DNA of 64,000 nt from positions 39,121 through 103,120 of the forward strand of contig JAUYJT010000061.1 of assembly GCA_030700225.1 (NCBI GenBank), in the 5' to 3' direction. Positions 1-64,000 of this stretch are shown here, piece by piece. How positions within the stretch are numbered: the first letter of the stretch is position 1; every line of letters starts with the position of its first letter. The position numbers were made by a program, and so were the translations under genes. Under the pieces are notes generated by a model. That model was not told the DNA's origin, searched no databases, and saw only the letters and a program-made list of their open reading frames with translations. Origin of the DNA: Candidatus Nanopelagicales bacterium (GTDB taxonomy: Bacteria; Actinomycetota; Actinomycetes; S36-B12; GCA-2699445).

Positions 1-984
1 CCCCAAGACCGTCGCGGTAAGTCCAACGGGCAGCATCGCGGCCCTCGTTACCCCCCAAAAGTCGCCACGAACAGCCGCGAGGAGGTGTATCCCGACGCCC
101 CGCACAAGTGTCTTGACCACGTATGAACGCTCGCTACTAAGACCGGACTGCGTCCCAACGAGGGCCGCTACGGCTTCCTTCGAGCGACCCTCGTGATAGC
201 AGCGCCTCCAGAAGTACGAAACACGCTGCCGAGACTTCGGGACAAGATGCTTCACGACGGGTCGCGTGTCGCGCAGGATCCGGCTACCGGGAAGGGCTTG
301 GCTGAGCCGGATCGACAGCTCGGTCTCCTCGCAGCCAACGGGCAACTCGCCGACACGGCCTATCTGCGACCGGAAACGGCCAACCACGTCGAAGGACGTC
401 CGCCGGATTGCCATGCTGGCTCCAATTGGATTGCGGATCGACTCGCCGGATTTCGGCATGCCGGTGTAGTCGCATCCCACGACCCAGCCGAATTCTGGCG
501 GGAACCACTGCGGGGCCGATCCTCCTTCCCAGTTTGGTTCGACCGCGCCGCCCACGGCCACTACGTCCGGCGACTCGGCGAAGCGTTCACGATAGGCGGT
601 GATCCACTCCGGTTGTGGGAAGGCGTCGTCATCCAGGAATAGGACAAGATCGTTCCCGCACGCGTCGATTCCCGTGTTGCGCGCCGACGACAGTCCGGGT
701 GCTCCCTGGCTGCTCAGCACGTTCGAACCCTGAGGGGCGAGCTCGGCGAGTGCGCGTGCCAGGAGAGCGTCGTTGTGATCGATCACGACAATGACTTGAT
801 CGCCCGTCTCGAGCTGCGCTGTCAGTTCGCTGACCCCAGAGGCGAGCTCGTCCCACCGCTTCTGGGTGTAGGCGCAGACGATGATCCCCGCCGTCAAGCT
901 GCTCAGTGGGTTCTCTACAGGGGGGATGCCCGCGCTCGCGGGGGAACAGCCGTCCGCGGCATCGCCCGCATCCGCAGCGCTCAT
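1..984 (-). CDS. family-2 glycosyltransferase (GT-A fold), C-terminus cut by window edge
   Basis: The reverse-strand frame is open from ATG (complement of 982-984) to position 1. It is absent from the ORF track because it has no stop in the window. My translation: MSAADAGD..IIVCAYTQKRWDEL..VIVVIDHND..LSSARNTGIDACGNDLVLFLDDDAFPQPEW..GASMAIRR. This is a typical GT2 layout with a DDD (DxD) motif. Confidence 0.75.
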   Translation of the reverse strand, partial: MSAADAGDAADGCSPASAGIPPVENPLSSLTAGIIVCAYTQKRWDELASGVSELTAQLETGDQVIVVIDHNDALLARALAELAPQGSNVLSSQGAPGLSSARNTGIDACGNDLVLFLDDDAFPQPEWITAYRERFAESPDVVAVGGAVEPNWEGGSAPQWFPPEFGWVVGCDYTGMPKSGESIRNPIGASMAIRRTSFDVVGRFRSQIGRVGELPVGCEETELSIRLSQALPGSRILRDTRPVVKHLVPKSRQRVSYFWRRCYHEGRSKEAVAALVGTQSGLSSERSYVVKTLVRGVGIHLLAAVRGDFWGVTRAAMLPVGLTATVLG

Positions 985-1107
985 GGCTGGCCGTTCTCTC
1001 GTCAGGGACTCGTGGCCTTGCTCAAACTTACAGAAGCCAAGCCACCATCCGCACATGGGAAACGGCGACAGCTAGAGCCGCCCCCGTTCCTGGGGGAGCG
1101 TTCCCCT

Positions 1108-2319
1108 CTACGCAGGGGAGTACGTGTAGGCCTTGACCCAGTCCACTTGCACGTGACCCTCGGCCGACTTCGACGGAGCGGTCGACTCGATCTGGGTTTC
1201 CATCTGCAGTACCCAGTGCATCGGCTTGGACGGCACGTACTTCGTGCTGGATCCGATGGACTTGCCATCTACCAGGAACTCGACCTTGCCCGGCGACCAA
1301 AGCGTCTCGTACACGTGCCAGGCGCCCGGCTTCACACCTGCGCTGAACTGATCTTGCCCACCAGCCGCGCGAGCGTAGTGGTGGAATGCCTTTAGCGGAT
1401 CTCCGGTCAGGTCTCCTTCGGGGAAGTCGATCTCTCCGTCGTCCGGCCAACTCTCAGAGTCCGGCCAAAGCAGCGGGGCAATCTTGTACCCGGGGATCTT
1501 CTCGGCGCGCAGGCGCATGCTGAACCGGCCATACGTCATCTCCGGGAGGCTAGGAGTCGGTGCGGCGACAAGGTAGCGGCCCAGTTCCGAGTCATAGTGC
1601 AGCCACGCGTCCAGAACGCCACTAGCCACGGAGAGCGTCTTGCCCGGGTGGTAGTAGCCGGGGTTGGAGCGCTCTTGGCGGCTGGTGTCGGTCCACGGGT
1701 ACGGGTACGCACCGAAGTTGGAGTATGTGCTCAAGAAGGAACCGAGCGGTGCCGTGGTGTTGAAGTCCTCGGCGAAAACGCTCTTCCAGCCGGGCAGATC
1801 GCCTACCGGCATGCCCGATGGCACCGGTGGCGCCTTCTTTGGCTTCCTCTTGACGTTGACGAGCTTCACCTTGTATTTCGTTCGGCAGGACGCGGAAGTA
1901 ACGGCCACGTTGAGCTTTCCCTTCTTCACGCGGGCCTTCGCCTTCAACTGTCCGCTGCCCGCCTCCCGGGCCACCTTGGTCCCGTTTTGCCCAAGTCGCA
2001 CGGACACGGGGGCGCAGCGGTCCTTCGCGAACTTCGCGGTCGCCGAGACCGTTCCGGCCACCACGCGACGCTTCGTCTTGCGCTTGGACACGGCGCTCTT
2101 CGCGGCCACACGGCTAGCTTTGGCTGACTTGCCCCGCCCGATCTTGCCCTTGAGCAGGTAGACCCGCCGACCGGTGGGACTGGCAGCGGATAGGTCCGCT
2201 GATACAGCCGCAGCCGGGGTTGGCGCCACAGCCGCCGCGCTCGCGCTGGCCCCCACAACAGGGAACGCGATGGCGGTGCTCGCCAACAACGCTGTCGCAA
2301 TCCGTAGTTTCTCGCTCAC
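1108..2319 (-). CDS. secreted GH16 / ConA-like glucanase-fold protein
   Basis: 403-aa ORF with a signal-like N-terminus (MSEKLRIATALLASTAIAFPVVGASASA) and a Lys-rich linker. The C-terminal domain carries WPDDGEIDFPEGD, the ExDxxE catalytic pattern of GH16. Confidence 0.65.
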   Translation of the reverse strand: MSEKLRIATALLASTAIAFPVVGASASAAAVAPTPAAAVSADLSAASPTGRRVYLLKGKIGRGKSAKASRVAAKSAVSKRKTKRRVVAGTVSATAKFAKDRCAPVSVRLGQNGTKVAREAGSGQLKAKARVKKGKLNVAVTSASCRTKYKVKLVNVKRKPKKAPPVPSGMPVGDLPGWKSVFAEDFNTTAPLGSFLSTYSNFGAYPYPWTDTSRQERSNPGYYHPGKTLSVASGVLDAWLHYDSELGRYLVAAPTPSLPEMTYGRFSMRLRAEKIPGYKIAPLLWPDSESWPDDGEIDFPEGDLTGDPLKAFHHYARAAGGQDQFSAGVKPGAWHVYETLWSPGKVEFLVDGKSIGSSTKYVPSKPMHWVLQMETQIESTAPSKSAEGHVQVDWVKAYTYSPA

Positions 2320-2655
2320 GCATGGCTAATCGGCAGTGTGCGGTTGGGTTCTTGAGCGCAATGCACCCATCGAGTTCCGGTACTGAGGCCTGATTCACGT
2401 CAGGGGGAGAGAGCGGATGGGAAATCGTGGGTTAGGTGACCCTAACCACGAACGGCGCCACATGACTCGGTGCGAGCGACCAGGGGGATTCGCTCACACA
2501 TCGTAGTTCTGTGTGATTCATGTCTCTAGCTGGTCATCGAATGGTCGCAGATGTGTCGCAGGAATTGGCCTACGTTGCTCAAGTTGCCGTGCCGCAGTCC
2601 GGTCCGGCACTCGGTGGTCGCAGATGGCCGCCGGGACGTCGACCCAAGGGAAAAC

Positions 2656-3372
2656 ATGCCCAGCAAGTCGAAAATCCTGTCCGCCGCGGCCGCGTCAGTA
2701 ATGGCTGCCTCACTTCTGCCGGGCGTTCCGTTGGCGCCAGCGTCCGCTCAAGGACCGATCACAGTGTCCGCCGCCTATCAGGGCCCCGCCAAGTGGTCCA
2801 CGTCGCGGATGAAGCGGGCCAAGCGGGCCGTGCGCTCGATGAGAGTGGCCCAGCTCCGCCAACTCGCGCCCGTAGTACCAACGGGACTCTTGTCAAAGAA
2901 GGTCGACCGCGTCCCCGGATACCAGGGCCAGCGTTCTTGTCAGCGCGGTGCGCGCCCGGGCACCCGGGCACTGGCTCGCTTGCTGCGAAGGACCTACGCG
3001 TCGGGCATTCCCATCGGAATTTCGCGTCGGTGCGCGGGTGACACGAGTGAGCACTATGACGGGCGTGCGCTCGACTGGATGGTCAACTCACGGAAACCTC
3101 GTCAGGCCGCGATGGGTGACGCATTCACGAGATGGCTGACCAAGCGCGGACATGGAGTACGCGGCGAGATGGCTCGCAGGTTGGGCGTGATGTACATCAT
3201 CTGGCGGGGCCGGTCGTGGGCGTCATATCGACCTGGCTGGTCCGACTACCGGGGCTGCTCACGCGGTGGGGGCTCGAGATGGAACGCAACAGCGTGCCAC
3301 TTCGATCATGTGCATATCTCGCTGAATTGGCCGGGAGCCCGAAAGAAGACCTCCTGGTACCGGGCGCTCTAA
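2656..3372 (+). CDS. secreted LAS-superfamily (peptidase M15 / D-Ala-D-Ala carboxypeptidase-like) protein
   Basis: Internal ATG at 2656 preceded by AAGGGA. Signal-like start MPSKSKILSAAAASVMAASLLPGVPLAPASAQG. Zn-ligand-like pattern SEHYDGRALDW ... HFDHVHISL (H..D ... HxH). Confidence 0.6.
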   Translation: MPSKSKILSAAAASVMAASLLPGVPLAPASAQGPITVSAAYQGPAKWSTSRMKRAKRAVRSMRVAQLRQLAPVVPTGLLSKKVDRVPGYQGQRSCQRGARPGTRALARLLRRTYASGIPIGISRRCAGDTSEHYDGRALDWMVNSRKPRQAAMGDAFTRWLTKRGHGVRGEMARRLGVMYIIWRGRSWASYRPGWSDYRGCSRGGGSRWNATACHFDHVHISLNWPGARKKTSWYRAL

Positions 3373-3803
3373 CCTGTTCCGCAGGTGTGGCTGGGCTGGT
3401 TCGGAAGACAACGTTCCGCCGCGGGCTAGTGGTTCCGGTGGCGCGGCGGAATTCCGAGATGGCCGGGGGTGACAGTCGGAGCGAGCTCAACGGTGGCGGG
3501 TTCAAGGCAACCAGATGATTCCAGTCCCCTTCCAATCTCGGTCGGGCGCTGGAGTTAGCTGGGAAGACCGCTGACGAGCGTGGTCAAGAGGGGATCTGCA
3601 CCGTCGCACCTGTGGCGTGGACACGTGGCCGCCTGGGTCCAGCCACTGCCCCGCCCCCTGTCAGAAGCGGCCGCTAACGCAAGAAGCACCCGTTAGGTAA
3701 GGAAACTGCCGTTGCAACGGGCGCGCCTGTACCTCAACGGTCGCGTTTGTCGGAAACGGCCGCAACGAACGTCAACTCAGGGCGTGGGCTGGGTGGGGTC
3801 GCG

Positions 3804-4676
3804 TCAGGCAGATGGCAGCGTGAGTATCTCGGAGCCGGTGCGTGTAACCAGGATGGTGTGTTCGGACTGGGCGCTGCGGCGGCGGTCCTTGGTGACGACG
3901 GTCCAGTTGTCATCCCACACTTCGTAGTCGTAGGTCCCCAGGGTCAGCATCGGCTCGATCGTGAACGTCATTCCCGCCTCCATGACGAGCCTTCGCCCCG
4001 GTTCGTCGTAGTGCGGCACAATCAGGCCGGTGTGGAATGCCGTTGAGATTCCGTGGCCGGTGAAGTCCCGCACAACCTGGTACCCGAAACGTTTCGCGTA
4101 GCTCTCGATCACGCGCCCAATCGCGTTGATCGGTCTGCCGGGAGCCACGACCCTGATCCCCCTCATCATGGCTTCGTGCGTGCGTTCGACGAGGAGCCTG
4201 GACTCGTCATCCACCTCACCTACCAGGAACGTCGCGTCCGTGTCGCCGTGGACGCCGCCGATGTAGGCAGTGACATCGACGTTGCAGATATCGCCTTCCA
4301 GCAAGACAGTGGAATCGGGGATTCCGTGGCAGATGACTTCGTTGATCGACGTACACAGTGACTTCGGGAAGCCCCGGTATCCCAGAGTCGACGGATATGC
4401 TCCGTGGTCGGTCATGTAGTCGTGACCGATCCTGTCCAGCTCGTCGGTCTTGACGCCCGGCTGTACGGCACGTCCGACCTCGTACAAGCAGTCAGCGGCG
4501 ACCCGGCAGGCCACTCGCATGCGTTCGATCGTCTCGGCGTCCCTGATCTCTGAGCCTCGGAATCGGGCGGGGGAGCGACGGCCAACGTACTCGGGACGCT
4601 CGATCTCCGGCGGCACCGCACGGGTCGGCCCGACGCGACCGGGGACGAGCAAACGGGGACCCGCGCTGGAGGGCAT
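3804..4676 (-). CDS. map: methionine aminopeptidase, type I
   Basis: The C-terminal 291 aa of the 441-aa ORF read as MetAP ([37 protein letters not shown]). I trimmed the start to [10 protein letters not shown] (ATG, complement of 4674-4676). The upstream extension is Arg/Ser/Pro-rich high-GC read-through. Confidence 0.9.
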
Positions 4677-4743
4677 GCCGGATTGTGGCACAGTTTGGCC
4701 AGCGGGTTCCGGCCAGTGGCGGGACCGTGGGGAGGAGATCGCG

Positions 4744-4944
4744 ATGGCCGGGCGCTGGTGGTACTGCCTGAAGCATGACCGGGTGGAGCCGGACGCCGCC
4801 TGCCCTAACTCGGACCGACTCGGTCCCTTCGACACGGAAGGAGACGCCGCCGGCGCTCTCGAAGTGGCGAGGAAGCGTAACGAGGCGTGGGAACGCAGCG
4901 ACAAGGAGTGGGAGCAGGGCCCCGCGACGGGGCAGTCTGAATGA
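4744..4944 (+). CDS. small conserved-looking hypothetical protein (66 aa)
   Basis: [58 protein letters not shown]. Its stop overlaps the next gene's start (ATGA at 4941-4944), suggesting translational coupling. The rest of the 164-aa ORF is antisense to map. Confidence 0.55.
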
Positions 4945-6089
4945 CCGAGACAGCCCAGGAGCCGCCCGAAAGATGCGGGCCGCTTGTCGGGCTGCGCGTG
5001 CTGGAGATGGGTGCCATCGGACCGGTGCCATTCGCAGCTGGACTTCTGGCCGATCTTGGAGCGGAATGCCTCAGGATTGAATCTCCCGGTCCCGAGATCG
5101 GGGTGGCCGACGAGAAGTCCGCCATCCACTTGCGCGGACGATCCTGGGTGAGGCTGAACTTGCGCGAACCCAGTGCTGTTGATCTCGTAAGGGAACTTGC
5201 CGCCACGTCCGATGTGCTTCTCGAGGGATTCCGTCCGGGGGTCATGGAACGTCTGGGTCTTGACCCCGCGGATCTCATCGCCGCGAACCGTGGCCTGATC
5301 GTCGGCCGGATGACTGGGTGGGGGCAGTCAGGACCGATGTCGGACGTAGCTGGCCACGACATCAACTACATAGCGGTAGCTGGTCCTTTGCGGCATTTCG
5401 CACGGGCGGGGCAGACACCCGTCGCGCCGCTGAACCTGGTTGGAGATCTCGGCGGGGGAGCGATGTTCCTGGTCACCGGCGTCCTGGCGGCATTGTTCGA
5501 GCGCTCGCGTTCCGGCCGGGGTCAGGTCATCGACGCGGCCATGGTCGACGGCTCCGCCTATCTGATGAACTTGATCTACGCGATGGCAGCACAGGGCATG
5601 TGGGCGGTGGACCGCCCAGGGACAAACCTGCTGGACACCGGAGCGCCCTTCTATGACGTGTACCGCTGCTCGGATGGGGAGTACCTGGCGGTCGGATGCC
5701 TTGAGCCGAAGTTCTACGCCGAGTTCGTCGCCGGGCTCGGGCTCGCCGATGAGGACCTTCCCGCCCAGTATGACGCCGACGGATGGGATGAACTAAGACG
5801 GGTGTTCACGCGAGTGATCGCGTCGCGTCCCAGAGACGAGTGGGATCGTGCTTTCGAGGGCAAGGACGCGTGCGTCGCCGGTGTCCGGTCAATGGCTGAG
5901 GCGACTACTCACCCCCACATGACTGCCCGCGGAACCTTCCTTGAGGGCCCGCCCATTCAGCCAGCGCCAGCGCCGAGATTCTCGCGCACTCCCGGGATGG
6001 CAGTCCCGAGGGGCTCCCTGCCCAGCGGTGCCGAGGCACTGATCGCGTGGGGCGTCGACGCCGACCGAGCCAGCCAGATGTGCCCGTGA
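4941..6089 (+). CDS. family III CoA-transferase (CaiB/BaiF; alpha-methylacyl-CoA racemase-like)
   Basis: 382 aa. N-terminus [30 protein letters not shown] and [21 protein letters not shown] are typical of the CaiB/BaiF/MCR family. Confidence 0.8.
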
Positions 6090-6102
6090 CAAGATCCCCG
6101 GC

Positions 6103-6798
6103 ATGAACCAGCCATCGACGCTATGGGAGAACATCGCTGGGCGACTCCCACTTGAACCAACCGTCGCGATCCTAGGAGGCACTGGGGACCAGGGCATGGG
6201 GCTGGCGTATCGACTCGGAGCATCCGGAGTTCCCGTGCTCATCGGCTCCCGTGACCAGGACCGGGCGCGGGCTGCGGCAACAGCCGTCGGGCAAGGCGTT
6301 TCGGGGATGTCGAACCTGGAGGCGGCAGCGAAGTGCGACATAGGCCTAGTGGCAGTGCCCTGGGGCGGGCATGAGTCGCTGCTGAGGACCATGGTCGAGG
6401 CTCTAGAGGGGAAGATTGTCATCGACTGCGTCAATCCTCTGGGGTTCGACAAGCGCGGGGCCTTCGCGATCCCGGTTCCCGAGGGGTCAGCTGCGCAGCA
6501 GGCCCAGGAGATCCTCGTCGGCAGCGTCGTCGTGGGCGCGTTCCACAACGTCAGTGCCGTAGTGCTGCTGGATAGACAACGGGTCGAGGTGCGGTCAGAC
6601 GTCTTGGTTCTCGGGGACGTGCGCGGCGCGACCGATGTCGTGTGCGCGCTCGCGGACCGGATCCCCGGAATGCGTGGTGTCTACGCCGGGCGGCTTCGCA
6701 ACTGCGGTCAGGCCGAAGCGCTGACGGCGAACCTCATCTCCATCAACCGGCGCTACAAATCACACGCGGGAATCCGTATCACTGACCTGCCGAGGTAG
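6103..6798 (+). CDS. NADPH-dependent F420 reductase (F420H2:NADP oxidoreductase family)
   Basis: 231 aa. Rossmann N-terminus VAILGGTGDQGMGLAYRLGASGVPVLIGSRD is typical of NpdG/Fno-type enzymes. Confidence 0.75.
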   Translation: MNQPSTLWENIAGRLPLEPTVAILGGTGDQGMGLAYRLGASGVPVLIGSRDQDRARAAATAVGQGVSGMSNLEAAAKCDIGLVAVPWGGHESLLRTMVEALEGKIVIDCVNPLGFDKRGAFAIPVPEGSAAQQAQEILVGSVVVGAFHNVSAVVLLDRQRVEVRSDVLVLGDVRGATDVVCALADRIPGMRGVYAGRLRNCGQAEALTANLISINRRYKSHAGIRITDLPR

Positions 6799-6809
6799 CC
6801 CGCGCCGAC

Positions 6810-7679
6810 TCAGTCGTAGGAGTGGTCAAGGTCCGGGTAGCGCCCAGCGACGACATCGGCCGCCCACGCTGCCACAGCCTCCGTCATGACGGTCCGAAGG
6901 TCGGCGTAGCGCTTGACGAACTTCGGAGGGGGACCGGCGGTGAGTCCCATTAGGTCCTGCCACACGAGCACCTGAGCATCGGTGCCGCTACCGGCGCCTA
7001 TGCCAATCGTCGGTATGTGGAGTTCCTTGGTAACGAGCTCGGCGAGATCGTGCGGGACCGCTTCAAGAACGAGGGAGAAGGCACCGGCGTCCTGAACGGC
7101 GTGAGCGTCATCGAGCAGATCGTGGGCCGCCTCGCCTCGCCCCTGGACTCTGTAGCCGCCCAGGACGTTGACAGACTGGGGAGTCAGTCCCAAATGCGCC
7201 ATCACTGGGATGCCAGCCTCGACTAAGGCGCGGATCTGGGGCACCACTCGTCGGCCGCCTTCGAGCTTCACCGCGTGTGCGCCTGTTTCCTTCAGGAACC
7301 TGGTCGCGGTACGCAGCGCCAAAGCGGGCGACTCTTGGTACGAGCCGAAAGGCAGGTCCGCGACAACCATGGCCCTAGTGCTGCCGCGCACAACCGCTGC
7401 GGTGAGGGGAATCAGCTCGTCGACCGTCACAGGTAGCGTTGACGAATGACCCAGCACGACCATCGCGGCTGAGTCCCCGACCAGCAGGACAGGTACCCCG
7501 GCCTCGTCCAGCAGGCCTGCCACTGTGGCGTCATACGCGGTCAGCATGGGCCACCGCTCACCGGTCAGTTTGGCTGCGGCCAGATCCCTAACCGTGATGC
7601 GGTGTTGCTGAACCCCTCCGTAGAGAGCCTTCGGGGCGCGAGCGGAACCGCCCGGGTTTGGGGCACGCGATAATGACAT
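6810..7679 (-). CDS. panB: 3-methyl-2-oxobutanoate hydroxymethyltransferase
   Basis: PanB hallmarks: MLTAYD, VLLVGDS, VVADLPFGSY, HAVKLEGG, GHLGLTPQS. Start trimmed to MSLSRAPN (ATG, complement of 7677-7679). Confidence 0.9.
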   Translation of the reverse strand: MSLSRAPNPGGSARAPKALYGGVQQHRITVRDLAAAKLTGERWPMLTAYDATVAGLLDEAGVPVLLVGDSAAMVVLGHSSTLPVTVDELIPLTAAVVRGSTRAMVVADLPFGSYQESPALALRTATRFLKETGAHAVKLEGGRRVVPQIRALVEAGIPVMAHLGLTPQSVNVLGGYRVQGRGEAAHDLLDDAHAVQDAGAFSLVLEAVPHDLAELVTKELHIPTIGIGAGSGTDAQVLVWQDLMGLTAGPPPKFVKRYADLRTVMTEAVAAWAADVVAGRYPDLDHSYD

Positions 7680-7841
7680 CAATCCTCCAGCGCCGTCGAC
7701 GCATCGTCGCCGCGACGGTTCTATTGTGCCATCGCTCGCGGATTCTGACTGGCGCCAGTCGGGTGGCAGGGGCCTTGCCGAGCGCGCAGTAGCCTGTGGT
7801 GGCTGCCGCGGGCGGCCACGCTCTAGAGAATCGAGCCCCGA

Positions 7842-9566
7842 ATGCAGTCTGAGTCGCGCCACCCCGAGGTAGCGGATAGCTCGGCTCCGCCGCAGGATTG
7901 GTCAATCAGCGGCGAAGGGCACCCTCGCCGCTGGGCGATCCTGGCGGTGCTCGTCGTCAGCTTGCTAGTCGTGGTTCTGGACAGCACAGTGCTGAACATC
8001 GCGCTGCCGACCATTCAGGGCGAACTTCACGCGACCCAGAGCGAACTGACGTGGGCGGTTGACTCCTACATCGTGGTGTTCGCCGCACTTCTGTTCACAT
8101 GGGGAGTGCTGGGGGACAGGTTCGGCCGCAAGAGGATCCTGATCGTCGGTCTGCTGATCTTCGGGTCCGCCAGCGCGTTTTCGGCCTTCGCGGCGACTCC
8201 GCTTTGGCTGACGGGATCACGAGGGTTGATGGGTGTCGGCGGCGCGGCCGTTATGCCAGCGACTCTCGCCATAATCACGGTTGTGTTCCCGCCGCACGAG
8301 CGTGGCCGGGCGATCGGCACATGGGCTGGAGCGGTGGGAGCGGCGATCTCGCTTGGGCCTGTGCTTGGCGGGCTGTTGCTTGCGCACCCAGAGTGGACCA
8401 GATGGCTGACTGGGAATAGCTGGGGCTCGGTGTTCCTGATAAACGTGCCGATAGTGATCGTTGGCACTATCGGGATACTGCGCATCGTCCCAGAAACGCG
8501 GAACCCGCGTCGGCAGCGAGTGGACATCGTGGGGCTTGTCCTGTCGTTCACGGGACTGCTATCTCTGGTCTACGGAATCATTCACGCCTCGTCCGTTGGC
8601 GGTTGGCGTAACCCGGAGGTGCTCGGTCCGGTCGGCTTGGGCCTGTTGTTGATCGTGGGCTTCCTGGTCTATGAGTGGCGCAGTTCTGGACGGTCATTCG
8701 ATGTCGGACTCTTCCGGAACAGGGGCTACGCGGTCAGCCTGGGCGCGGTCAGCCTGACGTTCTTCGCGATGACGGGGATCATGTTCTCGCTGCCGTTCTA
8801 CCTCCAGGTGCTGCGGGGGTACGGCACTCTCCAGGCCGGATTGGCGTTCATGCCGTTCGCCGTTGGTCAGCTAATCGCCGCTCCCAACAGCGCCAGGATG
8901 GTCGAACGATTCGGGTACCGGGCTGTGATGACGACTGGGCTGGCGATCGTGGCGACCTCGCTTGCCGCGCTGACGCGGCTGAACATGGACACAAACATGG
9001 TGCTCGTCCTCGTCGGGTTCTTCGCTTTCGGGCTGGGCATGGGAAACGTCATCGCGCCATCCACGTCGGTGATGCAGAACATCCTGCCCCTGTCGCGGGC
9101 CGGCGCGGGTTCGGCTGTGCAGAACACGGTGCGACAGGTATTCGGGGCGCTTGGGGTCGCGACGGTCGGCGCGGTGCTAGGAACCCAGTACGCGTCCCGC
9201 TCCGCGGAGGTGTTCGCTGCGCTGCCTCCCGAGTTCCCCAGGGCTAAAGCCGAGGAGTCGGTCGTGGCCACGAATCAGATTCTGTCTGCTTGGGAGAGCC
9301 AGGGCGGCGTTCCCACCGACCAGATCGAGCTCATCCGAGCGGGGGCGTTCGAAGCGTTCCTGGGCGCGTCGCAAGTCGCCGTGGCGATTTCGACTGTGAT
9401 GGTTGTGATCGCGGCGCTGCTAGTGGCGTTCCTATTGCCGCGCATCCGTCCGCCGCGTGTGGGGGATCGCAGTCCCCGTGACACGTGGGATCAGCCGCAG
9501 GAAGTCACCGAGCGGGAGATTGAGAATGTCATGGGTCTAGCGCCGGATGCTCCCGCCAGCGATTAG
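7842..9566 (+). CDS. MFS transporter, DHA2 (14-TMS EmrB/QacA-like) family
   Basis: 574 aa and highly hydrophobic. VVVLDSTVLNIALPTIQ and LGDRFGRKR motifs. The exact start is uncertain. The 3' end overlaps convergent nadE by 38 nt. Confidence 0.8.
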   Translation: MQSESRHPEVADSSAPPQDWSISGEGHPRRWAILAVLVVSLLVVVLDSTVLNIALPTIQGELHATQSELTWAVDSYIVVFAALLFTWGVLGDRFGRKRILIVGLLIFGSASAFSAFAATPLWLTGSRGLMGVGGAAVMPATLAIITVVFPPHERGRAIGTWAGAVGAAISLGPVLGGLLLAHPEWTRWLTGNSWGSVFLINVPIVIVGTIGILRIVPETRNPRRQRVDIVGLVLSFTGLLSLVYGIIHASSVGGWRNPEVLGPVGLGLLLIVGFLVYEWRSSGRSFDVGLFRNRGYAVSLGAVSLTFFAMTGIMFSLPFYLQVLRGYGTLQAGLAFMPFAVGQLIAAPNSARMVERFGYRAVMTTGLAIVATSLAALTRLNMDTNMVLVLVGFFAFGLGMGNVIAPSTSVMQNILPLSRAGAGSAVQNTVRQVFGALGVATVGAVLGTQYASRSAEVFAALPPEFPRAKAEESVVATNQILSAWESQGGVPTDQIELIRAGAFEAFLGASQVAVAISTVMVVIAALLVAFLLPRIRPPRVGDRSPRDTWDQPQEVTEREIENVMGLAPDAPASD

Positions 9567-11283
9567 TTATCGGCAGCCGCCGGTCACGGCCGAATGCTCG
9601 AAGGCTGATCTTGGTTCCAGGCGGGTACTGGCGGCGTTTGTACTCGGCCGCGTCGGTGAGGCCGAGAACGCGGGAAACGAGGTCAGGGGCGAATCCGTCG
9701 GCGACGAGTCCTGCCGCGCTCCTGTCGTGTTCGACGTAGTCGTCGAGAACGTCATCGAGGAGCGCGTAATCCGGCAAGGTATCCGTGTCGAACTGATCGG
9801 GCCGAAGCTCGGCGCTAGGGGCCTTGGCGATACTGGACTCCGGGATCGGCGGCGTCAGGCCGAGGCGGACGGCTTCGGCATTCCGCCACTTGGCCAGGCG
9901 CCACACCGCTGATTTTGGTACGTCCTTGATGGGGGCGAATCCGCCGACCGCGTCACCGTAGATCGTCGTATACCCGACCGAGATCTCTGTCTTGTTCCCC
10001 GTGGCCAGCACCAGATGACCTTCGGAGTTCGAGATTCCCATCAGGATCACTCCGCGGATTCGGGCCTGTATGTTCTCCGCTGCCAGACCAGCCAGGGGCA
10101 GCGCTTGGTGAATCTGTGTGACGATCGGCTCGATCGGGATCTGCCTGTACGTCAGACCTGTACGCGTCGCCAGGTCGGCGGCGTCGTCTTGGGAGTGCTG
10201 CGATGAGTAGCGGCTCGGCAGGCCCACCCCGTGGACGCACGATTCGCCGAGCGCGTCGCAGGCGATAGCCGCGGTCAGGGCCGAGTCGATTCCGCCGGAT
10301 AGTCCCAGGACCACCGACTCGAATCCGTTCTTGCGCACGTAGTCGCGCAGGCCCATGACGAGCGCGGCGTACACCTGCGCGTCGCCCGAGAGCTGGGGCG
10401 CGACCGGCGCCGCAGCCAGCGGCGCGAGTGTCCCCGGGCGCGGCGCTGCGGTGAGCACGATGACTTCACCAGAGTCCGCGAGGCGGGTATCCGCCGTGGC
10501 TGGAGCGACTTCCACATCGGCGACGAGCAGGTCTTCGGCGAATTGGGGCGCGCGGGCCAGCACCTGCCCGTCGGCGCCCACGATCATGGAATCCCCGTCG
10601 AAGACCAGCTCGTCCTGTCCGCCGACCATGTTCACGTAAGCCAGTGGGCAATCAGCTTCGGCCGCTCGCTGACGGCAGAGGTCAAGCCGGATGTCCTCCT
10701 TGGCGTGCTCGTATGGCGAACCGTTCAGGACGAGCAGTAGTCCAGACTTGTTCTCGCGCACCCGCGAGACCGGACCGCCCTCTTGCCAGAGGTCTTCGCA
10801 AATGGCCAGGCTGACGTCAGCGCCCCCGGTTCGGAAGACGCACGACGAGTCGCCCGGCACGAAGTACCTGTATTCATCGAAGACGCCATAGTTGGGCAAG
10901 TGGTGTTTGGCGTACCGGCCACGGACTTCACCGTCGTGCAGCACCCACGCGGCGTTGAGCGGGTCGTTGCGAGGCCGTCCCGGCGTGCGCTGTCGAGGCT
11001 CGCTACGGTCAAGCAGGCCTACCACGACAGCCAGATTCCCGAGGCCCTGGCCACCCAGAGACCTGGTCAGATCCTCCGCCGCGGCCCGTGAGGCGTCCTG
11101 GAATGAGGGCCGCAAGGCCAGGTCCTCGATCGGGTATCCGGTCAGGGACATCTCTGGGAAGGCGACGATGTCGGCACCGGCGTCCCGTGCCCTGTGGCAC
11201 CAGTCGACGATCATCCCGGAGTTGCCCGAGATGTCGCCCACGGTGGGATTCATCTGGGCGAGAGCGAGGCGCAGGACTGGCAC
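9529..11283 (-). CDS. nadE: glutamine-dependent NAD+ synthetase
   Basis: 584 aa. N-terminal nitrilase/CN-hydrolase domain (LRLALAQMNPTVGD, AICEDLW) followed by a C-terminal NAD synthetase domain (VLGLSGGIDS). Confidence 0.92.
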   Translation of the reverse strand: MPVLRLALAQMNPTVGDISGNSGMIVDWCHRARDAGADIVAFPEMSLTGYPIEDLALRPSFQDASRAAAEDLTRSLGGQGLGNLAVVVGLLDRSEPRQRTPGRPRNDPLNAAWVLHDGEVRGRYAKHHLPNYGVFDEYRYFVPGDSSCVFRTGGADVSLAICEDLWQEGGPVSRVRENKSGLLLVLNGSPYEHAKEDIRLDLCRQRAAEADCPLAYVNMVGGQDELVFDGDSMIVGADGQVLARAPQFAEDLLVADVEVAPATADTRLADSGEVIVLTAAPRPGTLAPLAAAPVAPQLSGDAQVYAALVMGLRDYVRKNGFESVVLGLSGGIDSALTAAIACDALGESCVHGVGLPSRYSSQHSQDDAADLATRTGLTYRQIPIEPIVTQIHQALPLAGLAAENIQARIRGVILMGISNSEGHLVLATGNKTEISVGYTTIYGDAVGGFAPIKDVPKSAVWRLAKWRNAEAVRLGLTPPIPESSIAKAPSAELRPDQFDTDTLPDYALLDDVLDDYVEHDRSAAGLVADGFAPDLVSRVLGLTDAAEYKRRQYPPGTKISLRAFGRDRRLPITNRWREHPALDP

Positions 11284-11355
11284 GGTTTCAGGTTAGGGCG
11301 TGCCATTAGTGGGTTGAGCAGCGACTTCCGGCCGTAGTGCGGGCAAGATGGGTCC

Positions 11356-12693
11356 ATGGACAAGCAGACCGAGTTCGTACTGCGCACGATCGAAGAGCGT
11401 GACATCCGCTTCCTGAGGCTGTGGTTCACGGACGTTTTGGGGACCCTGAAGTCGGTGGCGGTCGCGCCGGCCGAACTGGAGGGCGCGTTCGAGGAGGGGA
11501 TCGGGTTCGACGGATCGGCTATCGAGGGATTCGCCAGGGTGTCCGAGTCGGACATGATCATGCGGCCAGACCCAGCCACGTTTCAGATCCTGCCGTGGGG
11601 CGGAGAATCGCGTGGGACGGCGAGGATCTTCTGCGATATTCACATGCCGGACGGGTCTCCCTCCTACGCCGACCCACGGCATGTGCTGAAGCGGACCTTG
11701 GCGAAGGCGGCCGATCTGGGGTTCACGTTCTACACCCATCCGGAGATTGAGTTCTTCCTGCTGAAGGGCCCGCACGAAGCTGGCAGCGCGCCGGTTCCCA
11801 TCGACCGCTACGGCTACTTCGACCATGCACCGCACGGCGTCGCCCAGAACTTCCGCAGGGCAACGATTGACATGCTGGAATCGATGGGGATTTCGGTCGA
11901 GTTCAGCCATCATGAGGCGGCACCGGGCCAGCAGGAGATCGATCTGCGCTACGCCGACGCTCTCAGCACCGCCGACAACATCATGACGTTCCGAATCGTG
12001 GTGAAGGAGATGGCGTTGAGGAACGGCGTCTTCGCGACATTCATGCCCAAGCCTTTCCGAGACCACGCGGGATCGGGAATGCACACGCACTTGTCACTGT
12101 TCGAGGGCGACCGCAACGCGTTCTACGAGCCAGGTTCGGAGTATCAGCTGTCGAGGGTTGGGCAGTCGTTCATCGCTGGTCTCCTCGAGCACGCGACTGA
12201 GATCACCGCGGTCACCAATCAGTGGGTCAACTCATACAAGCGGTTGTACGGCGGCGGGGAGGCGCCCGCTGGGGTTTGCTGGGGCCACAACAATCGTTCG
12301 GGCCTAGTCAGGATCCCCATGTACAAGCCACACAAGGGCGGATCGACGCGGGTTGAGGTGCGGTCACTGGACGCGGCGTGCAACCCGTACTTGGCATTGG
12401 CTGTGATGTTGGCCGCGGGTCTTAAGGGGATCGAATCCGGATACGAGCTGCCGCCAGGCGCCGAGGATGACGTTTGGGCGCTAACCGATGCTGAGCGGCG
12501 CGCCATGGGCATGCGGCCGCTTCCGGCGAGTTTGGGGGAGGCGCTGGACCAGATGCAGGATAGCGAGCTTGTAGCGGAGACGCTGGGCGAGCACGTATTC
12601 GATTTCTTCCTACGGAACAAGCGGGCCGAGTGGCGCGAATACCGAAGTGAAGTGACCCAGTTCGAGTTGGACAGGTACCTACCGTTGCTGTGA
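11356..12693 (+). CDS. glnA2: type I glutamine synthetase paralogue (GlnA2-type)
   Basis: 445 aa. IRFLRLWFTDVLG, FDGSAIEGF, GSGMHTHLSL, NSYKRL. It lies immediately upstream of, and overlaps, glnE, as in the mycobacterial and streptomycete arrangement. Confidence 0.88.
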   Translation: MDKQTEFVLRTIEERDIRFLRLWFTDVLGTLKSVAVAPAELEGAFEEGIGFDGSAIEGFARVSESDMIMRPDPATFQILPWGGESRGTARIFCDIHMPDGSPSYADPRHVLKRTLAKAADLGFTFYTHPEIEFFLLKGPHEAGSAPVPIDRYGYFDHAPHGVAQNFRRATIDMLESMGISVEFSHHEAAPGQQEIDLRYADALSTADNIMTFRIVVKEMALRNGVFATFMPKPFRDHAGSGMHTHLSLFEGDRNAFYEPGSEYQLSRVGQSFIAGLLEHATEITAVTNQWVNSYKRLYGGGEAPAGVCWGHNNRSGLVRIPMYKPHKGGSTRVEVRSLDAACNPYLALAVMLAAGLKGIESGYELPPGAEDDVWALTDAERRAMGMRPLPASLGEALDQMQDSELVAETLGEHVFDFFLRNKRAEWREYRSEVTQFELDRYLPLL

Positions 12694-15665
12694 ACGCCAG
12701 CTCCAACCCCCGGGCAGCGACGACTGGGGGCATGTTGGCCCGCCTGGGCTTCGTGGAACCCGATCGCGCGGAGCAACTGTTGGCGTCGCCGACGCTCGCG
12801 GACTGCGTCAGCAGTGAGGTCCTAGAAGCCATCGCTGACGTCGCTGAACCTGATCTGGCTCTTCTCTCACTTTCACGCGTGCTCGACGCGGCCGATGATC
12901 AGGTAGCCGCGAAGCTTCGCGCTGCGCTGGCGACAGACCCGGGCACGCGCGACCGACTCTTGAGCGTCCTGGGGGTGTCGGAGGCCGTGGGCGACCACCT
13001 CGTGCGGCACCCCAGCGACTGGGAGGTACTCAGTGCCCCTGCGAAGCGGGTCGGAGCCGGGCGAGTCCGCTCCGAGCTTCTGACGGCGGTGGGTGCTGAC
13101 CCGGAACGCGCCGTGCCCGTCGCGGCGGGCCATGGGTCAGAGCAGCTCGACGCGCTGCGACGGGAGTACCACAGGCAGCTGATCCGGATTGTGTGCGCGG
13201 ACGTGGCTGAGGGGTTGCCCTTCGACAGCGTCGCGGAGGATCTGTCGGATGTCGCGGATGCGGCACTTGAGACGGCGCTGGCCATCGCGCAGTCGGAAGC
13301 CGGTTCCCCTCCGTGCCGTTTCGCCGTAATAGCGCTTGGGAAGTGCGGCGGGCGCGAGCTGAACTACGCGTCCGATGTGGATGTTGTGTTCGTTGTGGCA
13401 TCAACGTCTGGCGACGATGATGGCGCGGTTCGGGACGGCACTCGGCTCGCGACCGCCTTGATGCGCGCCTGCAGCGCGACTACGCGTGAAGGATCGTTGT
13501 GGGAGGTCGACGCGGCGCTTCGCCCAGAAGGCAAATCCGGGGCGCTCGTCAGGACACTGGACAGCCACGTTGGCTACTACGAACGCTGGGCGCAAACCTG
13601 GGAGTTTCAGGCGCTGCTCAAAGCCCGCCCGGCCGCCGGTGACATGGAACTCGGACGTCGGTACGCGGATGCTGTCTCGCAGTTCGTTTGGTCCGCGGCC
13701 GGTCGGCCGAACTTCGTCGATGACGTGCAGGCGATGCGACGACGAGTGGAGCACTCCGTCGTGGGCGCCGCGGCTGCGCGCCAACTCAAGCTGGGTCCAG
13801 GCGGTCTGCGTGATGTCGAGTTCAGCGTGCAGCTGCTGCAACTGGTTCACGGTCGCAGCGATGTGATGCTCCGCAGCCCCAACACGATGAGGGCGCTCGA
13901 GGCGTTGTCCATCCACGGATACGTGGGGCTGAAGGACGCGGCACAGATGGCTGCCGCCTACCGGTTCCTGCGCACCATGGAACACAGGATCCAGATGTAC
14001 CGCTTGAAGAGGACACACCTCGTGCCGGAGTCTGAGCGGGATCTGCGGCGCATCGCCCGCTCGATGGGCATGCGCGCTCACCCCCAGGCGCAGTTGGAGT
14101 CCGCCTGGGGGTCTAGCGCCCTTGACGCACGCAGGTTGCACGAGAAGTTGTTCTACAGGCCGCTGCTGCAGGCCGTTGCCCGCCTCGACAGTGGTGAGGC
14201 CCGCCTGACGCCGGATGCCGCCCGCCAGCGACTGGCGGCACTTGGATTCGCCGACCCAGCATCGGCGCTGCGCCACATCGAAGCGCTGACGTCCGGAATC
14301 ACTAGGCGATCGGCCATCCAGCGCACGCTGTTGCCTGTGATGTTGTCCTGGTTCGCGGACGGTCCGGATCCGGATGCGGCTCTGCTGGGCTTCCGGCAGG
14401 TGAGCGAGGCGCTCGGCGGATCGCCATGGTTCCTGGGGATGCTGCGTGATGAGTCGGTGACCGCTCAACGCCTGGCGAAGGTCCTGGGCAGCAGTCGATA
14501 CGCCAGCGAGCTGCTCCAGCGGGCTCCGGAAGGCGTCAGGATTCTGGGGTCAGACGATGAGCTGGTTCCGTTCGGGCGGGAGCAGATGGAGGTCGAGGCC
14601 CTTGGAGCCGCGAGTCGTCATGATGAGCCTGAGGCTGCGATCCAGGCGATTCGTGGGATCCGCCGCCGTGAACTGTTCCGGCTGTCGGTCGGCGATGTCC
14701 TGCGGCTCACTGATGTGGAGCAGGTGGGCCGTGGACTGTCCGACGTGACGATGGCCTCGCTGGCTGGGGCGCTGTCGATTGCGGGGAAGGGCCGGAAGCC
14801 GGCCGTGAGATTCCTAGTCGTGGCGATGGGCAGGATGTCGGCGGGTGAGGCCTCGTATTCGTCAGACGCGGACGTCATGTTCGTCTATGAGGCGGTTTCG
14901 GGGGTCCAGGATGAGGAAGCTGGTCAGATCGCGCTCGGTTTGGCCAATGAGATGGCCAGACTGCTGACGTTGCCTTCGGCCGACCCCGCGCTGGTCATGG
15001 ACGCGGACCTGCGCCCCGAGGGGCGCAACGGGCCGGTTGTCCGATCGCTCGATTCGTACCGTGCCTACTACTCGCGCTGGTCGAGTACATGGGAAGCCCA
15101 GGCGCTGTTGCGGGCCGGGCGAGCATGTGGAGACGGGGGACTTTGGAAGAGATTCGTCCAGGTGATCAACCCGCTGCGCTATCCCGATGGCGGTCTGGCG
15201 TCCGAGCAGCGGCGGGAGATACGCAAGCTCAAGGCTCGGGTGGAGGCCGAGCGGCTTCCTCGTGGCGCCGACCCGACGCTTCACACCAAGCTCGGGCGGG
15301 GCGGACTGTCTGACGTGGAGTGGACCGTGCAGCTACTTCAGATGGATCACGCCTACGCGGTTGAAGGACTTCGGACAACGAGCACCCTGGAAGCGTTGGC
15401 CTGCGCCAAGGACAACGACTTGATCGCCGAACAGGATGCCGAGCAGTTGGCGTCAGCTTGGACTCTGGCCGCCAGAGTGCGCAACGCCATAATGTTGGCA
15501 ACAGGCAGGCCGGGGGACGTTGTGCCCGGCGACGCCCGGTCTCTGGCCAGGACAGCGCACGTCATGGGTTATGGCCCGGGGGAGAGTCAGGAACTCGTTG
15601 AGGATTACCGGCGTACAGCTCGGCGGGCTCGTCGAGTAGTCGAGAGGATCTTCTACGGCGAGTGA
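12690..15665 (+). CDS. glnE: bifunctional glutamine-synthetase adenylyltransferase / adenylyl-removing enzyme
   Basis: 991 aa with two nucleotidyltransferase halves (ALGKCGGRELNYASDVDVVFV and AMGRMSAGEASYSSDADVMFV). GTGA overlap with the glnA2 stop. Confidence 0.92.
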   Translation: MNASSNPRAATTGGMLARLGFVEPDRAEQLLASPTLADCVSSEVLEAIADVAEPDLALLSLSRVLDAADDQVAAKLRAALATDPGTRDRLLSVLGVSEAVGDHLVRHPSDWEVLSAPAKRVGAGRVRSELLTAVGADPERAVPVAAGHGSEQLDALRREYHRQLIRIVCADVAEGLPFDSVAEDLSDVADAALETALAIAQSEAGSPPCRFAVIALGKCGGRELNYASDVDVVFVVASTSGDDDGAVRDGTRLATALMRACSATTREGSLWEVDAALRPEGKSGALVRTLDSHVGYYERWAQTWEFQALLKARPAAGDMELGRRYADAVSQFVWSAAGRPNFVDDVQAMRRRVEHSVVGAAAARQLKLGPGGLRDVEFSVQLLQLVHGRSDVMLRSPNTMRALEALSIHGYVGLKDAAQMAAAYRFLRTMEHRIQMYRLKRTHLVPESERDLRRIARSMGMRAHPQAQLESAWGSSALDARRLHEKLFYRPLLQAVARLDSGEARLTPDAARQRLAALGFADPASALRHIEALTSGITRRSAIQRTLLPVMLSWFADGPDPDAALLGFRQVSEALGGSPWFLGMLRDESVTAQRLAKVLGSSRYASELLQRAPEGVRILGSDDELVPFGREQMEVEALGAASRHDEPEAAIQAIRGIRRRELFRLSVGDVLRLTDVEQVGRGLSDVTMASLAGALSIAGKGRKPAVRFLVVAMGRMSAGEASYSSDADVMFVYEAVSGVQDEEAGQIALGLANEMARLLTLPSADPALVMDADLRPEGRNGPVVRSLDSYRAYYSRWSSTWEAQALLRAGRACGDGGLWKRFVQVINPLRYPDGGLASEQRREIRKLKARVEAERLPRGADPTLHTKLGRGGLSDVEWTVQLLQMDHAYAVEGLRTTSTLEALACAKDNDLIAEQDAEQLASAWTLAARVRNAIMLATGRPGDVVPGDARSLARTAHVMGYGPGESQELVEDYRRTARRARRVVERIFYGE

Positions 15666-15680
15666 AGCAAGCGCTCCGCG

Positions 15681-16859
15681 TCAGGGGCGGGCTCTGCGCA
15701 GCCTTCGCCTGGCGAGCAGCATCACCGAAGCGCCCGCGAACGCAGCCGCAGCCGAGGTCATCCAGGCCAGACCCCACCCCAGAGATGTGGCGATAACGCC
15801 GATGAGCACCGGACCGGTCAGCAGGCCCAGCGACACCCCGGTCTGAGTGATACCGCTGGCGGCGGCGGTGGATTCCGGGAAGCGGCGGGCCACGGCCAGG
15901 TGGATCAGGCCGGGCCAACCCCAGCCGAACGCGTTGGCTGCCAGGAGCCCGACGAGGAAGGGCCAGGGGGACATTGTGGACATCATCAGCCACCCCACCG
16001 CTCCGGCGGCGCAGAGTGCGGCGGCCGCGATGAGCGCACCTCCCTGGACCCGGTCGGCTCGCCAGCCCGCAGCCAGGCGGACGGCCAGTCCGGCGGCCCC
16101 TCCCGCGGCGACCAGATAGCCGGCTGTGGATTCCGAGAAGCCGACCGCCACGGCAGATGAAGCGGCGTGAGCCCCTATTGACGTGGCCGCGATCGCCGCA
16201 GCGGCCAGTCCCGCCGCGAGCAGCCAGGCTCCGCCGCGCTCCCCAGGCGCGACGGGCCGCTCGGCGCGACCAGCGGAAGGCTGGACGTTGGCCGGAACAA
16301 GGAACCCGGCGAGCAGCGACAGCAAGGCCGCGGCGACATAGGCGGCGCGCCAATGCAGAGTCAGGGCGATGGCCGGCACCGCCAGGCCGCCGAGCAGGAT
16401 CGAAAGCGGTATCGCGGACTGCTTGATCGCATATGCCATGCCGAACCTTGATGTCGGCACTCTCGCGGCGACCAGCGCGTTGGAGGCGGGTTGCCCGAGT
16501 GAGTTGCTCAGGCCGCCGATCGCTAGCGCGGCGGCGAGCAGCACAGGCGTCGGCGCAGCCGCGGCGGCGGTCAGGGCCATGCATGACACGGCGGCGGCCG
16601 TGCGCATGGAAGTAGTGATGCCGAGCGATCCGACTGCGCGACCCAACGGCGCGCTTGTCAGCAGGGATACGGACGCGAACGCCGCGACAACGAATCCAAT
16701 CCCTCCAGGGCCGAGTGCCATGTCCTTGCCGATCTGGACAGCCATCGCTCCAGTGAGGAACAGAGGTAGTACACCTGCGAGATTCACCCCAACGGCTGCC
16801 AGGAGGGCTCTGATGCTGCCCTTAGTCCAAGTCGCCGCCGGTGGACGCCTGTGGTGCAT
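15681..16859 (-). CDS. MFS transporter (12-TMS type)
   Basis: Hydrophobic throughout. Start trimmed to MHHRRPPAATW (ATG, complement of 16857-16859). The full ORF extends to 16979. Confidence 0.65.
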   Translation of the reverse strand: MHHRRPPAATWTKGSIRALLAAVGVNLAGVLPLFLTGAMAVQIGKDMALGPGGIGFVVAAFASVSLLTSAPLGRAVGSLGITTSMRTAAAVSCMALTAAAAAPTPVLLAAALAIGGLSNSLGQPASNALVAARVPTSRFGMAYAIKQSAIPLSILLGGLAVPAIALTLHWRAAYVAAALLSLLAGFLVPANVQPSAGRAERPVAPGERGGAWLLAAGLAAAAIAATSIGAHAASSAVAVGFSESTAGYLVAAGGAAGLAVRLAAGWRADRVQGGALIAAAALCAAGAVGWLMMSTMSPWPFLVGLLAANAFGWGWPGLIHLAVARRFPESTAAASGITQTGVSLGLLTGPVLIGVIATSLGWGLAWMTSAAAAFAGASVMLLARRRLRRARP

Positions 16860-16912
16860 CAACGCCCCTGCCCCCGCACCAATCGTGAGGGGATCACAAC
16901 TGGGCCTGACAC

Positions 16913-16950
16913 GTAACACGACGGAAACATTCGGGACACTGCCGGGAAAC
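16913..16950 (+). promoter_or_regulatory. putative GlnR operator (two a-site/b-site boxes) upstream of glnA
   Basis: GTAAC-n6-GAAAC-n6-GACAC-n6-GAAAC read directly at 16913-16950, about 125 bp upstream of the glnA start. It matches the published actinomycete GlnR consensus gTnAc-n6-GaAAc-n6-GtnAC-n6-GAAAc. Confidence 0.6.
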
Positions 16951-17074
16951 CCCGCCCTCCTAGATTGGACCGCAGCCACTGAGGGGACACTAGTGGTTGG
17001 CCGCGTTGGCCGGACACTTCGTCCAGGGGTCTGCGGATCTGAGTCGGCAGTCTGAACACCGTGAGGGAGACTGA

Positions 17075-18499
17075 ATGTTCAAGAACGCGCATGAAGCGCT
17101 GAAGTTCGTGAAAGACCACGATGTCCGGTTCATCGACATTCGGTTCTGTGATCTTCCTGGGGTCATGCAGCACTTCAACGTGCCGGCCGAGACCGTGGAC
17201 GAGTCGTTCTTCACCGAGGGTCAGATGTTCGACGGGTCATCGATCCGGGGCTTCCAGGCGATCCATGAGTCGGACATGAAGCTGATTCCGGACCCGGCGA
17301 CGGCGTTCGTGGACCCATTCCGGGCACAGAAGACCTTGGTCATGAACTTCTCAATCCGCGACCCGTTCACGGACGAACCCTATTCTCGCGACCCGCGCCA
17401 GGTGGCGGCGAAGGCTGAGGCATACCTGGCGTCGACCGGCATCGCCGACACCGCGTACTTCGGCGCTGAGGCTGAGTTCTACGTGTTCGATGATGTGCGA
17501 TTCGAGACGAAGCAGAACGCTTCCTACTACTACATCGACTCGATCGAAGCGGCTTGGAATACAGGCCGGGTCGAAGAGGGTGGCAACCGCGGATACAAGA
17601 CGCGGTACAAGGGCGGCTACTTCCCGGTACCGCCCGTGGACCACTTCGCGGACATGCGTGACGAGATGTCGCACGAGTTGCAGAAGGTCGGCATTGAGAT
17701 TGAGCGGGCCCACCATGAGGTCGGCGCCGCGGGTCAGGCCGAGATCAACTACAAGTTCAACACGCTGCTCCACGCGGCGGACCAGGCGATGCTGTTCAAG
17801 TACGTGATCAAGAACGTCGCCTGGCGAAATGGGAAGACGGCGACCTTCATGCCGAAGCCCGTGTTCGGGGACAACGGTTCTGGCATGCACTCGCACCAGT
17901 CGCTGTGGAAGGACGGAGTGCCGCTGTTCTACGACGAGCTCGGGTATGCGGGGCTGTCAGACGCTGCCCGGTGGTACATCGGCGGGCTCTTGGCCCACGC
18001 GCCCGCGCTGCTGGCGTTCACGAACCCGACGATGAACTCCTATCACCGCCTGGTTCCCGGCTTTGAGGCTCCGGTGAACCTGGTGTACTCGCAGCGCAAC
18101 CGATCCGCGTGCATCCGGATCCCGATCACCGGCGCGAACCCGAAGGCCAAGAGGATCGAGTTCCGGGTGCCGGACCCGTCCAGCAATCCGTACCTGGCGT
18201 TCTCCGCGATGATGATGGCGGGCCTGGACGGGATCAAGAACAGGATCGAGCCGGCGGCGCCGGTCGACAAGGACCTGTACGAGCTTCCGCCGGACGAGGC
18301 CGCTGGCATCCCACAGGTGCCATCTTCGCTTGAGGGTGCGCTTGCCGCTCTTGAGGGGGACAGCGAGTTCCTCTCCGAGGGAGGCGTGTTCACCTCAGAC
18401 CTGATTGAGACTTGGGTGGACTACAAGCGAGCCAACGAGATCGACCCGATCAGGCTGCGTCCGCATCCTCACGAGTTCGAGATGTACTACGACCTGTGA
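17075..18499 (+). CDS. glnA: glutamine synthetase, type I
   Basis: 474 aa. [33 protein letters not shown], and the adenylylation-loop region KDLYELPP. Confidence 0.95.
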
Positions 18500-18520
18500 C
18501 AGACGCCGTAGACCCGAAGT

Positions 18521-18570
18521 GGCCCCTGACCTGCGGAAACGCGGGATCGGGGGCCGCTTTCGTTTGCTCT
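18521..18570 (+). terminator. possible intrinsic terminator after glnA
   Basis: GGCCCC (18521-18526) pairs with GGGGCC (18550-18555) and is followed by GCTTTCGTTTGCTCT. The loop is long, so this is weak. Confidence 0.3.
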
Positions 18571-18610
18571 CGAGCAGCCAATTCGCGCGAGTGTCAGATA
18601 TAGTCGACAT

Positions 18611-18949
18611 GTGATCGTGGTTGTCCGCACCGACGACTTCGATGGCTGGATCCGGAAGCTCAAGGACAAGCAGGGCAAGCTCCGCATCCTCAAGCGCATC
18701 GACCGGCTGGCAAACGGCAATCCTGGCGATGTCGGTCCGATCGGCAAGGGCCTGTCGGAGCTGCGGCTCGATGTGGGACCGGGATACCGGGTCTACTGCC
18801 TGCAAGACGGTGACGCGCTGGTCCTCCTGCTCTGCGGCGGAGACAAGTCAACGCAACGGAAGGACATCGAGAAGGCGCGCGAGCTCGCCGATGAGTGGCG
18901 AGCACAGAAGGACAAAGACAAGGAGGAAGACGATGACCAAGAAGAGTGA
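18611..18949 (+). CDS. type II toxin, HigB/RelE-superfamily 'addiction module killer' type
   Basis: 112 aa. FDGWIRKLKD..RILKRIDRLANGNPGDVGPIGKGLSELRLDVGPGYRVYC..LLLCGGDKSTQ matches the addiction-module killer family pattern as I recall it. Confidence 0.8.
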   Translation: MIVVVRTDDFDGWIRKLKDKQGKLRILKRIDRLANGNPGDVGPIGKGLSELRLDVGPGYRVYCLQDGDALVLLLCGGDKSTQRKDIEKARELADEWRAQKDKDKEEDDDQEE

Positions 18950-19247
18950 GAAGTTCAAGCCGTTCGACGTGGCCGACTACCTTGACGACCTCAATGACGT
19001 CGCCGGCTACCTCGAACTTGCCCTCGGAGAGTCCGCCGAGGACCCGACCGCAGTTCCCCGCGCTCTCGGCGTCATCGCGCGTTCGCAGAACATGAGCGAG
19101 CTCGCTCGCAGAGTCGGCATGAGCCGTGACGGGCTCTACAAGGCGCTCTCCGAGGAGGGCAACCCGACCTGGTCGACGATTCTCAAGGTGACCAACGCGC
19201 TAGGACTGCGTTTCGAGCTGCACGCTGCTGCGCACGACGTGGCCTGA
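18933..19247 (+). CDS. HigA-type HTH antitoxin ('addiction module antidote')
   Basis: ATG at 18933 overlaps the toxin's 3' end. MTKKSEKFKPFDVADYLDD..IARSQNMSELARRVGMSRDGLYKALSEEGNP is an HTH_XRE-like antidote-protein pattern. Confidence 0.8.
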   Translation: MTKKSEKFKPFDVADYLDDLNDVAGYLELALGESAEDPTAVPRALGVIARSQNMSELARRVGMSRDGLYKALSEEGNPTWSTILKVTNALGLRFELHAAAHDVA

Positions 19248-19429
19248 CGGTTTCGCGGCACATCCGGCGGCGACTGCTGCCCGTGATAGGCGTCTTCGCT
19301 GTCGGGTCAGAGGTGGCCTACGTGCCGAGGGTGGTCATGGCCGGGGCAAGGCGGAGTCCGGCCCGTCGCCAAGCCTATGATCATTAGAACAGAAACTGGG
19401 AATGTATCAACTGACGATACGCTCCAAGT

Positions 19430-20548
19430 ATGAAAGCGAAGGATGCCCTCCGCGTGCTTGCCGAGGTCACCGCCTACCAGTGGGGCATGGTGACGTCGGC
19501 TCAAGCCAGCATCCACGGCATCACCCGACTGGACCTTTCGCGACTCGCCGCCGACGGGCTCCTGGAGCGACTCGCTCACGGCGTCTACAAGGATGCCGGT
19601 GCTCCCGGCGATCAGTTCGACGACATGCGGGCCGCATGGCTGAGCACCGACCCGAAGCGTCTCGCCTACGAGCGCAGCAAGAACCTCGCAGGCGACGCCG
19701 TCTTCGCGGGCGGGTCTGCTGCCCGTCTACACGGCATCGGTGACCTCTGGGATCGACACCACGACTTCATGGCGTCGACGCGCCGACAGAGCCAGCGGGC
19801 CGAGATTCGCTATCGCCAGTGCAGGCTGGACTCGCGCGACGTCACCATCGTCGAAGGACTCCCCACGCTGACGATGGAGGCGACGGTCGCCGATCTCTTC
19901 AACGTTGAGGCCGATCTGCGCCACATCGCCGACGCCCTTCGTGATGCAGCGGGAAGACGTCGTCTCGACTTCGCGAAGATTGAAGAGCTGCTGGCCCCGT
20001 ACGCCGCCCGCAACGGTTTCCGCAAGAGCGACGGCGCCGGACTGCTCCGGCACCTCATGGAGCTCGCCGGCCTTGATGTCGATTCGCTGGCTCGGGTCCT
20101 GGCCCGGTCGCCGACTTACGGCTCGCTGGCGGAGGTGGCCAAACTCGTCGGGAATGTTGATGCCTTCGTCGGCACCATGACCAAAGCCGACGTGTCGGGT
20201 CGCCGATACGATGGAGGCGTGGCCGATATCGCAGCGCCTGCCCGGAAGCCGCTCAGCGGCCCCACGGGTCGCCGTGTGGCCGCCCACCGTGGGGAGCTTC
20301 TCGATGTGCTGCGCCGTCACGGCGTCACGAACCCAGAGATCTTCGGCAGCGCCGCACGGGGCGACGATCGCGAAGACAGCGACGTCGACCTGCTTGTCGA
20401 TTTCGCACCCGGGACCGACATCATCGACGTCATCGGCATCAAGCGGGAACTGGAAGACGTGCTCGGTGTGCCCGTCGACTTGGTGCCACGCAACGGCCTC
20501 AAGGAGCGCCTGCGCTCACGCGCCGCGAAGGATCTGCTACCACTGTGA
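19430..20548 (+). CDS. fusion protein: AbiEi-like N-terminal domain plus MNT-type minimal nucleotidyltransferase C-terminal domain
   Basis: 372 aa in one uninterrupted frame. The N-terminus (LRVLAEVTAYQWGMVTSAQASIHGITRLDLSRLAADGLLERLAHGVY) resembles AbiEi-type antitoxin/regulators. The C-terminus (LLDVLRRHGVTNPEIFGSAARGDDREDSDVDLLVDF) carries the GSxxRGx(n)DxD Pol-beta NTase motif of MNT antitoxins. Confidence 0.7.
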   Translation: MKAKDALRVLAEVTAYQWGMVTSAQASIHGITRLDLSRLAADGLLERLAHGVYKDAGAPGDQFDDMRAAWLSTDPKRLAYERSKNLAGDAVFAGGSAARLHGIGDLWDRHHDFMASTRRQSQRAEIRYRQCRLDSRDVTIVEGLPTLTMEATVADLFNVEADLRHIADALRDAAGRRRLDFAKIEELLAPYAARNGFRKSDGAGLLRHLMELAGLDVDSLARVLARSPTYGSLAEVAKLVGNVDAFVGTMTKADVSGRRYDGGVADIAAPARKPLSGPTGRRVAAHRGELLDVLRRHGVTNPEIFGSAARGDDREDSDVDLLVDFAPGTDIIDVIGIKRELEDVLGVPVDLVPRNGLKERLRSRAAKDLLPL

Positions 20549-20694
20549 GCCGCTCCGACGCCGACCGACTCGATGACATCGCGACAGCCATCACGTCGAT
20601 CCGCTCTCACCTCCAGCTCACCGTCGACAACCGCCTGGCGCCTCTCGCTGACGCCATCGAACGCATGAAGGGCATCCTGCCGCCCGAGATATGA
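20545..20694 (+). pseudogene. truncated HepT (DUF86)-like toxin remnant, 49 codons
   Basis: GTGA overlap with the upstream stop. VSRSDADRLDDIATAITSIRSHLQLTVDNRLAPLADAIERMKGILPPEI has HepT-like N- and C-terminal helices. It lacks the central Rx4HxY RNase motif and is less than half the usual length. Confidence 0.5.
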
Positions 20695-20772
20695 GGCTTG
20701 CATCGCCAGGTGCCCTCGCTCGATCTCCTCCCGAATCGCCTTGATAGCACAGGCTGCGTGAGTCGCTGGCGC

Positions 20773-21465
20773 TCAGCGACCGCGCATCTGCGCCCGGGCG
20801 GCCTTCGCGCTCTTCGGCATGGGGCCCTTGGGGATCGGGGCTGGCTGCTTGGTCACAGCGTCCAGGCGCCGTCGCACAGCAGTGACTTCCGCCGGCCTCA
20901 ACGCCTTCGGGAGTCTCGAGAGTCGGCGTTGGAGTTTCGCGATCGGTACCTGTCCATCCTCGGTGCCGACCTGGATCTCGTGTATCGGGGTTTCGGGGAC
21001 ATACCGCTGGGTGCGCTTCTTCTCGCTTGTCAGGACGTGCTCAACACGCGCCGACGGGCCCTCGGAGACCAGAATCACGCCGGGTCTGCCGACGACTCGG
21101 TGAACGATGTCCTGGTTGCGAGTGACGCAAACTCCTGGGGTCGTAGTCCAGTTGCCACGCATCGCCTTCGCGACGGCGGCCGCACCGCCAGGCTGGTCCT
21201 CCACTTGACGGTAGGCGGCGCTCATGGCTTTGCGACTGAAGTAGAACATCGCCGCCAGTAGGCCAAGCGGGACGCCCATGATGATCAGCGTCGCCGGGTT
21301 CCCAATCAGGGCCCCGGCGAGGATGAACACGGCCAGCACGACGCAGAACAGACCGAGCATGATCCATCCCACGCTCGGATAGACCTGGCGAGTCATCTTG
21401 AAGTTGGCCCGCAACTGGGAAACCCAAGCGAAACGCTTCTTCTTCGGTTCAGGGGCTGGTGGCAT
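20773..21465 (-). CDS. DUF4191-family membrane protein
   Basis: 230 aa. [20 protein letters not shown], two TM helices, conserved position next to lipA in actinobacteria. Confidence 0.75.
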
Positions 21466-22384
21466 GGTCCCCAGGATAGGTCACGGCCGAGCGGTACAGG
21501 CGGCCAGCTCTGTACGACGAACGCACTAGCGGACCGCTCATGACCCCCCGGAATCCGGCAGACAGCGCGAAAGCGCGCCAAGCTTCGAAATCCTCGGGCG
21601 GAACCCAGCGGGCTACCGGGTGGTGGCGAGCACTGGGACGCAGATACTGAGTGATCGTGAGCAAGTCGCAACCCGCGGCGCGCAGATCCAAAATCGTCGC
21701 TACGACGTCTTCGTCCGTTTCGCCAAGCCCGAGGATCAGGTTCGACTTCGTGATGGCGCCGAGTCCCTTGGCATGCGTGATCACCGAGAGCGATCGCTCG
21801 AAGCTGAACGCGGGCCGTACCTCGCGCATGAGCCGGGGCACGGTCTCGACATTGTGGGCCAGCACCTGAGGACCAGCGTCGATAACCTCATCGAGCAGAT
21901 CGGACTTGCCGGAGAAGTCGGGGATGAGAACTTCAACGCCGACGTTGGGGACGGCGGAGTGGATCTGCCGCACGGTCTCGGAGTAGAGCCAGGCACCCTG
22001 ATCAGGCAGATCGTCGCGGGCCACTCCCGTGACAGTCGCATACTCCAGGCCCATCTTCAGCACTGCCGCGGCCACGCGCTCCGGCTCAGCGAGGTCCAGA
22101 GCATCCGGCCTTCCGGTGTCGATTTGGCAGAAGTCGCAGCGCCTCGTGCATCGTGATCCACCGACTAGGAACGTCGCCTCACGATCTTCCCAGCACTCGA
22201 AGATGTTCGGGCAGCGAGCTTCCTGGCAAACGGTGTGGAGCGAGTCGTGTCGGACGAGCTCTTGAATCTCCAAGTAGGTGGGACCCGTCGACAGCTTGGT
22301 CTTGATCCACTCTGGCTTGCGTTCGATCGGCGTCTCGGCGTTGTGGCGCTCTATCCGGCGCAGGGGCAGATCCGATGTGGCCAC
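21449..22384 (-). CDS. lipA: lipoyl synthase
   Basis: 311 aa. [13 protein letters not shown]-type cluster ([14 protein letters not shown]) and radical-SAM motif [10 protein letters not shown]. Confidence 0.95.
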
Positions 22385-22392
22385 ACGCGAGC

Positions 22393-23130
22393 CTAAGCGG
22401 TGGCCGGGCCGCTAACGGGCCACTGGCCGCCGAGTCGTCGCGTCAGTGCCGCAGCGGCATCACGCGCTGTGACCGCGGATCCGAGGACTCGCGTCAGCGA
22501 AGTCACGCCCGCGTCCGGAATGCCGCAAGGCACTATCCGGTCCGCCCAGGTGAGGTCGCAGTCGCAGTTGAGCGCGAAACCGTGCATGGTCACGCCCCGA
22601 GCGACCCGAACGCCGACGGCTGCGATCTTCGCGTCCCTGCCCGCTGCATCGTGCGTCCAAACTCCAGAGCGACCTTCGCGGCGCCCGGCCCGGACCCCGA
22701 AGCTGTCGCAGACAGCCAGGAGCAGCGACTCCATGCGCCGCACATGTGCCACTACGTCGAGAGGGTGTGGCAGGCGGACGATTGGGTAGCCGACGAGCTG
22801 CCCAGGGCCGTGCCACGTGATCCGGCCACCCCGGTCGACGTCGATCACGGGTGACCCGTCGACGGGGCGGTCCGTAGGGCGCGTCCGGGTTCCCGCCGTG
22901 AAGATCGGCGCGTGCTCCAGCAGGAGCAACGTGTCGGGCCGGGAGCCATCGGCCACCCGCGCGTGGATGGATCGCTGAAGCCGCCAGGCCTCCGGATAGG
23001 GGATGAGACGCGAGCCCAGCTCAAGCTCCACGATGTCGAGCGGCCGTGCCCTGGCGCCGCCGTCGGCAACTGGCGCCCTTGGACGCTTGTAGTGAGCCGT
23101 CTCGACGACGGCAGTACCCGCGGAAGTCAA
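22393..23130 (-). CDS. lipB: lipoyl(octanoyl) transferase
   Basis: 245 aa. [47 protein letters not shown]. The exact start is uncertain. Confidence 0.88.
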
Positions 23131-24785
23131 AGTCCCAGCTCCCCCTCGAACTCTCCTTCCTCAAGCCGCCGTTTGATGGCTGACATGAACCGCGCGGCGT
23201 CCGCTCCGTCTATGACCCGATGGTCGTAGGTCAGTGCCAGATAGGCCATTGACCTGATCGCCATGAGATCCCCGCCGTCCGAACCCTGGACGACAACCGG
23301 CCGCTTGACGACCGCTCCCGTGGCCAGGATGGCGACCTGTGGCTGGTTGATTATTGGGGTGTCGATCAGGGATCCCCGGCTGCCGGTGTTTGTCAGCGTG
23401 AATGTCGCGCCGGACAACTCGTCAGGTGAGACGCGGTTCGTTCGCGTGCGCTCGGCGAGATTCGCGATGTGCCGGGCGAGGCCAGCGATGTTGAGGTCGC
23501 CCGCGTCGCGGATCACGGGTGCGAGCAGACCGCGCTTGGTGTCGACCGCGATGCCCAGATGCTCGAAGTCGTGGTAAGTGATCTCGCCCTCCGCCATGTC
23601 AACCGAGGCGTTCAGGGACGGATGGGACTTCAGGGCTTCGACAGCGGCCTTGGCGAAGAACGGAAGGTATGAGAGCTTGACGCCTTCGTGGGACTCGAAG
23701 CGTTCCTTGACCCGGCTGCGCAGAGCGGCGATGCGGGACAGGTCCACCTCTGACACGGTCGTCAGTTGCGCGGAAACCTGGAGCGATTCCACCATTCGCT
23801 CGGCGATGAGACGTCGCAAGTTCGACATCTTCTCGGTTCTGCCGCGCAAGTCGGCCGCCGTGGGCTTCGGGGCGTCTGGCGTGGTCGGCGCTGGACGGGA
23901 CGGCGGCCGCTGGACGCGCGCCCCCGTCTGGCCAGGACTGGCCGTTGTCGGTTGTTGGCTGCCAACTCCCGCCGCTGCCAGGACATCCTGACGGCGGATT
24001 CGCCCGCCGATTCCCGTGCCGACTACAGAACCCAGGTCCACGCCGTGGTCGGCGGCGAGCTTACGGACCAGCGGCGTGACATAGGCGGGACTGGTGTCGG
24101 TGGCGGGTCCGGCGTCCGGGGCTGAGCCCGCGGGCGGCGGTCCCCCGGCGGTCCCGGTGCCGGGTCCCTTGGTCGGCCCAGCGGCTTCAAGCCTCACGCC
24201 GCTGGCTCCGACCCCGGCACCCGACACCGGGACCGAGGCGGGGGATTGAAGCGCGCTGGCTGATCCGACGACGCCAATCGCGCCACCTACCTCCACAACC
24301 TCGTCCTGCGCGGCGACGATCTGAAGAAGAGTCCCGGCGACGGGGCTGGGGATTTCGGTATCAACTTTGTCGGTCGAGATCTCCACGAGCGGCTCGTCGA
24401 CCTCAACGGTGTCGCCCACTGACTTCAGCCAACGGATAACGGTGCCTTCGGTGACGGACTCCCCAAGTTCGGGCAGCGTGATCACGGTCGGTGCATCGGA
24501 GGCTGGCGCAGCGGATGCTGGCGCGGGGGGCTGAGCCGACATCTGATCTGCCGCGCCTATCACCGCGAGTTCAGCTCCAACCGCCACGACGTCGTCCTCC
24601 GCCGCAGCGATCGACACGAGGACGCCGGACGCTGGGGCGGGGATCTCGGTATCCACCTTGTCTGTGGCAACTTCGACGATGGGTTCTCCGTCTGCGACCA
24701 TGTCTCCCACCTGCTTGAGCCAGCGGGTGACTGTGCCTTCTGTGACGTTCTCGCCGAGTTGCGGCATGGTGACGTTGACCGACAC
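23127..24785 (-). CDS. sucB: dihydrolipoamide acyl(succinyl)transferase E2 component
   Basis: Two lipoyl domains (2x ..[14 protein letters not shown]..), an Ala/Pro linker, a PSBD ([16 protein letters not shown]) and a catalytic domain ([16 protein letters not shown]). Start placed at GTG 24785 ([12 protein letters not shown]). ATG alternatives are at 24800 and 24767. Confidence 0.9.
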
Positions 24786-24892
24786 GCGTATCCACTCCAA
24801 TCCGTGGCTAGTGGCCAGCTCATCTTCCCCTGAGTCGGGCCTTCTGTCAGCTACCGGTTCGTGGCATGTGGGCGGCGCGTCTTCTCGGCGCG

Positions 24893-26290
24893 CTATCCGT
24901 GCGCGTGCAGGGGCTTCCCGGCTAGCGCGAGGTGGGCCTCGCCGAGGGCCTCGTTCTGCGTCGGATGCGCGTGGATCAGGGTCGCGACGTCCCCCGGGAT
25001 GGCTTCCCAGCCGCAGATCAACTGGGCCTCTCCGATCTGCTCGCCCATTCGACTGCCGACCATGTGGATACCCACGACCGGGCCGTCGGTCAGCTGCACG
25101 AGCTTGACGAAGCCCCGAGTTCCCAGGATCTGACTCTTGCCGTTCCCGGCCAGGTCGTACTCGTATGTGCTCACCGAATCATGCCCGAACTTGTCGCGCG
25201 CCTGAGCTTCCGTCAGCCCCACCGAGGCCACTTCGGGGTCGCAGTAAGTGACGCGCGGAATGGCGGTCTCAACGATCGGTTCGGGTCGCAGACCGGCGAT
25301 CTCCTCGGCGACGAATACCCCTTGCGCGAACCCGCGATGCGCCAACTGCGGCCCAGGCACGATGTCCCCGACAGCGAACACGTTCGGCAGATTCGTGCGC
25401 AGACGCTCATCTGTGATGACCCACCCACGGTCCATCGCCAGGCCACTGGCTTCGTAACCCATCCCCGACGTGTTGGGGCCTCGGCCCACAGCGACGAGCA
25501 ACAGGTCAGCGGTGAGTGTCGCTCCATCGGCCAGAGTCACGGTCACGCTGGATTCGTCCTGAGTCGCAGAGGTGAGCGCGACGCCGGTCTTGAACGCGAT
25601 CCGGCGCTTGCGGAAAGCGCGTTCAAGAGCCTTGGAGCACGCCTCGTCCTCAGCCGCTACGAGATTCGGTAGGGCTTCGACGATGGTCACGTCGGCGCCG
25701 AAGGACCGCCAGACGCTGGCGAATTCAACGCCGATGACCCCGCCTCCAAGCACGATCACCGAATCTGGAATCCAGTCCAGCTCCAGAGCCTCGTCGCTGG
25801 TGATGATGCGACCGCCGATCTCGAGGCCGGGGAGAGTGCGGGGCACCGAGCCTGAAGCCAGGACCAGATTCCGCCCCCGATAGCCGACTCCACCGACCGT
25901 GATCTCATCGGGTCCGGTCAGGGCGCCCGTGCCCGCGACGTAAGTGATGGCCTTGCTTTCCACCAATCCCCGCAGGCCCTTGTACAGCCGCGCGACTACG
26001 GAGTCCTTGTAACGGTTGACGCCCGGCAAGTCGATCCCGTCGAAGGTCGCCGACACTCCGAAGGCCGCCGAGCCGCGCGCGGTATCGGCGACTTCCGCGG
26101 CATGCAGGAGCGCCTTGGTCGGGATGCAGCCGCGGTGCAGACAAGTTCCGCCCAGCTTGTCCTTCTCAATCAGCGCCACCGACAGTCCCAGCTCGGAGGC
26201 CCGAAGCGCACACGCGTACCCGCCGCTGCCACCGCCCAGGATGACGACATCGAACAACTCGCCCGCCGCCTCGCCGGTTTCGTCAGTCAT
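24893..26290 (-). CDS. lpd: dihydrolipoyl dehydrogenase (E3)
   Basis: FDVVILGGGSGGYA, redox-active GGTCLHRGCIPTK, C-terminal HAHPTQNEALGEA. Start trimmed to MTDETGE (ATG, complement of 26288-26290, GAGGAG upstream). The 590-aa ORF is read-through. Confidence 0.92.
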   Translation of the reverse strand: MTDETGEAAGELFDVVILGGGSGGYACALRASELGLSVALIEKDKLGGTCLHRGCIPTKALLHAAEVADTARGSAAFGVSATFDGIDLPGVNRYKDSVVARLYKGLRGLVESKAITYVAGTGALTGPDEITVGGVGYRGRNLVLASGSVPRTLPGLEIGGRIITSDEALELDWIPDSVIVLGGGVIGVEFASVWRSFGADVTIVEALPNLVAAEDEACSKALERAFRKRRIAFKTGVALTSATQDESSVTVTLADGATLTADLLLVAVGRGPNTSGMGYEASGLAMDRGWVITDERLRTNLPNVFAVGDIVPGPQLAHRGFAQGVFVAEEIAGLRPEPIVETAIPRVTYCDPEVASVGLTEAQARDKFGHDSVSTYEYDLAGNGKSQILGTRGFVKLVQLTDGPVVGIHMVGSRMGEQIGEAQLICGWEAIPGDVATLIHAHPTQNEALGEAHLALAGKPLHAHG

Positions 26291-26394
26291 TGCCCCGCTC
26301 CTCTTCGCCCCATGGGGGTCCCCCTGCCCTGCGGGGGATGGGCTGCCATTGGAATCCTGGCATTCGGCGGAGGCAGGCGACGAGCCGCCCCAGT

Positions 26395-27879
26395 TCAGTC
26401 CTGGAGCGACTGGCGCCTGAGTAGTTCCACGAGCGACCGGACCCCGAAGCCGGTGCCGCCCTTTGGCGTGTACCCATAGCGGCTCTCGGGATTGAAGGCC
26501 GGTCCGGCGATGTCGAGGTGTGCCCACGCGGTGCCCCGGGGAATGAACTCGCGCAGGAAGATCCCGGCCGCCAGCATCCCGCCGTTGCGGTCGCCGGTGT
26601 TCGTCAGGTCGGCGACCGATGATTTCAGCCCGGCTCGCAGGTGTTCGGGCATCGGCATCGCCCACATGTCCTCGCCCGCGGCATCGGCGGCCGCCACCAC
26701 GCGTGACCGCAGACCGTCGTCGTTGGCCATAACGGCTGCGGTCCTCATGCCAAGAGCGATCATCGCCGCGCCCGTCAGAGTAGCTACGTCGATTATCGAG
26801 TCGGGGGAGTCTTCGCAGGCTCTGGCCAGCGCGTCGGCCAGGACAAGCCGCCCCTCGGCGTCAGTGTTGAGGACTTCGACGGTCTTGCCGCCCCGAATCT
26901 TGATTACGTCTCCTGGCCTTTGGGCGCTGCCGCCGGGCATGTTCTCCGCTGCCGCCAGCCATCCGGTGACGTTGATCGGCAGGCCGAGCTTGGAGACGGC
27001 CGACACCGTCGCGAGCACGCAGGCCGCGCCGGCCATGTCGTGCTTCATGGTCTCCATCGACTTGGCGGGCTTGAGCGAAAGGCCCCCGGAGTCGAACGTG
27101 ATGCCCTTGCCCACCAGCGCGGTGTGGAGCCGGGCCTTCGGATGGCGGTGCTGGAGCTGGATCAGGCGCGGGCCGTCGTGGGAGCCTTGACCGACTGCCA
27201 GGATCCCGCCGAACTCCCCGCGCCGCAGGTCGTGCTGGTCGAGGATCTCGACGCCGACGTCGGTGTGCTTGAACAGCTTGTCGGCCTGGCTGGCCAGGGC
27301 GGCGGGGTTGAGGTTGTTCGCCGGGGTGTTCACAAGATCGCGGCCCAAGTTCACGGCCGCCGCGACTGTCGTGGCTTCGGCGACAGCTTCCTTGACCGGA
27401 GAGTCGTCGGCTGTGGGGACCACGAGGATGATCTCGGACGGTGCGGGGCCGTCAGGGTCGGAGCTGTCGCCTCGGTAGGCGTCGAACCTGTATGCGCCCA
27501 GCAAGGCACCCTCCGCCACACAGGCCACGGTGACCGGATCGGAGTCAGGCGCGAGGACCGCGATCCGCGCTAGCCCCCATGTGTCGCGCAGGGTGCCGCC
27601 GACGGCATCGCGGAGATCCTCCGATGAAGGCTGGGCTGCGATCGTGGTCAAGATGGTCACCCGGCCGGGGCCGCGCTGAGAGCTCGGGATCCGGATCGGC
27701 CCCGTGTCGGCGCCAGTGGGCGCTAGGTCGGAGGCCGCCTGTGCGATCAGTCGTTCAGCCGCGCGTCCCAGCGTCTTGGGCGGCACAAGCAGGTCCATTC
27801 GCCCGTCAGACCTGATGGCGAACACGACGAGGGCGTCGACATCCGCAGGGGCCTCAATGCTGAGCCGTAGCGCGGTCAT
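26395..27879 (-). CDS. pepA: leucyl aminopeptidase (M17)
   Basis: 494 aa. VGKGITFDSGGLSLKP, NTDAEGRLVLADAL, M17 signature. Confidence 0.92.
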   Translation of the reverse strand: MTALRLSIEAPADVDALVVFAIRSDGRMDLLVPPKTLGRAAERLIAQAASDLAPTGADTGPIRIPSSQRGPGRVTILTTIAAQPSSEDLRDAVGGTLRDTWGLARIAVLAPDSDPVTVACVAEGALLGAYRFDAYRGDSSDPDGPAPSEIILVVPTADDSPVKEAVAEATTVAAAVNLGRDLVNTPANNLNPAALASQADKLFKHTDVGVEILDQHDLRRGEFGGILAVGQGSHDGPRLIQLQHRHPKARLHTALVGKGITFDSGGLSLKPAKSMETMKHDMAGAACVLATVSAVSKLGLPINVTGWLAAAENMPGGSAQRPGDVIKIRGGKTVEVLNTDAEGRLVLADALARACEDSPDSIIDVATLTGAAMIALGMRTAAVMANDDGLRSRVVAAADAAGEDMWAMPMPEHLRAGLKSSVADLTNTGDRNGGMLAAGIFLREFIPRGTAWAHLDIAGPAFNPESRYGYTPKGGTGFGVRSLVELLRRQSLQD

Positions 27880-27962
27880 GCGTTTCCTTTCGAGTCGGAT
27901 GACTCCCCCAGTCGTGGCACCAGGTTGATCGCAGGCTACCGGGCGGGCGGTAGCTTCATGCC

Positions 27963-29069
27963 ATGACCGAAGATCGGCGTGACAGTCGGCGGCAGGAACT
28001 GAAGGAAACGCCGATCACCGCATGGAACCGGGCGGCCGGAGCCAAGATGGCCGATTTCGCCGGATGGGCGATGCCGATTGAGTACCCGGCCGGCACGATC
28101 TCCGAGCATCGCGCGGTGCGCTCAGGCTGCGGACTGTTCGACGTCTCGCACATGGGAACCGTGCGGATCTCGGGGGGGCCGGCCGTTGCCCGGCTCAACG
28201 AGACCCTCACGAACGACTTGGCTGTTCTGGATGACGGACAAGTGCAGTACACGTTGCTGTGCGACGAGAACGGCGGCGTTGTCGACGACATGCTCGCGAC
28301 GCGCATGCGTGCCGATGAAGTGTTGCTTGTGCCAAATGCCTCCAACACCGCCGCTGTACTGGCTGTGCTGCGCGAGGCTCTTGGCGACGAGGCCGTGGTG
28401 GACGAGGGTGACGTTGCCGCGATTCTGGCGGTCCAAGGTCCCGCATCCCCGGGCGTTCTTGAGAGTCTTGGACTGCCCTCGCGGCACAGGTACTTGACGG
28501 TGGAGACGGCCAAGTTCGAGGGCGTCCCGGTGATCGTCTCCAGGACTGGCTACACCGGCGAAGTCGGATTCGAGATCTTCGTTCCGGTGGCAGCGGCAGC
28601 GAGGCTTTGGGAAAGCCTGATCCAGGTTCCCGCAGTGACCCCGGCTGGGCTTGGTGCTCGCGACACCTTGCGCACCGAGATGGGGTACCCGCTGCATGGA
28701 CACGAGCTGTCGGCATCCATCGGGCCGGTTGAGGCTGGCCTGGCGTGGGCCGTCGCGTGGGACAAGCCGCATTTCATCGGGGACGCTGAGCTTCGGCGGC
28801 AGCGGGCCGAGGGGCCGAAGCGGCGGCTGCGTGGCGTTCGCGTGACGGGGCGGGGCGTGCCCAGGCCGGGCATGGTCGTGCGGGAGGGCGGACGGGATAT
28901 CGGATTGCTGACCAGCGGCACGTTCTCGCCCACGCTCGGTACTGGTATTGGTCTGGCTCTGGTGGAGCCGGATGTTCCGCTGGACAGCGAAGTCGATGTC
29001 GACATCCGCGGCAAGTCCGTAGCTGGGCTGCTCGTGCGGCCGCCTTTCGTCGACTCGTCTCCGAAGTAG
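27963..29069 (+). CDS. gcvT: glycine cleavage system aminomethyltransferase T
   Basis: 368 aa. GWAMPIEY, GLFDVSHMG, SRTGYTGEVGFEI, GLGARDTLR. Confidence 0.93.
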   Translation: MTEDRRDSRRQELKETPITAWNRAAGAKMADFAGWAMPIEYPAGTISEHRAVRSGCGLFDVSHMGTVRISGGPAVARLNETLTNDLAVLDDGQVQYTLLCDENGGVVDDMLATRMRADEVLLVPNASNTAAVLAVLREALGDEAVVDEGDVAAILAVQGPASPGVLESLGLPSRHRYLTVETAKFEGVPVIVSRTGYTGEVGFEIFVPVAAAARLWESLIQVPAVTPAGLGARDTLRTEMGYPLHGHELSASIGPVEAGLAWAVAWDKPHFIGDAELRRQRAEGPKRRLRGVRVTGRGVPRPGMVVREGGRDIGLLTSGTFSPTLGTGIGLALVEPDVPLDSEVDVDIRGKSVAGLLVRPPFVDSSPK

Positions 29070-29080
29070 AGCGGGGTCTT
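28998..29080. repeat. direct repeat copy A (functional 3' end of gcvT plus 11 nt)
   Basis: 83 bp, 78/83 identical by manual alignment to 38992-39074. Covers the last 23 codons and stop of gcvT. Confidence 0.9.
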
Positions 29081-29141
29081 GGGGCGGCTGCTCCCCGATC
29101 CGATGCACCGCCGCGCAGCGGTTGTCTGCTGCCAACTCCGG

Positions 29142-29599
29142 GAGTAGCTTGAAGCTGCTAAGTGGACGTCAAGTGGAAGGGATGGGCCGATCATGTCTCA
29201 GGAACAGATCGCAGTGCTTGTCACCAGGGTGAAGGAAGATGAGGTCTTCGCCGCGGCGCTTGCCGTCGCGACCGACGCGCAGGATGCGCAGCGGATCGCC
29301 TCGGAAGCTGGAATCGAAGTCAGCGCCGAGGAGCTTCTGACGTTGAAAGCTCAGGCGAGCGAGGACGTCTCGGACGCCGAACTTGAGGCTGCCTCCGGCG
29401 GACGTCGTTTCTCCACCCTCGACGTCTGCCCGCCAACGCAGCTGTGCACCTTCGGCTGGATTTGCGGATAGCGGATCCGCGCCACCGCCACTGTCTAGTG
29501 ACACGACGGCGTTTCCGGGGTGGCCGCCAGTGACGGTTGATGCGGCTATCGGTACTCACGGCTGGCCTTGGCACGAGCGTTTGGAGCGCGCTGGGCGAT
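29142..29599. repeat. tandem segmental duplication, copy 1 (lanA upstream region + leader; lanM 5' stub)
   Basis: 29142-29405 matches 29849-30112 (offset 707): the upstream 51 nt are identical and I counted about 17 substitutions in the 213-nt leader part. 29530-29599 matches 30187-30256 (69/70). The core-encoding stretch between them cannot be aligned. Confidence 0.9.
29193..29471 (+). CDS. class II lanthipeptide precursor with Nif11-type leader (LanA1), 92 aa
   Basis: The 70-aa leader MSQEQIAVLVTRVKEDEVFAAALAVATDAQDAQRIASEAGIEVSAEELLTLKAQASEDVSDAELEAASGG ends in a double-Gly. Core RRFSTLDVCPPTQLCTFGWICG (4 Ser/Thr, 3 Cys). GGAAGGGA lies ahead of the ATG. Confidence 0.85.
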   Translation: MSQEQIAVLVTRVKEDEVFAAALAVATDAQDAQRIASEAGIEVSAEELLTLKAQASEDVSDAELEAASGGRRFSTLDVCPPTQLCTFGWICG

Positions 29600-29688
29600 T
29601 GGCACATGTGTCGATCGGTCCGGTGTCCCTGGTTTTGTTGGGTGTGTCGACGCTGTGCTTCGTGGCCGACACCGCTGACGAGGTCTAG
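29530..29688 (+). pseudogene. lanM 5' remnant (first 23 codons conserved, then unrelated, stop after 52 codons)
   Basis: VTVDAAIGTHGWPWHERLERAGR is identical to the LanM N-terminus at 30187. Homology ends abruptly at 29599. Confidence 0.8.
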
Positions 29689-29848
29689 GGCGGGGATGTG
29701 ACCTTGATCCACACAGATGACGGGCCGCTGTATTCCCCCGCACGCTAGGGGTATCCGTCCCTCGCACGCGGGGGGACCCCCCGGGGAAGAGGGATCCATG
29801 GGCTCATCAGAGACCCTCGCGTGGCGGTTGCGTCCTTGGAGTTTTCGT

Positions 29849-30256
29849 GAGTAGCTTGAAGCTGCTAAGTGGACGTCAAGTGGAAGGGATGGGCCGATCA
29901 TGTCTCAGGAACAGATCGCAGTGCTTGTCACCAGGCTGAAGGAAGATGAGGCCTTCGCCGCGGCGCTCGCCGTCGCGACCGACGTGGCCGACGCGCAGCG
30001 AATCGCCTCGGAAGCTGGAATCGAAGTCAGCGCTGACGAGTTTCTGACGTTGATCCCTCAGGCGAGCGAGGACGTCTCAGACGCCGAACTGGAGGCTGCC
30101 TCCGGCGGACGTACTGGACCCGACACCTGCCTTCCCGGGTCGATTCTGTGCACCATCCCCGTGGTTTGCTCATATCAATATCATCCGTGACGGTTGATGC
30201 GGCCATCGGTACTCACGGCTGGCCTTGGCACGAGCGTTTGGAGCGCGCTGGGCGAT
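29849..30256. repeat. tandem segmental duplication, copy 2
   Basis: See copy 1. Contains lanA2 and the authentic lanM start. Confidence 0.9.
29900..30190 (+). CDS. class II lanthipeptide precursor with Nif11-type leader (LanA2), 96 aa
   Basis: The leader is 62/70 identical to LanA1 and ends in AASGG. Core RTGPDTCLPGSILCTIPVVCSYQYHP (5 Ser/Thr, 3 Cys). Its stop overlaps the lanM GTG (GTGA). Confidence 0.85.
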   Translation: MSQEQIAVLVTRLKEDEAFAAALAVATDVADAQRIASEAGIEVSADEFLTLIPQASEDVSDAELEAASGGRTGPDTCLPGSILCTIPVVCSYQYHP

Positions 30257-33200
30257 CCGCTGTATCGACGCAGGCGGACCCTCGCGACGATGCCGAACAA
30301 CCTGAGGTGGTCGCGCAATGGCGGGCTTCGGTCGATCCAGACAACGCCGGATTGTTCGCTAAACGACTGGCTTGGGCAGGGTTGAGCAGCCGCGATGTGG
30401 CGCCGCTGCTGGTCTTGGATGCCGCTCCTCGGGCGGACGCGACCGACTGGTGGGCCGATCTGGAAGCCATGCGCGACGCTTGCCGCCGATCGCAGCAATC
30501 AGCCGGCGGTTCGAACCGCGTCGATCCGGTGGATCCGGGCATCCCGTTCGCGGCGCTCCTGGATCCACTAGTGCGGTGGAACTGGACCAAAGCTCGCCAG
30601 CGTAGTCCTGAACTGCGCGGCCTGGCCATCGGCGCGCAGGAATCGGCCCGAAGGGCGTTGCTGCAAGGGCTGTCCTCGCTGTGCTCACAGGCGCTCGCCG
30701 CTGACTTCGAGGACACCCGACCGATGGGCGCCACACTCTTGCTCAAGCTGGGTTCGCTCCCCGTGGGCCAGGAGCATCCCACAGCCGTCTATGACGAATG
30801 GTGTCGTCGCCACCTCGCTGACGGCCTCACCCGCATGCTCGGTCGCTTTCCGGTGCTGGGTCGCCTGGTCTCGGTTTCTTGCGCTCAGTGGAGCTCGAAC
30901 TTGGTCGCCATGATGCAACGGGTGGACGGCGATCGAGAACTGCTGCAAGCGCATTTCGGCATCCCCGGGCAGGAGCCGATATCCCAAGTGAAGTGGGGGC
31001 TCAGCGATCCCCATCGACGTGGTCGAAGCGTCGCCATCGTTCACTTCGGAGTCGGTGCGCAGCGGCGAAGCATTGTGTACAAGCCCAAGGACATGCGCAT
31101 TGAGGAACGGTTCCAGCAGCTCGTCAGACAAGTCGGGAACTGGCTTGACGACCCCGACTGGAAGTCACTTGCGGTTGTGGCCCGTGGAACGGAGTACGGG
31201 TACGCGGCGCTCGCGGAGCACCGGCACTGCGCCAACGACGACGAGTTGGCGATGTTCTATCGAAACACCGGTCGGCTACTTGCCCTGCTTCACCTGCTCG
31301 GGGCAACGGACGCCCACTTCGAGAACCTGATCGCCGACGGGACCTCACTGCACTTGATCGACGCGGAGACCTTGTTCCAGGGCGGGATGGTTGATCCGAT
31401 CGAACTCAACCCGGCATCGGCAGACCCGCCAGAGAGCGTGTTGGCCGCCTCAGTCCTTCGGGTAGGGCTGCTCCCGTGCTGGCTACTCGGCGGCAGCCCA
31501 ATGCGGGCCTACGACGTCAGCGCGCTGGGCATCAAATCCGTGGAAGGTCCGATGTCAATCCTGGGCTGGGCGCACGTCAACACCGACGACATGGTCTGGG
31601 CGAGAGTCGATTACCTTCCCGACCAACCTGGATCGCTGCCTGTTCCGGCGGGCGTTTCGAACCCCTTGGCCTCACATGTGGACGATGTGACTGCGGGCTT
31701 CGAGCAGGTGTACCGACTGGCCATGGTGCCCGAGTATCGCGAGAGTCTGGTTGCCTCAGTCGCGGCGTTCACCGGGGTTACGCGCCGGATCGTGCTGCGA
31801 GCTACCCGCGTGTACGCCAAGGTGCAGGAGAGCGCCTTGAGCGCCGAGGCGCTCGCCGATGCCAACTGTCGGGCATTCGCGCTGGAGAAACTGTCGCGCA
31901 ACAGTCTGTTGACCGATTCGAAGCGCGCTCAGTGGCAGGTGTTCCTGTCGGAGCTCTTCGACATGGAGAACCTAGACATCCCGTACTTCGAGTATCCGTT
32001 GGGTTCCGATGAGGTGATCTCGTCGACTGGGGCGATTCCCGGCTTACTCGCAGGCAACGAGATCAGCGAAGCGATCGAACGCATCAACAATCTGTCGGAC
32101 ACCGATAGGGCATGGCAGGTGCGACTGATCCGCGGTTCGATTCGGGCTCGCTACCACGCCATCAATCGCGTCGAAGAGCAGCCGCCGATAGTGGATGTCA
32201 CCGCGCCGGGCGATTCGAGTGCCATGACTGTCGGTGCGGTGGCTGACGGACTTCTGACTGGTCTGGCGGAGTCAATGATCGACGACGGCGCTTCGGACCG
32301 CTCGTGGCTCACATTGTCTCTGATCCCGGGCGCGGACAAAGTCAGGCTAGGCCTGATCGGTGATGGGCTGTATGACGGCCGTGCCGGGGTGGCCGCGTTT
32401 CAATTCCTGATGGCAGATCTCGGTCGCGATGGGGCAGTTCGGGCCGATGCAGAGTCCACTGTGGCGCCGGTGCTCCGGCGGCTGGACGACCCCGATCAGT
32501 ACACGCGATTCCGTTGCCTTCGCGATTTCGGCCTCGGCTGGGCAGGTCTGGGTGGGTTGCTCCGACTGTTCGACCTGCGTATGCGCAGCAGTGCTCCGGG
32601 CGACATGTTCGGTGCCCCCGAGGCAGTGAGTCGCTTGGTCTGCCAGGTGTCCGCGGACCTGATCGGGCGGGACCTCCACCGCGACCTGCTGGCGGGCGTC
32701 GCCGGGCTGATAGGTCCGATCGCCCGGATTCATCGCCGGACCCCCACTGAGCGGACGGCCTCCATCCTGCGGGCAGCAGCGGAGCACCTGATGTCGGAGC
32801 AGAGTGGTGATGGGGGCTGGCCGGTCGCTGACGCCAGAGCACCGCTCACTGGACTCGCGCACGGCGCTAGCGGCATGGGTATGGCACTGCTGGAAGCGGG
32901 GACGGTATTGGACGACGATCGGATTGTCGAAGCTGGCACCCGGGCGTTCACCTATGAACGCAGCGTCTTCGATGTCGGCGTCGGTAACTGGCCCGATTTC
33001 CGCGAGCACCCGGGTCGGGAACCAGGCGACTCGTCTTTCATGGTGGCGTGGTGTCACGGTGCTCCGGGCATCGGGCTGGCTCGCATGCGCGCGCTGCAAC
33101 TGCTCCCCGAACATCCGCAGGCCAGTGCGTGGGACGAGGAGTTGCGCCTGGCCATGGATACGACGGTGCGCAGTCCGATCGGAATGATGGACCACCTTTG

Positions 33201-33459
33201 CTGCGGATCCATGGGACGCGCGGCCGTGCTACGGGTCGCTGGGCGTTGGGCTCGAGAGCCAGAATGGGTGGGCGCCGCAGATGAGTTGACCTTCGACGTG
33301 ATCGCACGGGCACGCGTCAGGGGCCGCTTCACGCTGCAGCTCGACGATCCACGCACGGCCGCGACAACCGCACCGGGCCTGATGACAGGGGTCGCAGGAG
33401 TGGGGGCGCACTTGGCGAGCATGATGAGTGACGGTGATCTGTCCACTCTGCTGCTTTGA
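30187..33459 (+). CDS. lanM: class II lanthipeptide synthetase LanM (ProcM-like, CCG zinc-site variant)
   Basis: About 1090 aa. Dehydratase-domain motifs IVYKPKDMRIE, GATDAHFENLIADG, LHLIDAETLF. LanC-like cyclase motifs GLAHGASGMG, WCHGAPGIGLAR, DHLCCGSMGR. Start set at GTG 30187, where homology with the duplicated stub begins. An alternative GTG is at 30148. Confidence 0.9.
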   Translation: MTVDAAIGTHGWPWHERLERAGRSAVSTQADPRDDAEQPEVVAQWRASVDPDNAGLFAKRLAWAGLSSRDVAPLLVLDAAPRADATDWWADLEAMRDACRRSQQSAGGSNRVDPVDPGIPFAALLDPLVRWNWTKARQRSPELRGLAIGAQESARRALLQGLSSLCSQALAADFEDTRPMGATLLLKLGSLPVGQEHPTAVYDEWCRRHLADGLTRMLGRFPVLGRLVSVSCAQWSSNLVAMMQRVDGDRELLQAHFGIPGQEPISQVKWGLSDPHRRGRSVAIVHFGVGAQRRSIVYKPKDMRIEERFQQLVRQVGNWLDDPDWKSLAVVARGTEYGYAALAEHRHCANDDELAMFYRNTGRLLALLHLLGATDAHFENLIADGTSLHLIDAETLFQGGMVDPIELNPASADPPESVLAASVLRVGLLPCWLLGGSPMRAYDVSALGIKSVEGPMSILGWAHVNTDDMVWARVDYLPDQPGSLPVPAGVSNPLASHVDDVTAGFEQVYRLAMVPEYRESLVASVAAFTGVTRRIVLRATRVYAKVQESALSAEALADANCRAFALEKLSRNSLLTDSKRAQWQVFLSELFDMENLDIPYFEYPLGSDEVISSTGAIPGLLAGNEISEAIERINNLSDTDRAWQVRLIRGSIRARYHAINRVEEQPPIVDVTAPGDSSAMTVGAVADGLLTGLAESMIDDGASDRSWLTLSLIPGADKVRLGLIGDGLYDGRAGVAAFQFLMADLGRDGAVRADAESTVAPVLRRLDDPDQYTRFRCLRDFGLGWAGLGGLLRLFDLRMRSSAPGDMFGAPEAVSRLVCQVSADLIGRDLHRDLLAGVAGLIGPIARIHRRTPTERTASILRAAAEHLMSEQSGDGGWPVADARAPLTGLAHGASGMGMALLEAGTVLDDDRIVEAGTRAFTYERSVFDVGVGNWPDFREHPGREPGDSSFMVAWCHGAPGIGLARMRALQLLPEHPQASAWDEELRLAMDTTVRSPIGMMDHLCCGSMGRAAVLRVAGRWAREPEWVGAADELTFDVIARARVRGRFTLQLDDPRTAATTAPGLMTGVAGVGAHLASMMSDGDLSTLLL

Positions 33460-33465
33460 CTGCTC

Positions 33466-35967
33466 CTACAGCTGTTGGCGTTCGATGAGGTCGTGGAACG
33501 GTCCGGGTCTAGCCATGAGTTCGGCGAACTTGCCTTCGGCAACGACGACTCCGTCTGTGAGCATGACCACCAGATCGGCTTGTTCGATAGTGGACAAGCG
33601 GTGTGCCACAACCACGCGGGTGATGTTCAGTCGGTCCAGGTTGGCTACGACCGCAGCCTGGCTGACGTTGTCCAGCGCAGACGTAGCCTCGTCGAGAATC
33701 AGGATCCGGGGCTTGCCCGCCAGCGCGCGCGCCAGCAGGATTCGCTGGCGCTGGCCACCTGATACCGCACCGGTGCCTTCCACTACGACGGTCGCCAGTC
33801 CCATCGGCATGGCGCGCACATCTTCAGCCACTGCCGCGTCCGCTAGGGCCTGCCAGATTTGTGCCGCCGACAAGCCCCGGCCCAGGTCGACGTTCTCTCT
33901 GATGCTGCCGGGCATGAGGGCCGAGGACTGCATCACCGATCCGATCTGGCGACGCACGGACGAGCGATCGAGAGCCGACAGGTCGCGTCCGTCGAAGGAC
34001 ACGATTCCTGACTCCGGATTCTCCAACCCCAGCACGAGGCGCAGCAGTGTGCTCTTGCCGCAACCGGACGGTCCGACGATCGCCACGTGCGCCCCTGCTG
34101 GAATGGCGAAGCTGACACCCCGCAGCACCGGCGGAGTGTCGGGCCGGTAGGAGAACACCAGGTCGCGCAGGTCGATCGAACCAGCCAGTTGCGCGACCTC
34201 CTGGCCAGTGCCGGACTCGGGCTCAGCGCGCAGCACGGACCGGGCACGCTCAAGCACGGCCCGTGCGCTCAGACCCGCGCCGACCGATGCGACCGCAGCA
34301 GCAACCGCAGATGTCGCCGCCGTCAAGGCAGTCTGGGCGGTGACCAGGCTGCCCACACTTGTCCCTGCCGCAGCCGTGACTGCGAGCAGGACAGCTAGCC
34401 CCGCCGAAGGCCACAGCGCTCCGGTCATCTGTTGGGCCACAGTGAGTCGACGCTGGCGCACTTCGGTCGCCGTTGTGCGGGTCTGGGAAGTGGCCCACAG
34501 GGCGAAGGCGCGCCCGGTCGCGCCTGACACCCGCAGGCGGCTAACCCCGGCGATCAGGCCGAGCGTGACTGACTGGCTTTCCGTGCTCGCGTCGAGGACT
34601 TCCCGGGTCAGTCGCGCCGCGCGGCGCACGAGCAGCAGCTCGACGACGGCTCGTACAACCAGGAACGCCAGCAGTGCGGTCGCCAGCGACAAACTCGTCG
34701 TTGCCACACCAAGCATGGCGCCCACCACGGCGGAGATGTCCAGCAGGGAGGTAATGACCGAGTTCGACATGCTCATCGAGGCCGTGTCAACAGCGTTGGC
34801 GTCGGTCATGCGCGAGGCAACGGTGCGCTGGTTCTGCCACGACATTGGAAGGCGTATCAACCGATCCCAAACCGCGGTCGCCGTCACGGCCACTCCGCGG
34901 CCACGAATGCGCAACATGGCGTACAACCGCACGGCCCGAAGCGCCATATCGCCAGCGGCGAAAGCCACCAGGGCAACGCCGACGACCAGGAGCGTCGACC
35001 CGGTCTGGCTAGCCACGGTCGAGGTGAGCTGTCCGGCCACAATCGGGATGACGGCGGCCAGCACTCCCACGATCGCTGTCAGCATCGCGACCAGCCACAG
35101 ACTCTTCTTGCTGCCTCGCAAACCCAGGCGCACCAGGTCGCGGATCCGAGCCGGGCGATTCGGATCCAACAGGGGCTCGAAAAGAATCGCCTCGCGCGAC
35201 CACGGCGCAGCGGTGGCCGCGTCGAGGGCGGCGTGCAGGCCTAGGGTCGGCTCCCACACGTGGTAGGCACCCCTGCGCCAGACAGCCGCACCGTAAGTCG
35301 CCCGGTGGCGGTCCTGTAGCAACAGCGGGGGCCCCTCCTGACGCCACCAACCGGGCGTCAGTCCAACCCGCCGCACGGCCGCACCGGACGCGGCGGCCAG
35401 GGATGTGATCGTGTCGCGGCCGGTGATCTCAACGTCGGCGACGGCCCGGCGAAGGAGCAAAGGATTCGGCCGCAGCCCAATCTGTCGCGCCATGAATTCC
35501 ACTACCGCGACATCGTCGGGAAGATCACCGGAGGTGAGCAAATCCGGCTTCTGGCCCGGAACCGCCGCCGCCAGGCCCAGCAGGGCATCGTCGATCAATC
35601 GCTCATCGTGGCGCGCGGACAACCGCAGCAGGTCAGCCGCCGACAGGTTTCGGTCGTTTGCCGCGCTGAGCGCCTCGCGAGCCGATCGGGCCATCGCCTG
35701 CTCGGCAGCATCGTCCGTGGCGGAGACCGGCTCGACTTGCGTGCCCGGCAACCCAACGCCAACCAGGTCAGCCCCTTCCACCTGCGCGCCAGTCAGTTGG
35801 CTAGGGGGAGTGACCTCGCACACCGGGATGCGCCGACCCGGACCGGCATCCGTGCGGGGAACAACGAACACCACAACCGTCCCCGTCACAACCCGCACTG
35901 TCGTGCCGGGGGTCAAGTGCAGGATCTCCGTGGCGTCGAGGGTGTGACGGATGTCAGCGGTGTTCAC
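33466..35967 (-). CDS. bacteriocin-export ABC transporter, permease/ATPase with N-terminal cNMP-binding-like barrel (NHLP/Nif11 system 'ABC2' type)
   Basis: 833 aa. The N-terminal ~150 aa domain has no peptidase Cys. It is followed by a 6-TM permease, then Walker A GPSGCGKST, signature LSGGQRQR and Walker B LILDEATSALD. Confidence 0.8.
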   Translation of the reverse strand: MNTADIRHTLDATEILHLTPGTTVRVVTGTVVVFVVPRTDAGPGRRIPVCEVTPPSQLTGAQVEGADLVGVGLPGTQVEPVSATDDAAEQAMARSAREALSAANDRNLSAADLLRLSARHDERLIDDALLGLAAAVPGQKPDLLTSGDLPDDVAVVEFMARQIGLRPNPLLLRRAVADVEITGRDTITSLAAASGAAVRRVGLTPGWWRQEGPPLLLQDRHRATYGAAVWRRGAYHVWEPTLGLHAALDAATAAPWSREAILFEPLLDPNRPARIRDLVRLGLRGSKKSLWLVAMLTAIVGVLAAVIPIVAGQLTSTVASQTGSTLLVVGVALVAFAAGDMALRAVRLYAMLRIRGRGVAVTATAVWDRLIRLPMSWQNQRTVASRMTDANAVDTASMSMSNSVITSLLDISAVVGAMLGVATTSLSLATALLAFLVVRAVVELLLVRRAARLTREVLDASTESQSVTLGLIAGVSRLRVSGATGRAFALWATSQTRTTATEVRQRRLTVAQQMTGALWPSAGLAVLLAVTAAAGTSVGSLVTAQTALTAATSAVAAAVASVGAGLSARAVLERARSVLRAEPESGTGQEVAQLAGSIDLRDLVFSYRPDTPPVLRGVSFAIPAGAHVAIVGPSGCGKSTLLRLVLGLENPESGIVSFDGRDLSALDRSSVRRQIGSVMQSSALMPGSIRENVDLGRGLSAAQIWQALADAAVAEDVRAMPMGLATVVVEGTGAVSGGQRQRILLARALAGKPRILILDEATSALDNVSQAAVVANLDRLNITRVVVAHRLSTIEQADLVVMLTDGVVVAEGKFAELMARPGPFHDLIERQQL

Positions 35968-38126
35968 GCCATCACCAATCGTCGGTACGGGCCGTCCACC
36001 GCGACCAGGTCGACGTGACGCCCGCGCTGCACGACTTGACCCTTGTCGAGGACGATGATCTCGTCCGCGTCGCGCACCGTGGACAGCCGATGGGCAATGA
36101 TGAGACTCGACGCGCCTCTTCGTCGGATCGCGGCGTCGATGTGCGCCTCGGTTGCCGCGTCCAACGCCGAGGTGGCTTCATCCATGATCAGCAGGGCCGG
36201 GTTGCGCACCAGAGCGCGGGCGATCTCGAGCCTTTGCCGCTGTCCACCCGACAGGTCCCCGCCGCCCTCGCGCAGTTGCGCCTCGTAGGAACCCGGGCGG
36301 CGCGCGATCTCGTCGTGTAGGGCCGCGTCCTTGACTGCCTGAACGACGGCGGCGTCATCGATGGTGGGATCCCACAGGGTGATGTTGTCGCGGAAGGTGC
36401 CAGCGAAGATCACCGGATCTTGGTCGACTATTGCCATGTCGTGATGCAGGACCTCCTCCGGCCACCACTGGCGCGGCTTGCCGTCGACCATCACCGCCCC
36501 CTCCCACGGTTGATACAGCCCGATCACCAACCGCGCCACTGTCGACTTCCCGCACCCGCTGGGTCCAACCAGCGCCACGCGAGAACCAGGGGCGATGTGT
36601 AGGTCCAAATCGGTCAACAGAGGCGGCCGATTGCGGTCGTATCCAAAGACCAAACCATCCAGCCGCAGGTCTCCCACGACAAAGGCCGGCCGGGGCTCGC
36701 CGGATGCATCGACCTGAATGTCAGGCAGTTTGGTTTGCAGAACGTCGTCGATCTGATCGAGTTCGCCGGATAGCATCTCGGCTTGCTGGAACTGCGCGAC
36801 CACCATGGCCGCGGGTGCCAGTGCCAATCCCAGCAGCGTCTGTACAGCGACGAACCCGGCCAGCGTTAGCTGCCCTTTCGTGACGCCGAGGAGTCCGACA
36901 ACCGTTACCGCCGCATCCGCAACTGTGATCAGGAAGACGGGCAGCAGATCGATGCCGACCGTGCGCTCACCCAACTGCTGCAGTGCCGCCAGAAAGCGGT
37001 TATGGGCAGCCGTCCATCGAGCGCCGAGGTGGTCTTCGGCACCGGACGCCTTGATTACCTCGAGCTGACTCAAGGAGGTAACGGCAATCGTCGCGACCTC
37101 GGTCTGTTCTCTGACCATTCTCATGGCCAGAGTGCGTCGCCTTCTGGATGCTGACGCCATCGCCAAGACGACGAATGCGACGGCGGCGACAGCAACCGCC
37201 CCCGCCGGCGGGTAGGCGAAGACCATCAGCGCCACCGCGGTCGAGCTGCTGATGACTCCAACTACCATCGTGGAGAACATGGTGGACACGGTCGCGGCCA
37301 CCCGAGCCGGTTGGAGGGCTCTTTGCGCCAAGGCGCCAGCGCCTCGCATGGCGTGGAAGTTCGCCGGGAGGAGGAACAGGCGAGCGACCAGCTTGGACTG
37401 CAGAACCACTGACAACTTCGTAGCCAAACGCATTCCGACGGCGCCCTGCAGTCCGATCAGAGCGGCCTGCATCAGGGCTGCGAAGGCTAGCGCTGCGAGC
37501 AGACTCGGCACCTGCACCACCGGGCCGCCCTGAAGCCAATCCACGAACAGCCGGGCGATCCCCGGCACCAGAATCTGGGGAATAACCAGCAGCAGCCCCA
37601 GCAGCGCGATGAGGAGAACGCCGTCGCGGGATCCTGTGAGGTAGCTGGCGAGTCTCGAAACCAGCCGTGGAGGCCGACCGCCCCTGACGAACTCGGGGCC
37701 GGGCGTCATCTCCAACACGATCCCGGTGAACGACTCGTCGAATTCCTCGTCGCTGCAGGTGCGGTGGCCGAGCGCCGGATCGTTCAGATACCAGCCATCC
37801 GGTGACCACCCTTCCACCACGAGGAAATGGTCAAAGCGCCAGAAGACTATGGCGGGAAGCGTGCGGGTCTTCAGGGTCTCGGGCTGGCTGCGGCGAGCCA
37901 TAACCTCCATCCCATACTTCTGGGCGGCGATCTTGACCGCGAGGGCGTTGCTCCCGTCTCGGGAGATACCGCACGCATCGCGCAGCTCCTCCAGCGGCAC
38001 CCACTTTCCATAGTGGGCCAAGACGATGCCGAGCGACGCCGCACCGCACTCGGTGGCCTCCATCTGCAGGCGTGCCGGCGTCTTCTCACGGTGGCGCCTT
38101 GACGCCGCAGCAGTGCTGGTACTCAC
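35964..38126 (-). CDS. bacteriocin-export ABC transporter with N-terminal C39 peptidase domain (NHLP/Nif11 system 'ABC1' type; LanT-like)
   Basis: 720 aa. C39 residues are visible (QMEATECGAASLGIV Cys; FDHFLVVEG His; LNDPA Asp). GPSGCGKST, LSGGQRQR, LIMDEATSALD. ATGA overlap with the downstream ABC gene. Confidence 0.88.
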   Translation of the reverse strand: MSTSTAAASRRHREKTPARLQMEATECGAASLGIVLAHYGKWVPLEELRDACGISRDGSNALAVKIAAQKYGMEVMARRSQPETLKTRTLPAIVFWRFDHFLVVEGWSPDGWYLNDPALGHRTCSDEEFDESFTGIVLEMTPGPEFVRGGRPPRLVSRLASYLTGSRDGVLLIALLGLLLVIPQILVPGIARLFVDWLQGGPVVQVPSLLAALAFAALMQAALIGLQGAVGMRLATKLSVVLQSKLVARLFLLPANFHAMRGAGALAQRALQPARVAATVSTMFSTMVVGVISSSTAVALMVFAYPPAGAVAVAAVAFVVLAMASASRRRRTLAMRMVREQTEVATIAVTSLSQLEVIKASGAEDHLGARWTAAHNRFLAALQQLGERTVGIDLLPVFLITVADAAVTVVGLLGVTKGQLTLAGFVAVQTLLGLALAPAAMVVAQFQQAEMLSGELDQIDDVLQTKLPDIQVDASGEPRPAFVVGDLRLDGLVFGYDRNRPPLLTDLDLHIAPGSRVALVGPSGCGKSTVARLVIGLYQPWEGAVMVDGKPRQWWPEEVLHHDMAIVDQDPVIFAGTFRDNITLWDPTIDDAAVVQAVKDAALHDEIARRPGSYEAQLREGGGDLSGGQRQRLEIARALVRNPALLIMDEATSALDAATEAHIDAAIRRRGASSLIIAHRLSTVRDADEIIVLDKGQVVQRGRHVDLVAVDGPYRRLVMA

Positions 38127-38974
38127 TGCTTCCCCAGCAACTGCTCCAACAGGCTCCGCTCGCTGACCAGGATGACCCCCTCGAACTCGTCGCTGGACGG
38201 AGCGGGCTCGTCAAGCAGCACTTCGATGACAACCCGCGGCCCTGGCGGGGGATCAAGTGTTCCCATGCCTTCCTGAACTAGGGCGGGTGACAGCGCCGGA
38301 CTGCGATCGGGCCCGATCCGCCCGGCCAGCACAGGCCCGCCGCTAACGGACACGGTCACCGACTGACCCTCAACCACTTTTCCCGCCTCGTCCGGCAGCA
38401 CGGTGATCAGGCCGACGCGGCCGTCATCAACCTTCAGTGACACCTGCGCAAGCCATTCGCCGGTATGTATCGGAGCCCCGGGCGACGAAAGGTAGCCCAG
38501 CAGCGTTCCTTCGACTTGCGAAAACTGGGGCACGGCGCGTTTGCCCGCGATGACATCCGCAACCCGCTGGCCGACGGTGACGCGCTCACCAGGCTTGACG
38601 GCGAAACTGCCGAACTGCCCCTTCGCGCTGGAGGTGACAAGGCCGATGCCGTTGAGTCCGACGACCCGACCCGAACCCGACACGGTGACGTTGCGCGGGG
38701 TGATCGCCGTGTAGGCGATGGCGGCGCCGATCAGGATGACAGCCGAAACAACAAGCAGCCAGATGCGCAGAGACGTCACCGGCAGCAGCTGGTCGAGTCG
38801 GTTGCTGGACTCATTCGCCTCCAGCGCTGCGGTTCGGTAACTAACCGCGAGTGGAGACGACGATGGCGATGTTCGCGATTGCGGCGAAGGGGCTGTCTGA
38901 TCAGCCGGCTGATTCGTGATGAGAAACCTCCCTCTGGCTGGCTTGGCTATCCTCGCCCACAGTAACGCGATCAT
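38123..38974 (-). CDS. short HlyD-family / membrane-fusion-like secretion protein of the bacteriocin exporter
   Basis: YRTAALEANESSNRLDQLLPVTSLRIWLLVVSAVILIGAAIAY (N-terminal motif plus single TM as in NHLM-system HlyD proteins), then beta-barrel-like repeats (VKPGERVTVGQRVADV, VVEGQSVTV). Start trimmed to ATG (complement of 38972-38974). The 486-aa ORF runs antisense through the gcvT remnant and the next gene. Confidence 0.7.
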   Translation of the reverse strand: MIALLWARIAKPARGRFLITNQPADQTAPSPQSRTSPSSSPLAVSYRTAALEANESSNRLDQLLPVTSLRIWLLVVSAVILIGAAIAYTAITPRNVTVSGSGRVVGLNGIGLVTSSAKGQFGSFAVKPGERVTVGQRVADVIAGKRAVPQFSQVEGTLLGYLSSPGAPIHTGEWLAQVSLKVDDGRVGLITVLPDEAGKVVEGQSVTVSVSGGPVLAGRIGPDRSPALSPALVQEGMGTLDPPPGPRVVIEVLLDEPAPSSDEFEGVILVSERSLLEQLLGKQ

Positions 38975-38991
38975 GTCGGCAATGGCTGGGA

Positions 38992-39074
38992 GTCGACATC
39001 CGCGGCAAGGCCGTAGCCGGGCTGCTTGTGCGGCCGCCTTTCGTCGACTCGTCCCCGAAGTAGAGCGGAGTCTT
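38992..39074. repeat. direct repeat copy B = orphan gcvT 3' fragment (23 codons + stop, no upstream gene body)
   Basis: Would encode VDIRGKAVAGLLVRPPFVDSSPK*, against VDIRGKSVAGLLVRPPFVDSSPK* in gcvT. Homology starts abruptly at 38992. Confidence 0.9.
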
Positions 39075-39135
39075 CCCAGGTCGAGGATGGAAGCGGACTC
39101 GCGTACGCACGGGTTGGACGACTTCCTAGCCTCCC

Positions 39136-40578
39136 GTGTTACAGTCCGCCGTGGCTGTCGGCGCGGAGGAATCTCAGGGGCTCCAGCCCTCCGAGCCGGG
39201 CATCGAGTCGGCATGGCTGAACCGCCAGCGGGCTTGGCTTGAGAGCCGAGCGAACATCCTGGGTCTTGTCGGGTTTTGTTTCGCCGTCGGGATCGGACTG
39301 GCAAATCAGCTCGCGTTTGGATTCGCCGGAGATCTGGATCTGCTCGGTAGCGGCCTGACCCTGGCAGTGGCCGGCCTCGTCGCCGGGGCTGGTATCGCGG
39401 TCGCCCTGACTCGCCGCCTCGGCAGGTGGCATCTGGCGATCGCAGCGACGGCCTTCGGCACGACGATCGCGCCGGTGGTGTCGGCCATGGCGCACTCCGA
39501 GCGCGTCTTGCCACAGGCCATCGCTCTAAGCCTCGCCGCCTCAGGCGCAGTTCTCTGCGCGGGTGCGGCGAAGCCCGGCACAATCCGCTCGGTCGCGTTC
39601 TGGACTCTGGCCGCGATCATCTGGGTGAGCCTGGCGTTGGCTGTCGCGAACCTGCTCTTCGGGGGCGAGGCCGCGTTCCGCAACCACTACTACCCCAGAT
39701 ACAGCGAGTACCTGGGACTTCCGGTCCTGTCCGGCATCACGGGACATCAGAACACGTTGGGATTCATCGCGGCCATCGCTCTGCCGGTCCAGTGGGTTAT
39801 CGCGGACGGCAAGTCAGTGATCCGCCGCCGCCTGCGTGCCGAACCTCGAACGCTTCTGCTGGTAGCGCTCGGCCCGGTCGCGACCGCGATCGCGCTCCTG
39901 TGGTCCCAGAGCCGGACGTCGCTCGCGGCCGCCGTCCTTGGCTTGATCGTTGTCTCACTCCCGCTGCGTCGCCTGGCAGGCCGGACTTGGGCGTTCGCCT
40001 GGGCTGGGCTCCTCGCGGTGCTCGCACTCGGCCCGCTCGCGGTTGGTTTGGTCGGCATCACGACCTTCACCGGCCGCGTGGAGATGTGGACCTACGCGTT
40101 CGCGGACTTCCGCGCGAATCCACTCTTCGGCTACGGCTCAGCGTTCATGGGCAGGGACGGCTACTGGCGCGACAAGCCGACGTTCCCCGACCTATTCGGG
40201 GCCCACAACCAGCTCATGGAGATGCTGGGCCGCACCGGAATGATTGGGGCCATTTCGTTCACCGCTATGGCCGTCGTCCTCGCGGTGGCGGCATGGAAGG
40301 TGCACCAACGCGACGGGGGAGTCGCGGCGGCGATCATCGTCGTCTACGCGCTCATTGGCAGCCTGGAGACCCTGATTCCTCTAGCGCAAGCTCAGGCCGT
40401 TGGGCTGAGGGAGGTCTTCACCCCAATGATCCTGGCGCTGGGGTTGATCGCCTCGTCACTGGCGCTCGTCTCGCGTCGCGGGGATGGGAAGGACAATCAG
40501 GACGCGCCCGTCAGCCGGAACGCACCGCACGACGTCGGGCGGCCCGCGCGTAGAAGGCTCCCAGGACAGCCGTCGTGA
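39136..40578 (+). CDS. O-antigen ligase / polymerase-like (Wzy_C) integral membrane protein
   Basis: 480 aa, polytopic. LLWSQSRTSLAA and FGAHNQLMEMLGRTGMIG are typical of the O-antigen ligase family. Start uncertain. Confidence 0.65.
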   Translation: MLQSAVAVGAEESQGLQPSEPGIESAWLNRQRAWLESRANILGLVGFCFAVGIGLANQLAFGFAGDLDLLGSGLTLAVAGLVAGAGIAVALTRRLGRWHLAIAATAFGTTIAPVVSAMAHSERVLPQAIALSLAASGAVLCAGAAKPGTIRSVAFWTLAAIIWVSLALAVANLLFGGEAAFRNHYYPRYSEYLGLPVLSGITGHQNTLGFIAAIALPVQWVIADGKSVIRRRLRAEPRTLLLVALGPVATAIALLWSQSRTSLAAAVLGLIVVSLPLRRLAGRTWAFAWAGLLAVLALGPLAVGLVGITTFTGRVEMWTYAFADFRANPLFGYGSAFMGRDGYWRDKPTFPDLFGAHNQLMEMLGRTGMIGAISFTAMAVVLAVAAWKVHQRDGGVAAAIIVVYALIGSLETLIPLAQAQAVGLREVFTPMILALGLIASSLALVSRRGDGKDNQDAPVSRNAPHDVGRPARRRLPGQPS

Positions 40579-41743
40579 CCGCGTAGCCAAAGAAGGTCCC
40601 GATGGCTCCCGCGATCACGCCCAGGTTTCCGACCAGGGCCAGCAATACGGCTGCGCCAGTGATCACACCGGCCAGCGAAGCCATGGCCACTTCCGCGGTC
40701 CGCCCGTCGAGCACCGCGACTTGGTTCTCCAGCGGCACATACAACGGGATCGGCAGCAAGCTGGCGACAAGGATCGCGGTCATCCAGCCGATGTCAGGGT
40801 AGGTCGGTCTGAACAGGAGCAACGCACCAAGCACGGAGACCGCGCCGCCTGACAGGAGAACCAGCAGGTAGCGGCCCGACTCTGCCGCCAGCCTCGCCAC
40901 GGCGCCGGACACGGACTGGCGAATGATCCGGCCATAGCGGGCCTTGTTGTACTCCGAAACCAGGATGTTCGCGATGTTCGCGAGCTGATAGCTGAGCGCG
41001 TAGACGCCGAATGTCTCGGATGAGACCAGTCCGTACAGGAGGAACTTGTCGAGGTTCGCCAAGGCGCCCTGCAGCCCAGCGGTCAAAACCCACGGCCCGG
41101 ACCTCCGCGTGGTCGCGACTCCATCCCTGACTGTCTGGCGAGAGGGAACGCGCAGTCCCGCGAGACCGATGCGGCGGATCGCGAAGATGATCACGATCGC
41201 GGCCTGAGCCACGTCACCCGAGACCCACAGCCACAAGACATCCAGCGACGACCCCGAACCGACAACGATCAGGGCCGCGATGCGCAGTAGGCCGGCGGCG
41301 AGGAAGGGAATGAACACGAACTCGATCAACGCCCTCTTGTCGTGTCTGATTCGCGCCCGGCCCAGCACTGGCATCTGGCACAGCCCCAGAACTACCGCGG
41401 AACCGATCATCACAGCCCACTGCCAGAAGGGGAAACCAACCAGGATCGCGAATCCGGCGAAGCACAGCCCGGCCAGTGCCGCCACCGGCAACGCGACGAA
41501 CCAGGCGGGGGCCAAGGGCCTGGGCGGGCGCCCGTCCAGGCGCCTGCGTTCCTCGTAGATCGCGGTGAACTCCAGTCCGCCGCTCGACAGCAGAGTCAGC
41601 CAGGCACTCGCGACCGCCAGCATCGCCACCTGGGCGAACTCGCCGGGACCGATCTGGCTAGCGAAAAGAAGCAAAGCCAGAAAAGGCATGCCGCGCGTCA
41701 CGCCGCCGGCGCCGAGGCTTGCCGCGTACCACGTCATCCGCAC
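40511..41743 (-). CDS. polysaccharide flippase-like (Wzx/MOP superfamily) membrane protein
   Basis: 410 aa, about 12 predicted TM segments, no soluble domain. Lies among glycan-synthesis genes. Confidence 0.55.
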   Translation of the reverse strand: MRMTWYAASLGAGGVTRGMPFLALLLFASQIGPGEFAQVAMLAVASAWLTLLSSGGLEFTAIYEERRRLDGRPPRPLAPAWFVALPVAALAGLCFAGFAILVGFPFWQWAVMIGSAVVLGLCQMPVLGRARIRHDKRALIEFVFIPFLAAGLLRIAALIVVGSGSSLDVLWLWVSGDVAQAAIVIIFAIRRIGLAGLRVPSRQTVRDGVATTRRSGPWVLTAGLQGALANLDKFLLYGLVSSETFGVYALSYQLANIANILVSEYNKARYGRIIRQSVSGAVARLAAESGRYLLVLLSGGAVSVLGALLLFRPTYPDIGWMTAILVASLLPIPLYVPLENQVAVLDGRTAEVAMASLAGVITGAAVLLALVGNLGVIAGAIGTFFGYAVTTAVLGAFYARAARRRAVRSG

Positions 41744-41781
41744 AGCGACCCTTTCTCCCGCTCCCGCAGTCGTTCGCGCCG

Positions 41782-42738
41782 CTAGTCCGTGCGGTTCGCC
41801 CCCGCCAGGCTACGGACCCAGGACCTACTCCGGAAGCGTTCCCGGACGGCTGCGACGCAGCCCCTAGCAACCGTCAAGATCCCGCGCGAATAGCGCTCAT
41901 TCGTTCGACGGAAGTCAGTGGCCCACCTCCACAAGAATTCCAGGTGGATTCGCAGCAGCCACCTAGGTGCGCGACTCTGCTCGCCAGAGAGCAGGCGGAA
42001 CCAACCCCCGCAGCTGATCACAAGGGCTGGGGGAAGTTCGTCGCGCCAGCGTTGCGCCCAGAACGCCTCCAAGGGCATGCCCAATCCGACAAAGACCAGA
42101 TCCGGTTCCGCGCGGCACAACTCCTGAAGCACAGATGTCCAGTCGTCGTGGAATCCATGTGCGGTGAAGACCGGGCATACACAGTGGGAACTGACCAGGG
42201 CCTCCACCCCCGCCTCAGCGCTGCCTGGAGGACCACCAATGAGGGCGACACGGGGCGGACGGCCCCAGCGCTCGGCGAAGGCTTCGAGGAGCTTCGGAGC
42301 GAGATCGGTGGTTGGCATGGGCGCGATCGCTCGCGCTCCAGCGAGCTTGGCGATGATCGCGACTGAGACCCCGTCAGCGTGCAGGTAGTCAGCTTCCGCG
42401 AGCGCGGCTCGCACGCCGGGTTGTTCGATCGAGTTCAGCGCGGTGATGTGCATGGCAAGCACTGTCCGGCACTCTCGACGCTCCTCGAAGTCCGCGAGGG
42501 CCCTGGTGACGAGATCCGTGGGCGCTTCGTCGCTGAGTTCGATGCCGAAAACCGGGACCGTCGGGACACTGTGACGCGGGACGCTCAGGAGGATCTCCGG
42601 GTACTTCACCGAGATTTCGTCCGATCCAGTCTCGGGGCCGTCCCAGACAACGTCGAGGAGGTCGTCCCGGACGAGTGACAGAACGGGGTCCGGCGCCTGG
42701 TCCGCTCGCTCAGTTGCCACTTCGCCCCAAGTCATCAT
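41782..42738 (-). CDS. WecG/TagA/CpsF-family glycosyltransferase (GT26)
   Basis: 318 aa. ADYLHADGVSVAIIAKL, RVALIGGPPGSAE, LVFVGLGMPLEAFWA, GGWFRLLSGEQSRAPRW. Confidence 0.75.
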   Translation of the reverse strand: MMTWGEVATERADQAPDPVLSLVRDDLLDVVWDGPETGSDEISVKYPEILLSVPRHSVPTVPVFGIELSDEAPTDLVTRALADFEERRECRTVLAMHITALNSIEQPGVRAALAEADYLHADGVSVAIIAKLAGARAIAPMPTTDLAPKLLEAFAERWGRPPRVALIGGPPGSAEAGVEALVSSHCVCPVFTAHGFHDDWTSVLQELCRAEPDLVFVGLGMPLEAFWAQRWRDELPPALVISCGGWFRLLSGEQSRAPRWLLRIHLEFLWRWATDFRRTNERYSRGILTVARGCVAAVRERFRSRSWVRSLAGANRTD

Positions 42739-42816
42739 TCATCGCGGGACGCCATCAAAGAGTTCCGGTCCCTCCCGGGATTCTACGATCAGCGCGCGAG
42801 AGTCGTGCTGTCCCGG

Positions 42817-43551
42817 TCACTCCTCGAGTCTGGCGGAGAGCTGCTTGGCCGCAGCGACAGTAGCCGGCCCCCAGCGCTTGCCGGGCGAGCGCCCGATGCG
42901 CTCGATCGGGCCGGAAACGCTGATCGCGGCGAGTACGCGGCCCGCAGGGCCGAACACCGGCGCGGACACCGATGCGACACCTTGCTCGCGCTCGGCCACA
43001 CTCTGCGCCCACCCGCGTTCGCGGACCTGGGCCAGGGCGTCGAAGTTGAAGGCCGCGTCCGCCAGAAACCGTTCCTGGACACTCGCGGATTCCCAGGCCA
43101 GTAGGACCTGAGCTGCGGACCCAGCGAGCAACGTCATCGACGCGCCCAGCGGAACGGTGTCCCTCAGCCCGGACGGCAGGTCGGCGACGGCGACGCAGAG
43201 GCGTCTCCCCGCGCGGCGCCGGTAGAGCTGTGCGCTCTCGCCAGTAGTGTCCCGCAGCCCTTCGAGGACAGGCCGAGCCACAGCGACCAGGCGGTCCGCG
43301 ACGGCTGAGGCCGCGAGTTGGCTGATGCGCGCCCCCAGGATGAATCTGCCGTCGGAGTCGCGCCCGGCCATCCCGTGGGACTCCAGCGCCACTGCGAGCC
43401 TGTGCGCGGTGGGGCGGGTCAGCCCCGTTTCGTGCGTAAGGTCCGACAAGTCGTGAGGGCCAAGTTCAAGGGCGTCCAGGATCCGCTGCGTCTTGTCCAG
43501 CACGCCGACTCTGCTAGCATGGTCCACGATGTGAGCATAGCATCTCACCAT
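42817..43551 (-). CDS. IclR-family transcriptional regulator (LtbR-like, divergent from leuCD)
   Basis: [41 protein letters not shown], then an IclR effector domain. Divergent from leuC as in other actinobacteria. Start ambiguous (43581, 43551 or GTG 43527). Confidence 0.8.
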
Positions 43552-43628
43552 GTGAGATCGCCGGAATGAGTCAGGCGTCATCAGAAGACGGCGGGTTGGA
43601 CTCCGGCGGCACGGCTAGGAGGCAGAGC

Positions 43629-45035
43629 ATGGGACGAACTCTGGCGGAGAAGGTGTGGGACTCCCACGTCGTGGGGGAGCGCTCTGGCGGCCCGGATCTT
43701 CTGTACATCGACCTGCACCTGGTCCACGAGGTCACCAGTCCGCAGGCCTTTGACGGGCTTCGCATGGCAGGGCGTCGAGTCCGACGGCCGGACCTCACCG
43801 TGGCCACCGAGGACCACAACGTCCCAACCAGCGACATCGACAAACCGATCGCCGACCCCGTCAGCCGTGCGCAAGTCGAAGCGCTACGGGCGAACTGCGC
43901 TGAGTTCGGTGTCCCCCTGTACTCCCTCGGCGACGTCGAGCAAGGCATCGTGCACGTTGTCGGCCCCCAGCTTGGCCTGACCCAGCCGGGCATGACCGTA
44001 GTCTGCGGCGACTCGCACACTTCCACGCACGGAGCGTTCGGCGCGCTGGCGTTGGGCATCGGAACCAGCGAGGTTGAGCACGTACTGGCGACGCAGACTC
44101 TGTCGCTGAAGCCCTTCAAGACGATGTCGATCACCGTAAGGGAGGAGTTGCCGCAAGGCGTCACCGCCAAGGACCTGATCCTGGCCACGATCGCTCAGAT
44201 CGGTACTGGCGGGGCACAGGGCCACGTCATCGAGTATCGCGGCCCGGCGATCCGTTCTCTGACGATGGAAGAGCGGATGACCGTGTGCAATATGTCGATC
44301 GAGGCCGGGGCTCGCGCGGGGATGATCGCCCCGGACGAAACGACCTTCGACTACCTCAAGGGCCGGCCCCGCGCGCCCACGGGGGATCAGTGGGACAAGG
44401 CGGTTGAGTACTGGCGATCTCTGGCAAGCGATGACGATGCTCAGTTCGACACCGAAGTCGTCGTCGACGCCTCGCGTCTCGAGCCGTTCGTCACGTGGGG
44501 CACGAACCCAGGTCAGGGACTGCCGCTGTCGGGACGCGTTCCGGATCCATTCGACTTCGATGACGAGGGCGAGAGGATGGCGACTGAGCGGGCGTTGGAC
44601 TACATGGGTCTGGCCCCTGGCACTCCACTTCGTCAGATCGGCGTCGACGTCGTCTTCGTTGGGTCATGCACGAACGGGCGAATAGAGGATCTTAGGGCCG
44701 CTGCCAACGTGATGCGCGGCCGCGAAGTTGCCCCCGGAGTGCGCATGCTGGTTGTGCCGGGTTCGGTGCGCGTGAAACAGCTCGCCGAAGCCGAAGGACT
44801 GGGGGAGGTGTTCATCGCGGCGGGCGCCGAATGGAGGGAAGCTGGTTGTTCGATGTGCCTGGCCATGAACCCGGACAAGCTGGCTCCCGGCCAACGATGC
44901 GCATCGACGTCCAACCGGAACTTCGAGGGCCGACAGGGTCCCGGTGGGCGGACCCACCTAGTGTCACCGCAAGTCGCCGCTGCCACGGCTGTCAAGGGGA
45001 CGTTCGCATCACCCGAGGATCTGGTACGGGACTAG
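43629..45035 (+). CDS. leuC: 3-isopropylmalate dehydratase large subunit
   Basis: [15 protein letters not shown].., [33 protein letters not shown]. Start trimmed to ATG 43629. Confidence 0.95.
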
Positions 45036-45045
45036 GGAGCAAGCG

Positions 45046-45666
45046 ATGGATGAATTCACCGTCCACGTCGGGACCGGCGCGCCGTTGAGGCGCAGCTATG
45101 TCGATACCGACCAGATCATTCCGGCGGAGTATCTGAAGAGGATCACCAAGACCGGATTCGCCGACGGGCTCTTCGCGGCCTGGCGGCTAGATCCGGACTT
45201 CGTGCTGAACAAGCCGGAATTCGCGGCAGCGACGATCCTCGTCGCTGGTTCGGACTTCGGCACTGGGTCTTCACGTGAGCACGCTGTGTGGGCACTTCAG
45301 GATTACGGTTTCCGGGTCGTGATCTCTTCCCGGTTCGCTGACATCTTCAGGGGCAACGCCGGGAAGAACGGACTGCTACCGGCGATCGTCGAAGCTGACG
45401 CGGTCGAGCGCCTGTGGCAGCTGATCGAGGCGGATCCGCTGCTTGAGATCGAGGTCGACCTCGACGCGCGGACGATTCGCGCTGGGGTGGGGGACCCCCA
45501 GCGAAGTGGGGGAGAGGTCATCGAATTCCAGGTGGACGCCGACATTCGGCAGCGCCTCCTGAGCGGCCTGGACGACATCGCCGCGACGTTGGAGCTGGGG
45601 GCTTCGATCAGTGAGTTCGAGTCAACTAGGCCTGAGTTCATGCCGACGACGACCCTGGCGACTTGA
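45046..45666 (+). CDS. leuD: 3-isopropylmalate dehydratase small subunit
   Basis: 206 aa. [30 protein letters not shown]. Confidence 0.93.
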
Positions 45667-45753
45667 GCAAATCGGCGTGGCGTTCGCATTGGCCCGCACT
45701 CTCCACTAGGGTTCGCTGAAGCGGACTACCGCCGCTCACAAGGGAGGGATCCT

Positions 45754-46080
45754 GTGAACAGGGCTGAGTTGATCGACGCGCTGGCCGAGCGTCTAGAGAA
45801 AGGCCGCAAGGAAGCGTCAGAGACGCTTGACGCAGTACTAGATGAGATCAAGAAGGCTGTAGCTGCCGGCGAGAAGGTTTCGCTTGGCGGTTTCGGGGTT
45901 TTCGAGAACCTCGCCCGTACAGCTCGCGACCCCCAGACGGGGGAGGCTGTGAAGCTCAAGGCTCAGGAGATTCTGAAGTTCAGGCCGGGCGCGGATTTCA
46001 AGGCGCTCGTGGCGAGCGCGCAGAAGGCAGTCGCGGATCGGATCGCGGCGGCGAAGAAGGCCCCGGCGAAGAAGGCCTGA
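45754..46080 (+). CDS. hup: HU-family nucleoid-associated DNA-binding protein with short Ala/Lys tail
   Basis: MNRAELIDALAE..VSLGGFGVFE..RTARDPQTGEAV..FRPGADFK, tail AAAKKAPAKKA. GTG start. Confidence 0.9.
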   Translation: MNRAELIDALAERLEKGRKEASETLDAVLDEIKKAVAAGEKVSLGGFGVFENLARTARDPQTGEAVKLKAQEILKFRPGADFKALVASAQKAVADRIAAAKKAPAKKA

Positions 46081-46087
46081 TCTGGCG

Positions 46088-46738
46088 TCAGCTGGGGTCG
46101 ACAAGTCCCAGCGCGCGCGCAAAGGCTGAGGTCTGTGTTCCTGCGCCGCTGACGACTGCGGCGCGCAGGTGCGCAAGGGTGTCGACGTCGCGGCGCAAAC
46201 GTTGCCATCGGTCATCAACGAGTTCAATGGCGCCCGTGTCTGCGTGCGTTGCGCGCGAGCGGCGGCCCATGCTGGGTCTCAGTCCTGCGGGGTTTCGGGA
46301 TCCCAGCATCACGGTCCCAATCGAGTCAGCGTCCGGCACGAACCAGCGCTCCTGGTCGCCTGCCCGATTCAGGATGGCATCGAGTTGTTCTCCGCTGGCG
46401 CATGGAATGTCCGCCACCATCACTGCCACCGGGCCGCACAGCCCGGCTTGCTTGATCGCCGACGTGATGGCTTGGTTCACTCCGCGATCGTCGTCTTGCA
46501 GGATCAGCTTGATCTTGTTGTCCAGAAGATCCGACAGCATGGTCTCTGCGGAGACGACTACCACTTCGCCGATCAGACAGGATTCTCGACAGGCGGCCAG
46601 GACATCCAACAGCAGGGCTCTAGCCAGATCGGCGCGTACTGACGGCGGTGCTTGGAGCCGGGTCTTGGCCCGCGCGAATGTCTTGACGGGTATAACTGCA
46701 GACCGCTGCGCGGCCTCGGAAGCGGAGTCTGGTGGCAT
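46088..46738 (-). CDS. cofC: 2-phospho-L-lactate / phosphoenolpyruvate guanylyltransferase (F420 biosynthesis)
   Basis: 216 aa. AVIPVKTFARAKTRL, ARALLLDVL, VMVADIPC. Conserved position between hup and plsC/gpsA. Confidence 0.75.
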   Translation of the reverse strand: MPPDSASEAAQRSAVIPVKTFARAKTRLQAPPSVRADLARALLLDVLAACRESCLIGEVVVVSAETMLSDLLDNKIKLILQDDDRGVNQAITSAIKQAGLCGPVAVMVADIPCASGEQLDAILNRAGDQERWFVPDADSIGTVMLGSRNPAGLRPSMGRRSRATHADTGAIELVDDRWQRLRRDVDTLAHLRAAVVSGAGTQTSAFARALGLVDPS

Positions 46739-46857
46739 TTCGTTTCGTGGATTCTCCGTTTCCAGCGGTCTTGATGATCAAGATAGTGGTCAATCGCGTC
46801 GACACCCGGCGTCGCTAGGGCGAGGATAGGCGCACAGCACAGGGAAAGGCGTTTGCG

Positions 46858-47745
46858 ATGTTATTCCCCAAGGGCCAGGCACTGGGCCCCTGGTACAGGT
46901 TCGCTGTTTGCGTCCTGTGGCCGCCCATGATGGGCCTGACCCGCCGGGACTGGCGCGGGGCGGAGCATCTGGGTAAGCCAGGCGAAGGATGCGTGGTGGC
47001 TGCCAATCACCTGTCTTGGTTCGACCCCATCGTTGTGGCGCACTTCCTCAATGACAACAATCGCGCCCCGCGTTTCCTCGCCAAGGACAGGATCTTCGAG
47101 ATGCCCGTGGTTGGTTCGATCGTGGGTAACTCGGGCCAGATCCCCGTCTATCGCGCCACTGACAACGCCTCGGACGCTGTTCGGGCGGCGGTCGATGCGG
47201 TCGAACAGGGCGAGGCGGTCCTCGTGTACCCCGATGGCACCCTCACCCGAGATCCCGATCTTTGGCCCATGACGGGGAAGACAGGTGCGGCCCGGATCTC
47301 ATTGCTGAGTGGGTGTCCTGTGATTCCAGTCGCGCATTGGGGGGCTCAGGATGTGATGCGCCCGTACAAGAAGGAACTCCGGGTGCTACCTCCCAAGACC
47401 ATGCGCGTTGCGGCTGGGCCTCCGGTGGATCTCGATGACCTGCGTGGTCTTCCTATGACCACGGAGGTCGTGGAGGAAGCGACGACGAGGATCGTTGACG
47501 CGATCACGGATCTGCTGGCCGACCTACGGAACGAACGCCCGCCGACCGAGCGCTGGAGCAGGCGACTCGGAAAGCGTGTGCCCGTTCACAGGGGCCTGGG
47601 CAAGGCGAAGAGTCCGCCGCCCAAGACGGTCGCGAACCAGGGAAGCAAGAAGGCCCCACGCAGGAACGACGCATCCCCTCCGAGACCTAGAACGAGTACC
47701 GGCCCGAGTCGCAAACCACACTCGGCCGCCGCAGACGCTAGTTGA
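46858..47745 (+). CDS. 1-acyl-sn-glycerol-3-phosphate acyltransferase family protein
   Basis: 295 aa. HxxxxD motif VAANHLSWFDP, FLAKDRIF, YPDGTLTRD. Basic Pro-rich tail. Confidence 0.8.
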   Translation: MLFPKGQALGPWYRFAVCVLWPPMMGLTRRDWRGAEHLGKPGEGCVVAANHLSWFDPIVVAHFLNDNNRAPRFLAKDRIFEMPVVGSIVGNSGQIPVYRATDNASDAVRAAVDAVEQGEAVLVYPDGTLTRDPDLWPMTGKTGAARISLLSGCPVIPVAHWGAQDVMRPYKKELRVLPPKTMRVAAGPPVDLDDLRGLPMTTEVVEEATTRIVDAITDLLADLRNERPPTERWSRRLGKRVPVHRGLGKAKSPPPKTVANQGSKKAPRRNDASPPRPRTSTGPSRKPHSAAADAS

Positions 47746-47768
47746 CGCCAGTTGTCGCAAGTTAGGGA

Positions 47769-48785
47769 GTGAGCATGACACGTATCGCGGTAATGGGAGC
47801 CGGCTCGATGGGCACGTGCTTCGGCATGATCATGTCAGACGCCGGGGGAGAAGTTGGCCTTTGGGCGCGCGAGACGGAGGTCGCGGAGGACATCAACCGC
47901 AACCACCGGAACGAGATGTTCCATCCAGGATTCGACCTGCCTCGCCCCCTGTGGTGCAGTAACGACGCTGAGGAGGTCATGAGCAGGGCTGAGATCGTCG
48001 TCCTGGCTTTGCCAGCTCAAGTCCTCCGTTCGAATTTGGAGCTATGGCGCGATGTGATCCCGGCCGACGCCTTGCTCGTCACGCTGATCAAGGGCATAGA
48101 GCAGGGCACCAAGATGCGCATGACCCAGGTGATCGCGGAGGTCGCCGATGTACCGGCGGAACGTGTCGCCGTTGTGTCAGGGCCGAACCTGGCCCGGGAG
48201 ATCATCCAGCGGCAACCGGCGGCGACGACCGTTGCCTGTGTGGACAAGGGTGCTGCCCAGAAACTGCAGGAAGCGGCCAGTACGGGGTACTTCCGCCCAT
48301 ACTTCACGACCGACGTCGTTGGTGTGGAACTGGGCGGATCGGTGAAGAACGTGATCGCCCTGGCGAACGGAATGGCCGTCGGGCAGGGCTTCGGTGAGAA
48401 CTCCCAGGCCGCGCTGGTTACTCGAGGGCTGGCCGAGATGGTTCGACTGGGTGTGGCCATGTCAGCGAATCAGCTCACCTTCATCGGCTTGGCGGGCGTC
48501 GGTGACCTGCTGGCCACGTGCAATTCGCCTCTCTCGCGCAACCGAACGTTTGGGGAGAATCTCGGAAAGGGCCTGACGGTAGAAGAGACCGTCGCCGTCA
48601 CGAAGCAGACGTGTGAAGGGGTCAAGAGCTGCCAACCGATTCTCGAGATGGGCCAGGACGCCGGCGTGGAGATGCCGATCACTCAGCAGGTCGTTGAGGT
48701 GGTTCATCACGGTATGAAGCCGCGCGACATGCTCTACAACCTGATGTCGCGGCCCGTTCGCGCGGAACAGGGCCAGTCCTCGTAG
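47769..48785 (+). CDS. gpsA: NAD(P)H-dependent glycerol-3-phosphate dehydrogenase
   Basis: 338 aa. IAVMGAGSMGT, SGPNLAREI, GGSVKNVIALANG, SRNRTFG. Confidence 0.93.
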   Translation: MSMTRIAVMGAGSMGTCFGMIMSDAGGEVGLWARETEVAEDINRNHRNEMFHPGFDLPRPLWCSNDAEEVMSRAEIVVLALPAQVLRSNLELWRDVIPADALLVTLIKGIEQGTKMRMTQVIAEVADVPAERVAVVSGPNLAREIIQRQPAATTVACVDKGAAQKLQEAASTGYFRPYFTTDVVGVELGGSVKNVIALANGMAVGQGFGENSQAALVTRGLAEMVRLGVAMSANQLTFIGLAGVGDLLATCNSPLSRNRTFGENLGKGLTVEETVAVTKQTCEGVKSCQPILEMGQDAGVEMPITQQVVEVVHHGMKPRDMLYNLMSRPVRAEQGQSS

Positions 48786-48810
48786 TGGCTCCAAGCGCGA
48801 GGGAGACACG

Positions 48811-49497
48811 ATGGAATCTCGCGGGTGCATTGTCCTGATCCGCCATGGGCAGACGGAGTGGAGCCTGAGCGGTCAGCACACAGGGCGCACCGACATGCCG
48901 TTGACTCCAGCGGGCGCGGCGGATGCGGCCGCGCTTCGTCCCGTCCTAAGGCGTTGTGACTTTGGCCTGGTCTTGATCAGTCCACTGCGGCGGGCGCGCG
49001 ACACGGCGCGGATGGCCGGCCTGTCCGGCCAGACAGACGCTGACCTGCTCGAGTGGGATTACGGCGCGTGGGAGGGCAGGACGAGCGCAGACATTCGCGG
49101 TGACCTGAAGGATCCCTCGTGGACGATTTGGAACCGACCGATCCCGCCAGGCGCGACGCCCGGGGAGCAGTGCGAAGACGTCGCGACTAGGGCCCGACGG
49201 GTGCTGGGTCGTTGCACTCCGGTTCTGGAGTCGGGCGAAGATTGCGCCCTGGTGGCTCACGGTCACTTTCTGCGGATACTGACAGCCACCTGGCTGGGCA
49301 TGCCCGCGATCGGCGGACGGCTGTTCACTCTGGACGCTGGATCACTGTCGCGTCTGGGTTTCGAGAATCAACAAGAAGTGATCCTCTCGCTCAACGCCAG
49401 GCCAGACAGGCCGTCCGGGTCGTCTCCCCCTCCTCCCCCACTTCATGGGGGAGCGGGCGGTACCCCCAGGTCGGGCGCGCCTCATCCCCACATGTAG
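48811..49497 (+). CDS. histidine phosphatase (phosphoglycerate-mutase-like) family protein
   Basis: LIRHGQTEWSLSGQHTGRTD (RHG motif), LVAHGHFLR. The last ~35 codons (Pro/Gly-rich) look like read-through into intergenic DNA. Confidence 0.75.
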   Translation: MESRGCIVLIRHGQTEWSLSGQHTGRTDMPLTPAGAADAAALRPVLRRCDFGLVLISPLRRARDTARMAGLSGQTDADLLEWDYGAWEGRTSADIRGDLKDPSWTIWNRPIPPGATPGEQCEDVATRARRVLGRCTPVLESGEDCALVAHGHFLRILTATWLGMPAIGGRLFTLDAGSLSRLGFENQQEVILSLNARPDRPSGSSPPPPPLHGGAGGTPRSGAPHPHM

Positions 49498-50625
49498 TTG
49501 AGTCTGTATGGTCCGAGTGTGCGGACACCACGAGCGCGCGTCGCGGTCTTGTTCGGGGGGCGCAGCAGTGAGCACGCGATCTCCTGCGTGAGTGCTGGCG
49601 GAATCCTGAAGGCGATCGACCGCACTATCTACGACGTCGTTCCGATCGGTATCACCCCGAGCGGCCAGTGGGTCCGCGAATCCGACAACGCCGATCGGTT
49701 GGCCATCATCGATGGCGTGCTGCCGAGCGTAGCCCCAGACGGGCATCGGGCCATCTTGTCCCTTGACCACAGCACTCGCGGAATCTGGTTCGAGACGCCC
49801 GGGGGAGAGCGCCAGTTCGAGGCCGTGGACGTCGTGTTCCCCGTGCTGCATGGCGCGAATGGCGAGGACGGGACGATTCAGGGTGTCTTCGAGATAGCCG
49901 GGCTTCCATACGTTGGCTCTGGGGTCTTCGCCTCGGCGGCATGCATGGACAAGGGGCATGCCAAGCCGCTGCTCGCCAGCCAGGGGATCCCGGTAGGAAG
50001 CTGGTACGCGTTTCATGCCAGAAGCTGGGCCGTCGCACCGGAGCAGATGCTCGATCGCATCTCGCAGCTGGGCATGCCGTTGTTCGTCAAGCCATCGCGC
50101 GCCGGGTCGAGCGTCGGGGTGTCGAAGGCTCACGACCAGCAGGAGCTGGTGTCCGCGATCGAGCTTGCCCTGCGGCACGATCCGCGTGTGATCGTTGAGG
50201 CAGCGGTCGAGGGCGCACGGGAGATCGAGTGCGGTGTGCTGGTCGGGCCAGATGGTGTGGCCAGAGCCAGTGTCTGCGCTGAGATCCGCGTCAGGGAAGG
50301 CCACGAGTTCTATGACTTCGGCGCCAAGTACCTGGACGACTCAGCGGAGTTGATCGTCCCCGCGCGGTTGCCGGGTCAGGTCGAGAAGACGGTGCAGGAC
50401 CTGGCACTTCAGGCGTTCGCGGTAATGGGATGCGAAGGACTGGCCCGGGTCGACTTCTTCGTGGGGGCAGACGGGCGGGTGGTGTTGAACGAACTCAACA
50501 CGATGCCCGGCTTCACGCCGATCTCGATGTATCCCAGGATGTGGGCTGCCAGCGGCGTCGAATACGCGGATCTGATCGACACCCTGATCCAGGAGGCACT
50601 GTCCCGTTCGCCGGGTCTTCGGTGA
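49498..50625 (+). CDS. ddl: D-alanine--D-alanine ligase
   Basis: RVAVLFGGRSSEHAISCVS, VFPVLHGANGEDGTIQG, KPSRAGSSVGV, LNELNTMPGFT. The start is TTG 49498 or, more likely, GTG 49519. Confidence 0.92.
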   Translation: MSLYGPSVRTPRARVAVLFGGRSSEHAISCVSAGGILKAIDRTIYDVVPIGITPSGQWVRESDNADRLAIIDGVLPSVAPDGHRAILSLDHSTRGIWFETPGGERQFEAVDVVFPVLHGANGEDGTIQGVFEIAGLPYVGSGVFASAACMDKGHAKPLLASQGIPVGSWYAFHARSWAVAPEQMLDRISQLGMPLFVKPSRAGSSVGVSKAHDQQELVSAIELALRHDPRVIVEAAVEGAREIECGVLVGPDGVARASVCAEIRVREGHEFYDFGAKYLDDSAELIVPARLPGQVEKTVQDLALQAFAVMGCEGLARVDFFVGADGRVVLNELNTMPGFTPISMYPRMWAASGVEYADLIDTLIQEALSRSPGLR

Positions 50626-50706
50626 CTGCTGGCCGCGTGGCGGCCCGCGCTGCGCTCTCCACTACCGTGGAACCGGCGTGAACCGGCCTAAGCGAGAGGT
50701 GCAGCA

Positions 50707-51663
50707 GTGGGCGAAACCGTGGCGGAGGTAGGCGAGTTCGGGCTCATCGATCGGATCCGGGAGAGGCTGTCCGGGTCCCCGGGAGTTTCCGTCGGTGTGG
50801 GCGACGACGCCGCGGTCCTGGCCATGCCGGGGGAGACGGTGCTGTGCACAGACGCGCTCGTTGAGGGCAAGCACTTCAAGCTCGATTGGTGCTCGGCCGC
50901 TGACGTCGGTCACCGTGCCGCCGCCGCGAGCATGTCTGACATCGCCGCTATGGGAGCCAGGCCACGGGCGCTGGTCGTGTCACTCTGCCTTCCCGCTGAC
51001 GCGTCGGTTGACTGGGTCATGGAGCTCGTCGACGGCATGTCCGATGAGGCCGCGGAAACCGGGGCATCGCTAGTGGGTGGCGACCTGGCTCGCTGCGACA
51101 CGGTCGTTGTCTCAGTGGCGGCAGTCGGGGGCGTGGCTCCTGGACGGGCGGTTACTCGCTCTGGTGCGCGGCCCGGCGACGTCGCAGCTATCGCGGGCAG
51201 GCAGGGTTGGGCTGCGGCCGGGCTCACGGTCCTGTCCCGAGGATTCCGATCGCCTCGGGCACTCGTGCAGGCCTATCAGCGCCCAAATCCTCCTTACTCC
51301 AGCGGGCCAGGGGCCATGGAAGCCGGGGCGACGTCAATGATCGACGTCAGCGACGGACTCCTGGCAGACCTGCGACACATCGCGGTGGAGTCGAAGGTGC
51401 TGGTAGATCTGGAGTCGGGTCTGATTCCGCTGGCTGATCAGCTCAGCGAAACCTCGTCAGCTTTCAACGTTGATCCCCTCACCTGGGTGCTCGGCGGTGG
51501 CGACGATCATTCGCTAGTAGCAACGTTCCCCTCAGGCGCCCGATTGCCGGAGATGTTCACGCGAATCGGACGGGTCGTCGACCTGGCTGGCGGGCCGGCA
51601 GGGGTGTCGGTTGACGGACGGCTCTGGAGCGGGCAAGGCGGAGGTTACGACCACTTCCGCTGA
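50707..51663 (+). CDS. thiL: thiamine-monophosphate kinase
   Basis: 318 aa. GEFGLIDRI, GDDAAVL, ALVEGKHF, LVGGDL, DVSDGLLADL. Confidence 0.9.
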   Translation: MGETVAEVGEFGLIDRIRERLSGSPGVSVGVGDDAAVLAMPGETVLCTDALVEGKHFKLDWCSAADVGHRAAAASMSDIAAMGARPRALVVSLCLPADASVDWVMELVDGMSDEAAETGASLVGGDLARCDTVVVSVAAVGGVAPGRAVTRSGARPGDVAAIAGRQGWAAAGLTVLSRGFRSPRALVQAYQRPNPPYSSGPGAMEAGATSMIDVSDGLLADLRHIAVESKVLVDLESGLIPLADQLSETSSAFNVDPLTWVLGGGDDHSLVATFPSGARLPEMFTRIGRVVDLAGGPAGVSVDGRLWSGQGGGYDHFR

Positions 51664-51687
51664 CGCCTCTGGACGCCCGCAGCCCGT

Positions 51688-51709
51688 AGGGGCCGCAGGG
51701 TGCGCCCCT
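51688..51709. terminator. possible bidirectional hairpin between convergent thiL and rpmB
   Basis: AGGGGC (51688-51693) pairs with GCCCCT (51704-51709) around a 10-nt loop. No U-tract. Confidence 0.25.
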
Positions 51710-51898
51710 CTAGCTGGGCGTGACCTTCCCGGCCTTCAGACAAGAAGTGCACACGCGGACCCGCGTGACCGCGCCTTTCACCTTCGTACGTACCGTCTGG
51801 ATGTTCGGGTTCCACCGTCGCTTGGTCCGGCGGTGGGAGTGGGAGATGGCGTGACCGAATCCAGGGCCTTTGCCACACACGTCACACTTGGCTGCCAC
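51710..51898 (-). CDS. rpmB: 50S ribosomal protein L28
   Basis: (V)[36 protein letters not shown].. Start trimmed to GTG (complement of 51896-51898). Confidence 0.92.
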
Positions 51899-52048
51899 TT
51901 GGCACACTCCATCCATGCTCAGCCAGGCATCCTGGCTAGGGGAACGATCCAGGGTATCCGAGCGCAACGGCGGGGCGAAATCGCCATGGTCAGATCGCTC
52001 ACAGTAGCGTGATGTCTGTCCGCGGGTCTGCCAGAGGAAGGCTGTGCG

Positions 52049-53665
52049 ATGTCAGAGGTCGTCGGTGCCGGACTGCTGCGTTCCTGGGTGAGTGCGGCCG
52101 TTACCGCGTTGGGGGAGTCTCGTGCGGAGATTGACGCCCTGAACGTGTTCCCGGTTCCGGACGGGGACACCGGGACCAACATGTACTTGACCATGGAAGC
52201 CGCCGAGTTGGCCATGGCCGAGGTTGATGAGCACCTACCGCCCGTGGGCGAAGCACGCACCATGACTGGGCTGGCGGCAGCACTGACCAGGGGCGCGTTG
52301 CTCGGTGCCCGTGGAAACTCTGGAGTGATTCTGTCGCAGATTCTGCGCGGGATGGTTCGCATGGATCCTGTGACAGGCGGGCATCTGCGAGACGCGGCGG
52401 ACGCGATTAGGACTGGGCTCGATGAGGCTTCCACACTCGCCTACTCGTCGGTGGCCAGGCCCGTGGAGGGCACGATGCTGACGGTTGTGCGGGCCGCGGC
52501 GGAATCGGCCGCGTCCTGCGAATCGTCCGAAGTGGCTGACGTCGTGATCGCGGCCGCGGATGGAGCCTCGCGAGCGTTGGCGGCGACACCGGAGATGCTG
52601 CCGGTCCTGGAGCAGGCCGGCGTCGTCGATGCTGGCGGCAAGGGTGTCTGCGTGATCCTGGACGCCCTCGCGGAGGTTGTGACTGGAGTCCGCAAACCCC
52701 GTTCGCTCGAGCACGCGAAACTGCCGACCGTGATCATGCCAGCGGACGGATACGAAGGACCTAGATACGAGGTCATGTACCTGCTGGAAGCCGACGATGA
52801 CCGCGTGCCTGACCTGAAGCGGGATCTGGATTCGCTGGGCGAATCGCTGGTCGTGGTCGGGGGTGATCGGCTATGGAACATCCACGTGCACGTCGACGAC
52901 GCTGGCGCGGCCATCGAGGCCGGGATGGCGTGCGGTCGTCCCTACCGGCTGAGGGTCACCTGGCTGACCGACACGGGGGCAGCCGTACGGCAGCGTGGAT
53001 TGGAGGGACGCGGGGTCGTCGCGGTGGCTCACGGCCCAGGAGTGGTGGCTCTCCTGGAGAAGTTGGGCGTTGAGCCAGTGCCGTCACAGCCGAGGATCGC
53101 TCCCTCGACGGGTGAGATCCTCGCCGCCGTGGCCAAATGCGGAGCCGGCGAGGTCGTGATCTTGCCCAGCGACAAGGACACAAGACCAGCAGCGGAGGCA
53201 GCGGCGGTGACCGCTCGCCAGCAGGGCACGCGGGTGGCTGTCGTTCCTACCCGGTCGATCGTGCAGTCGTTGTCCGCGATAGCGGTTCACGACCCGGGGC
53301 TGGCCTTTGATGATGACGTCGTGTCGATGTCACGGGCCTCCGGCGCGACCCGGTACGGCGCCGTGACCGTCTCATCTCGTGACGCCATGACTTCAGCCGG
53401 CCTGTGCAATACCGGCGACATCCTGGGCGTCGTGGACGGGGACATCATCGAGGTCGGCTCCGATGTGTTTGATGTGGCCGTGAACACCATTGAGCGCCTG
53501 ATGTCGGCTGGCGGCGAGCTGGTGACAATCGTTACCGGAGCCGATGCCGAGGAGTCCGCCGTCGATGAGCTGAAGCGCTCCATCTGTGAGTCTCACCCTG
53601 GGGTAGAGGTCGAAGTATTCGAAGGCCTACAGCCGTACTGGCCGCTCATCTTCGGCGTTGAGTAG
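52049..53665 (+). CDS. DAK2 domain-containing protein (YloV family)
   Basis: 538 aa. [26 protein letters not shown]. Conserved position upstream of recG. Confidence 0.88.
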
Positions 53666-53702
53666 GACCCGCGATCCAGCGACACGGGCTGTCCACAGCG
53701 GC

Positions 53703-53713
53703 GAGCGGTACCG
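53703..53713. repeat. 11-bp direct repeat, left copy (GAGCGGTACCG)
   Basis: Identical 11-mer at 58766-58776. Together they bracket the mod-res unit. Confidence 0.6.
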
Positions 53714-53777
53714 GCCTAGTGTCGGCCCCAGCGGCTAGGCTCAGGCGCAACCGGCCAGATAGCGCAGGGGGGGTGCC

Positions 53778-55763
53778 ATGACCATTGAGCCGATCGAAGC
53801 TGACGATCCCGAGAGCCACTCGGCCGACATTGTCAGCGCCAACATTGACACACTCCGGACCATCCTCCCCGACGCCTTCACTGAGGACGGCGTCGACTTT
53901 GACGTGCTGCGGCAGCTTCTTGGGGACGACATCGCCGACAGTGATGAGAAGTACGGACTGACATGGCACGGCAAGCGCAACGCCCGCAAAGCGGCACTCA
54001 CTCCCAGCACGGGGACACTGCGACCGGCACCCGAGGACAGCCTCGACTGGGACACCACAGGCAACCTCATGATCGAAGGCGACAACCTTGAGGTTCTGAA
54101 GCTTCTGCAGAAGTCCTACTCCGGCCGCGTCAAGCTCATCTACATCGACCCGCCGTACAACACCGGCAACGACTTCGTCTACAAGGACGACTTCCGCAAC
54201 CCCATCGGCCACTACCTCGACGTCACACAGGGCCGCCTCACCAGCAACCCCGAGACCTCCGGCCGGTTCCACACCGACTGGCTCAACATGATGTACCCGC
54301 GGCTCATGCTCGCCAGGAATCTGTTGCGGGACGACGGAGTGCTCTTCGTCAGCATTAACGGCGGGGAGTTGGCCAATCTCAAGCTCTCTCTGGACGCCGT
54401 TATTGGTGCGGAGAATGCCGTGGCCACGGTCACTTGGCTGAAGCGAGTATCGCCCGCAAACGATGCCAAGTGGTTCAGCTCGGACCATGACTACATCGTG
54501 GCTTACTCAAGAAGCAAGTCGTCCCTGTCTCCTGAGTGGAAGACGTCCGCGTCGGATGTATAGGAAGTCCTGCTTGAAGTGGAACGGGACCTGCTCGATC
54601 GGTTTGACGACCTGGATGAGTTGGGGGCCGAGTACAGGACGTGGTTCTCCGAACACAAGAGAGAGCTGCGACCGATGGATCGATACAAGTACATCGACTC
54701 TGACGGCATATACATCGGCAGTCAGAGCGTGCACAACCCAGGCAAGGAGGGGTACCGCTACGACGTCATCCACCCAATCACTGGGCGTCCATGCAAGCAG
54801 CCACTGATGGGCTACCGCTTTCCCGAGACGACGATGTGCGAACTGCTGGACGCCGACAAGATCCTGTTCGGCGATGACGAATCCAAGATTATCGAGCTGA
54901 AGGTCTATGCCCGGGACTACACGGACAAACTGCCCAGCGTCCTGACCTTGGACGGCCGCCTGGGAGCCTACGACCTTCGTGACCTGTTCCCCGAGGTATC
55001 GAAAGCCTTCACGAACCCGAAACCAGTTCGACTGCTGAAATCAATCTTCTCCTTCGTGCTCCATGATGACGACATCGTCCTGGATTTCTTTGCTGGCTCG
55101 GGAAGTACTGCACATGCTGTGATGAACATGAATGTCTCCGGGGAACACAATCTTCGATTCTTCCTGGTCCAACTAGACGAATCGCTGGACGAGACAGCAA
55201 CCAATTCCCAGGCGGCAGCGGTCCTTTCGAAACTTGGGAAGCCGCTCAACATAGCCGAGATTACGAAGGAGAGATTGCGCCGTGCGGCTCGGAAGGTCAC
55301 GGCCGGTGCAACCAGCGGGCCGCCGGAGTTGTTCGGATTCCGGGTCTTCAAGCTCGACTCCTCGAACATTCGGGCTTGGGACCCGGACCCGGCCGACCTT
55401 GAGGAGGCCCTGAGGCTGAGCGTCGAGCACGTAGTAGAGGGCCGCACGGAGCAGGATCTGCTGTACGAGGTGCTGCTGAAGCGGGGGCTGGACCTGTGCG
55501 TTCCGATTGAGACGCGCGAGATCGGTGGCAAGAATGTCCACTCGATCGGCGGTGGAGTGCTCATGGTTTGCCTCGCTGAGGAGTTGACTGGGTCCGATGT
55601 CGAGGCCGTGGCGAAGGCGATCGTGACCTGGCGCCGCGAGCTAGAGACGTCAAGCGACATGGCCATCGTGTTCCGGGACAGTGCCTTCGTCGACGACGTG
55701 GCCAAGACGAACATGGCCGAGATCCTCAAGCAGAACGACCTGACCAACGTGCGCAGCGTCTAG
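53778..55763 (+). pseudogene. mod: Type III R-M DNA methyltransferase (Mod, beta-class N6-adenine) interrupted by an in-frame TAG at 54561-54563
   Basis: ORFs 53778-54563 and 54579-55763 are in the same frame, separated only by TAG (GAT GTA TAG GAA GTC). The upstream half has motif IV (LIYIDPPYNTGNDF). The downstream half has motif I (LDFFAGSGSTAHA). The stop falls in the intervening target-recognition region. Confidence 0.85.
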
Positions 55764-55773
55764 GGCACTGGTA

Positions 55774-58767
55774 ATGGCGACCATGAAGCTCCGCTTCGAG
55801 GCCGACCTGGAGTATCAGGCCGACGCCATCGACGCCGTGTGCGGCCTGTTCACGGGCCAGGAGATCTGCCGGACGGAGTTCACGGTGACCAGCGCGGCCC
55901 TCGGCGGGCAGGCGGTCCTTGGTCCGGATCAAGTGGACACGGGCCTGGGAATCGGGAACCGGCTGGCTTTGGGGGATGGGCAGTTGCTCGCCAATCTCAA
56001 CGTAGTCCAGGCTCGCCACAGCTTGGCCCCGAGCGAGGAACTCCCAGCCCGGGACTTCACGGTCGAGATGGAGACCGGCACCGGCAAAACGTACGTCTAC
56101 TTGCGGACTGTGTTCGAACTCAACAAGCGCTACGGCTTCACCAAGTTCGTCATCGTCGTGCCGTCGATCGCCATCAAAGCGGGTGTGTACAAGACGCTTC
56201 AGATCACCCGGGACCACTTCAGGGCGCTGTACTCCGGTATCCCCTACGACTACTTCCTGTACGACTCGGCAAAGCTCGGCAACGTCCGCAACTTCGCTAC
56301 CAGTTCCCAGATCCAGATCATGGTGATGACGGTCGGCGCCATCAACAAGAAGGACACCAACAACCTCTACAAGGACACCGAGAAGACAGGCGGAGACAAG
56401 CCGATCGACCTGATCCGGGCGACCAACCCCATCGTCATCGTTGACGAGCCCCAGAGCGTCGATGGGGGCTTGAAGGGCGCCGGGAGGAAAGCCCTCGACG
56501 GCATGAACCCCCTGTGCACGCTGCGCTACTCCGCGACCCACGTCGACAAGCACGCCATGGTCTACCGCCTCGACGCGGTGGACGCATACGAGCAGGAACT
56601 GGTCAAGCAGATCGAAGTCGCCTCGGCGACGATCCAGGCAGCGCACAACCGGCCCTACATCAAGCTACTGTCCACGAGCGGGCGCGGCGCTACCATCACG
56701 GCGTCGGTGGAACTGGACGTGGTCGCGGCGGGCGGGAAGGTATCCCGGAGAGCAGTCACTGTGCGCGATGGGGACGACCTGCGGCAAACCACGAGACGTG
56801 ACGTGTACGCCGACATTTCCATCGGCGAGATCAAGGTCGGCCGGGGGAGACAGACCATTGAGGTGCTAGCTCCGGGTGACGCTCGCTGGCTGGCGGTCGG
56901 CGAGTCCATTGGCGATGTGGACCCCGCCCTACTCCATCGAGAGATGATCCGCCGCACGATCCGTGAACACCTGGACAAGCAGTTACGCCTGCGCGACCGT
57001 GGAGTCAAGGTCTTGAGCCTGTTCTTCGTGCCCCACGTTGCCCTGTACCGGGAGTACACGGACGAGGGGCCAGTGAAGGGCCCGTACGCCCTGATATTCG
57101 AGGAGGAGTACCTCCGGCTGGCCAAGCACCCGGACTACAAGGGCCTGTTCGACGATGCCGAAGACCTCGCTGAGACCGTTGAGAAGGTCCACAACGGGTA
57201 CTTCTCCATGGACAGGTCCGCCCGGTGGACCGACACCGCGGAGAGCAACGAGACAGGACGCGAAGCGGCAGGACGTGCCTACGACCTGATCATGAAGGAC
57301 AAGGAGAAGCTGCTTTCCCTGGACACCCCGCTGCAGTTCATCTTCAGCCACTCAGCCCTCAAGGAGGGCTGGGACAACCCCAACGTGTTCCAGATCTGTT
57401 CGCTCCGGGACATGAGCAGCGAGATCCAGCGCCGCCAGACCATCGGCCGGGGACTGCGGTTGTGCGTGGATCAGAACGGTGACCGCCTACGCGGTTTCGA
57501 CACCAACACACTCACTGTCATCGCTACCGAGAGCTACGAGGACTTCGCGGCGAACCTTCAACGCGAGATCGAGGATGACACCGGAATCCGGTTCGGCGTG
57601 GTCGAAGCACACGCTTTCGCCGGCATCGCCGTCGTGGATCCAGCCGGAGCCGTGACCTCACTCGGCTACGAGAAATCAATCAAGCTATACGGCTACCTCC
57701 GCGAGGAGGATTACGTTACCGCTGATGGCAGGATCAAAGCCTCCTTGCGCGAGGCACTCCGGGACGACACTCTCGCGGTTCCGCGGGACTTCGCGGGCCA
57801 GCGTGACGCGATCGCCGAGGTCCTGAAGAAGCTGGCAGGGCGGTTGACCGTGAAGGATGCCGATGAACGGCAACAGGTCAAGCCGCATGCGCAGGTCCTG
57901 GACAGTGAAGAGTTCCAGGCGCTGTGGGAGCGCATCAAACACAAGACGGCCTACCGCGTGAAGTTCGACAACGACAAGCTCATCGCCGAGTGCGTAGCGG
58001 CACTGCGCGACGCTCCTGAGGCGAGCGTCTCCACGCTGCGTTGGCGGAAGGCCACTGTTGGACAAGACCGGGCGGGCATTGACACCGCCGAGGTCGAAGG
58101 CGCTCAGACGGTGCGCTTGAAGGAGGCCCCCGATGCTTTGCCGGATCTTGTTACCGAACTTCAAGACCGCACCCATCTGACCCGACGTACCATCGCCCAG
58201 ATCCTGACCGGCTCCGGTCGGCTCAGCGATTTCCGCCTGAACCCGCAGGAGTTCATCTCTGTAGCAGCCGATGCGATCAACCGGTGCAAGCGGCTCGTCC
58301 TCGTGGACGGCATCAAGTACGAACGGCTCGGCGCCGACGAGTACTACCACCAGACGTTGTTCCGCACCGAGGAACTGCGGGGCTACGTCAAGGGCCTGAT
58401 CCCGGCCACCAAGGCGGTCTACGAACAGCTAGTGCTGGACTCCGGCATCGAGCGGAGATCCGCGGCCGAGCTCGAAACCGTTAGCGCCGTCAAGGTGTAC
58501 GCGAAGCTCCCGGGCTGGTTCAAGGTCCCGACTCCTTTGGGGCCCTACAACCCGGACTGGGCCGTGCTGATCCTGAACGATGAAGGGGAACGCGTGTACT
58601 TCGTGGTCGAGACGAAGGGGTCCATGGACGTTCTGGACCTGCGCACGACTGAGAGAGGCAAGATCGGCTCAGCGAAGGCCCACTTCGACGAGTTGGCGGC
58701 CACAACATCTACGCCGCCGGCCGCTTCGTACCGGCAAGCGAAAACGCTGGGTGACATCTGGCCATGA
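55774..58767 (+). CDS. res: Type III restriction endonuclease Res subunit (SF2 helicase + endonuclease)
   Basis: 997 aa. MKLRFEADLEYQADAIDAV N-terminus, Walker A METGTGKTYVY, motif II IVIVDEPQS, helicase C (QRRQTIGRGLRL), C-terminal nuclease-like region (YNPDWAVL..YFVVETKG). Confidence 0.88.
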   Translation: MATMKLRFEADLEYQADAIDAVCGLFTGQEICRTEFTVTSAALGGQAVLGPDQVDTGLGIGNRLALGDGQLLANLNVVQARHSLAPSEELPARDFTVEMETGTGKTYVYLRTVFELNKRYGFTKFVIVVPSIAIKAGVYKTLQITRDHFRALYSGIPYDYFLYDSAKLGNVRNFATSSQIQIMVMTVGAINKKDTNNLYKDTEKTGGDKPIDLIRATNPIVIVDEPQSVDGGLKGAGRKALDGMNPLCTLRYSATHVDKHAMVYRLDAVDAYEQELVKQIEVASATIQAAHNRPYIKLLSTSGRGATITASVELDVVAAGGKVSRRAVTVRDGDDLRQTTRRDVYADISIGEIKVGRGRQTIEVLAPGDARWLAVGESIGDVDPALLHREMIRRTIREHLDKQLRLRDRGVKVLSLFFVPHVALYREYTDEGPVKGPYALIFEEEYLRLAKHPDYKGLFDDAEDLAETVEKVHNGYFSMDRSARWTDTAESNETGREAAGRAYDLIMKDKEKLLSLDTPLQFIFSHSALKEGWDNPNVFQICSLRDMSSEIQRRQTIGRGLRLCVDQNGDRLRGFDTNTLTVIATESYEDFAANLQREIEDDTGIRFGVVEAHAFAGIAVVDPAGAVTSLGYEKSIKLYGYLREEDYVTADGRIKASLREALRDDTLAVPRDFAGQRDAIAEVLKKLAGRLTVKDADERQQVKPHAQVLDSEEFQALWERIKHKTAYRVKFDNDKLIAECVAALRDAPEASVSTLRWRKATVGQDRAGIDTAEVEGAQTVRLKEAPDALPDLVTELQDRTHLTRRTIAQILTGSGRLSDFRLNPQEFISVAADAINRCKRLVLVDGIKYERLGADEYYHQTLFRTEELRGYVKGLIPATKAVYEQLVLDSGIERRSAAELETVSAVKVYAKLPGWFKVPTPLGPYNPDWAVLILNDEGERVYFVVETKGSMDVLDLRTTERGKIGSAKAHFDELAATTSTPPAASYRQAKTLGDIWP

Positions 58768-58776
58768 GCGGTACCG
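58766..58776. repeat. 11-bp direct repeat, right copy (GAGCGGTACCG)
   Basis: Overlaps the res stop codon (TGA 58765-58767). Confidence 0.6.
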
Positions 58777-58882
58777 CGCCTGGACCACTGACCTCAGGCA
58801 GCCCGGGCCCGGTGCGGACCCAGAAGCCGGAGCGTGCGGCGTTGCCGACAGGGCATCAGGGTCGGGTGAGAGGCTTGGACAC

Positions 58883-61081
58883 GTGGCGGATATCAATGAT
58901 CGGTTGACGTCGGTCGTTGGGGGCCGCACGGCCAAAGCCCTGTCGGAATCATTCGGGATGAAGACCGTCGCGGATCTGCTAGATCACATCCCCCGGCGAT
59001 ATGTCCGCAGGGGAGAGCTGACGGACCTGGACAGTCTGCGCGTGGATGAGCACGTCACCGTCATGGCGCAGATCGACGGAGTGAAGCTGATTCCGTTCCG
59101 CGGGAGTCGGAATCGCACGCGCATCGAGGCCGTCGTTACGGACGGGACCGCCAAGCTCAATCTGACCTTCTTCAATCAGCCGTGGCGCGTGAAGGACCTC
59201 GTACCCGGTCGGCGCGCCCTGTTCACCGGGAAGGTGGGCACTTTCCGTGGGAAGCGTCAGTTGGCTCATCCGGACTACCTGCTCCTGCCGGCAGATGGTG
59301 ACACGGGTGACATCGCGCGGATGTTCGCTGGCTCGCTAGTCGCCGTCTATCCGGCAACTGCCCGAGTGTCGAGTCTGACCATCATGCGGACGGTCGACCT
59401 TGTCCTGGCCGGGCTCGGCGACGTGCCGGATCCGGTGCCGGACGCCATACGCGCCAAACATGGGCTGCTACCGCTTCGCGAAGCTCTGGAGGGGATCCAC
59501 AAGCCATACACAGACGCCGAAGTCGCCGCCGCCCGGCGCAGGTTGAAGTACGACGAGGCGTTCGTGCTTCAGGCGGTGCTCGCGCAGAGACGGCTTCACA
59601 CAGAGAGCCTGTCCGCGACGCCGCGTCCGGCGACGGAGGATGGCCTGCTGGCCGCCTTCGACGCTAAGTTGCCGTTCGAGCTGACTGCGGGGCAGCTCGA
59701 GGTGGGAGACGTTGTTCGTCGCGGCCTCGCGTGCTTCTACCCGATGCACCGGCTACTCCAAGGCGATGTCGGGTCGGGCAAGACGGTTGTGGCTCTACGG
59801 GCGATGCTCCAGGTCGTCGATGACGGCGGCCAGGCAGCGATGTTGGCGCCGACGGAGGTCTTGGCGCAGCAGCACTACCGCTCACTTCTCAACTTCCTCG
59901 GGCCACTCGCGGGCGGCGGCATGCTCGGTGGTAGCGACAAGGCGACGTGCGTGGCCTTGCTGACGGGCTCGCTGTCGGCGGCTGCCAGGAAGCAAGCTCT
60001 GTTGGACATCGCGTCCGGTGCCGCGGGGATCGCGGTCGGCACTCACGCGTTGCTTCAGGACAAGGTTCAGTTCGCCGACCTCGGACTGATAGTCGTGGAC
60101 GAGCAGCACAGGTTCGGAGTCGAGCAACGTTCCGCGCTGCTAGACCGAGTCTCGGGGGAACGGCCACACCTCCTTGTCATGACCGCGACTCCGATTCCTC
60201 GCACGGTCGCAATGACCGTGTTCGGAGACCTCGAGACGAGCACGCTGCGCGAGCGACCCGCGGGACTTCAGGTCATCGAGACGCACGTCGTTGGCGAGAT
60301 CGACCAGCCGTCGCACCTTGAGCGTGTTTGGCTAAGGGCGGCCGAGGAAGTCCGGTCCGGTCAGCGTGTATTCGTGGTGTGTCCGCGCATTGATGACACT
60401 GGGCAGGCTGAGGATCTCCAGGACGAGGAAGGCGATCCGGATGCGGAACGCCCGTCGCTGAGAACCGTGGTCGAAACCCTGGCGGCGCTGAAGGATGGCC
60501 CGCTGTCAGGTTGCCGTATCGCCGCCCTTCACGGCCGCCTGCCCTCCGATGAGAAGGATGCCGTCATGCGTCGCTTTGGGGCTGAGCGCGGTGCGGCGGA
60601 CGCTCTTGACGTTGTCGTGGCCACGACCGTGATCGAAGTCGGCGTTGACATAGCCCAAGCTTCAACAATGGTGATCATGGACGCGGACCGCTTCGGGGTT
60701 TCGCAGTTGCATCAGCTACGCGGACGAGTTGGCAGGCGCGGGCAACCGGGGCTGTGTCTGCTTGTGACGCGGTCCGAGCCGGGGTCTCCCGCGCGCGAGC
60801 GCCTGGAGGCCGTAGCTGCGACGAGCGACGGGTTCGAGCTCGCCCGCATCGATCTGCAGCAGAGGCGGGAGGGCGACGTCCTCGGAACAGCCCAGTCGGG
60901 TTTGCGTTCCTCACTGCGGTTGCTGTCGGTTCTGCGGGACGAAGACGTGATTCAGGACGCCCGGCGGGACGCGAGCGAAGTGCTACAGAAATCCCCTGAC
61001 CTGGCGGCCCACCAGGCCCTCCTTGCCGCGATCAGCCGCTTCCAGTCAGAGGATCGAGCAGAGTACCTGGACAAGACGTGA
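58883..61081 (+). CDS. recG: ATP-dependent DNA helicase RecG
   Basis: Wedge domain, then GDVGSGKT, VVDEQHRFG, TATPIPRT, HQLRGRVGR. Start trimmed to GTG 58883 (VADINDRLTSVVG). The ORF-track start at 58580 overlaps res. Confidence 0.92.
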   Translation: MADINDRLTSVVGGRTAKALSESFGMKTVADLLDHIPRRYVRRGELTDLDSLRVDEHVTVMAQIDGVKLIPFRGSRNRTRIEAVVTDGTAKLNLTFFNQPWRVKDLVPGRRALFTGKVGTFRGKRQLAHPDYLLLPADGDTGDIARMFAGSLVAVYPATARVSSLTIMRTVDLVLAGLGDVPDPVPDAIRAKHGLLPLREALEGIHKPYTDAEVAAARRRLKYDEAFVLQAVLAQRRLHTESLSATPRPATEDGLLAAFDAKLPFELTAGQLEVGDVVRRGLACFYPMHRLLQGDVGSGKTVVALRAMLQVVDDGGQAAMLAPTEVLAQQHYRSLLNFLGPLAGGGMLGGSDKATCVALLTGSLSAAARKQALLDIASGAAGIAVGTHALLQDKVQFADLGLIVVDEQHRFGVEQRSALLDRVSGERPHLLVMTATPIPRTVAMTVFGDLETSTLRERPAGLQVIETHVVGEIDQPSHLERVWLRAAEEVRSGQRVFVVCPRIDDTGQAEDLQDEEGDPDAERPSLRTVVETLAALKDGPLSGCRIAALHGRLPSDEKDAVMRRFGAERGAADALDVVVATTVIEVGVDIAQASTMVIMDADRFGVSQLHQLRGRVGRRGQPGLCLLVTRSEPGSPARERLEAVAATSDGFELARIDLQQRREGDVLGTAQSGLRSSLRLLSVLRDEDVIQDARRDASEVLQKSPDLAAHQALLAAISRFQSEDRAEYLDKT

Positions 61082-61671
61082 CTCGCGTCATCGCCGGATC
61101 GGCGAAGGGTCGCAGATTGAAGGTACCGCCCAGCGGGACCAGGCCGACTTCCGATCGCGTCCGCGAGGCGATGCTCAGCGCCGTGGAGAGCCAGATGGGT
61201 TCCGTTTCAGGGCGGCGAGTTCTGGACCTGTTCGCCGGCACAGGTGCCCTCGGGATCGAGGCGCTGAGCCGAGGCGCGGCCAGCGCCTTGTTCGTCGAGT
61301 CGGACCGCGCGTGCGCCAGGGTGCTTGGCGAGAACCTGAGAAACCTGAGGCTGACCGGTGGAAGTGTCTGTGTGATGCGCGTGGACAAGCTCACAGGCAT
61401 GGCCGTCGGCGAGCCAGTGGACCTGGTCTTCGCCGATCCGCCGTACGAGACCGATCCAGCCGAACTGTCGGCCCAGATCGGTCGGCTCGCGCTGGGCGGA
61501 TGGCTGAACACGCCGTGTCTTGTCGTCGTTGAAGGCTCGGCGCGCTGGGCCGACTGGTCGTGGCCATCGTCTGTGCGGCCGCTGCGTGAACGCCGGTACG
61601 GGCAGACGCGGGTTTGGTACGGTCTAACGGGAACGCCGCAGGTCCAGGAAGGGGCTGAGCCCACATGGTGA
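61078..61671 (+). CDS. rsmD: 16S rRNA (guanine966-N2)-methyltransferase
   Basis: RVIAGSAKGRRL..PTSDRVREA, LDLFAGTGALGIEALSRG, ADPPY. Confidence 0.88.
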   Translation: MTRVIAGSAKGRRLKVPPSGTRPTSDRVREAMLSAVESQMGSVSGRRVLDLFAGTGALGIEALSRGAASALFVESDRACARVLGENLRNLRLTGGSVCVMRVDKLTGMAVGEPVDLVFADPPYETDPAELSAQIGRLALGGWLNTPCLVVVEGSARWADWSWPSSVRPLRERRYGQTRVWYGLTGTPQVQEGAEPTW

Positions 61672-62150
61672 CGGCTGTTTGCCCAGGCTCGTTCGATCCG
61701 GTGACCAATGGGCACATGGACGTGTTCGCGCGAGCCTCAGCCCTGTTCGAAGAAGTCACAGTCGCCGTCTTGATCAACAAGACGAAGGCCGGACTGTTCA
61801 CGGTGCAGGAGCGGATCGAGATGCTGACCGACTGTCTTGAGCCGTTCCACAACGTGAAGGTCGACTGCTTTCACGGGCTGTTGGTCGAGTACTGCCTGGA
61901 ACACGACATCTCGATCATCGTCAAGGGCCTGCGAGCGGTGTCTGACTTCGACTACGAGCTACAGATGGCCCAGATGAACTACAGACTGTCCGGGGTTGAG
62001 ACCCTGTTCCTGTCGACGAACCCTGTCTACGGGTACCTTTCGTCGAGCCTGGTGAAGGAGGTGGCCAATCATGGTGGTGACGTCAGCGGACTCATCCCCG
62101 ATTCTGTGCTGCCCCAGCTGCTGGGGAAGCTGCGAGCCGATACGACCTAG
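61665..62150 (+). CDS. coaD: pantetheine-phosphate adenylyltransferase
   Basis: AVCPGSFDPVTNGHMDV, KGLRAVSDFDYELQMA, SSSLVKEV. Confidence 0.93.
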   Translation: MVTAVCPGSFDPVTNGHMDVFARASALFEEVTVAVLINKTKAGLFTVQERIEMLTDCLEPFHNVKVDCFHGLLVEYCLEHDISIIVKGLRAVSDFDYELQMAQMNYRLSGVETLFLSTNPVYGYLSSSLVKEVANHGGDVSGLIPDSVLPQLLGKLRADTT

Positions 62151-62159
62151 GGGTGACAG

Positions 62160-62657
62160 ATGAGCACAGCATCGGACGGTCCCGATTCAACAGCACCGGG
62201 CATCCTTGAGCAGATGGACTCTCTAGCCGAGTTCATCAGCTCCGCTCGACCCAGGGCCCTGGGTGGAGGCGTGATCATCGACAGGGCCCGGGCCTCGGAG
62301 CTGATTCTGGCCGCACGGGCGGCTATTCCCGATGCGATTCGGGCGGCCAAGGACGTAGTGTCCCGCCGGGACGAGATCATCGCGGCCGCTGCGGATGAAG
62401 GCAAGACGATCCTGGCCGCTGCGCGCGACGAGCGCGATCGGCTGCTCGCCGAGCACGAGGTCACGCTTGTCGCCCATCAGAAGGCTGATGAGATCCTCGC
62501 CGCGGCGAGCCGCGAATCCGCGAACAAGCGGGCCGAAGTGGACGCCTACGTGGATGGGAAGCTGGCCGCGTTCGAGGCGACCCTGAGCCAGACTCTTGAG
62601 GCGATCGCCCATGGGCGCCGTCGGTTGGCCGATCGAGCGGAATCTGGAGAACGCTAG
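62160..62657 (+). CDS. conserved-position hypothetical protein, predicted coiled-coil
   Basis: 165 aa, Ala/Glu/Arg-rich heptad-like sequence. Sits between coaD and yceD as in many actinomycetes. Confidence 0.5.
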   Translation: MSTASDGPDSTAPGILEQMDSLAEFISSARPRALGGGVIIDRARASELILAARAAIPDAIRAAKDVVSRRDEIIAAAADEGKTILAAARDERDRLLAEHEVTLVAHQKADEILAAASRESANKRAEVDAYVDGKLAAFEATLSQTLEAIAHGRRRLADRAESGER

Positions 62658-63247
62658 TGGCGGGCCGGACGGTGAGGCAGCGCACCGAGGCCGATGCCAA
62701 CGACCCCTTGGTGATCGACAGCAGGAGCCTGACGCGTCAACCCGGCTCTTCGGACGTGCGCACAGCGGAATTCCCAGTGCCGGAGAAGGTGGGCAACGAC
62801 GTCGCTTGGGTTGAGCCTGGCGCGCTGGCCCGGCTGAGGATACTGCTGGAGTCGGTCCTGGACGGAATCCTCGTCACGGCCGACGGCGTAGTTGGGGCGC
62901 GCGGGGAGTGTGTTCGATGCCTGGAGCCCTTGAAATGGGACCAGGAGATCTCGTTCAGGCAGTTCTTCACTTACCCCGGCGTCGGCGATGGCGCCGGTGA
63001 CGACGAGGCCGAAGACGTCGCCGAGATGCACGGTGACTTGATGGACGTTCGACCAGCGTTTCACGATGCGGTAGTGCTGGCACTACCCTTGACTCCGTTG
63101 TGTCGGCCGGACTGCGCTGGGCTCTGCGCCGAGTGCGGTTTCAAGCTCGCGGATGACCCGCAGCACCGACACACCAAGATCGATCCAAGGTGGTCGGCGC
63201 TGGCTGGGTTGCCGGAGGCTGGCTCCCAGGTGAAGGAGAGTGACTGA
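62657..63247 (+). CDS. yceD: YceD / DUF177 family protein
   Basis: 196 aa. CVRCLEP ... [13 protein letters not shown] Cys motifs. Immediately upstream of rpmF. Confidence 0.85.
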
Positions 63248-63248
63248 C

Positions 63249-63422
63249 GTGGCCGTACCTAAGAGGAGACAGTCCCGCGCGAACACGCATGCCCGGCGCT
63301 CGCAGTGGAAGGCCGCGCCGGTGACTTTGACAGCGTGTGACCGTTGTGGCTCGGCCAAGCTCCCTCACACCGCATGTCCGACCTGCGGTACGTACAAGAA
63401 GCGTCCAGTCCTGAACGTGTGA
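63249..63422 (+). CDS. rpmF: 50S ribosomal protein L32
   Basis: (V)[46 protein letters not shown] 63249 is preferred over the ORF-track start at 63240. Confidence 0.9.
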
Positions 63423-64000
63423 TCGGCGTGGGCGTACAGCCGGGTTCGAACACTTCCGAGCTGTGCGACCGGCTCGGTGTGAATATCGCGCCCGAGGTCC
63501 TGAACGAGGCGCTCACTCACCGCTCCTACGCGTATGAACGCGGGGGTTTGCGGCCCAACGAGAGGTTGGAGTTCCTCGGAGACGCTGTGCTGAGCATCGT
63601 GGTGACGGACGCGCTGTACCGCCGCAACCCCGAGGCTCCCGAAGGACGGCTCGCCAAGATGAGATCAGCTTTGGTGAACGCCAAGGCCCTGGCCTGCCTC
63701 GCCGAGAGCCTCCAACTCGGCGAATTCATCTTGCTTGGCAAGGGAGAGTCGGCGACGGGCGGCGCCGCCAAGACGTCGATTCTCGCGGACACCATGGAGG
63801 CCGTCATGGGGGCCGTCTACATCGATCAGGGCCTGGAAGTCGCGGCCGCGATGATCCGCCGCCTAATCGACCCGATGATGGAAGAGACAGAGGCGCTTGG
63901 AGCCGCGCTGGACTGGAAGACGAGTCTGCAGGAGTTGGCGGCGCGACTCGGCCTTGGAGCTCCGGAATACGTGCTGCGGGCGGAGGGCCCAGATCACGAC
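63419..64000 (+). CDS. rnc: ribonuclease III, 3' end cut by window edge
   Basis: My translation from GTG 63419: ..[34 protein letters not shown].. (RNase III signature). The frame is open to position 64000. GTGTGA overlap with the rpmF stop. Confidence 0.88.

Follow-up and report, generated by a model that had tools for sequence, protein, structure and literature searches.

A prochlorosin-like lanthipeptide cluster in an actinobacterial genome with a duplicated lanA and a lanM 5' stub

The DNA analyzed here, called the window below, is a stretch of 64,000 nt from the forward strand of contig JAUYJT010000061.1 (positions 39,121-103,120; assembly GCA_030700225.1), which belongs to an actinobacterial metagenome-assembled genome (MAG) labeled Candidatus Nanopelagicales. 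It contains two Nif11-leader precursor genes (lanA1 and lanA2) upstream of a single class II lanM gene with a ProcM-like CCG zinc motif, neighbored by genes for a C39-peptidase ABC exporter, a second ABC protein, and an HlyD-like protein. By sequence, we read the locus as a class II lanthipeptide cluster of the prochlorosin-like type and as a further N11P/LanM example. Three assemblies represent the lineage: GCA_030700225.1, GCA_034376245.1, and a sister MAG, GCA_034523275.1. The arrangement in GCA_034376245.1 is identical to that of the window, with 100% identity over 12 kb, so these two are not independent, and since they make up two of the three lineage assemblies, population-level inference comes down to one strain pair. 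The lanM of the sister MAG is 97.6% identical to that of the window at the nucleotide level, and the two strains are about 2-3% apart.

The precursor gene lanA1 (29193-29471, + strand) encodes 92 amino acids, with a leader (29193-29402) ending in Gly-Gly and the core RRFSTLDVCPPTQLCTFGWICG, and lanA2 (29900-30190, + strand) encodes 96, with its leader at 29900-30109 and the core RTGPDTCLPGSILCTIPVVCSYQYHP. Both precursors score above the cut-offs of TIGR03798 (50.3 bits for LanA1 and 43.6 bits for LanA2, cut-off 32.3) and PF07862 (32.7 and 29.8 bits, cut-off 23.8). lanA1 is annotated as a gene in a public assembly, and lanA2 is likewise called. The leaders are 89% identical as proteins; in line with the counts of an initial annotation made from the letters alone, 17 substitutions in 210/213 nt produce eight amino-acid changes (V13L, V18A, A29V, Q30A, E46D, L48F, K52I, and A53P). 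Mutagenesis by a diversity-generating retroelement was rejected, since the 17 differences between the copies span all four bases and are not adenine-specific.

The initial annotation had similarity vanish right after the GG-R codons, leaving an unalignable core. Identity drops at this point, but the loss is not total: 29442-29470 and 30146-30174 are 72% identical at an offset of 704, and at the protein level the cores have a common Cys/Thr scaffold (DVCPPTQLCTFGWIC versus DTCLPGSILCTIPVVC). Across five units, two in the window and three in the sister MAG, the Gly-Gly at residue 70 is invariant, core-type identity beyond it falls to 44-62% at the nucleotide level, and every core holds three Cys and four to five Ser/Thr. 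The two cores of the window are predicted variants of one ring scaffold rather than an alpha/beta pair.

The lanM gene (30187-33459, + strand), called with its start at 30187 in two assemblies, encodes a class II lanthipeptide synthetase of 1090 amino acids (TIGR03897, 620.9 bits, cut-off 304) that joins an N-terminal dehydratase domain (DUF4135; PF13575, 301 bits) and a C-terminal LanC-like cyclase (PF05147, 118 bits) in one protein. Its zinc motif, HLCCG, lies at residues 1003-1007 (HLCCGSMG), with CCG at 1005-1007; this CCG motif characterizes promiscuous ProcM-type enzymes (PMC10027976). Three export genes are encoded on the - strand: an ABC permease/ATPase at 33466-35967, closest to the model NHLM_micro_ABC2 (TIGR03797, 552 bits, equivalog cut-off 709); an ABC exporter with an N-terminal C39 peptidase domain at 35964-38126 (TIGR03796, 801 bits, cut-off 853; PF03412, 107.8 bits); and a short HlyD-like secretion-adaptor gene encoding 218 amino acids at 38123-38779 (weak match to TIGR03794, 37 bits against a cut-off of 156, along with HlyD_3 and Biotin_lipoyl), called at equal length in the sister MAG. 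TIGR03796, TIGR03797, and TIGR03794 are the top families for these genes, each scoring below its equivalog cut-off, so the export proteins are relatives rather than certified equivalogs. The C39 ABC exporter is presumably the enzyme that cleaves the leader at GG.

The lan cluster is bracketed by an 83-nt direct repeat. The left copy (28998-29080, + strand) is the 3' end of gcvT (27963-29069; GcvT match NF001567, 395 bits), and the right copy (38992-39074, + strand; BLASTN, 94% identity, E=8e-31) is a displaced gcvT 3' end with a stop codon, which is also present in the sister MAG (second contig, 10097-10179). An empty integration site was sought via gcvT in the genome contig collection, where the nearest match was just 62% identical. 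GC content shows no clear foreign signature across the cluster (63-68% versus 65-68%), and there are no additional Nif11 leaders or transposases elsewhere in the 64-kb window. Querying the genome contig collection with LanM returned no relatives, and neither the LanA alignment nor a degenerate DNA pattern for the leader end brought up anything related among metagenome contigs; the sole match of those metagenome searches was an unrelated SpoIID-domain protein with a chance DVTDAELEAASGG.

Self-BLASTN aligned 29139-29405 with 29846-30112 (267 nt, 93% identity, E=2e-113). The exact block begins at 29142, which confirms the repeat of 29142-29405 at 29849-30112, at an offset of 707 and with 17 mismatches. 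The 51 nt upstream of the ATG are identical in both copies, and identity continues to 29228, making 87 nt free of mismatches. Position 29142 holds as the start of the exact block but not as the onset of homology, since weaker similarity (about 57-60%) reaches upstream to about 29100-29118 in copy 1 and 29807-29825 in copy 2. This diverged upstream homology of unit 1 (29100-29141, + strand, about 57% identical to 29807-29848 by alignment) leads into TTGTCT-N17-TAGCTT, a possible promoter whose TAGCTT lies at 29145-29150, with 29852-29857 as its counterpart in copy 2; a promoter/terminator consensus scan of 28900-30400 returned zero sites. The 51-nt upstream block (29142-29192, + strand), presumed to be the 5' UTR and ribosome-binding region of lanA1, precedes lanA2 in identical form (29849-29899, + strand), has these two occurrences only in the window, and contains a palindrome, AGCTTGAAGCT, and two AAGTGGA repeats spaced 11 nt apart.

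A second block, 29530-29599, matches 30187-30256 at 69 of 70 positions (E=3e-29, offset 657). Self-BLASTN and the sister MAG both show that the tandem duplication of lanA and the first 70 nt of lanM is real. The mosaic described at the outset, with near-identical flanks, leaders at about 90%, and cores at 44-62%, is likewise uneven beyond chance: the flanks have 1 mismatch in 121 nt against 17 in 213 nt of leader (Fisher P=0.004), there is a 0.001 probability that the 17 mismatches would all miss the first 87 nt, and permuting for the longest mismatch-free run gives 0.016.

The two lanA genes end differently, as had been noted. The stop codon of lanA2 overlaps the lanM GTG at 30187 as GTGA, and lanA1 is followed by a 58-nt spacer (29472-29529, + strand) that has no counterpart in unit 2 and is 88% identical in the sister strain. 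Next comes the lanM 5' stub (29530-29599, + strand), whose 23 codons, VTVDAAIGTHGWPWHERLERAGR, are a genuine lanM 5' end with the motif G-x-x-W-x-x-R-[LI] common to many LanM homologues; protein-family profile searches on the stub gave no family match. The stub retains the GTG start and a purine-rich stretch upstream, and it carries the state inferred as ancestral for the lanM 5' end at each of the three sites that distinguish the lanM genes of the two strains. Its open reading frame (29530-29688) continues into unrelated sequence and comprises 52 codons and a TAG at 29686-29688. The stub had been called dead, and the lack of conservation in the length of this frame (52 codons in the window versus 106 in the sister strain) bears that out. 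In none of the more distant clusters compared (L004, L005, and L008-L011) is the lanM 5' end duplicated.

A junction filler, X (29600-29848, + strand), separates the stub from unit 2 and is unique within the window. It includes a weak IS3-transposase-like fragment (about 29656-29733; NCBIfam E=0.08, on the reading frame of the sister strain), GC-rich palindromes (29734-29790), and the lanA2 upstream region (29807-29848). Pfam gave no match on the stub-X reading frame, and the palindromes were rejected as a CRISPR-like or dispersed repeat because they have no second copy within the window. Similarity to lanM or other cluster proteins is absent from the 246 nt after the stub, and only noise came up when X and the 58-nt spacer were compared, under highly permissive settings, with the DNA and every protein of the cluster. 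The fold of the 58-nt spacer is not significant (z=-0.25); RNA folding of the spacer, filler, upstream block, and post-gcvT region gave z-scores near 0, and Rfam had no matches at E<=1 in 28500-30800.

In the sister MAG the order is gcvT, lanA_a, 58-nt spacer, stub, X, and lanA_b, with its own SNPs, and its three lanA units are broken up by IS3 and IS21 debris. Two contigs of this one binned MAG, JAXMHY010000026 and JAXMHY010000018, split a single IS3 transposase gene, one holding profile positions 316-369 and the other 189-311, and we infer that they are adjacent across it. On the second contig, the IS3 piece is followed by part of an IS21 element, a shortened X, lanA_c, and lanM; its positions 784-12564 are 98.3% identical to 29677-41462 of the window. 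Unit 2 of the sister runs straight into an IS3 remnant, with the stub absent there. X is 95% conserved in the sister MAG after the stub and is partly repeated ahead of the third lanA.

Cassette-like behavior of the core, proposed in the initial annotation, finds support in the sister strain. Compared at the lanA1 position, the orthologues have flanks (upstream block and stub) that are 100% identical, a leader at 90%, and a core at 60%, with the spacer at 88% and X at 95%. Between the strains, the interior of position 1 (leader, core, and spacer) has 28 mismatches in 268 nt, compared with 50 in 1495 nt of its surroundings (Fisher P=5e-6), and dS is 0.325 for the leader versus 0.048 for lanM and 0.108 for gcvT. 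Allele replacement by recombination fits this roughly threefold excess of divergence better than selection alone. The window lanA2 corresponds to the sister unit-2 leader joined to the sister unit-3 core, with 100% identity in the core. Moving along X-lanA2 of the window, the best partner is successively sister unit 3, unit 2, neither (a stretch of window unit-1 type), unit 2, and unit 3 from the core onward, a pattern of partner switching supported by a runs test (z=-3.5, P=2e-4). In the 3' half of the leader, unit-specific sites (29294, 29327, 29330, and 29347-29349) are common to both strains, so the lanA units are older than the strain split. The upstream block occurs in two variants, 10-12% apart.

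We consider it probable that this prochlorosin-like cluster acquired its lanA array by a segmental duplication that clipped lanM, and that the array has since been reshaped by unequal crossing-over and gene conversion. Going by family membership, one CCG-type LanM would serve two precursors (three in the sister strain), dehydrating Ser/Thr and cyclizing onto Cys in the cores, and the C39-peptidase ABC exporter would cut after Gly-Gly and then export the products. The tandem duplication would have copied a unit made up of the upstream region, lanA, the spacer, and the first 70 nt of lanM, leaving the stub as a non-functional by-product and a junction now holding about 250 nt of filler, probably with insertion-sequence debris. 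By sequence comparison, the array has since evolved as short tandem arrays in general do: unequal crossing-over alters the number of units (two in the window, three in the sister), and short gene-conversion tracts homogenize the parts that align (upstream block, 5' leader, and stub). Tracts and crossovers stop at the leader/core boundary, so that each unit retains a different core on the common Cys/Thr ring scaffold.

This account replaces the earlier idea of a single duplicate-then-replace event with repeated exchange between paralogous units, which is why the flanks look younger than the middle. It fits a textbook head-to-tail duplication only in part, since the left unit has no preceding copy of X: the junction of lanM nt 70 with X is present at 29599/29600, but what stands before unit 1 is gcvT plus 61 nt. 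The 58-nt spacer of copy 1, set against the GTGA overlap of copy 2, also calls for either a further loss of about 47 nt or another donor.

A stronger version, in which the conserved upstream block and 5' leader on one side and the lanM stub on the other act as homology arms and the lanA positions are swappable cassette sites, strikes us as unlikely. Selection could also have kept the stub and upstream block more generally, whether as homology arms or for a cis-regulatory or translation-initiation role, allowing core cassettes to be swapped or co-regulated, which we rate as distinctly unlikely. Both blocks are unchanged between strains at position 1, with the sequence between them diverged by 10-40%; recombination breakpoints fall in or beside both, and the start codon and purine-rich stretch of the stub are kept. 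However, zero differences in 70 nt are not unusual at 2-3% strain divergence, where about two are expected, and the upstream block is not strongly constrained, given its two variants. The variable length of the stub frame, the IS3 remnant in place of a stub after sister unit 2, and the negative RNA structure and Rfam results also speak against selection on these blocks.

The initial annotation had offered two origins, and the one in which the duplicated segment carried just the 5' end of lanM is the better supported. In the other, an ancestral lanA1-lanM1/lanA2-lanM2 arrangement lost most of lanM1 by IS-mediated deletion, and gene conversion with lanM2 has preserved the stub. The joining of the stub to filler with a weak IS3-like fragment, the active-looking IS3 and IS21 pieces within the sister's array, and the gene conversion clearly at work in the locus all suit such a history, and the stub could derive from a different lanM copy because the lanA1-58 nt-lanM' junction is unlike the lanA2/lanM overlap. 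Nevertheless, 29600-29848 has no resemblance to the lanM interior, its 3' end, or other cluster genes, and the stub does not diverge at all from the lanM 5' end inferred as ancestral, next to leader paralogues that differ by 8%. Each related cluster inspected for lanM number has a single lanM and no full second copy, and similar leaders with one core scaffold fit one promiscuous CCG-type enzyme rather than dedicated alpha/beta enzymes (PMC10027976). Loss of a second synthetase seems to us distinctly improbable.

The sister MAG makes mis-assembly, in which a short-read assembler would have stitched the lanA alleles of co-existing strains in tandem, very unlikely. The source is a MAG and the two assemblies with the exact window structure are not independent, but the independently assembled sister shares the junctions and the lanA-spacer-stub-X-lanA order while having its own SNPs (about 5% in X) and another core. 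Allele stitching would not create the stub/X junction or X, which are unique sequence, and k-mers of the lengths common in final assembly rounds exceed the identical blocks (87 and 70 nt).

The prochlorosins (ProcA/ProcM of Prochlorococcus and Synechococcus) are among the closest known systems and likewise have Nif11-type leaders ending in Gly-Gly and multiple precursors in a genome that pair a conserved leader with a hypervariable core. As with ProcM, a single LanM with a CCG zinc motif would modify multiple precursors (PMC10027976). In both systems similarity breaks at GGCGG, the leader/core border, the precursor genes are interspersed with pseudogenized pieces and fragments of transposases, and localized recombination is the suspected diversifier (Laurenceau et al., bioRxiv 10.1101/2020.03.09.984088). 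The present locus differs from the prochlorosins in its actinobacterial host, in having only two to three precursors in tandem directly upstream of lanM rather than scattered (a scale far below that of picocyanobacteria), in the dedicated C39 ABC exporter set that adjoins it, and in a duplication unit marked by a lanM 5' stub. Its mobile debris is IS3/IS21 rather than TnpA_REP; Laurenceau et al. no longer claim a causal role for TnpA_REP, and a chi-site idea has the status of a proposal (10.1101/2020.03.09.984088). In the present locus leader segments can be seen directly to pass between units, whereas indels are said to be the main way in which prochlorosin cores diverge.

Likeness to the N11P/NHLP system (Haft et al. 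2010, PMC2887384) extends to the TIGR03798 scores above cut-off, the Gly-Gly that ends family similarity before a short, variable, Cys/Ser/Thr-rich core, and the neighborhood of LanM and a peptidase-ABC/ABC/HlyD-like trio, although the trio falls short of the equivalog cut-offs for the export genes of that system (TIGR03796, 801/853; TIGR03797, 552/709; TIGR03794, 37/156). Roseocin of Streptomyces roseosporus (PMC10027976) is also actinobacterial and has two precursors with a conserved leader, different cores, and a single LanM. A roseocin-type two-peptide lantibiotic was rejected here: RosM is CHG-type and roseocin-family leaders are NHLP-type, whereas this enzyme is CCG-type and its leaders match TIGR03798 and not the NHLP model, and roseocin peptides form a synergistic alpha/beta pair with different ring patterns, in contrast to the one scaffold predicted here. 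Two-component lantibiotics of the lacticin 3147 or haloduracin type share the two lanA genes and the apparent second lanM start, but the leaders here are near-identical rather than enzyme-specific. A two-component system with two LanM enzymes was also rejected, since only 70 nt of lanM are duplicated and there is no other lanM-like sequence in the window or in 29600-29848.

This locus does not overturn current views and is a small, ordinary case of a known route of peptide diversification. It bears on the ways in which precursor genes are multiplied and diversified at prochlorosin-type loci. The comparison of two strains about 2-3% apart offers a readable snapshot of array evolution, in which a clipped lanM start marks the unit, the number of units goes from two to three, leader tracts end at Gly-Gly, and insertion sequences land in the array. 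If the homology-arm reading were true, cores would swap between units and strains by ordinary homologous recombination, the stub would be retained for its usefulness, and multi-precursor lanthipeptide loci would have a machinery-free route to expansion and diversification. The four natural core variants on one Cys/Thr scaffold, together with a CCG-type LanM from a little-studied lineage, could aid work on enzyme promiscuity.

At this locus, lanA units (precursor gene plus flanks) stand in a tandem array. Their number varies between close strains, and short tracts have been repeatedly exchanged between them, with breakpoints that keep to the leader/core border. The cores are different but have a scaffold in common, and the array has taken up insertion sequences. 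Two Nif11-leader precursor genes, lanA1 (29193-29471; TIGR03798, Nif11-like leader RiPP precursor, 50.3 bits; PF07862) and lanA2 (29900-30190; TIGR03798, 43.6 bits; PF07862; cut-off 32.3 for both), precede lanM (30187-33459; TIGR03897, 620.9 bits, cut-off 304; DUF4135 and LANC_like); the window holds no further Nif11 leaders. On the minus strand lie an ABC protein (33466-35967, nearest TIGR03797) and a C39-peptidase ABC exporter (35964-38126, nearest TIGR03796), both under the equivalog cut-off, and an HlyD-like gene (38123-38779) with weak family matches. The locus matches the N11P / LanM / export architecture known from Haft et al. (PMC2887384), and the LanM cyclase domain carries an HLCCG motif, and CCG is what sets promiscuous ProcM-type enzymes apart from the CHG type (PMC10027976). 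The public record lists the source as a Candidatus Nanopelagicales MAG.

Both direct-repeat blocks described in the initial annotation were recovered by a repeat finder, pairwise alignment and the self-BLAST it had proposed: 29139-29405 versus 29846-30112 (267 nt, 93%, E=2e-113), with 29142 as the start of the exact block, and 29530-29599 versus 30187-30256 (69/70, E=3e-29). Upstream of the first block, weaker homology (57-60%) continues to ~29100-29118 (copy 1) and ~29807-29825 (copy 2). The annotated identity of the 51 nt upstream of both ATGs holds and extends to 29228, giving 87 mismatch-free nt, and the 17 leader substitutions, which do cause 8 amino-acid changes, all fall within 29229-29384. 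The chance of all 17 mismatches missing the first 87 nt is 0.001, the longest mismatch-free run is significant by permutation (P=0.016), and the flanks differ at 1/121 nt versus 17/213 for the leader (Fisher P=0.004); the uneven identity between the copies is statistically real. Similarity had been said to vanish after the GG-R codons; the cores do differ, but they are not fully unalignable, 29442-29470 matching 30146-30174 at 72% (offset 704), and the core peptides have a common scaffold (DVCPPTQLCTFGWIC versus DTCLPGSILCTIPVVC). Rings predicted from residue spacing are likely the same in both cores (T/S-x3-C, S/T-x2-C, T-x4-C), so the peptides look like analogues, not an alpha/beta pair. As annotated, a 58-nt spacer follows lanA1; the stop codon of lanA2 and the GTG of lanM share the sequence GTGA. 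Unit 2 lacks ~47 nt of unit 1 including the lanA stop codon (30146-30190), so that lanA2 continues via SYQYHP into the lanM start, and this C-terminal tail may be left over from a deletion instead of having been selected as part of the core.

A genome with the same 12 kb at 100% identity (GCA_034376245.1) is not independent of the window. The sister MAG GCA_034523275.1 is independent (lanM 97.6% nucleotide identity, dS 0.048; gcvT 96.7%, dS 0.108). Its contig L006 reads gcvT, lanA_a, the 58-nt spacer, the stub that copies the first 70 nt of lanM (70/70 identical to the window's stub), the filler X between stub and unit 2 (95% identical to the window's), lanA_b and, on the opposite strand, an IS3 transposase, of which it has the C-terminal end. 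This transposase is split over two contigs, with profile positions 316-369 on L006 and the adjoining 189-311 at the start of L003, where it is followed by an N-terminal fragment of IS21. Starting at L003:784, the sequence matches window 29677-41462 at 98.3%; this stretch comprises truncated X, lanA_c, whose core is that of lanA2, and lanM. Given the content of L006 and the adjoining L003, three lanA units are most likely present in the sister, the second and third of them separated by insertion sequences. The presence of the stub and its junction in the sister MAG makes both older than the split of the two strains, and this independent assembly contradicts an assembly chimera. The split IS3 and the IS21 fragment lie in L006:6056-6459 and L003:1-800, between the second and third units; the IS3 has the motif TTAGCCGGTTAAG in both parts and seems to be itself interrupted by another, unassembled element.

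Between strains, unit 1 (lanA1 versus lanA_a) is 97.6% identical far upstream, 100% in the 51-nt upstream block (plus a 5-nt indel), 90.0% in the leader, 60% in the core, 88% in the spacer, 100% in the stub and 95% in X. Mismatches number 28/268 in leader plus spacer and 50/1495 around them (Fisher P=5e-6), and leader dS is 0.325, 3-6x the gcvT and lanM values. Since synonymous sites are also hit, recombinational import of a more diverged allele fits better than positive selection alone. We typed the window's X-lanA2 region at sites distinguishing sister units 2 and 3. The window is of unit 3 type at 29742-29795 and unit 2 type at 29813-29851; it matches neither at 29881-29905, where it is identical to its own unit 1, is mixed over the stretch after that, and is of unit 2 type again at 29968-30043 and unit 3 type from 30109 (core, lanM). 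The 29 informative sites form 6 runs versus 14.7 expected (P=2e-4). As read from these sites, lanA2 is a sister unit-2 leader (dS 0.039) joined to a unit-3 core (66/66 identical). Unit-specific sites in the 3' half of the leader are common to both strains (29294, 29327, 29330, 29347-29349), which indicates that the unit-1 and unit-2/3 lineages predate the strains.

Encoded in the 23 codons of the stub (29530-29599) is G-x-x-W-x-x-R-[LI], a motif that many LanM homologues also have close to the N-terminus; this marks the stub as real lanM coding sequence, not a UTR element. The stub is dead, as annotated: it joins unrelated sequence, and its reading frame runs 52 codons here (29530-29688) versus 106 in the sister (TAG versus TGG), with no family match. 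Both stubs carry the majority, inferred-ancestral base at 3/3 sites where the strains' lanM 5' ends differ, hence no measurable divergence from the ancestral lanM start. The stub and the upstream block may be selected, as homology arms or a regulatory element, but an absence of changes over 70 nt falls within the neutral range, the upstream block occurs in two variants, and sister unit 2 has no stub. A second lanM once present and then lost, as in the initial annotation's lanA1-lanM1/lanA2-lanM2 pair, is unlikely. Conversion could hold an old stub similar, but nothing points positively to such a loss: no remnant of a further lanM is seen, the related clusters examined each carry one lanM, and the two precursors have almost the same leader and a common core scaffold. 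At permissive settings, the 246 nt after the stub showed no similarity to lanM or the other cluster genes; the sole hint of their origin is a 26-residue IS3-transposase-like stretch (E=0.08).

We infer instead a founding segmental duplication of the upstream region, lanA, spacer and lanM nt 1-70, with filler at the junction. Unequal crossing-over would later have shifted the unit number between 3 and 2, and gene conversion between units would keep the alignable flanks alike, making them look younger than the middle. The limits of homology would also be the limits of the conversion tracts: the GG border, position 29599 and the lanM GTG, the last because unit 2 lacks the spacer. Judging from their families, the single CCG-type LanM would modify all precursors and the C39 exporter would cut after GG.

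The identical upstream block (29146-29177, 29853-29884) contains the palindrome AGCTTGAAGCT (11 nt) and, 11 nt apart, two copies of AAGTGGA, the second of which is AAGATGA in sister units 2 and 3. They may serve as a binding site for a regulator or as a 5' UTR element; the lan cluster itself has no apparent regulator gene. A segment made up of the final 72 nt of gcvT and the 11 nt that follow (28998-29080) recurs as a direct repeat ~10 kb away at 38992-39074 (94%), the two copies bracketing exactly the lan cluster from lanA1 through the HlyD-like gene; the right-hand copy is found in the sister MAG too. The repeats resemble an attL/attR footprint, as left when an island inserts into the 3' end of gcvT; there is no visible integrase, and GC content is not distinctive. 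A mechanical ORF for the HlyD-like gene spans 38123-39583 (minus; 486 aa), with adaptor likeness only in the C-terminal 218 aa (38123-38779), which is also the length called in the sister MAG; the ~800 nt upstream, including the displaced gcvT 3' end, are probably non-coding. A contig with a more distant Nif11/LanM cluster (L008; LanM 43% identical) carries a perfect 24-nt palindrome, GACTACCGTGCTAGCACGGTAGTC, between two divergent precursor genes (1838-1861), just upstream of lanM (4946-4971) and just downstream of it (8340-8367); the adjoining LuxR-type response regulator gene suggests that it is probably a shared operator. On an unrelated metagenome contig, a SpoIID-domain protein (L007:2083-2120, minus) has DVTDAELEAASGGR right after a signal-peptide-like N-terminus, its first 13 residues matching the leader end here at 12/13 (T for S) and the next residue, R, matching too; we regard the match as a chance one in coding sequence that is alanine/glycine-rich and of high GC.

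By analogy, the system would work like the prochlorosins, with which it shares a Nif11 leader, a GG border, a CCG LanM and several precursors for one enzyme at the sequence level, but it differs in host, scale, tandem layout beside lanM, dedicated exporters and the type of associated mobile elements. It is neither of the roseocin type (CHG enzyme, NHLP leaders) nor a two-LanM system. In the literature searched, nothing describes a truncated lanM start as the mark of a duplicated precursor unit, which is absence of evidence only. The finding will not surprise specialists. The array is real and well defined, and it shows clearly, on a small scale, how precursor arrays grow and shuffle, which bears on a question that the prochlorosins also pose.

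Follow-up and report, generated by a model that had tools for sequence, protein, structure and literature searches.

Does the CCG motif in the cyclase domain of an actinobacterial lanthipeptide synthetase (LanM), at a place where CHG enzymes carry a zinc-ligand histidine, reflect the enzyme's two substrates or its descent? We addressed this question in a 64,000-nucleotide stretch of DNA, hereafter the window, that covers positions 39,121 to 103,120 of contig JAUYJT010000061.1 in the assembly of a Candidatus Nanopelagicales bacterium (GCA_030700225.1). As argued below, the window LanM is very probably a working class II synthetase of the ProcM-like CCG branch in a freshwater-type actinobacterium, with a CCG motif that would be inherited and tied to Nif11 leaders.

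The synthetase and its zinc-ligand positions

The lanM gene (30187-33459, plus strand), assigned as a class II lanthipeptide synthetase by Pfam and NCBIfam, encodes 1090 amino acids from a GTG at 30187 that overlaps the lanA2 stop codon as GTGA, and the database gene calls P0002 and P0239 are also 1090 amino acids long. The longest open reading frame starts at GTG 30148 and comprises 1103 amino acids; all residue numbers used here follow it. Pfam places DUF4135 (PF13575) at residues 234-615 (1.6e-89) and LANC_like (PF05147) at 739-1097 (4.5e-34), and the LanM family model TIGR03897 is matched at 620.9 bits, its cut-off being 304. This two-domain architecture is shared with LicM2 (PDB 6st5), a CHG enzyme that aligned over residues 230-1037 with an E-value of 8.5e-43, and with CylM (PDB 5dzt), whose dehydratase domain aligned with an E-value of 1e-23. 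The nine dehydratase residues of CylM, namely D252, H254, K274, D347, H349, N352, D364, R506 and T512 (PMC4550811), pair with D287, H289, K312, D388, H390, N393, D405, R547 and T553 of the window LanM, as counted by hand on the phmmer alignment, and all nine are invariant among the 14 sequences of alignment A1.

Read directly, the codons TGC TGC GGA at 33199-33207 (plus strand) give C1018-C1019-G1020 in the frame of the open reading frame 30148-33459, in the context PIGMMDHLCCGSMGRAAV. In phmmer alignments against PDB chains, HLCCGSMG pairs with SLCHGLIG of LicM2 and with iCHGisG of the LanC-like protein 3t33, which places Cys1019 where CHG enzymes have their zinc-ligand histidine. The original prediction of CCG rather than CHG was thus borne out by the codons and by both alignments, and the CC pair falls on the Cys-His ligand positions in these comparisons and also when 82 cyclase domains are aligned with MAFFT. 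LicM2 and 3t33, the latter from a plant, served as references for the ligand columns; the CylM cyclase domain, with zinc ligands Cys875, Cys911 and His912 (PMC4550811), and NisC gave no phmmer match with either the whole protein or its cyclase domain as query. The second ligand motif, WCHGAPG (33049-33069, plus strand), contains the predicted first zinc ligand Cys969 (33052-33054) within residues 967-976, AWCHGAPGIG. It had been described as canonical, and WCHGAPG indeed pairs with an identical WCHGAPG in both LicM2 and 3t33.

In the MAFFT alignment all 82 domains agree at C969, C1018 and G1020, as they do at W968 and G971, while the C1019 column holds cysteine in 60 and histidine in 22 domains, an exact match to the motif labels. 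C1018, C1019 and G1020 are likewise invariant in alignment A1, in which identities range from 30 to 51%. His905 of the GLAHGASG motif (32860-32862, plus strand), the conserved histidine of the LanC fold in the cyclase-domain alignment, occupies a column with H in 80 of 82 domains and pairs with the SHG of LicM2; we take it to be the acid/base residue of the fold. These alignments indicate that the window LanM has three cysteines at the predicted zinc-ligand positions C969, C1018 and C1019, and that its CCG motif stands above chance level. The sequence features that define the LanM family were all found: the family score, a dehydratase domain with its kinase-like and phosphate-elimination residues, a cyclase domain with three occupied ligand positions, and adjacent precursors with Ser/Thr and Cys.

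The gene cluster and its precursors

The cluster spans about 10 kb between two copies of an 83-nt direct repeat on the plus strand, located by repeat search at 28998-29080 (left border) and 38992-39074 (right border) and 94% identical to each other. Copy 1 is the 3' end of gcvT (27963-29069; GcvT by Pfam). The first precursor gene, lanA1 (29193-29471, plus strand), encodes a 92-residue Nif11-leader peptide (Pfam Nif11, 9.2e-08; TIGR03798, 50.3 bits with a cut-off of 32.3) whose leader ends in AELEAASGG and is followed by a 22-residue core with three Cys and four Ser/Thr. Behind it lies a dead 70-nt stub (29530-29599, plus strand), which the repeat search found to be 99% identical to the 5' end of lanM at 30187-30256 and which is the remnant of a tandem duplication. 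The second precursor gene, lanA2 (29900-30190, plus strand), recognized by Pfam, NCBIfam and core analysis, encodes 96 residues with a leader identical to that of lanA1 at 62 of 70 positions and a 26-residue core with three Cys and five Ser/Thr. Both precursors exceed the cut-offs of PF07862 and TIGR03798, and both leaders carry a double-glycine site. The two cores had been called dissimilar, and only 8 of 28 aligned positions are in fact shared, yet they keep one three-Cys scaffold, with all three cysteines in register and spaced by 6+6 and 7+6 residues, respectively.

Three genes on the minus strand follow. The first (33466-35967) encodes an ABC transporter permease/ATPase that lacks a peptidase domain by Pfam and matches best TIGR03797, an NHLP bacteriocin export subunit (552.3 bits; cut-off 709.4, not reached). 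The second (35964-38126) encodes a LanT-type ABC transporter with a clear Peptidase_C39 domain (4.7e-31), ABC_membrane and ABC_tran; it scores highest with TIGR03796, whose cut-off of 853.3 bits it misses at 801.4, and its product is predicted to cleave leaders after Gly-Gly and to export the peptide. The third (38123-39583) is probably an HlyD-like secretion adaptor, judging from a weak Biotin_lipoyl match and from TIGR03794, which covers residues 259-344 only and at 37.4 bits falls far below its cut-off of 156.2; the start of this gene is uncertain, and the open reading frame as listed extends across repeat copy 2.

From what is known of the family, the LanM would bind the two precursors, whose genes lie immediately upstream, by their Nif11-type leaders, and its N-terminal kinase-like domain would phosphorylate Ser/Thr of the cores and eliminate the phosphate to yield dehydro-residues. 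In the C-terminal LanC-like domain, Cys969, Cys1018 and Cys1019 are expected to coordinate a single zinc ion, and this zinc may activate the cysteines of each core, three in number, so that Michael addition closes as many as three thioether rings in each peptide. The convergently oriented C39-peptidase ABC transporter, together with the second ABC subunit and the HlyD-like protein, would then cleave behind Gly-Gly, freeing the product of its leader, and export it.

CCG, Nif11 leaders and substrate number

CCG is present in 119 of the 120 best 90%-cluster homologs of the window LanM, the remaining record being truncated, and in 147 of the 150 best 50%-identity representatives, where the other three are truncated and none has CHG. 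Among 201 genomes of the same order, LanM is patchy (22 genomes, 28 loci), and all 20 scorable loci (19 genes) are CCG with no CHG found among them; both other full LanMs of the source genome are CCG as well. Of 80 named genome loci, 53 carry CCG, and these are spread over Actinomycetota, Acidobacteriota, Pseudomonadota, Planctomycetota, Chlamydiota, Bacteroidota, Nitrospinota and other phyla. CCG LanMs were already known from proteobacteria (PMC8524650) and archaea (PMC10027976), and one actinobacterial LanM family without CCG has been described (PMC13509491). Given these counts and reports, the rarity outside cyanobacteria implied by the original prediction was overstated. The primary papers on the motif are Zhang 2012 in PNAS, Zhang 2014 in ACS Chem Biol, Mukherjee 2014 in JACS and Yu 2015 in JACS, and non-cyanobacterial CCG enzymes reportedly feature in them already. 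In article text, as distinct from the supplementary lists of ProcM-like enzymes in PMC8524650 and PMC10783134, our literature search found no account of actinobacterial LanMs, Nanopelagicales included, that are CCG or ProcM-like. The all-cysteine site is thus the mark of a LanM branch that is very large and spans many phyla, comprising 147 or more clusters at 50% identity, and on this evidence CCG is a clade trait and not a local oddity.

The trees, which are unrooted and were built by quick methods without bootstraps, agree with this reading. In a FastTree phylogeny of 76 rows, 54 CCG and 22 CHG enzymes are parted by one branch with a support of 100, and quick IQ-TREE runs with 49 and 51 rows recovered the identical split (SH-aLRT 92, not starred). 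ProcM (MIT9313), SyncM, HalM2 and LctM were represented by named LanM records of Prochlorococcus and Synechococcus; open reading frames shorter than 900 amino acids (L026, L036, L075, L090 and L089) and eight loci without a detectable motif were kept outside the trees, and so were two CHG rows (L013 and L018, motif TWCHGDLG), which the Nif11 census below includes among the CHG loci. Since a TGY (Cys) codon turns into a CAY (His) codon only through two base changes, the codons fit a single change of the trait on these trees. The phylogenies point to an all-cysteine site that was inherited from the common ancestor of the whole CCG branch and was not acquired here.

At least one Nif11-leader open reading frame was found in the flanks of 34 of 54 CCG loci and of 0 of 24 CHG loci, a contrast that ignores the kinship of relatives and thus overstates the association; for the other 20 CCG loci no Nif11 frame lay within the flanks examined, whose lengths were unequal (1.5 kb for some loci, up to 4 kb for others). 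The census agrees with the statement in PMC10027976 that N11P precursors occur only with CCG LanMs. The all-cysteine zinc site goes with Nif11 leaders.

A three-thiolate zinc site reportedly makes cyclization faster. The original prediction took CCG to suit a single enzyme that serves two dissimilar cores; in functional terms, the site could have been retained here because a more reactive and less choosy cyclase lets one enzyme handle both. Two precursors with diverged cores do lie directly upstream of lanM; their cysteine spacings, however, are so alike that the cores may need an equal ring pattern. CCG has been linked to promiscuity through ProcM with 29 substrates and SyncM with 79 (PMC10027976, PMC8524650, PMC10783134), whereas the CHG enzymes RosM, CylM and others also process two different precursors (PMC10027976). 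A relative in the same order (G447) has one detected LanM and eight Nif11-leader frames on seven contigs, seven of whose cores contain Cys plus Ser/Thr. This is contrasted by the source genome (95.7% complete), which holds three full LanMs but no more than three intact Nif11 precursors plus a remnant, and by the presence of CCG in every scorable relative regardless of precursor number, including a paralog on contig C32 of the source genome with a single adjacent precursor. We therefore consider retention for promiscuity rather unlikely, the link between CCG and two cores being weaker than first proposed, and the all-cysteine site does not appear to be specifically tied to the two substrates of the window LanM. 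Tens of scattered precursors per enzyme, a prochlorosin-type trait, were not found in the source genome, and we accordingly file the window LanM under the CCG branch by its sequence and phylogeny and not as a prochlorosin-type combinatorial system.

Host, origin and related enzymes

No Photo_RC or phycobilisome genes were found in the 95.7%-complete source genome, with Synechococcus elongatus positive as a control. The closest LanM record (97% identity) and all named GcvT matches belong to Actinomycetota, five of them to Nanopelagicales. The absent photosynthesis genes and the actinobacterial relatives of LanM and GcvT confirm the predicted actinobacterial, not cyanobacterial, host of a ProcM-like enzyme, and a Cyanobium-type high-GC picocyanobacterial host, to which the 2.6-Mb genome, 65% GC and Nif11 leaders had pointed, was ruled out by the missing Photo_RC and phycobilisome genes and the actinobacterial GcvT matches.

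In the IQ-TREE phylogeny the window LanM falls within an eight-row Actinomycetota subclade (support 99) that is sister, with a support of 100, to a 14-row, mostly picocyanobacterial clade. The latter holds two Prochlorococcus and four named Synechococcus records (together P0224, P0157, P0130 (= UW179A), P0056, P0150 and P0170), more Synechococcus and Cyanobium loci, Roseovarius lutimaris and Mycolicibacterium hodleri. Both FastTree and IQ-TREE thus place the window LanM on the CCG side beside the Prochlorococcus/Synechococcus enzymes, as anticipated. Such a sister clade, the patchiness of LanM in the order (22 of 201 genomes) and the copies of the gcvT 3' end that bracket the cluster, as they would an inserted island, could all be read as signs that the cluster came in recently by horizontal transfer from a picocyanobacterium, which alone would explain the ProcM-like enzyme. 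We regard this as very improbable, because every one of the nearest relatives, at 41-56% identity, is an actinobacterial or a freshwater MAG protein, no named cyanobacterial match exceeds 34% identity, the actinobacterial subclade is deep as well as well supported, and the GC content of the cluster (64-67%) shows no dip and equals that of its flanks within a window of 63-67% GC. These relatives, the deep subclade and the even GC content argue that any exchange of LanM between the phyla was ancient, and the cluster likely moved among actinobacteria. Although the actinobacterial subclade is known only as sequences, a further reading, in which Cys1019 is no metal ligand or the LanM is inactive and the motif reflects either a sequence error or a neutral relic, is hardly credible, given that the position is invariant across hundreds of CCG-clade sequences, that an independent MAG record at 97% identity has the same residue there, that a change to a histidine codon takes two base changes, and that the other catalytic residues checked are all intact.

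The closest known enzymes are ProcM (Prochlorococcus MIT9313), SyncM and SyncWM, the prochlorosin and synechococsin synthetases, which are also class II CCG enzymes with Nif11 leaders ending in Gly-Gly and with C39-peptidase ABC export genes. ProcM and SyncM themselves lay outside our identity comparison, in which the window LanM is only 33-35% identical to a named Synechococcus record. ProcM and SyncM have tens of precursors scattered over the genome, whereas the window has two directly beside the enzyme in an actinobacterial host, and their genomes have one CCG LanM whereas the source genome has three. RosM of Streptomyces roseosporus (roseocin) resembles the window LanM as an actinobacterial enzyme with two precursors that have a conserved leader and diverse cores (PMC10027976), but differs in its CHG motif and NHLP-type leaders, and the sampled CHG actinobacterial LanMs lie across the other side of the tree.

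The window LanM is an ordinary addition to the known ProcM-like CCG branch, and its motif carries little weight in itself, as CCG is what its LanM lineage predicts. We tentatively raise the possibility that planktonic freshwater Actinomycetota of this order hold their own deep sister lineage of ProcM-type enzymes, in which all scorable LanMs would be CCG with Nif11 leaders and some, as in G447, would form small prochlorosin-like combinatorial systems. If true, one-enzyme-many-peptides lanthipeptides would be a habit common to oligotrophic plankton of two phyla and not a cyanobacterial speciality, and an ancient exchange of a ProcM-type system between these phyla would be indicated. ProcM-type enzymes are in use for lanthipeptide libraries (PMC10027976, PMC8524650), so high-GC actinobacterial versions could be extra scaffolds; they could also be natural test cases of whether the third cysteine, as opposed to host or substrate number, determines cyclase reactivity.

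A distinct, unstudied LanM subclade of uncultured freshwater actinobacteria lies beside ProcM and SyncM, both well studied. For LanM records from Nanopelagicales and Actinomycetes MAGs (for example P0002, L022 and L027), whose sole annotation is 'type 2 lanthipeptide synthetase LanM', the literature searched contains no description of the zinc motif or products. These enzymes are 45-97% identical to the window LanM and share its domains and its HLCCG motif, and several of them have Nif11 precursors nearby.

Zinc-ligand positions of the LanM cyclase

The lanM reading frame (30148-33459, + strand) encodes 1103 residues with no internal stop, and the codons tgc tgc gga at 33199-33207 were read in frame as C1018-C1019-G1020 (...PIGMMDHLCCGSMGRAAV...), the CCG motif reported there earlier. 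A GTG start at 30187, giving 1090 aa, is more likely than one at 30148; it forms a GTGA overlap with the lanA2 stop TGA (30187-30190) and agrees with 1090-aa public gene calls (protein records P0002 and P0239). The overlap suggests that lanA2 and lanM are translationally coupled. Judged by sequence, the remainder of the enzyme looks intact. DUF4135 (Pfam, 1.6e-89) spans residues 234-615, LANC_like (Pfam, 4.5e-34) spans residues 739-1097, and the protein scores 620.9 bits against the NCBIfam model TIGR03897 'type 2 lanthipeptide synthetase LanM' (cut-off 304). According to PMC4550811, CylM depends on nine residues to phosphorylate its substrate or eliminate phosphate (D252, H254, K274, D347, H349, N352, D364, R506 and T512). 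Their equivalents, counted by hand on a phmmer alignment, are D287, H289, K312, D388, H390, N393, D405, R547 and T553, and 9/9 are invariant in an alignment of 14 sequences. From these families, LanM would bind the leader, phosphorylate its substrate and then eliminate phosphate, and its cyclase would catalyze zinc-thiolate Michael addition; cleavage at Gly-Gly and export would follow.

The zinc ligands of CylM are Cys875, Cys911 and His912, a C...CH pattern (PMC4550811). In a phmmer search of all PDB chains, LanM matched LicM2 (6st5, E 8.5e-43) with HLCCGSMG opposite SLCHGLIG and WCHGAPG opposite WCHGAPG; with the cyclase domain alone as query, the pairing was unchanged against LicM2 and the plant LanC-like protein 3t33 (...iCHGisG). 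We also aligned 82 cyclase domains with MAFFT (the 76 tree rows described below and a further six from named picocyanobacteria). Invariant columns were those of W968, C969, G971, C1018, G1020 and G1023, H905 was kept in 80/82 domains, and the C1019 column held C in 60 and H in 22, an exact match to the CCG/CHG labels. The comparisons with LicM2, 3t33 and the 82 domains thus agree in placing the CC pair at zinc-ligand positions, and no misalignment was found.

The other ligand motif, originally called canonical, is indeed present as AWCHGAPGIG at residues 967-976, but its His is dispensable, since among CCG LanMs a sizeable subgroup (15/145 scored representatives) has A instead of H directly after the first zinc-ligand Cys, so that WCHG becomes WCAG. 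Besides A, the variable position of WC.G in CCG LanMs can be N, S, T, G or K; carriers of the WCAG type include protein records P0017-P0020 and P0053 and genome loci L037, L042 and L112-L115, among others. One full-length representative of 1108 aa (P0412) keeps HICCGSFG but has no WC.G motif for the first zinc ligand; it may be a cyclase-dead variant.

Inheritance and spread of the CCG site

Sequence comparisons indicate that the all-cysteine site is inherited and marks a large LanM branch that spans multiple phyla and is associated with Nif11. Among the best 120 homologs clustered at 90%, 119 were CCG, none was CHG and one, a truncated partial record, was unscorable. An exhaustive search of the 50%-identity representatives (1.84 billion) yielded 3699 proteins with E values up to 1e-30, and the best 150 comprised 147 CCG, no CHG and three truncated, unscorable proteins. 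LanM relatives were present in 22/201 same-order genomes, the window's own included, and the 28 loci from this set comprised 20 CCG (19 genes), no CHG and eight without the region. The window's genome holds two further full LanMs, both CCG, at C32:3295-6504 (41% identity) and C11:39244-42333 (30%) on two other contigs. A phylum sample of 401 genomes included nine with DUF4135, one of them the window's own, and the 11 matches in the eight others were two CCG, six CHG and three unscorable; the CHG genes were confined to three large genomes of one genus code, and the CCG genes lay in two genomes, both of another family code. Eighty named genome loci, scanned with patterns that excluded the CCG/CHG position, yielded 53 CCG, 19 CHG and eight unscorable. 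The CCG loci belong to Actinomycetota (including the cultured Mycolicibacterium hodleri), many Cyanobacteriota, Acidobacteriota, Pseudomonadota (Roseovarius lutimaris, Rhizomicrobium), Planctomycetota, Chlamydiota, Bacteroidota, Nitrospinota, Spirochaetota and others.

A FastTree tree of 76 full-length rows has a single branch (support 100) parting 54 CCG from 22 CHG enzymes, and quick IQ-TREE runs (LG+G4) on 49 rows and on 51 rows, the latter with the six named picocyanobacterial proteins added, recovered the same single change (SH-aLRT 92); all of these trees are unrooted, come from quick methods without bootstraps, and have rows that do not include ProcM (MIT9313), SyncM, HalM2, LctM or CylM. 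Exchanging a Cys codon for a His codon takes substitutions at two positions, in keeping with a single CCG/CHG change. The nearest partner of the window enzyme is an 'uncultured Actinomycetes' MAG protein (47% identity), followed by one from a Nanopelagicales MAG. Both fall with it and the C32 paralog in an 8-row Actinomycetota subclade (support 99), which is sister (100) to a 14-row clade containing a Prochlorococcus multispecies LanM record, Prochlorococcus MIT1201, Synechococcus UW179A, NOUM97013, WH8101 and UW105, other Synechococcus and Cyanobium loci, Pseudanabaena, Roseovarius lutimaris and a Mycolicibacterium hodleri/Actinomycetota pair. The UW179A enzyme has been named SyncWM (PMC12328550). 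The proposed ProcM-like affiliation is therefore supported, as the enzyme lies on the CCG side, next to the Prochlorococcus/Synechococcus clade.

The CCG LanM of the cultured alphaproteobacterium Roseovarius lutimaris DSM 28463 (locus L045), which adjoins a Nif11 precursor, is nested among marine Prochlorococcus, Synechococcus and Cyanobium enzymes, and this placement makes a transfer between marine phyla likely.

CCG LanMs outside cyanobacteria are already published. Alpha- and delta-proteobacteria were among BlastP matches screened for ProcM-like enzymes, with CCG in 15/18 marine strains selected from that screen (PMC8524650), and an archaeon, Halorussus, has a CCG LanM (PMC10027976). We found no literature description of CCG LanMs in Actinomycetota or Nanopelagicales, although some may be listed in the primary papers and supplements; a survey from 2026, devoted to a single actinobacterial LanM family, mentions just the absence of CCG within that family (PMC13509491). 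The part that merits pursuit is the distinct actinobacterial sister subclade, in which some genomes are multi-precursor.

Host and gene cluster

The window's assembly is 2.62 Mb in 85 contigs and 95.7% complete, and GC stays at 63-67% throughout the window, the cluster included. No Photo_RC or phycobilisome genes were detected in the genome, the control being matched in Synechococcus elongatus. The closest LanM record (97% identity) is labelled Candidatus Nanopelagicales bacterium, and every named match of the adjacent GcvT (51-62% identity) belongs to Actinomycetota: five are Nanopelagicales, and the others are Micrococcales, Pseudonocardiaceae and Desertihabitans. Together these results show that the host is an uncultured actinobacterium, as had been supposed.

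Convergent to lanM lie an ABC subunit (33466-35967), a Peptidase_C39 ABC transporter (35964-38126) and a weak HlyD-like ORF of 486 aa (38123-39583, - strand), whose best families, TIGR03797, TIGR03796 and TIGR03794 respectively, were all matched below their curated cut-offs. Haft et al. (PMC2887384) described these families as the NHLP/Nif11 export trio. The ~10-kb cluster lies between direct repeats, 83 nt long, of the gcvT 3' end (28998-29080 and 38992-39074, 94% identical). The HlyD-like ORF overruns the right copy, and its TIGR03794 match is restricted to residues 259-344; the true start of this gene is probably well downstream of 39583.

Precursors and substrate number

Directly upstream of lanM are two Nif11-leader precursors, lanA1 (29193-29471, 92 aa) and lanA2 (29900-30190, 96 aa), both of which passed PF07862 and TIGR03798. 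They originated by a 707-bp tandem duplication that left a 70-nt stub of the lanM 5' end at 29530-29599. Their leaders are identical at 62/70 residues and their cores (22 and 26 aa) agree at 8/28 aligned positions, sharing an LCT triplet and three Cys in register (positions 9/15/21 vs 7/14/20). The ProcM literature, as relayed in PMC10027976, PMC12328550, PMC8524650 and PMC10783134, proposes that a zinc site with three thiolates raises the reactivity of the bound substrate thiolate and thereby favours tolerance of many cores, and the original prediction saw CCG as fitting one enzyme with two dissimilar cores. Our data are compatible with this idea but do not need it, because CHG enzymes such as RosM and CylM also serve two precursors (PMC10027976) and both window cores keep one Cys scaffold.

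With a Nif11-leader profile iterated from the two window precursors and searched in locus flanks of differing length, at least one Nif11-leader ORF was found at 34/54 CCG loci vs 0/24 CHG loci, counts that include relatives and so are not independent. This contrast is in line with PMC10027976, which pairs N11P precursors exclusively with CCG LanMs.

Unlike Prochlorococcus, where one enzyme has many substrates, the window's genome has three precursors for three LanMs: PF07862, TIGR03798 and phmmer found three intact Nif11 precursors, two in the window and one after the C32 LanM. TIGR03798 matched in 28/201 same-order genomes. One of these relatives (G447, 97% complete) has one detected LanM and eight Nif11-leader ORFs (L131-L138) spread over seven contigs, with diverse cores that contain both Cys and Ser/Thr in 7/8, a layout that reads as a small prochlorosin-like one in an actinobacterium.

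A degenerate Nif11-leader fragment in the window's genome (C72:5119-5394, - strand; ...EVSDQELESAAG...) lacks a proper start and a Cys-bearing core and is probably a dead precursor copy. Downstream of the C32 CCG LanM and its Nif11 precursor, an 872-aa ORF (C32:6872-9487 of the window's genome, G000; locus coordinates L004:568-3183) matches DUF4135 only in part (best stretch, profile 276-374) and contains no LanC domain; it is either a LanM-like protein lacking a cyclase or a relic. In at least 10 loci of freshwater actinobacterial MAGs (L022, L023, L024, L042, L132, L133, L139, L145, L147 and L148), Nif11 leaders adjoining CCG LanMs precede a near-invariant 24-aa core with three Cys, YTFP[PR]TDW[IV]YC[DA]NPWTN..C[ST]L[KR]C. 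In contrast to the variable window cores, this one looks like a conserved lanthipeptide family.
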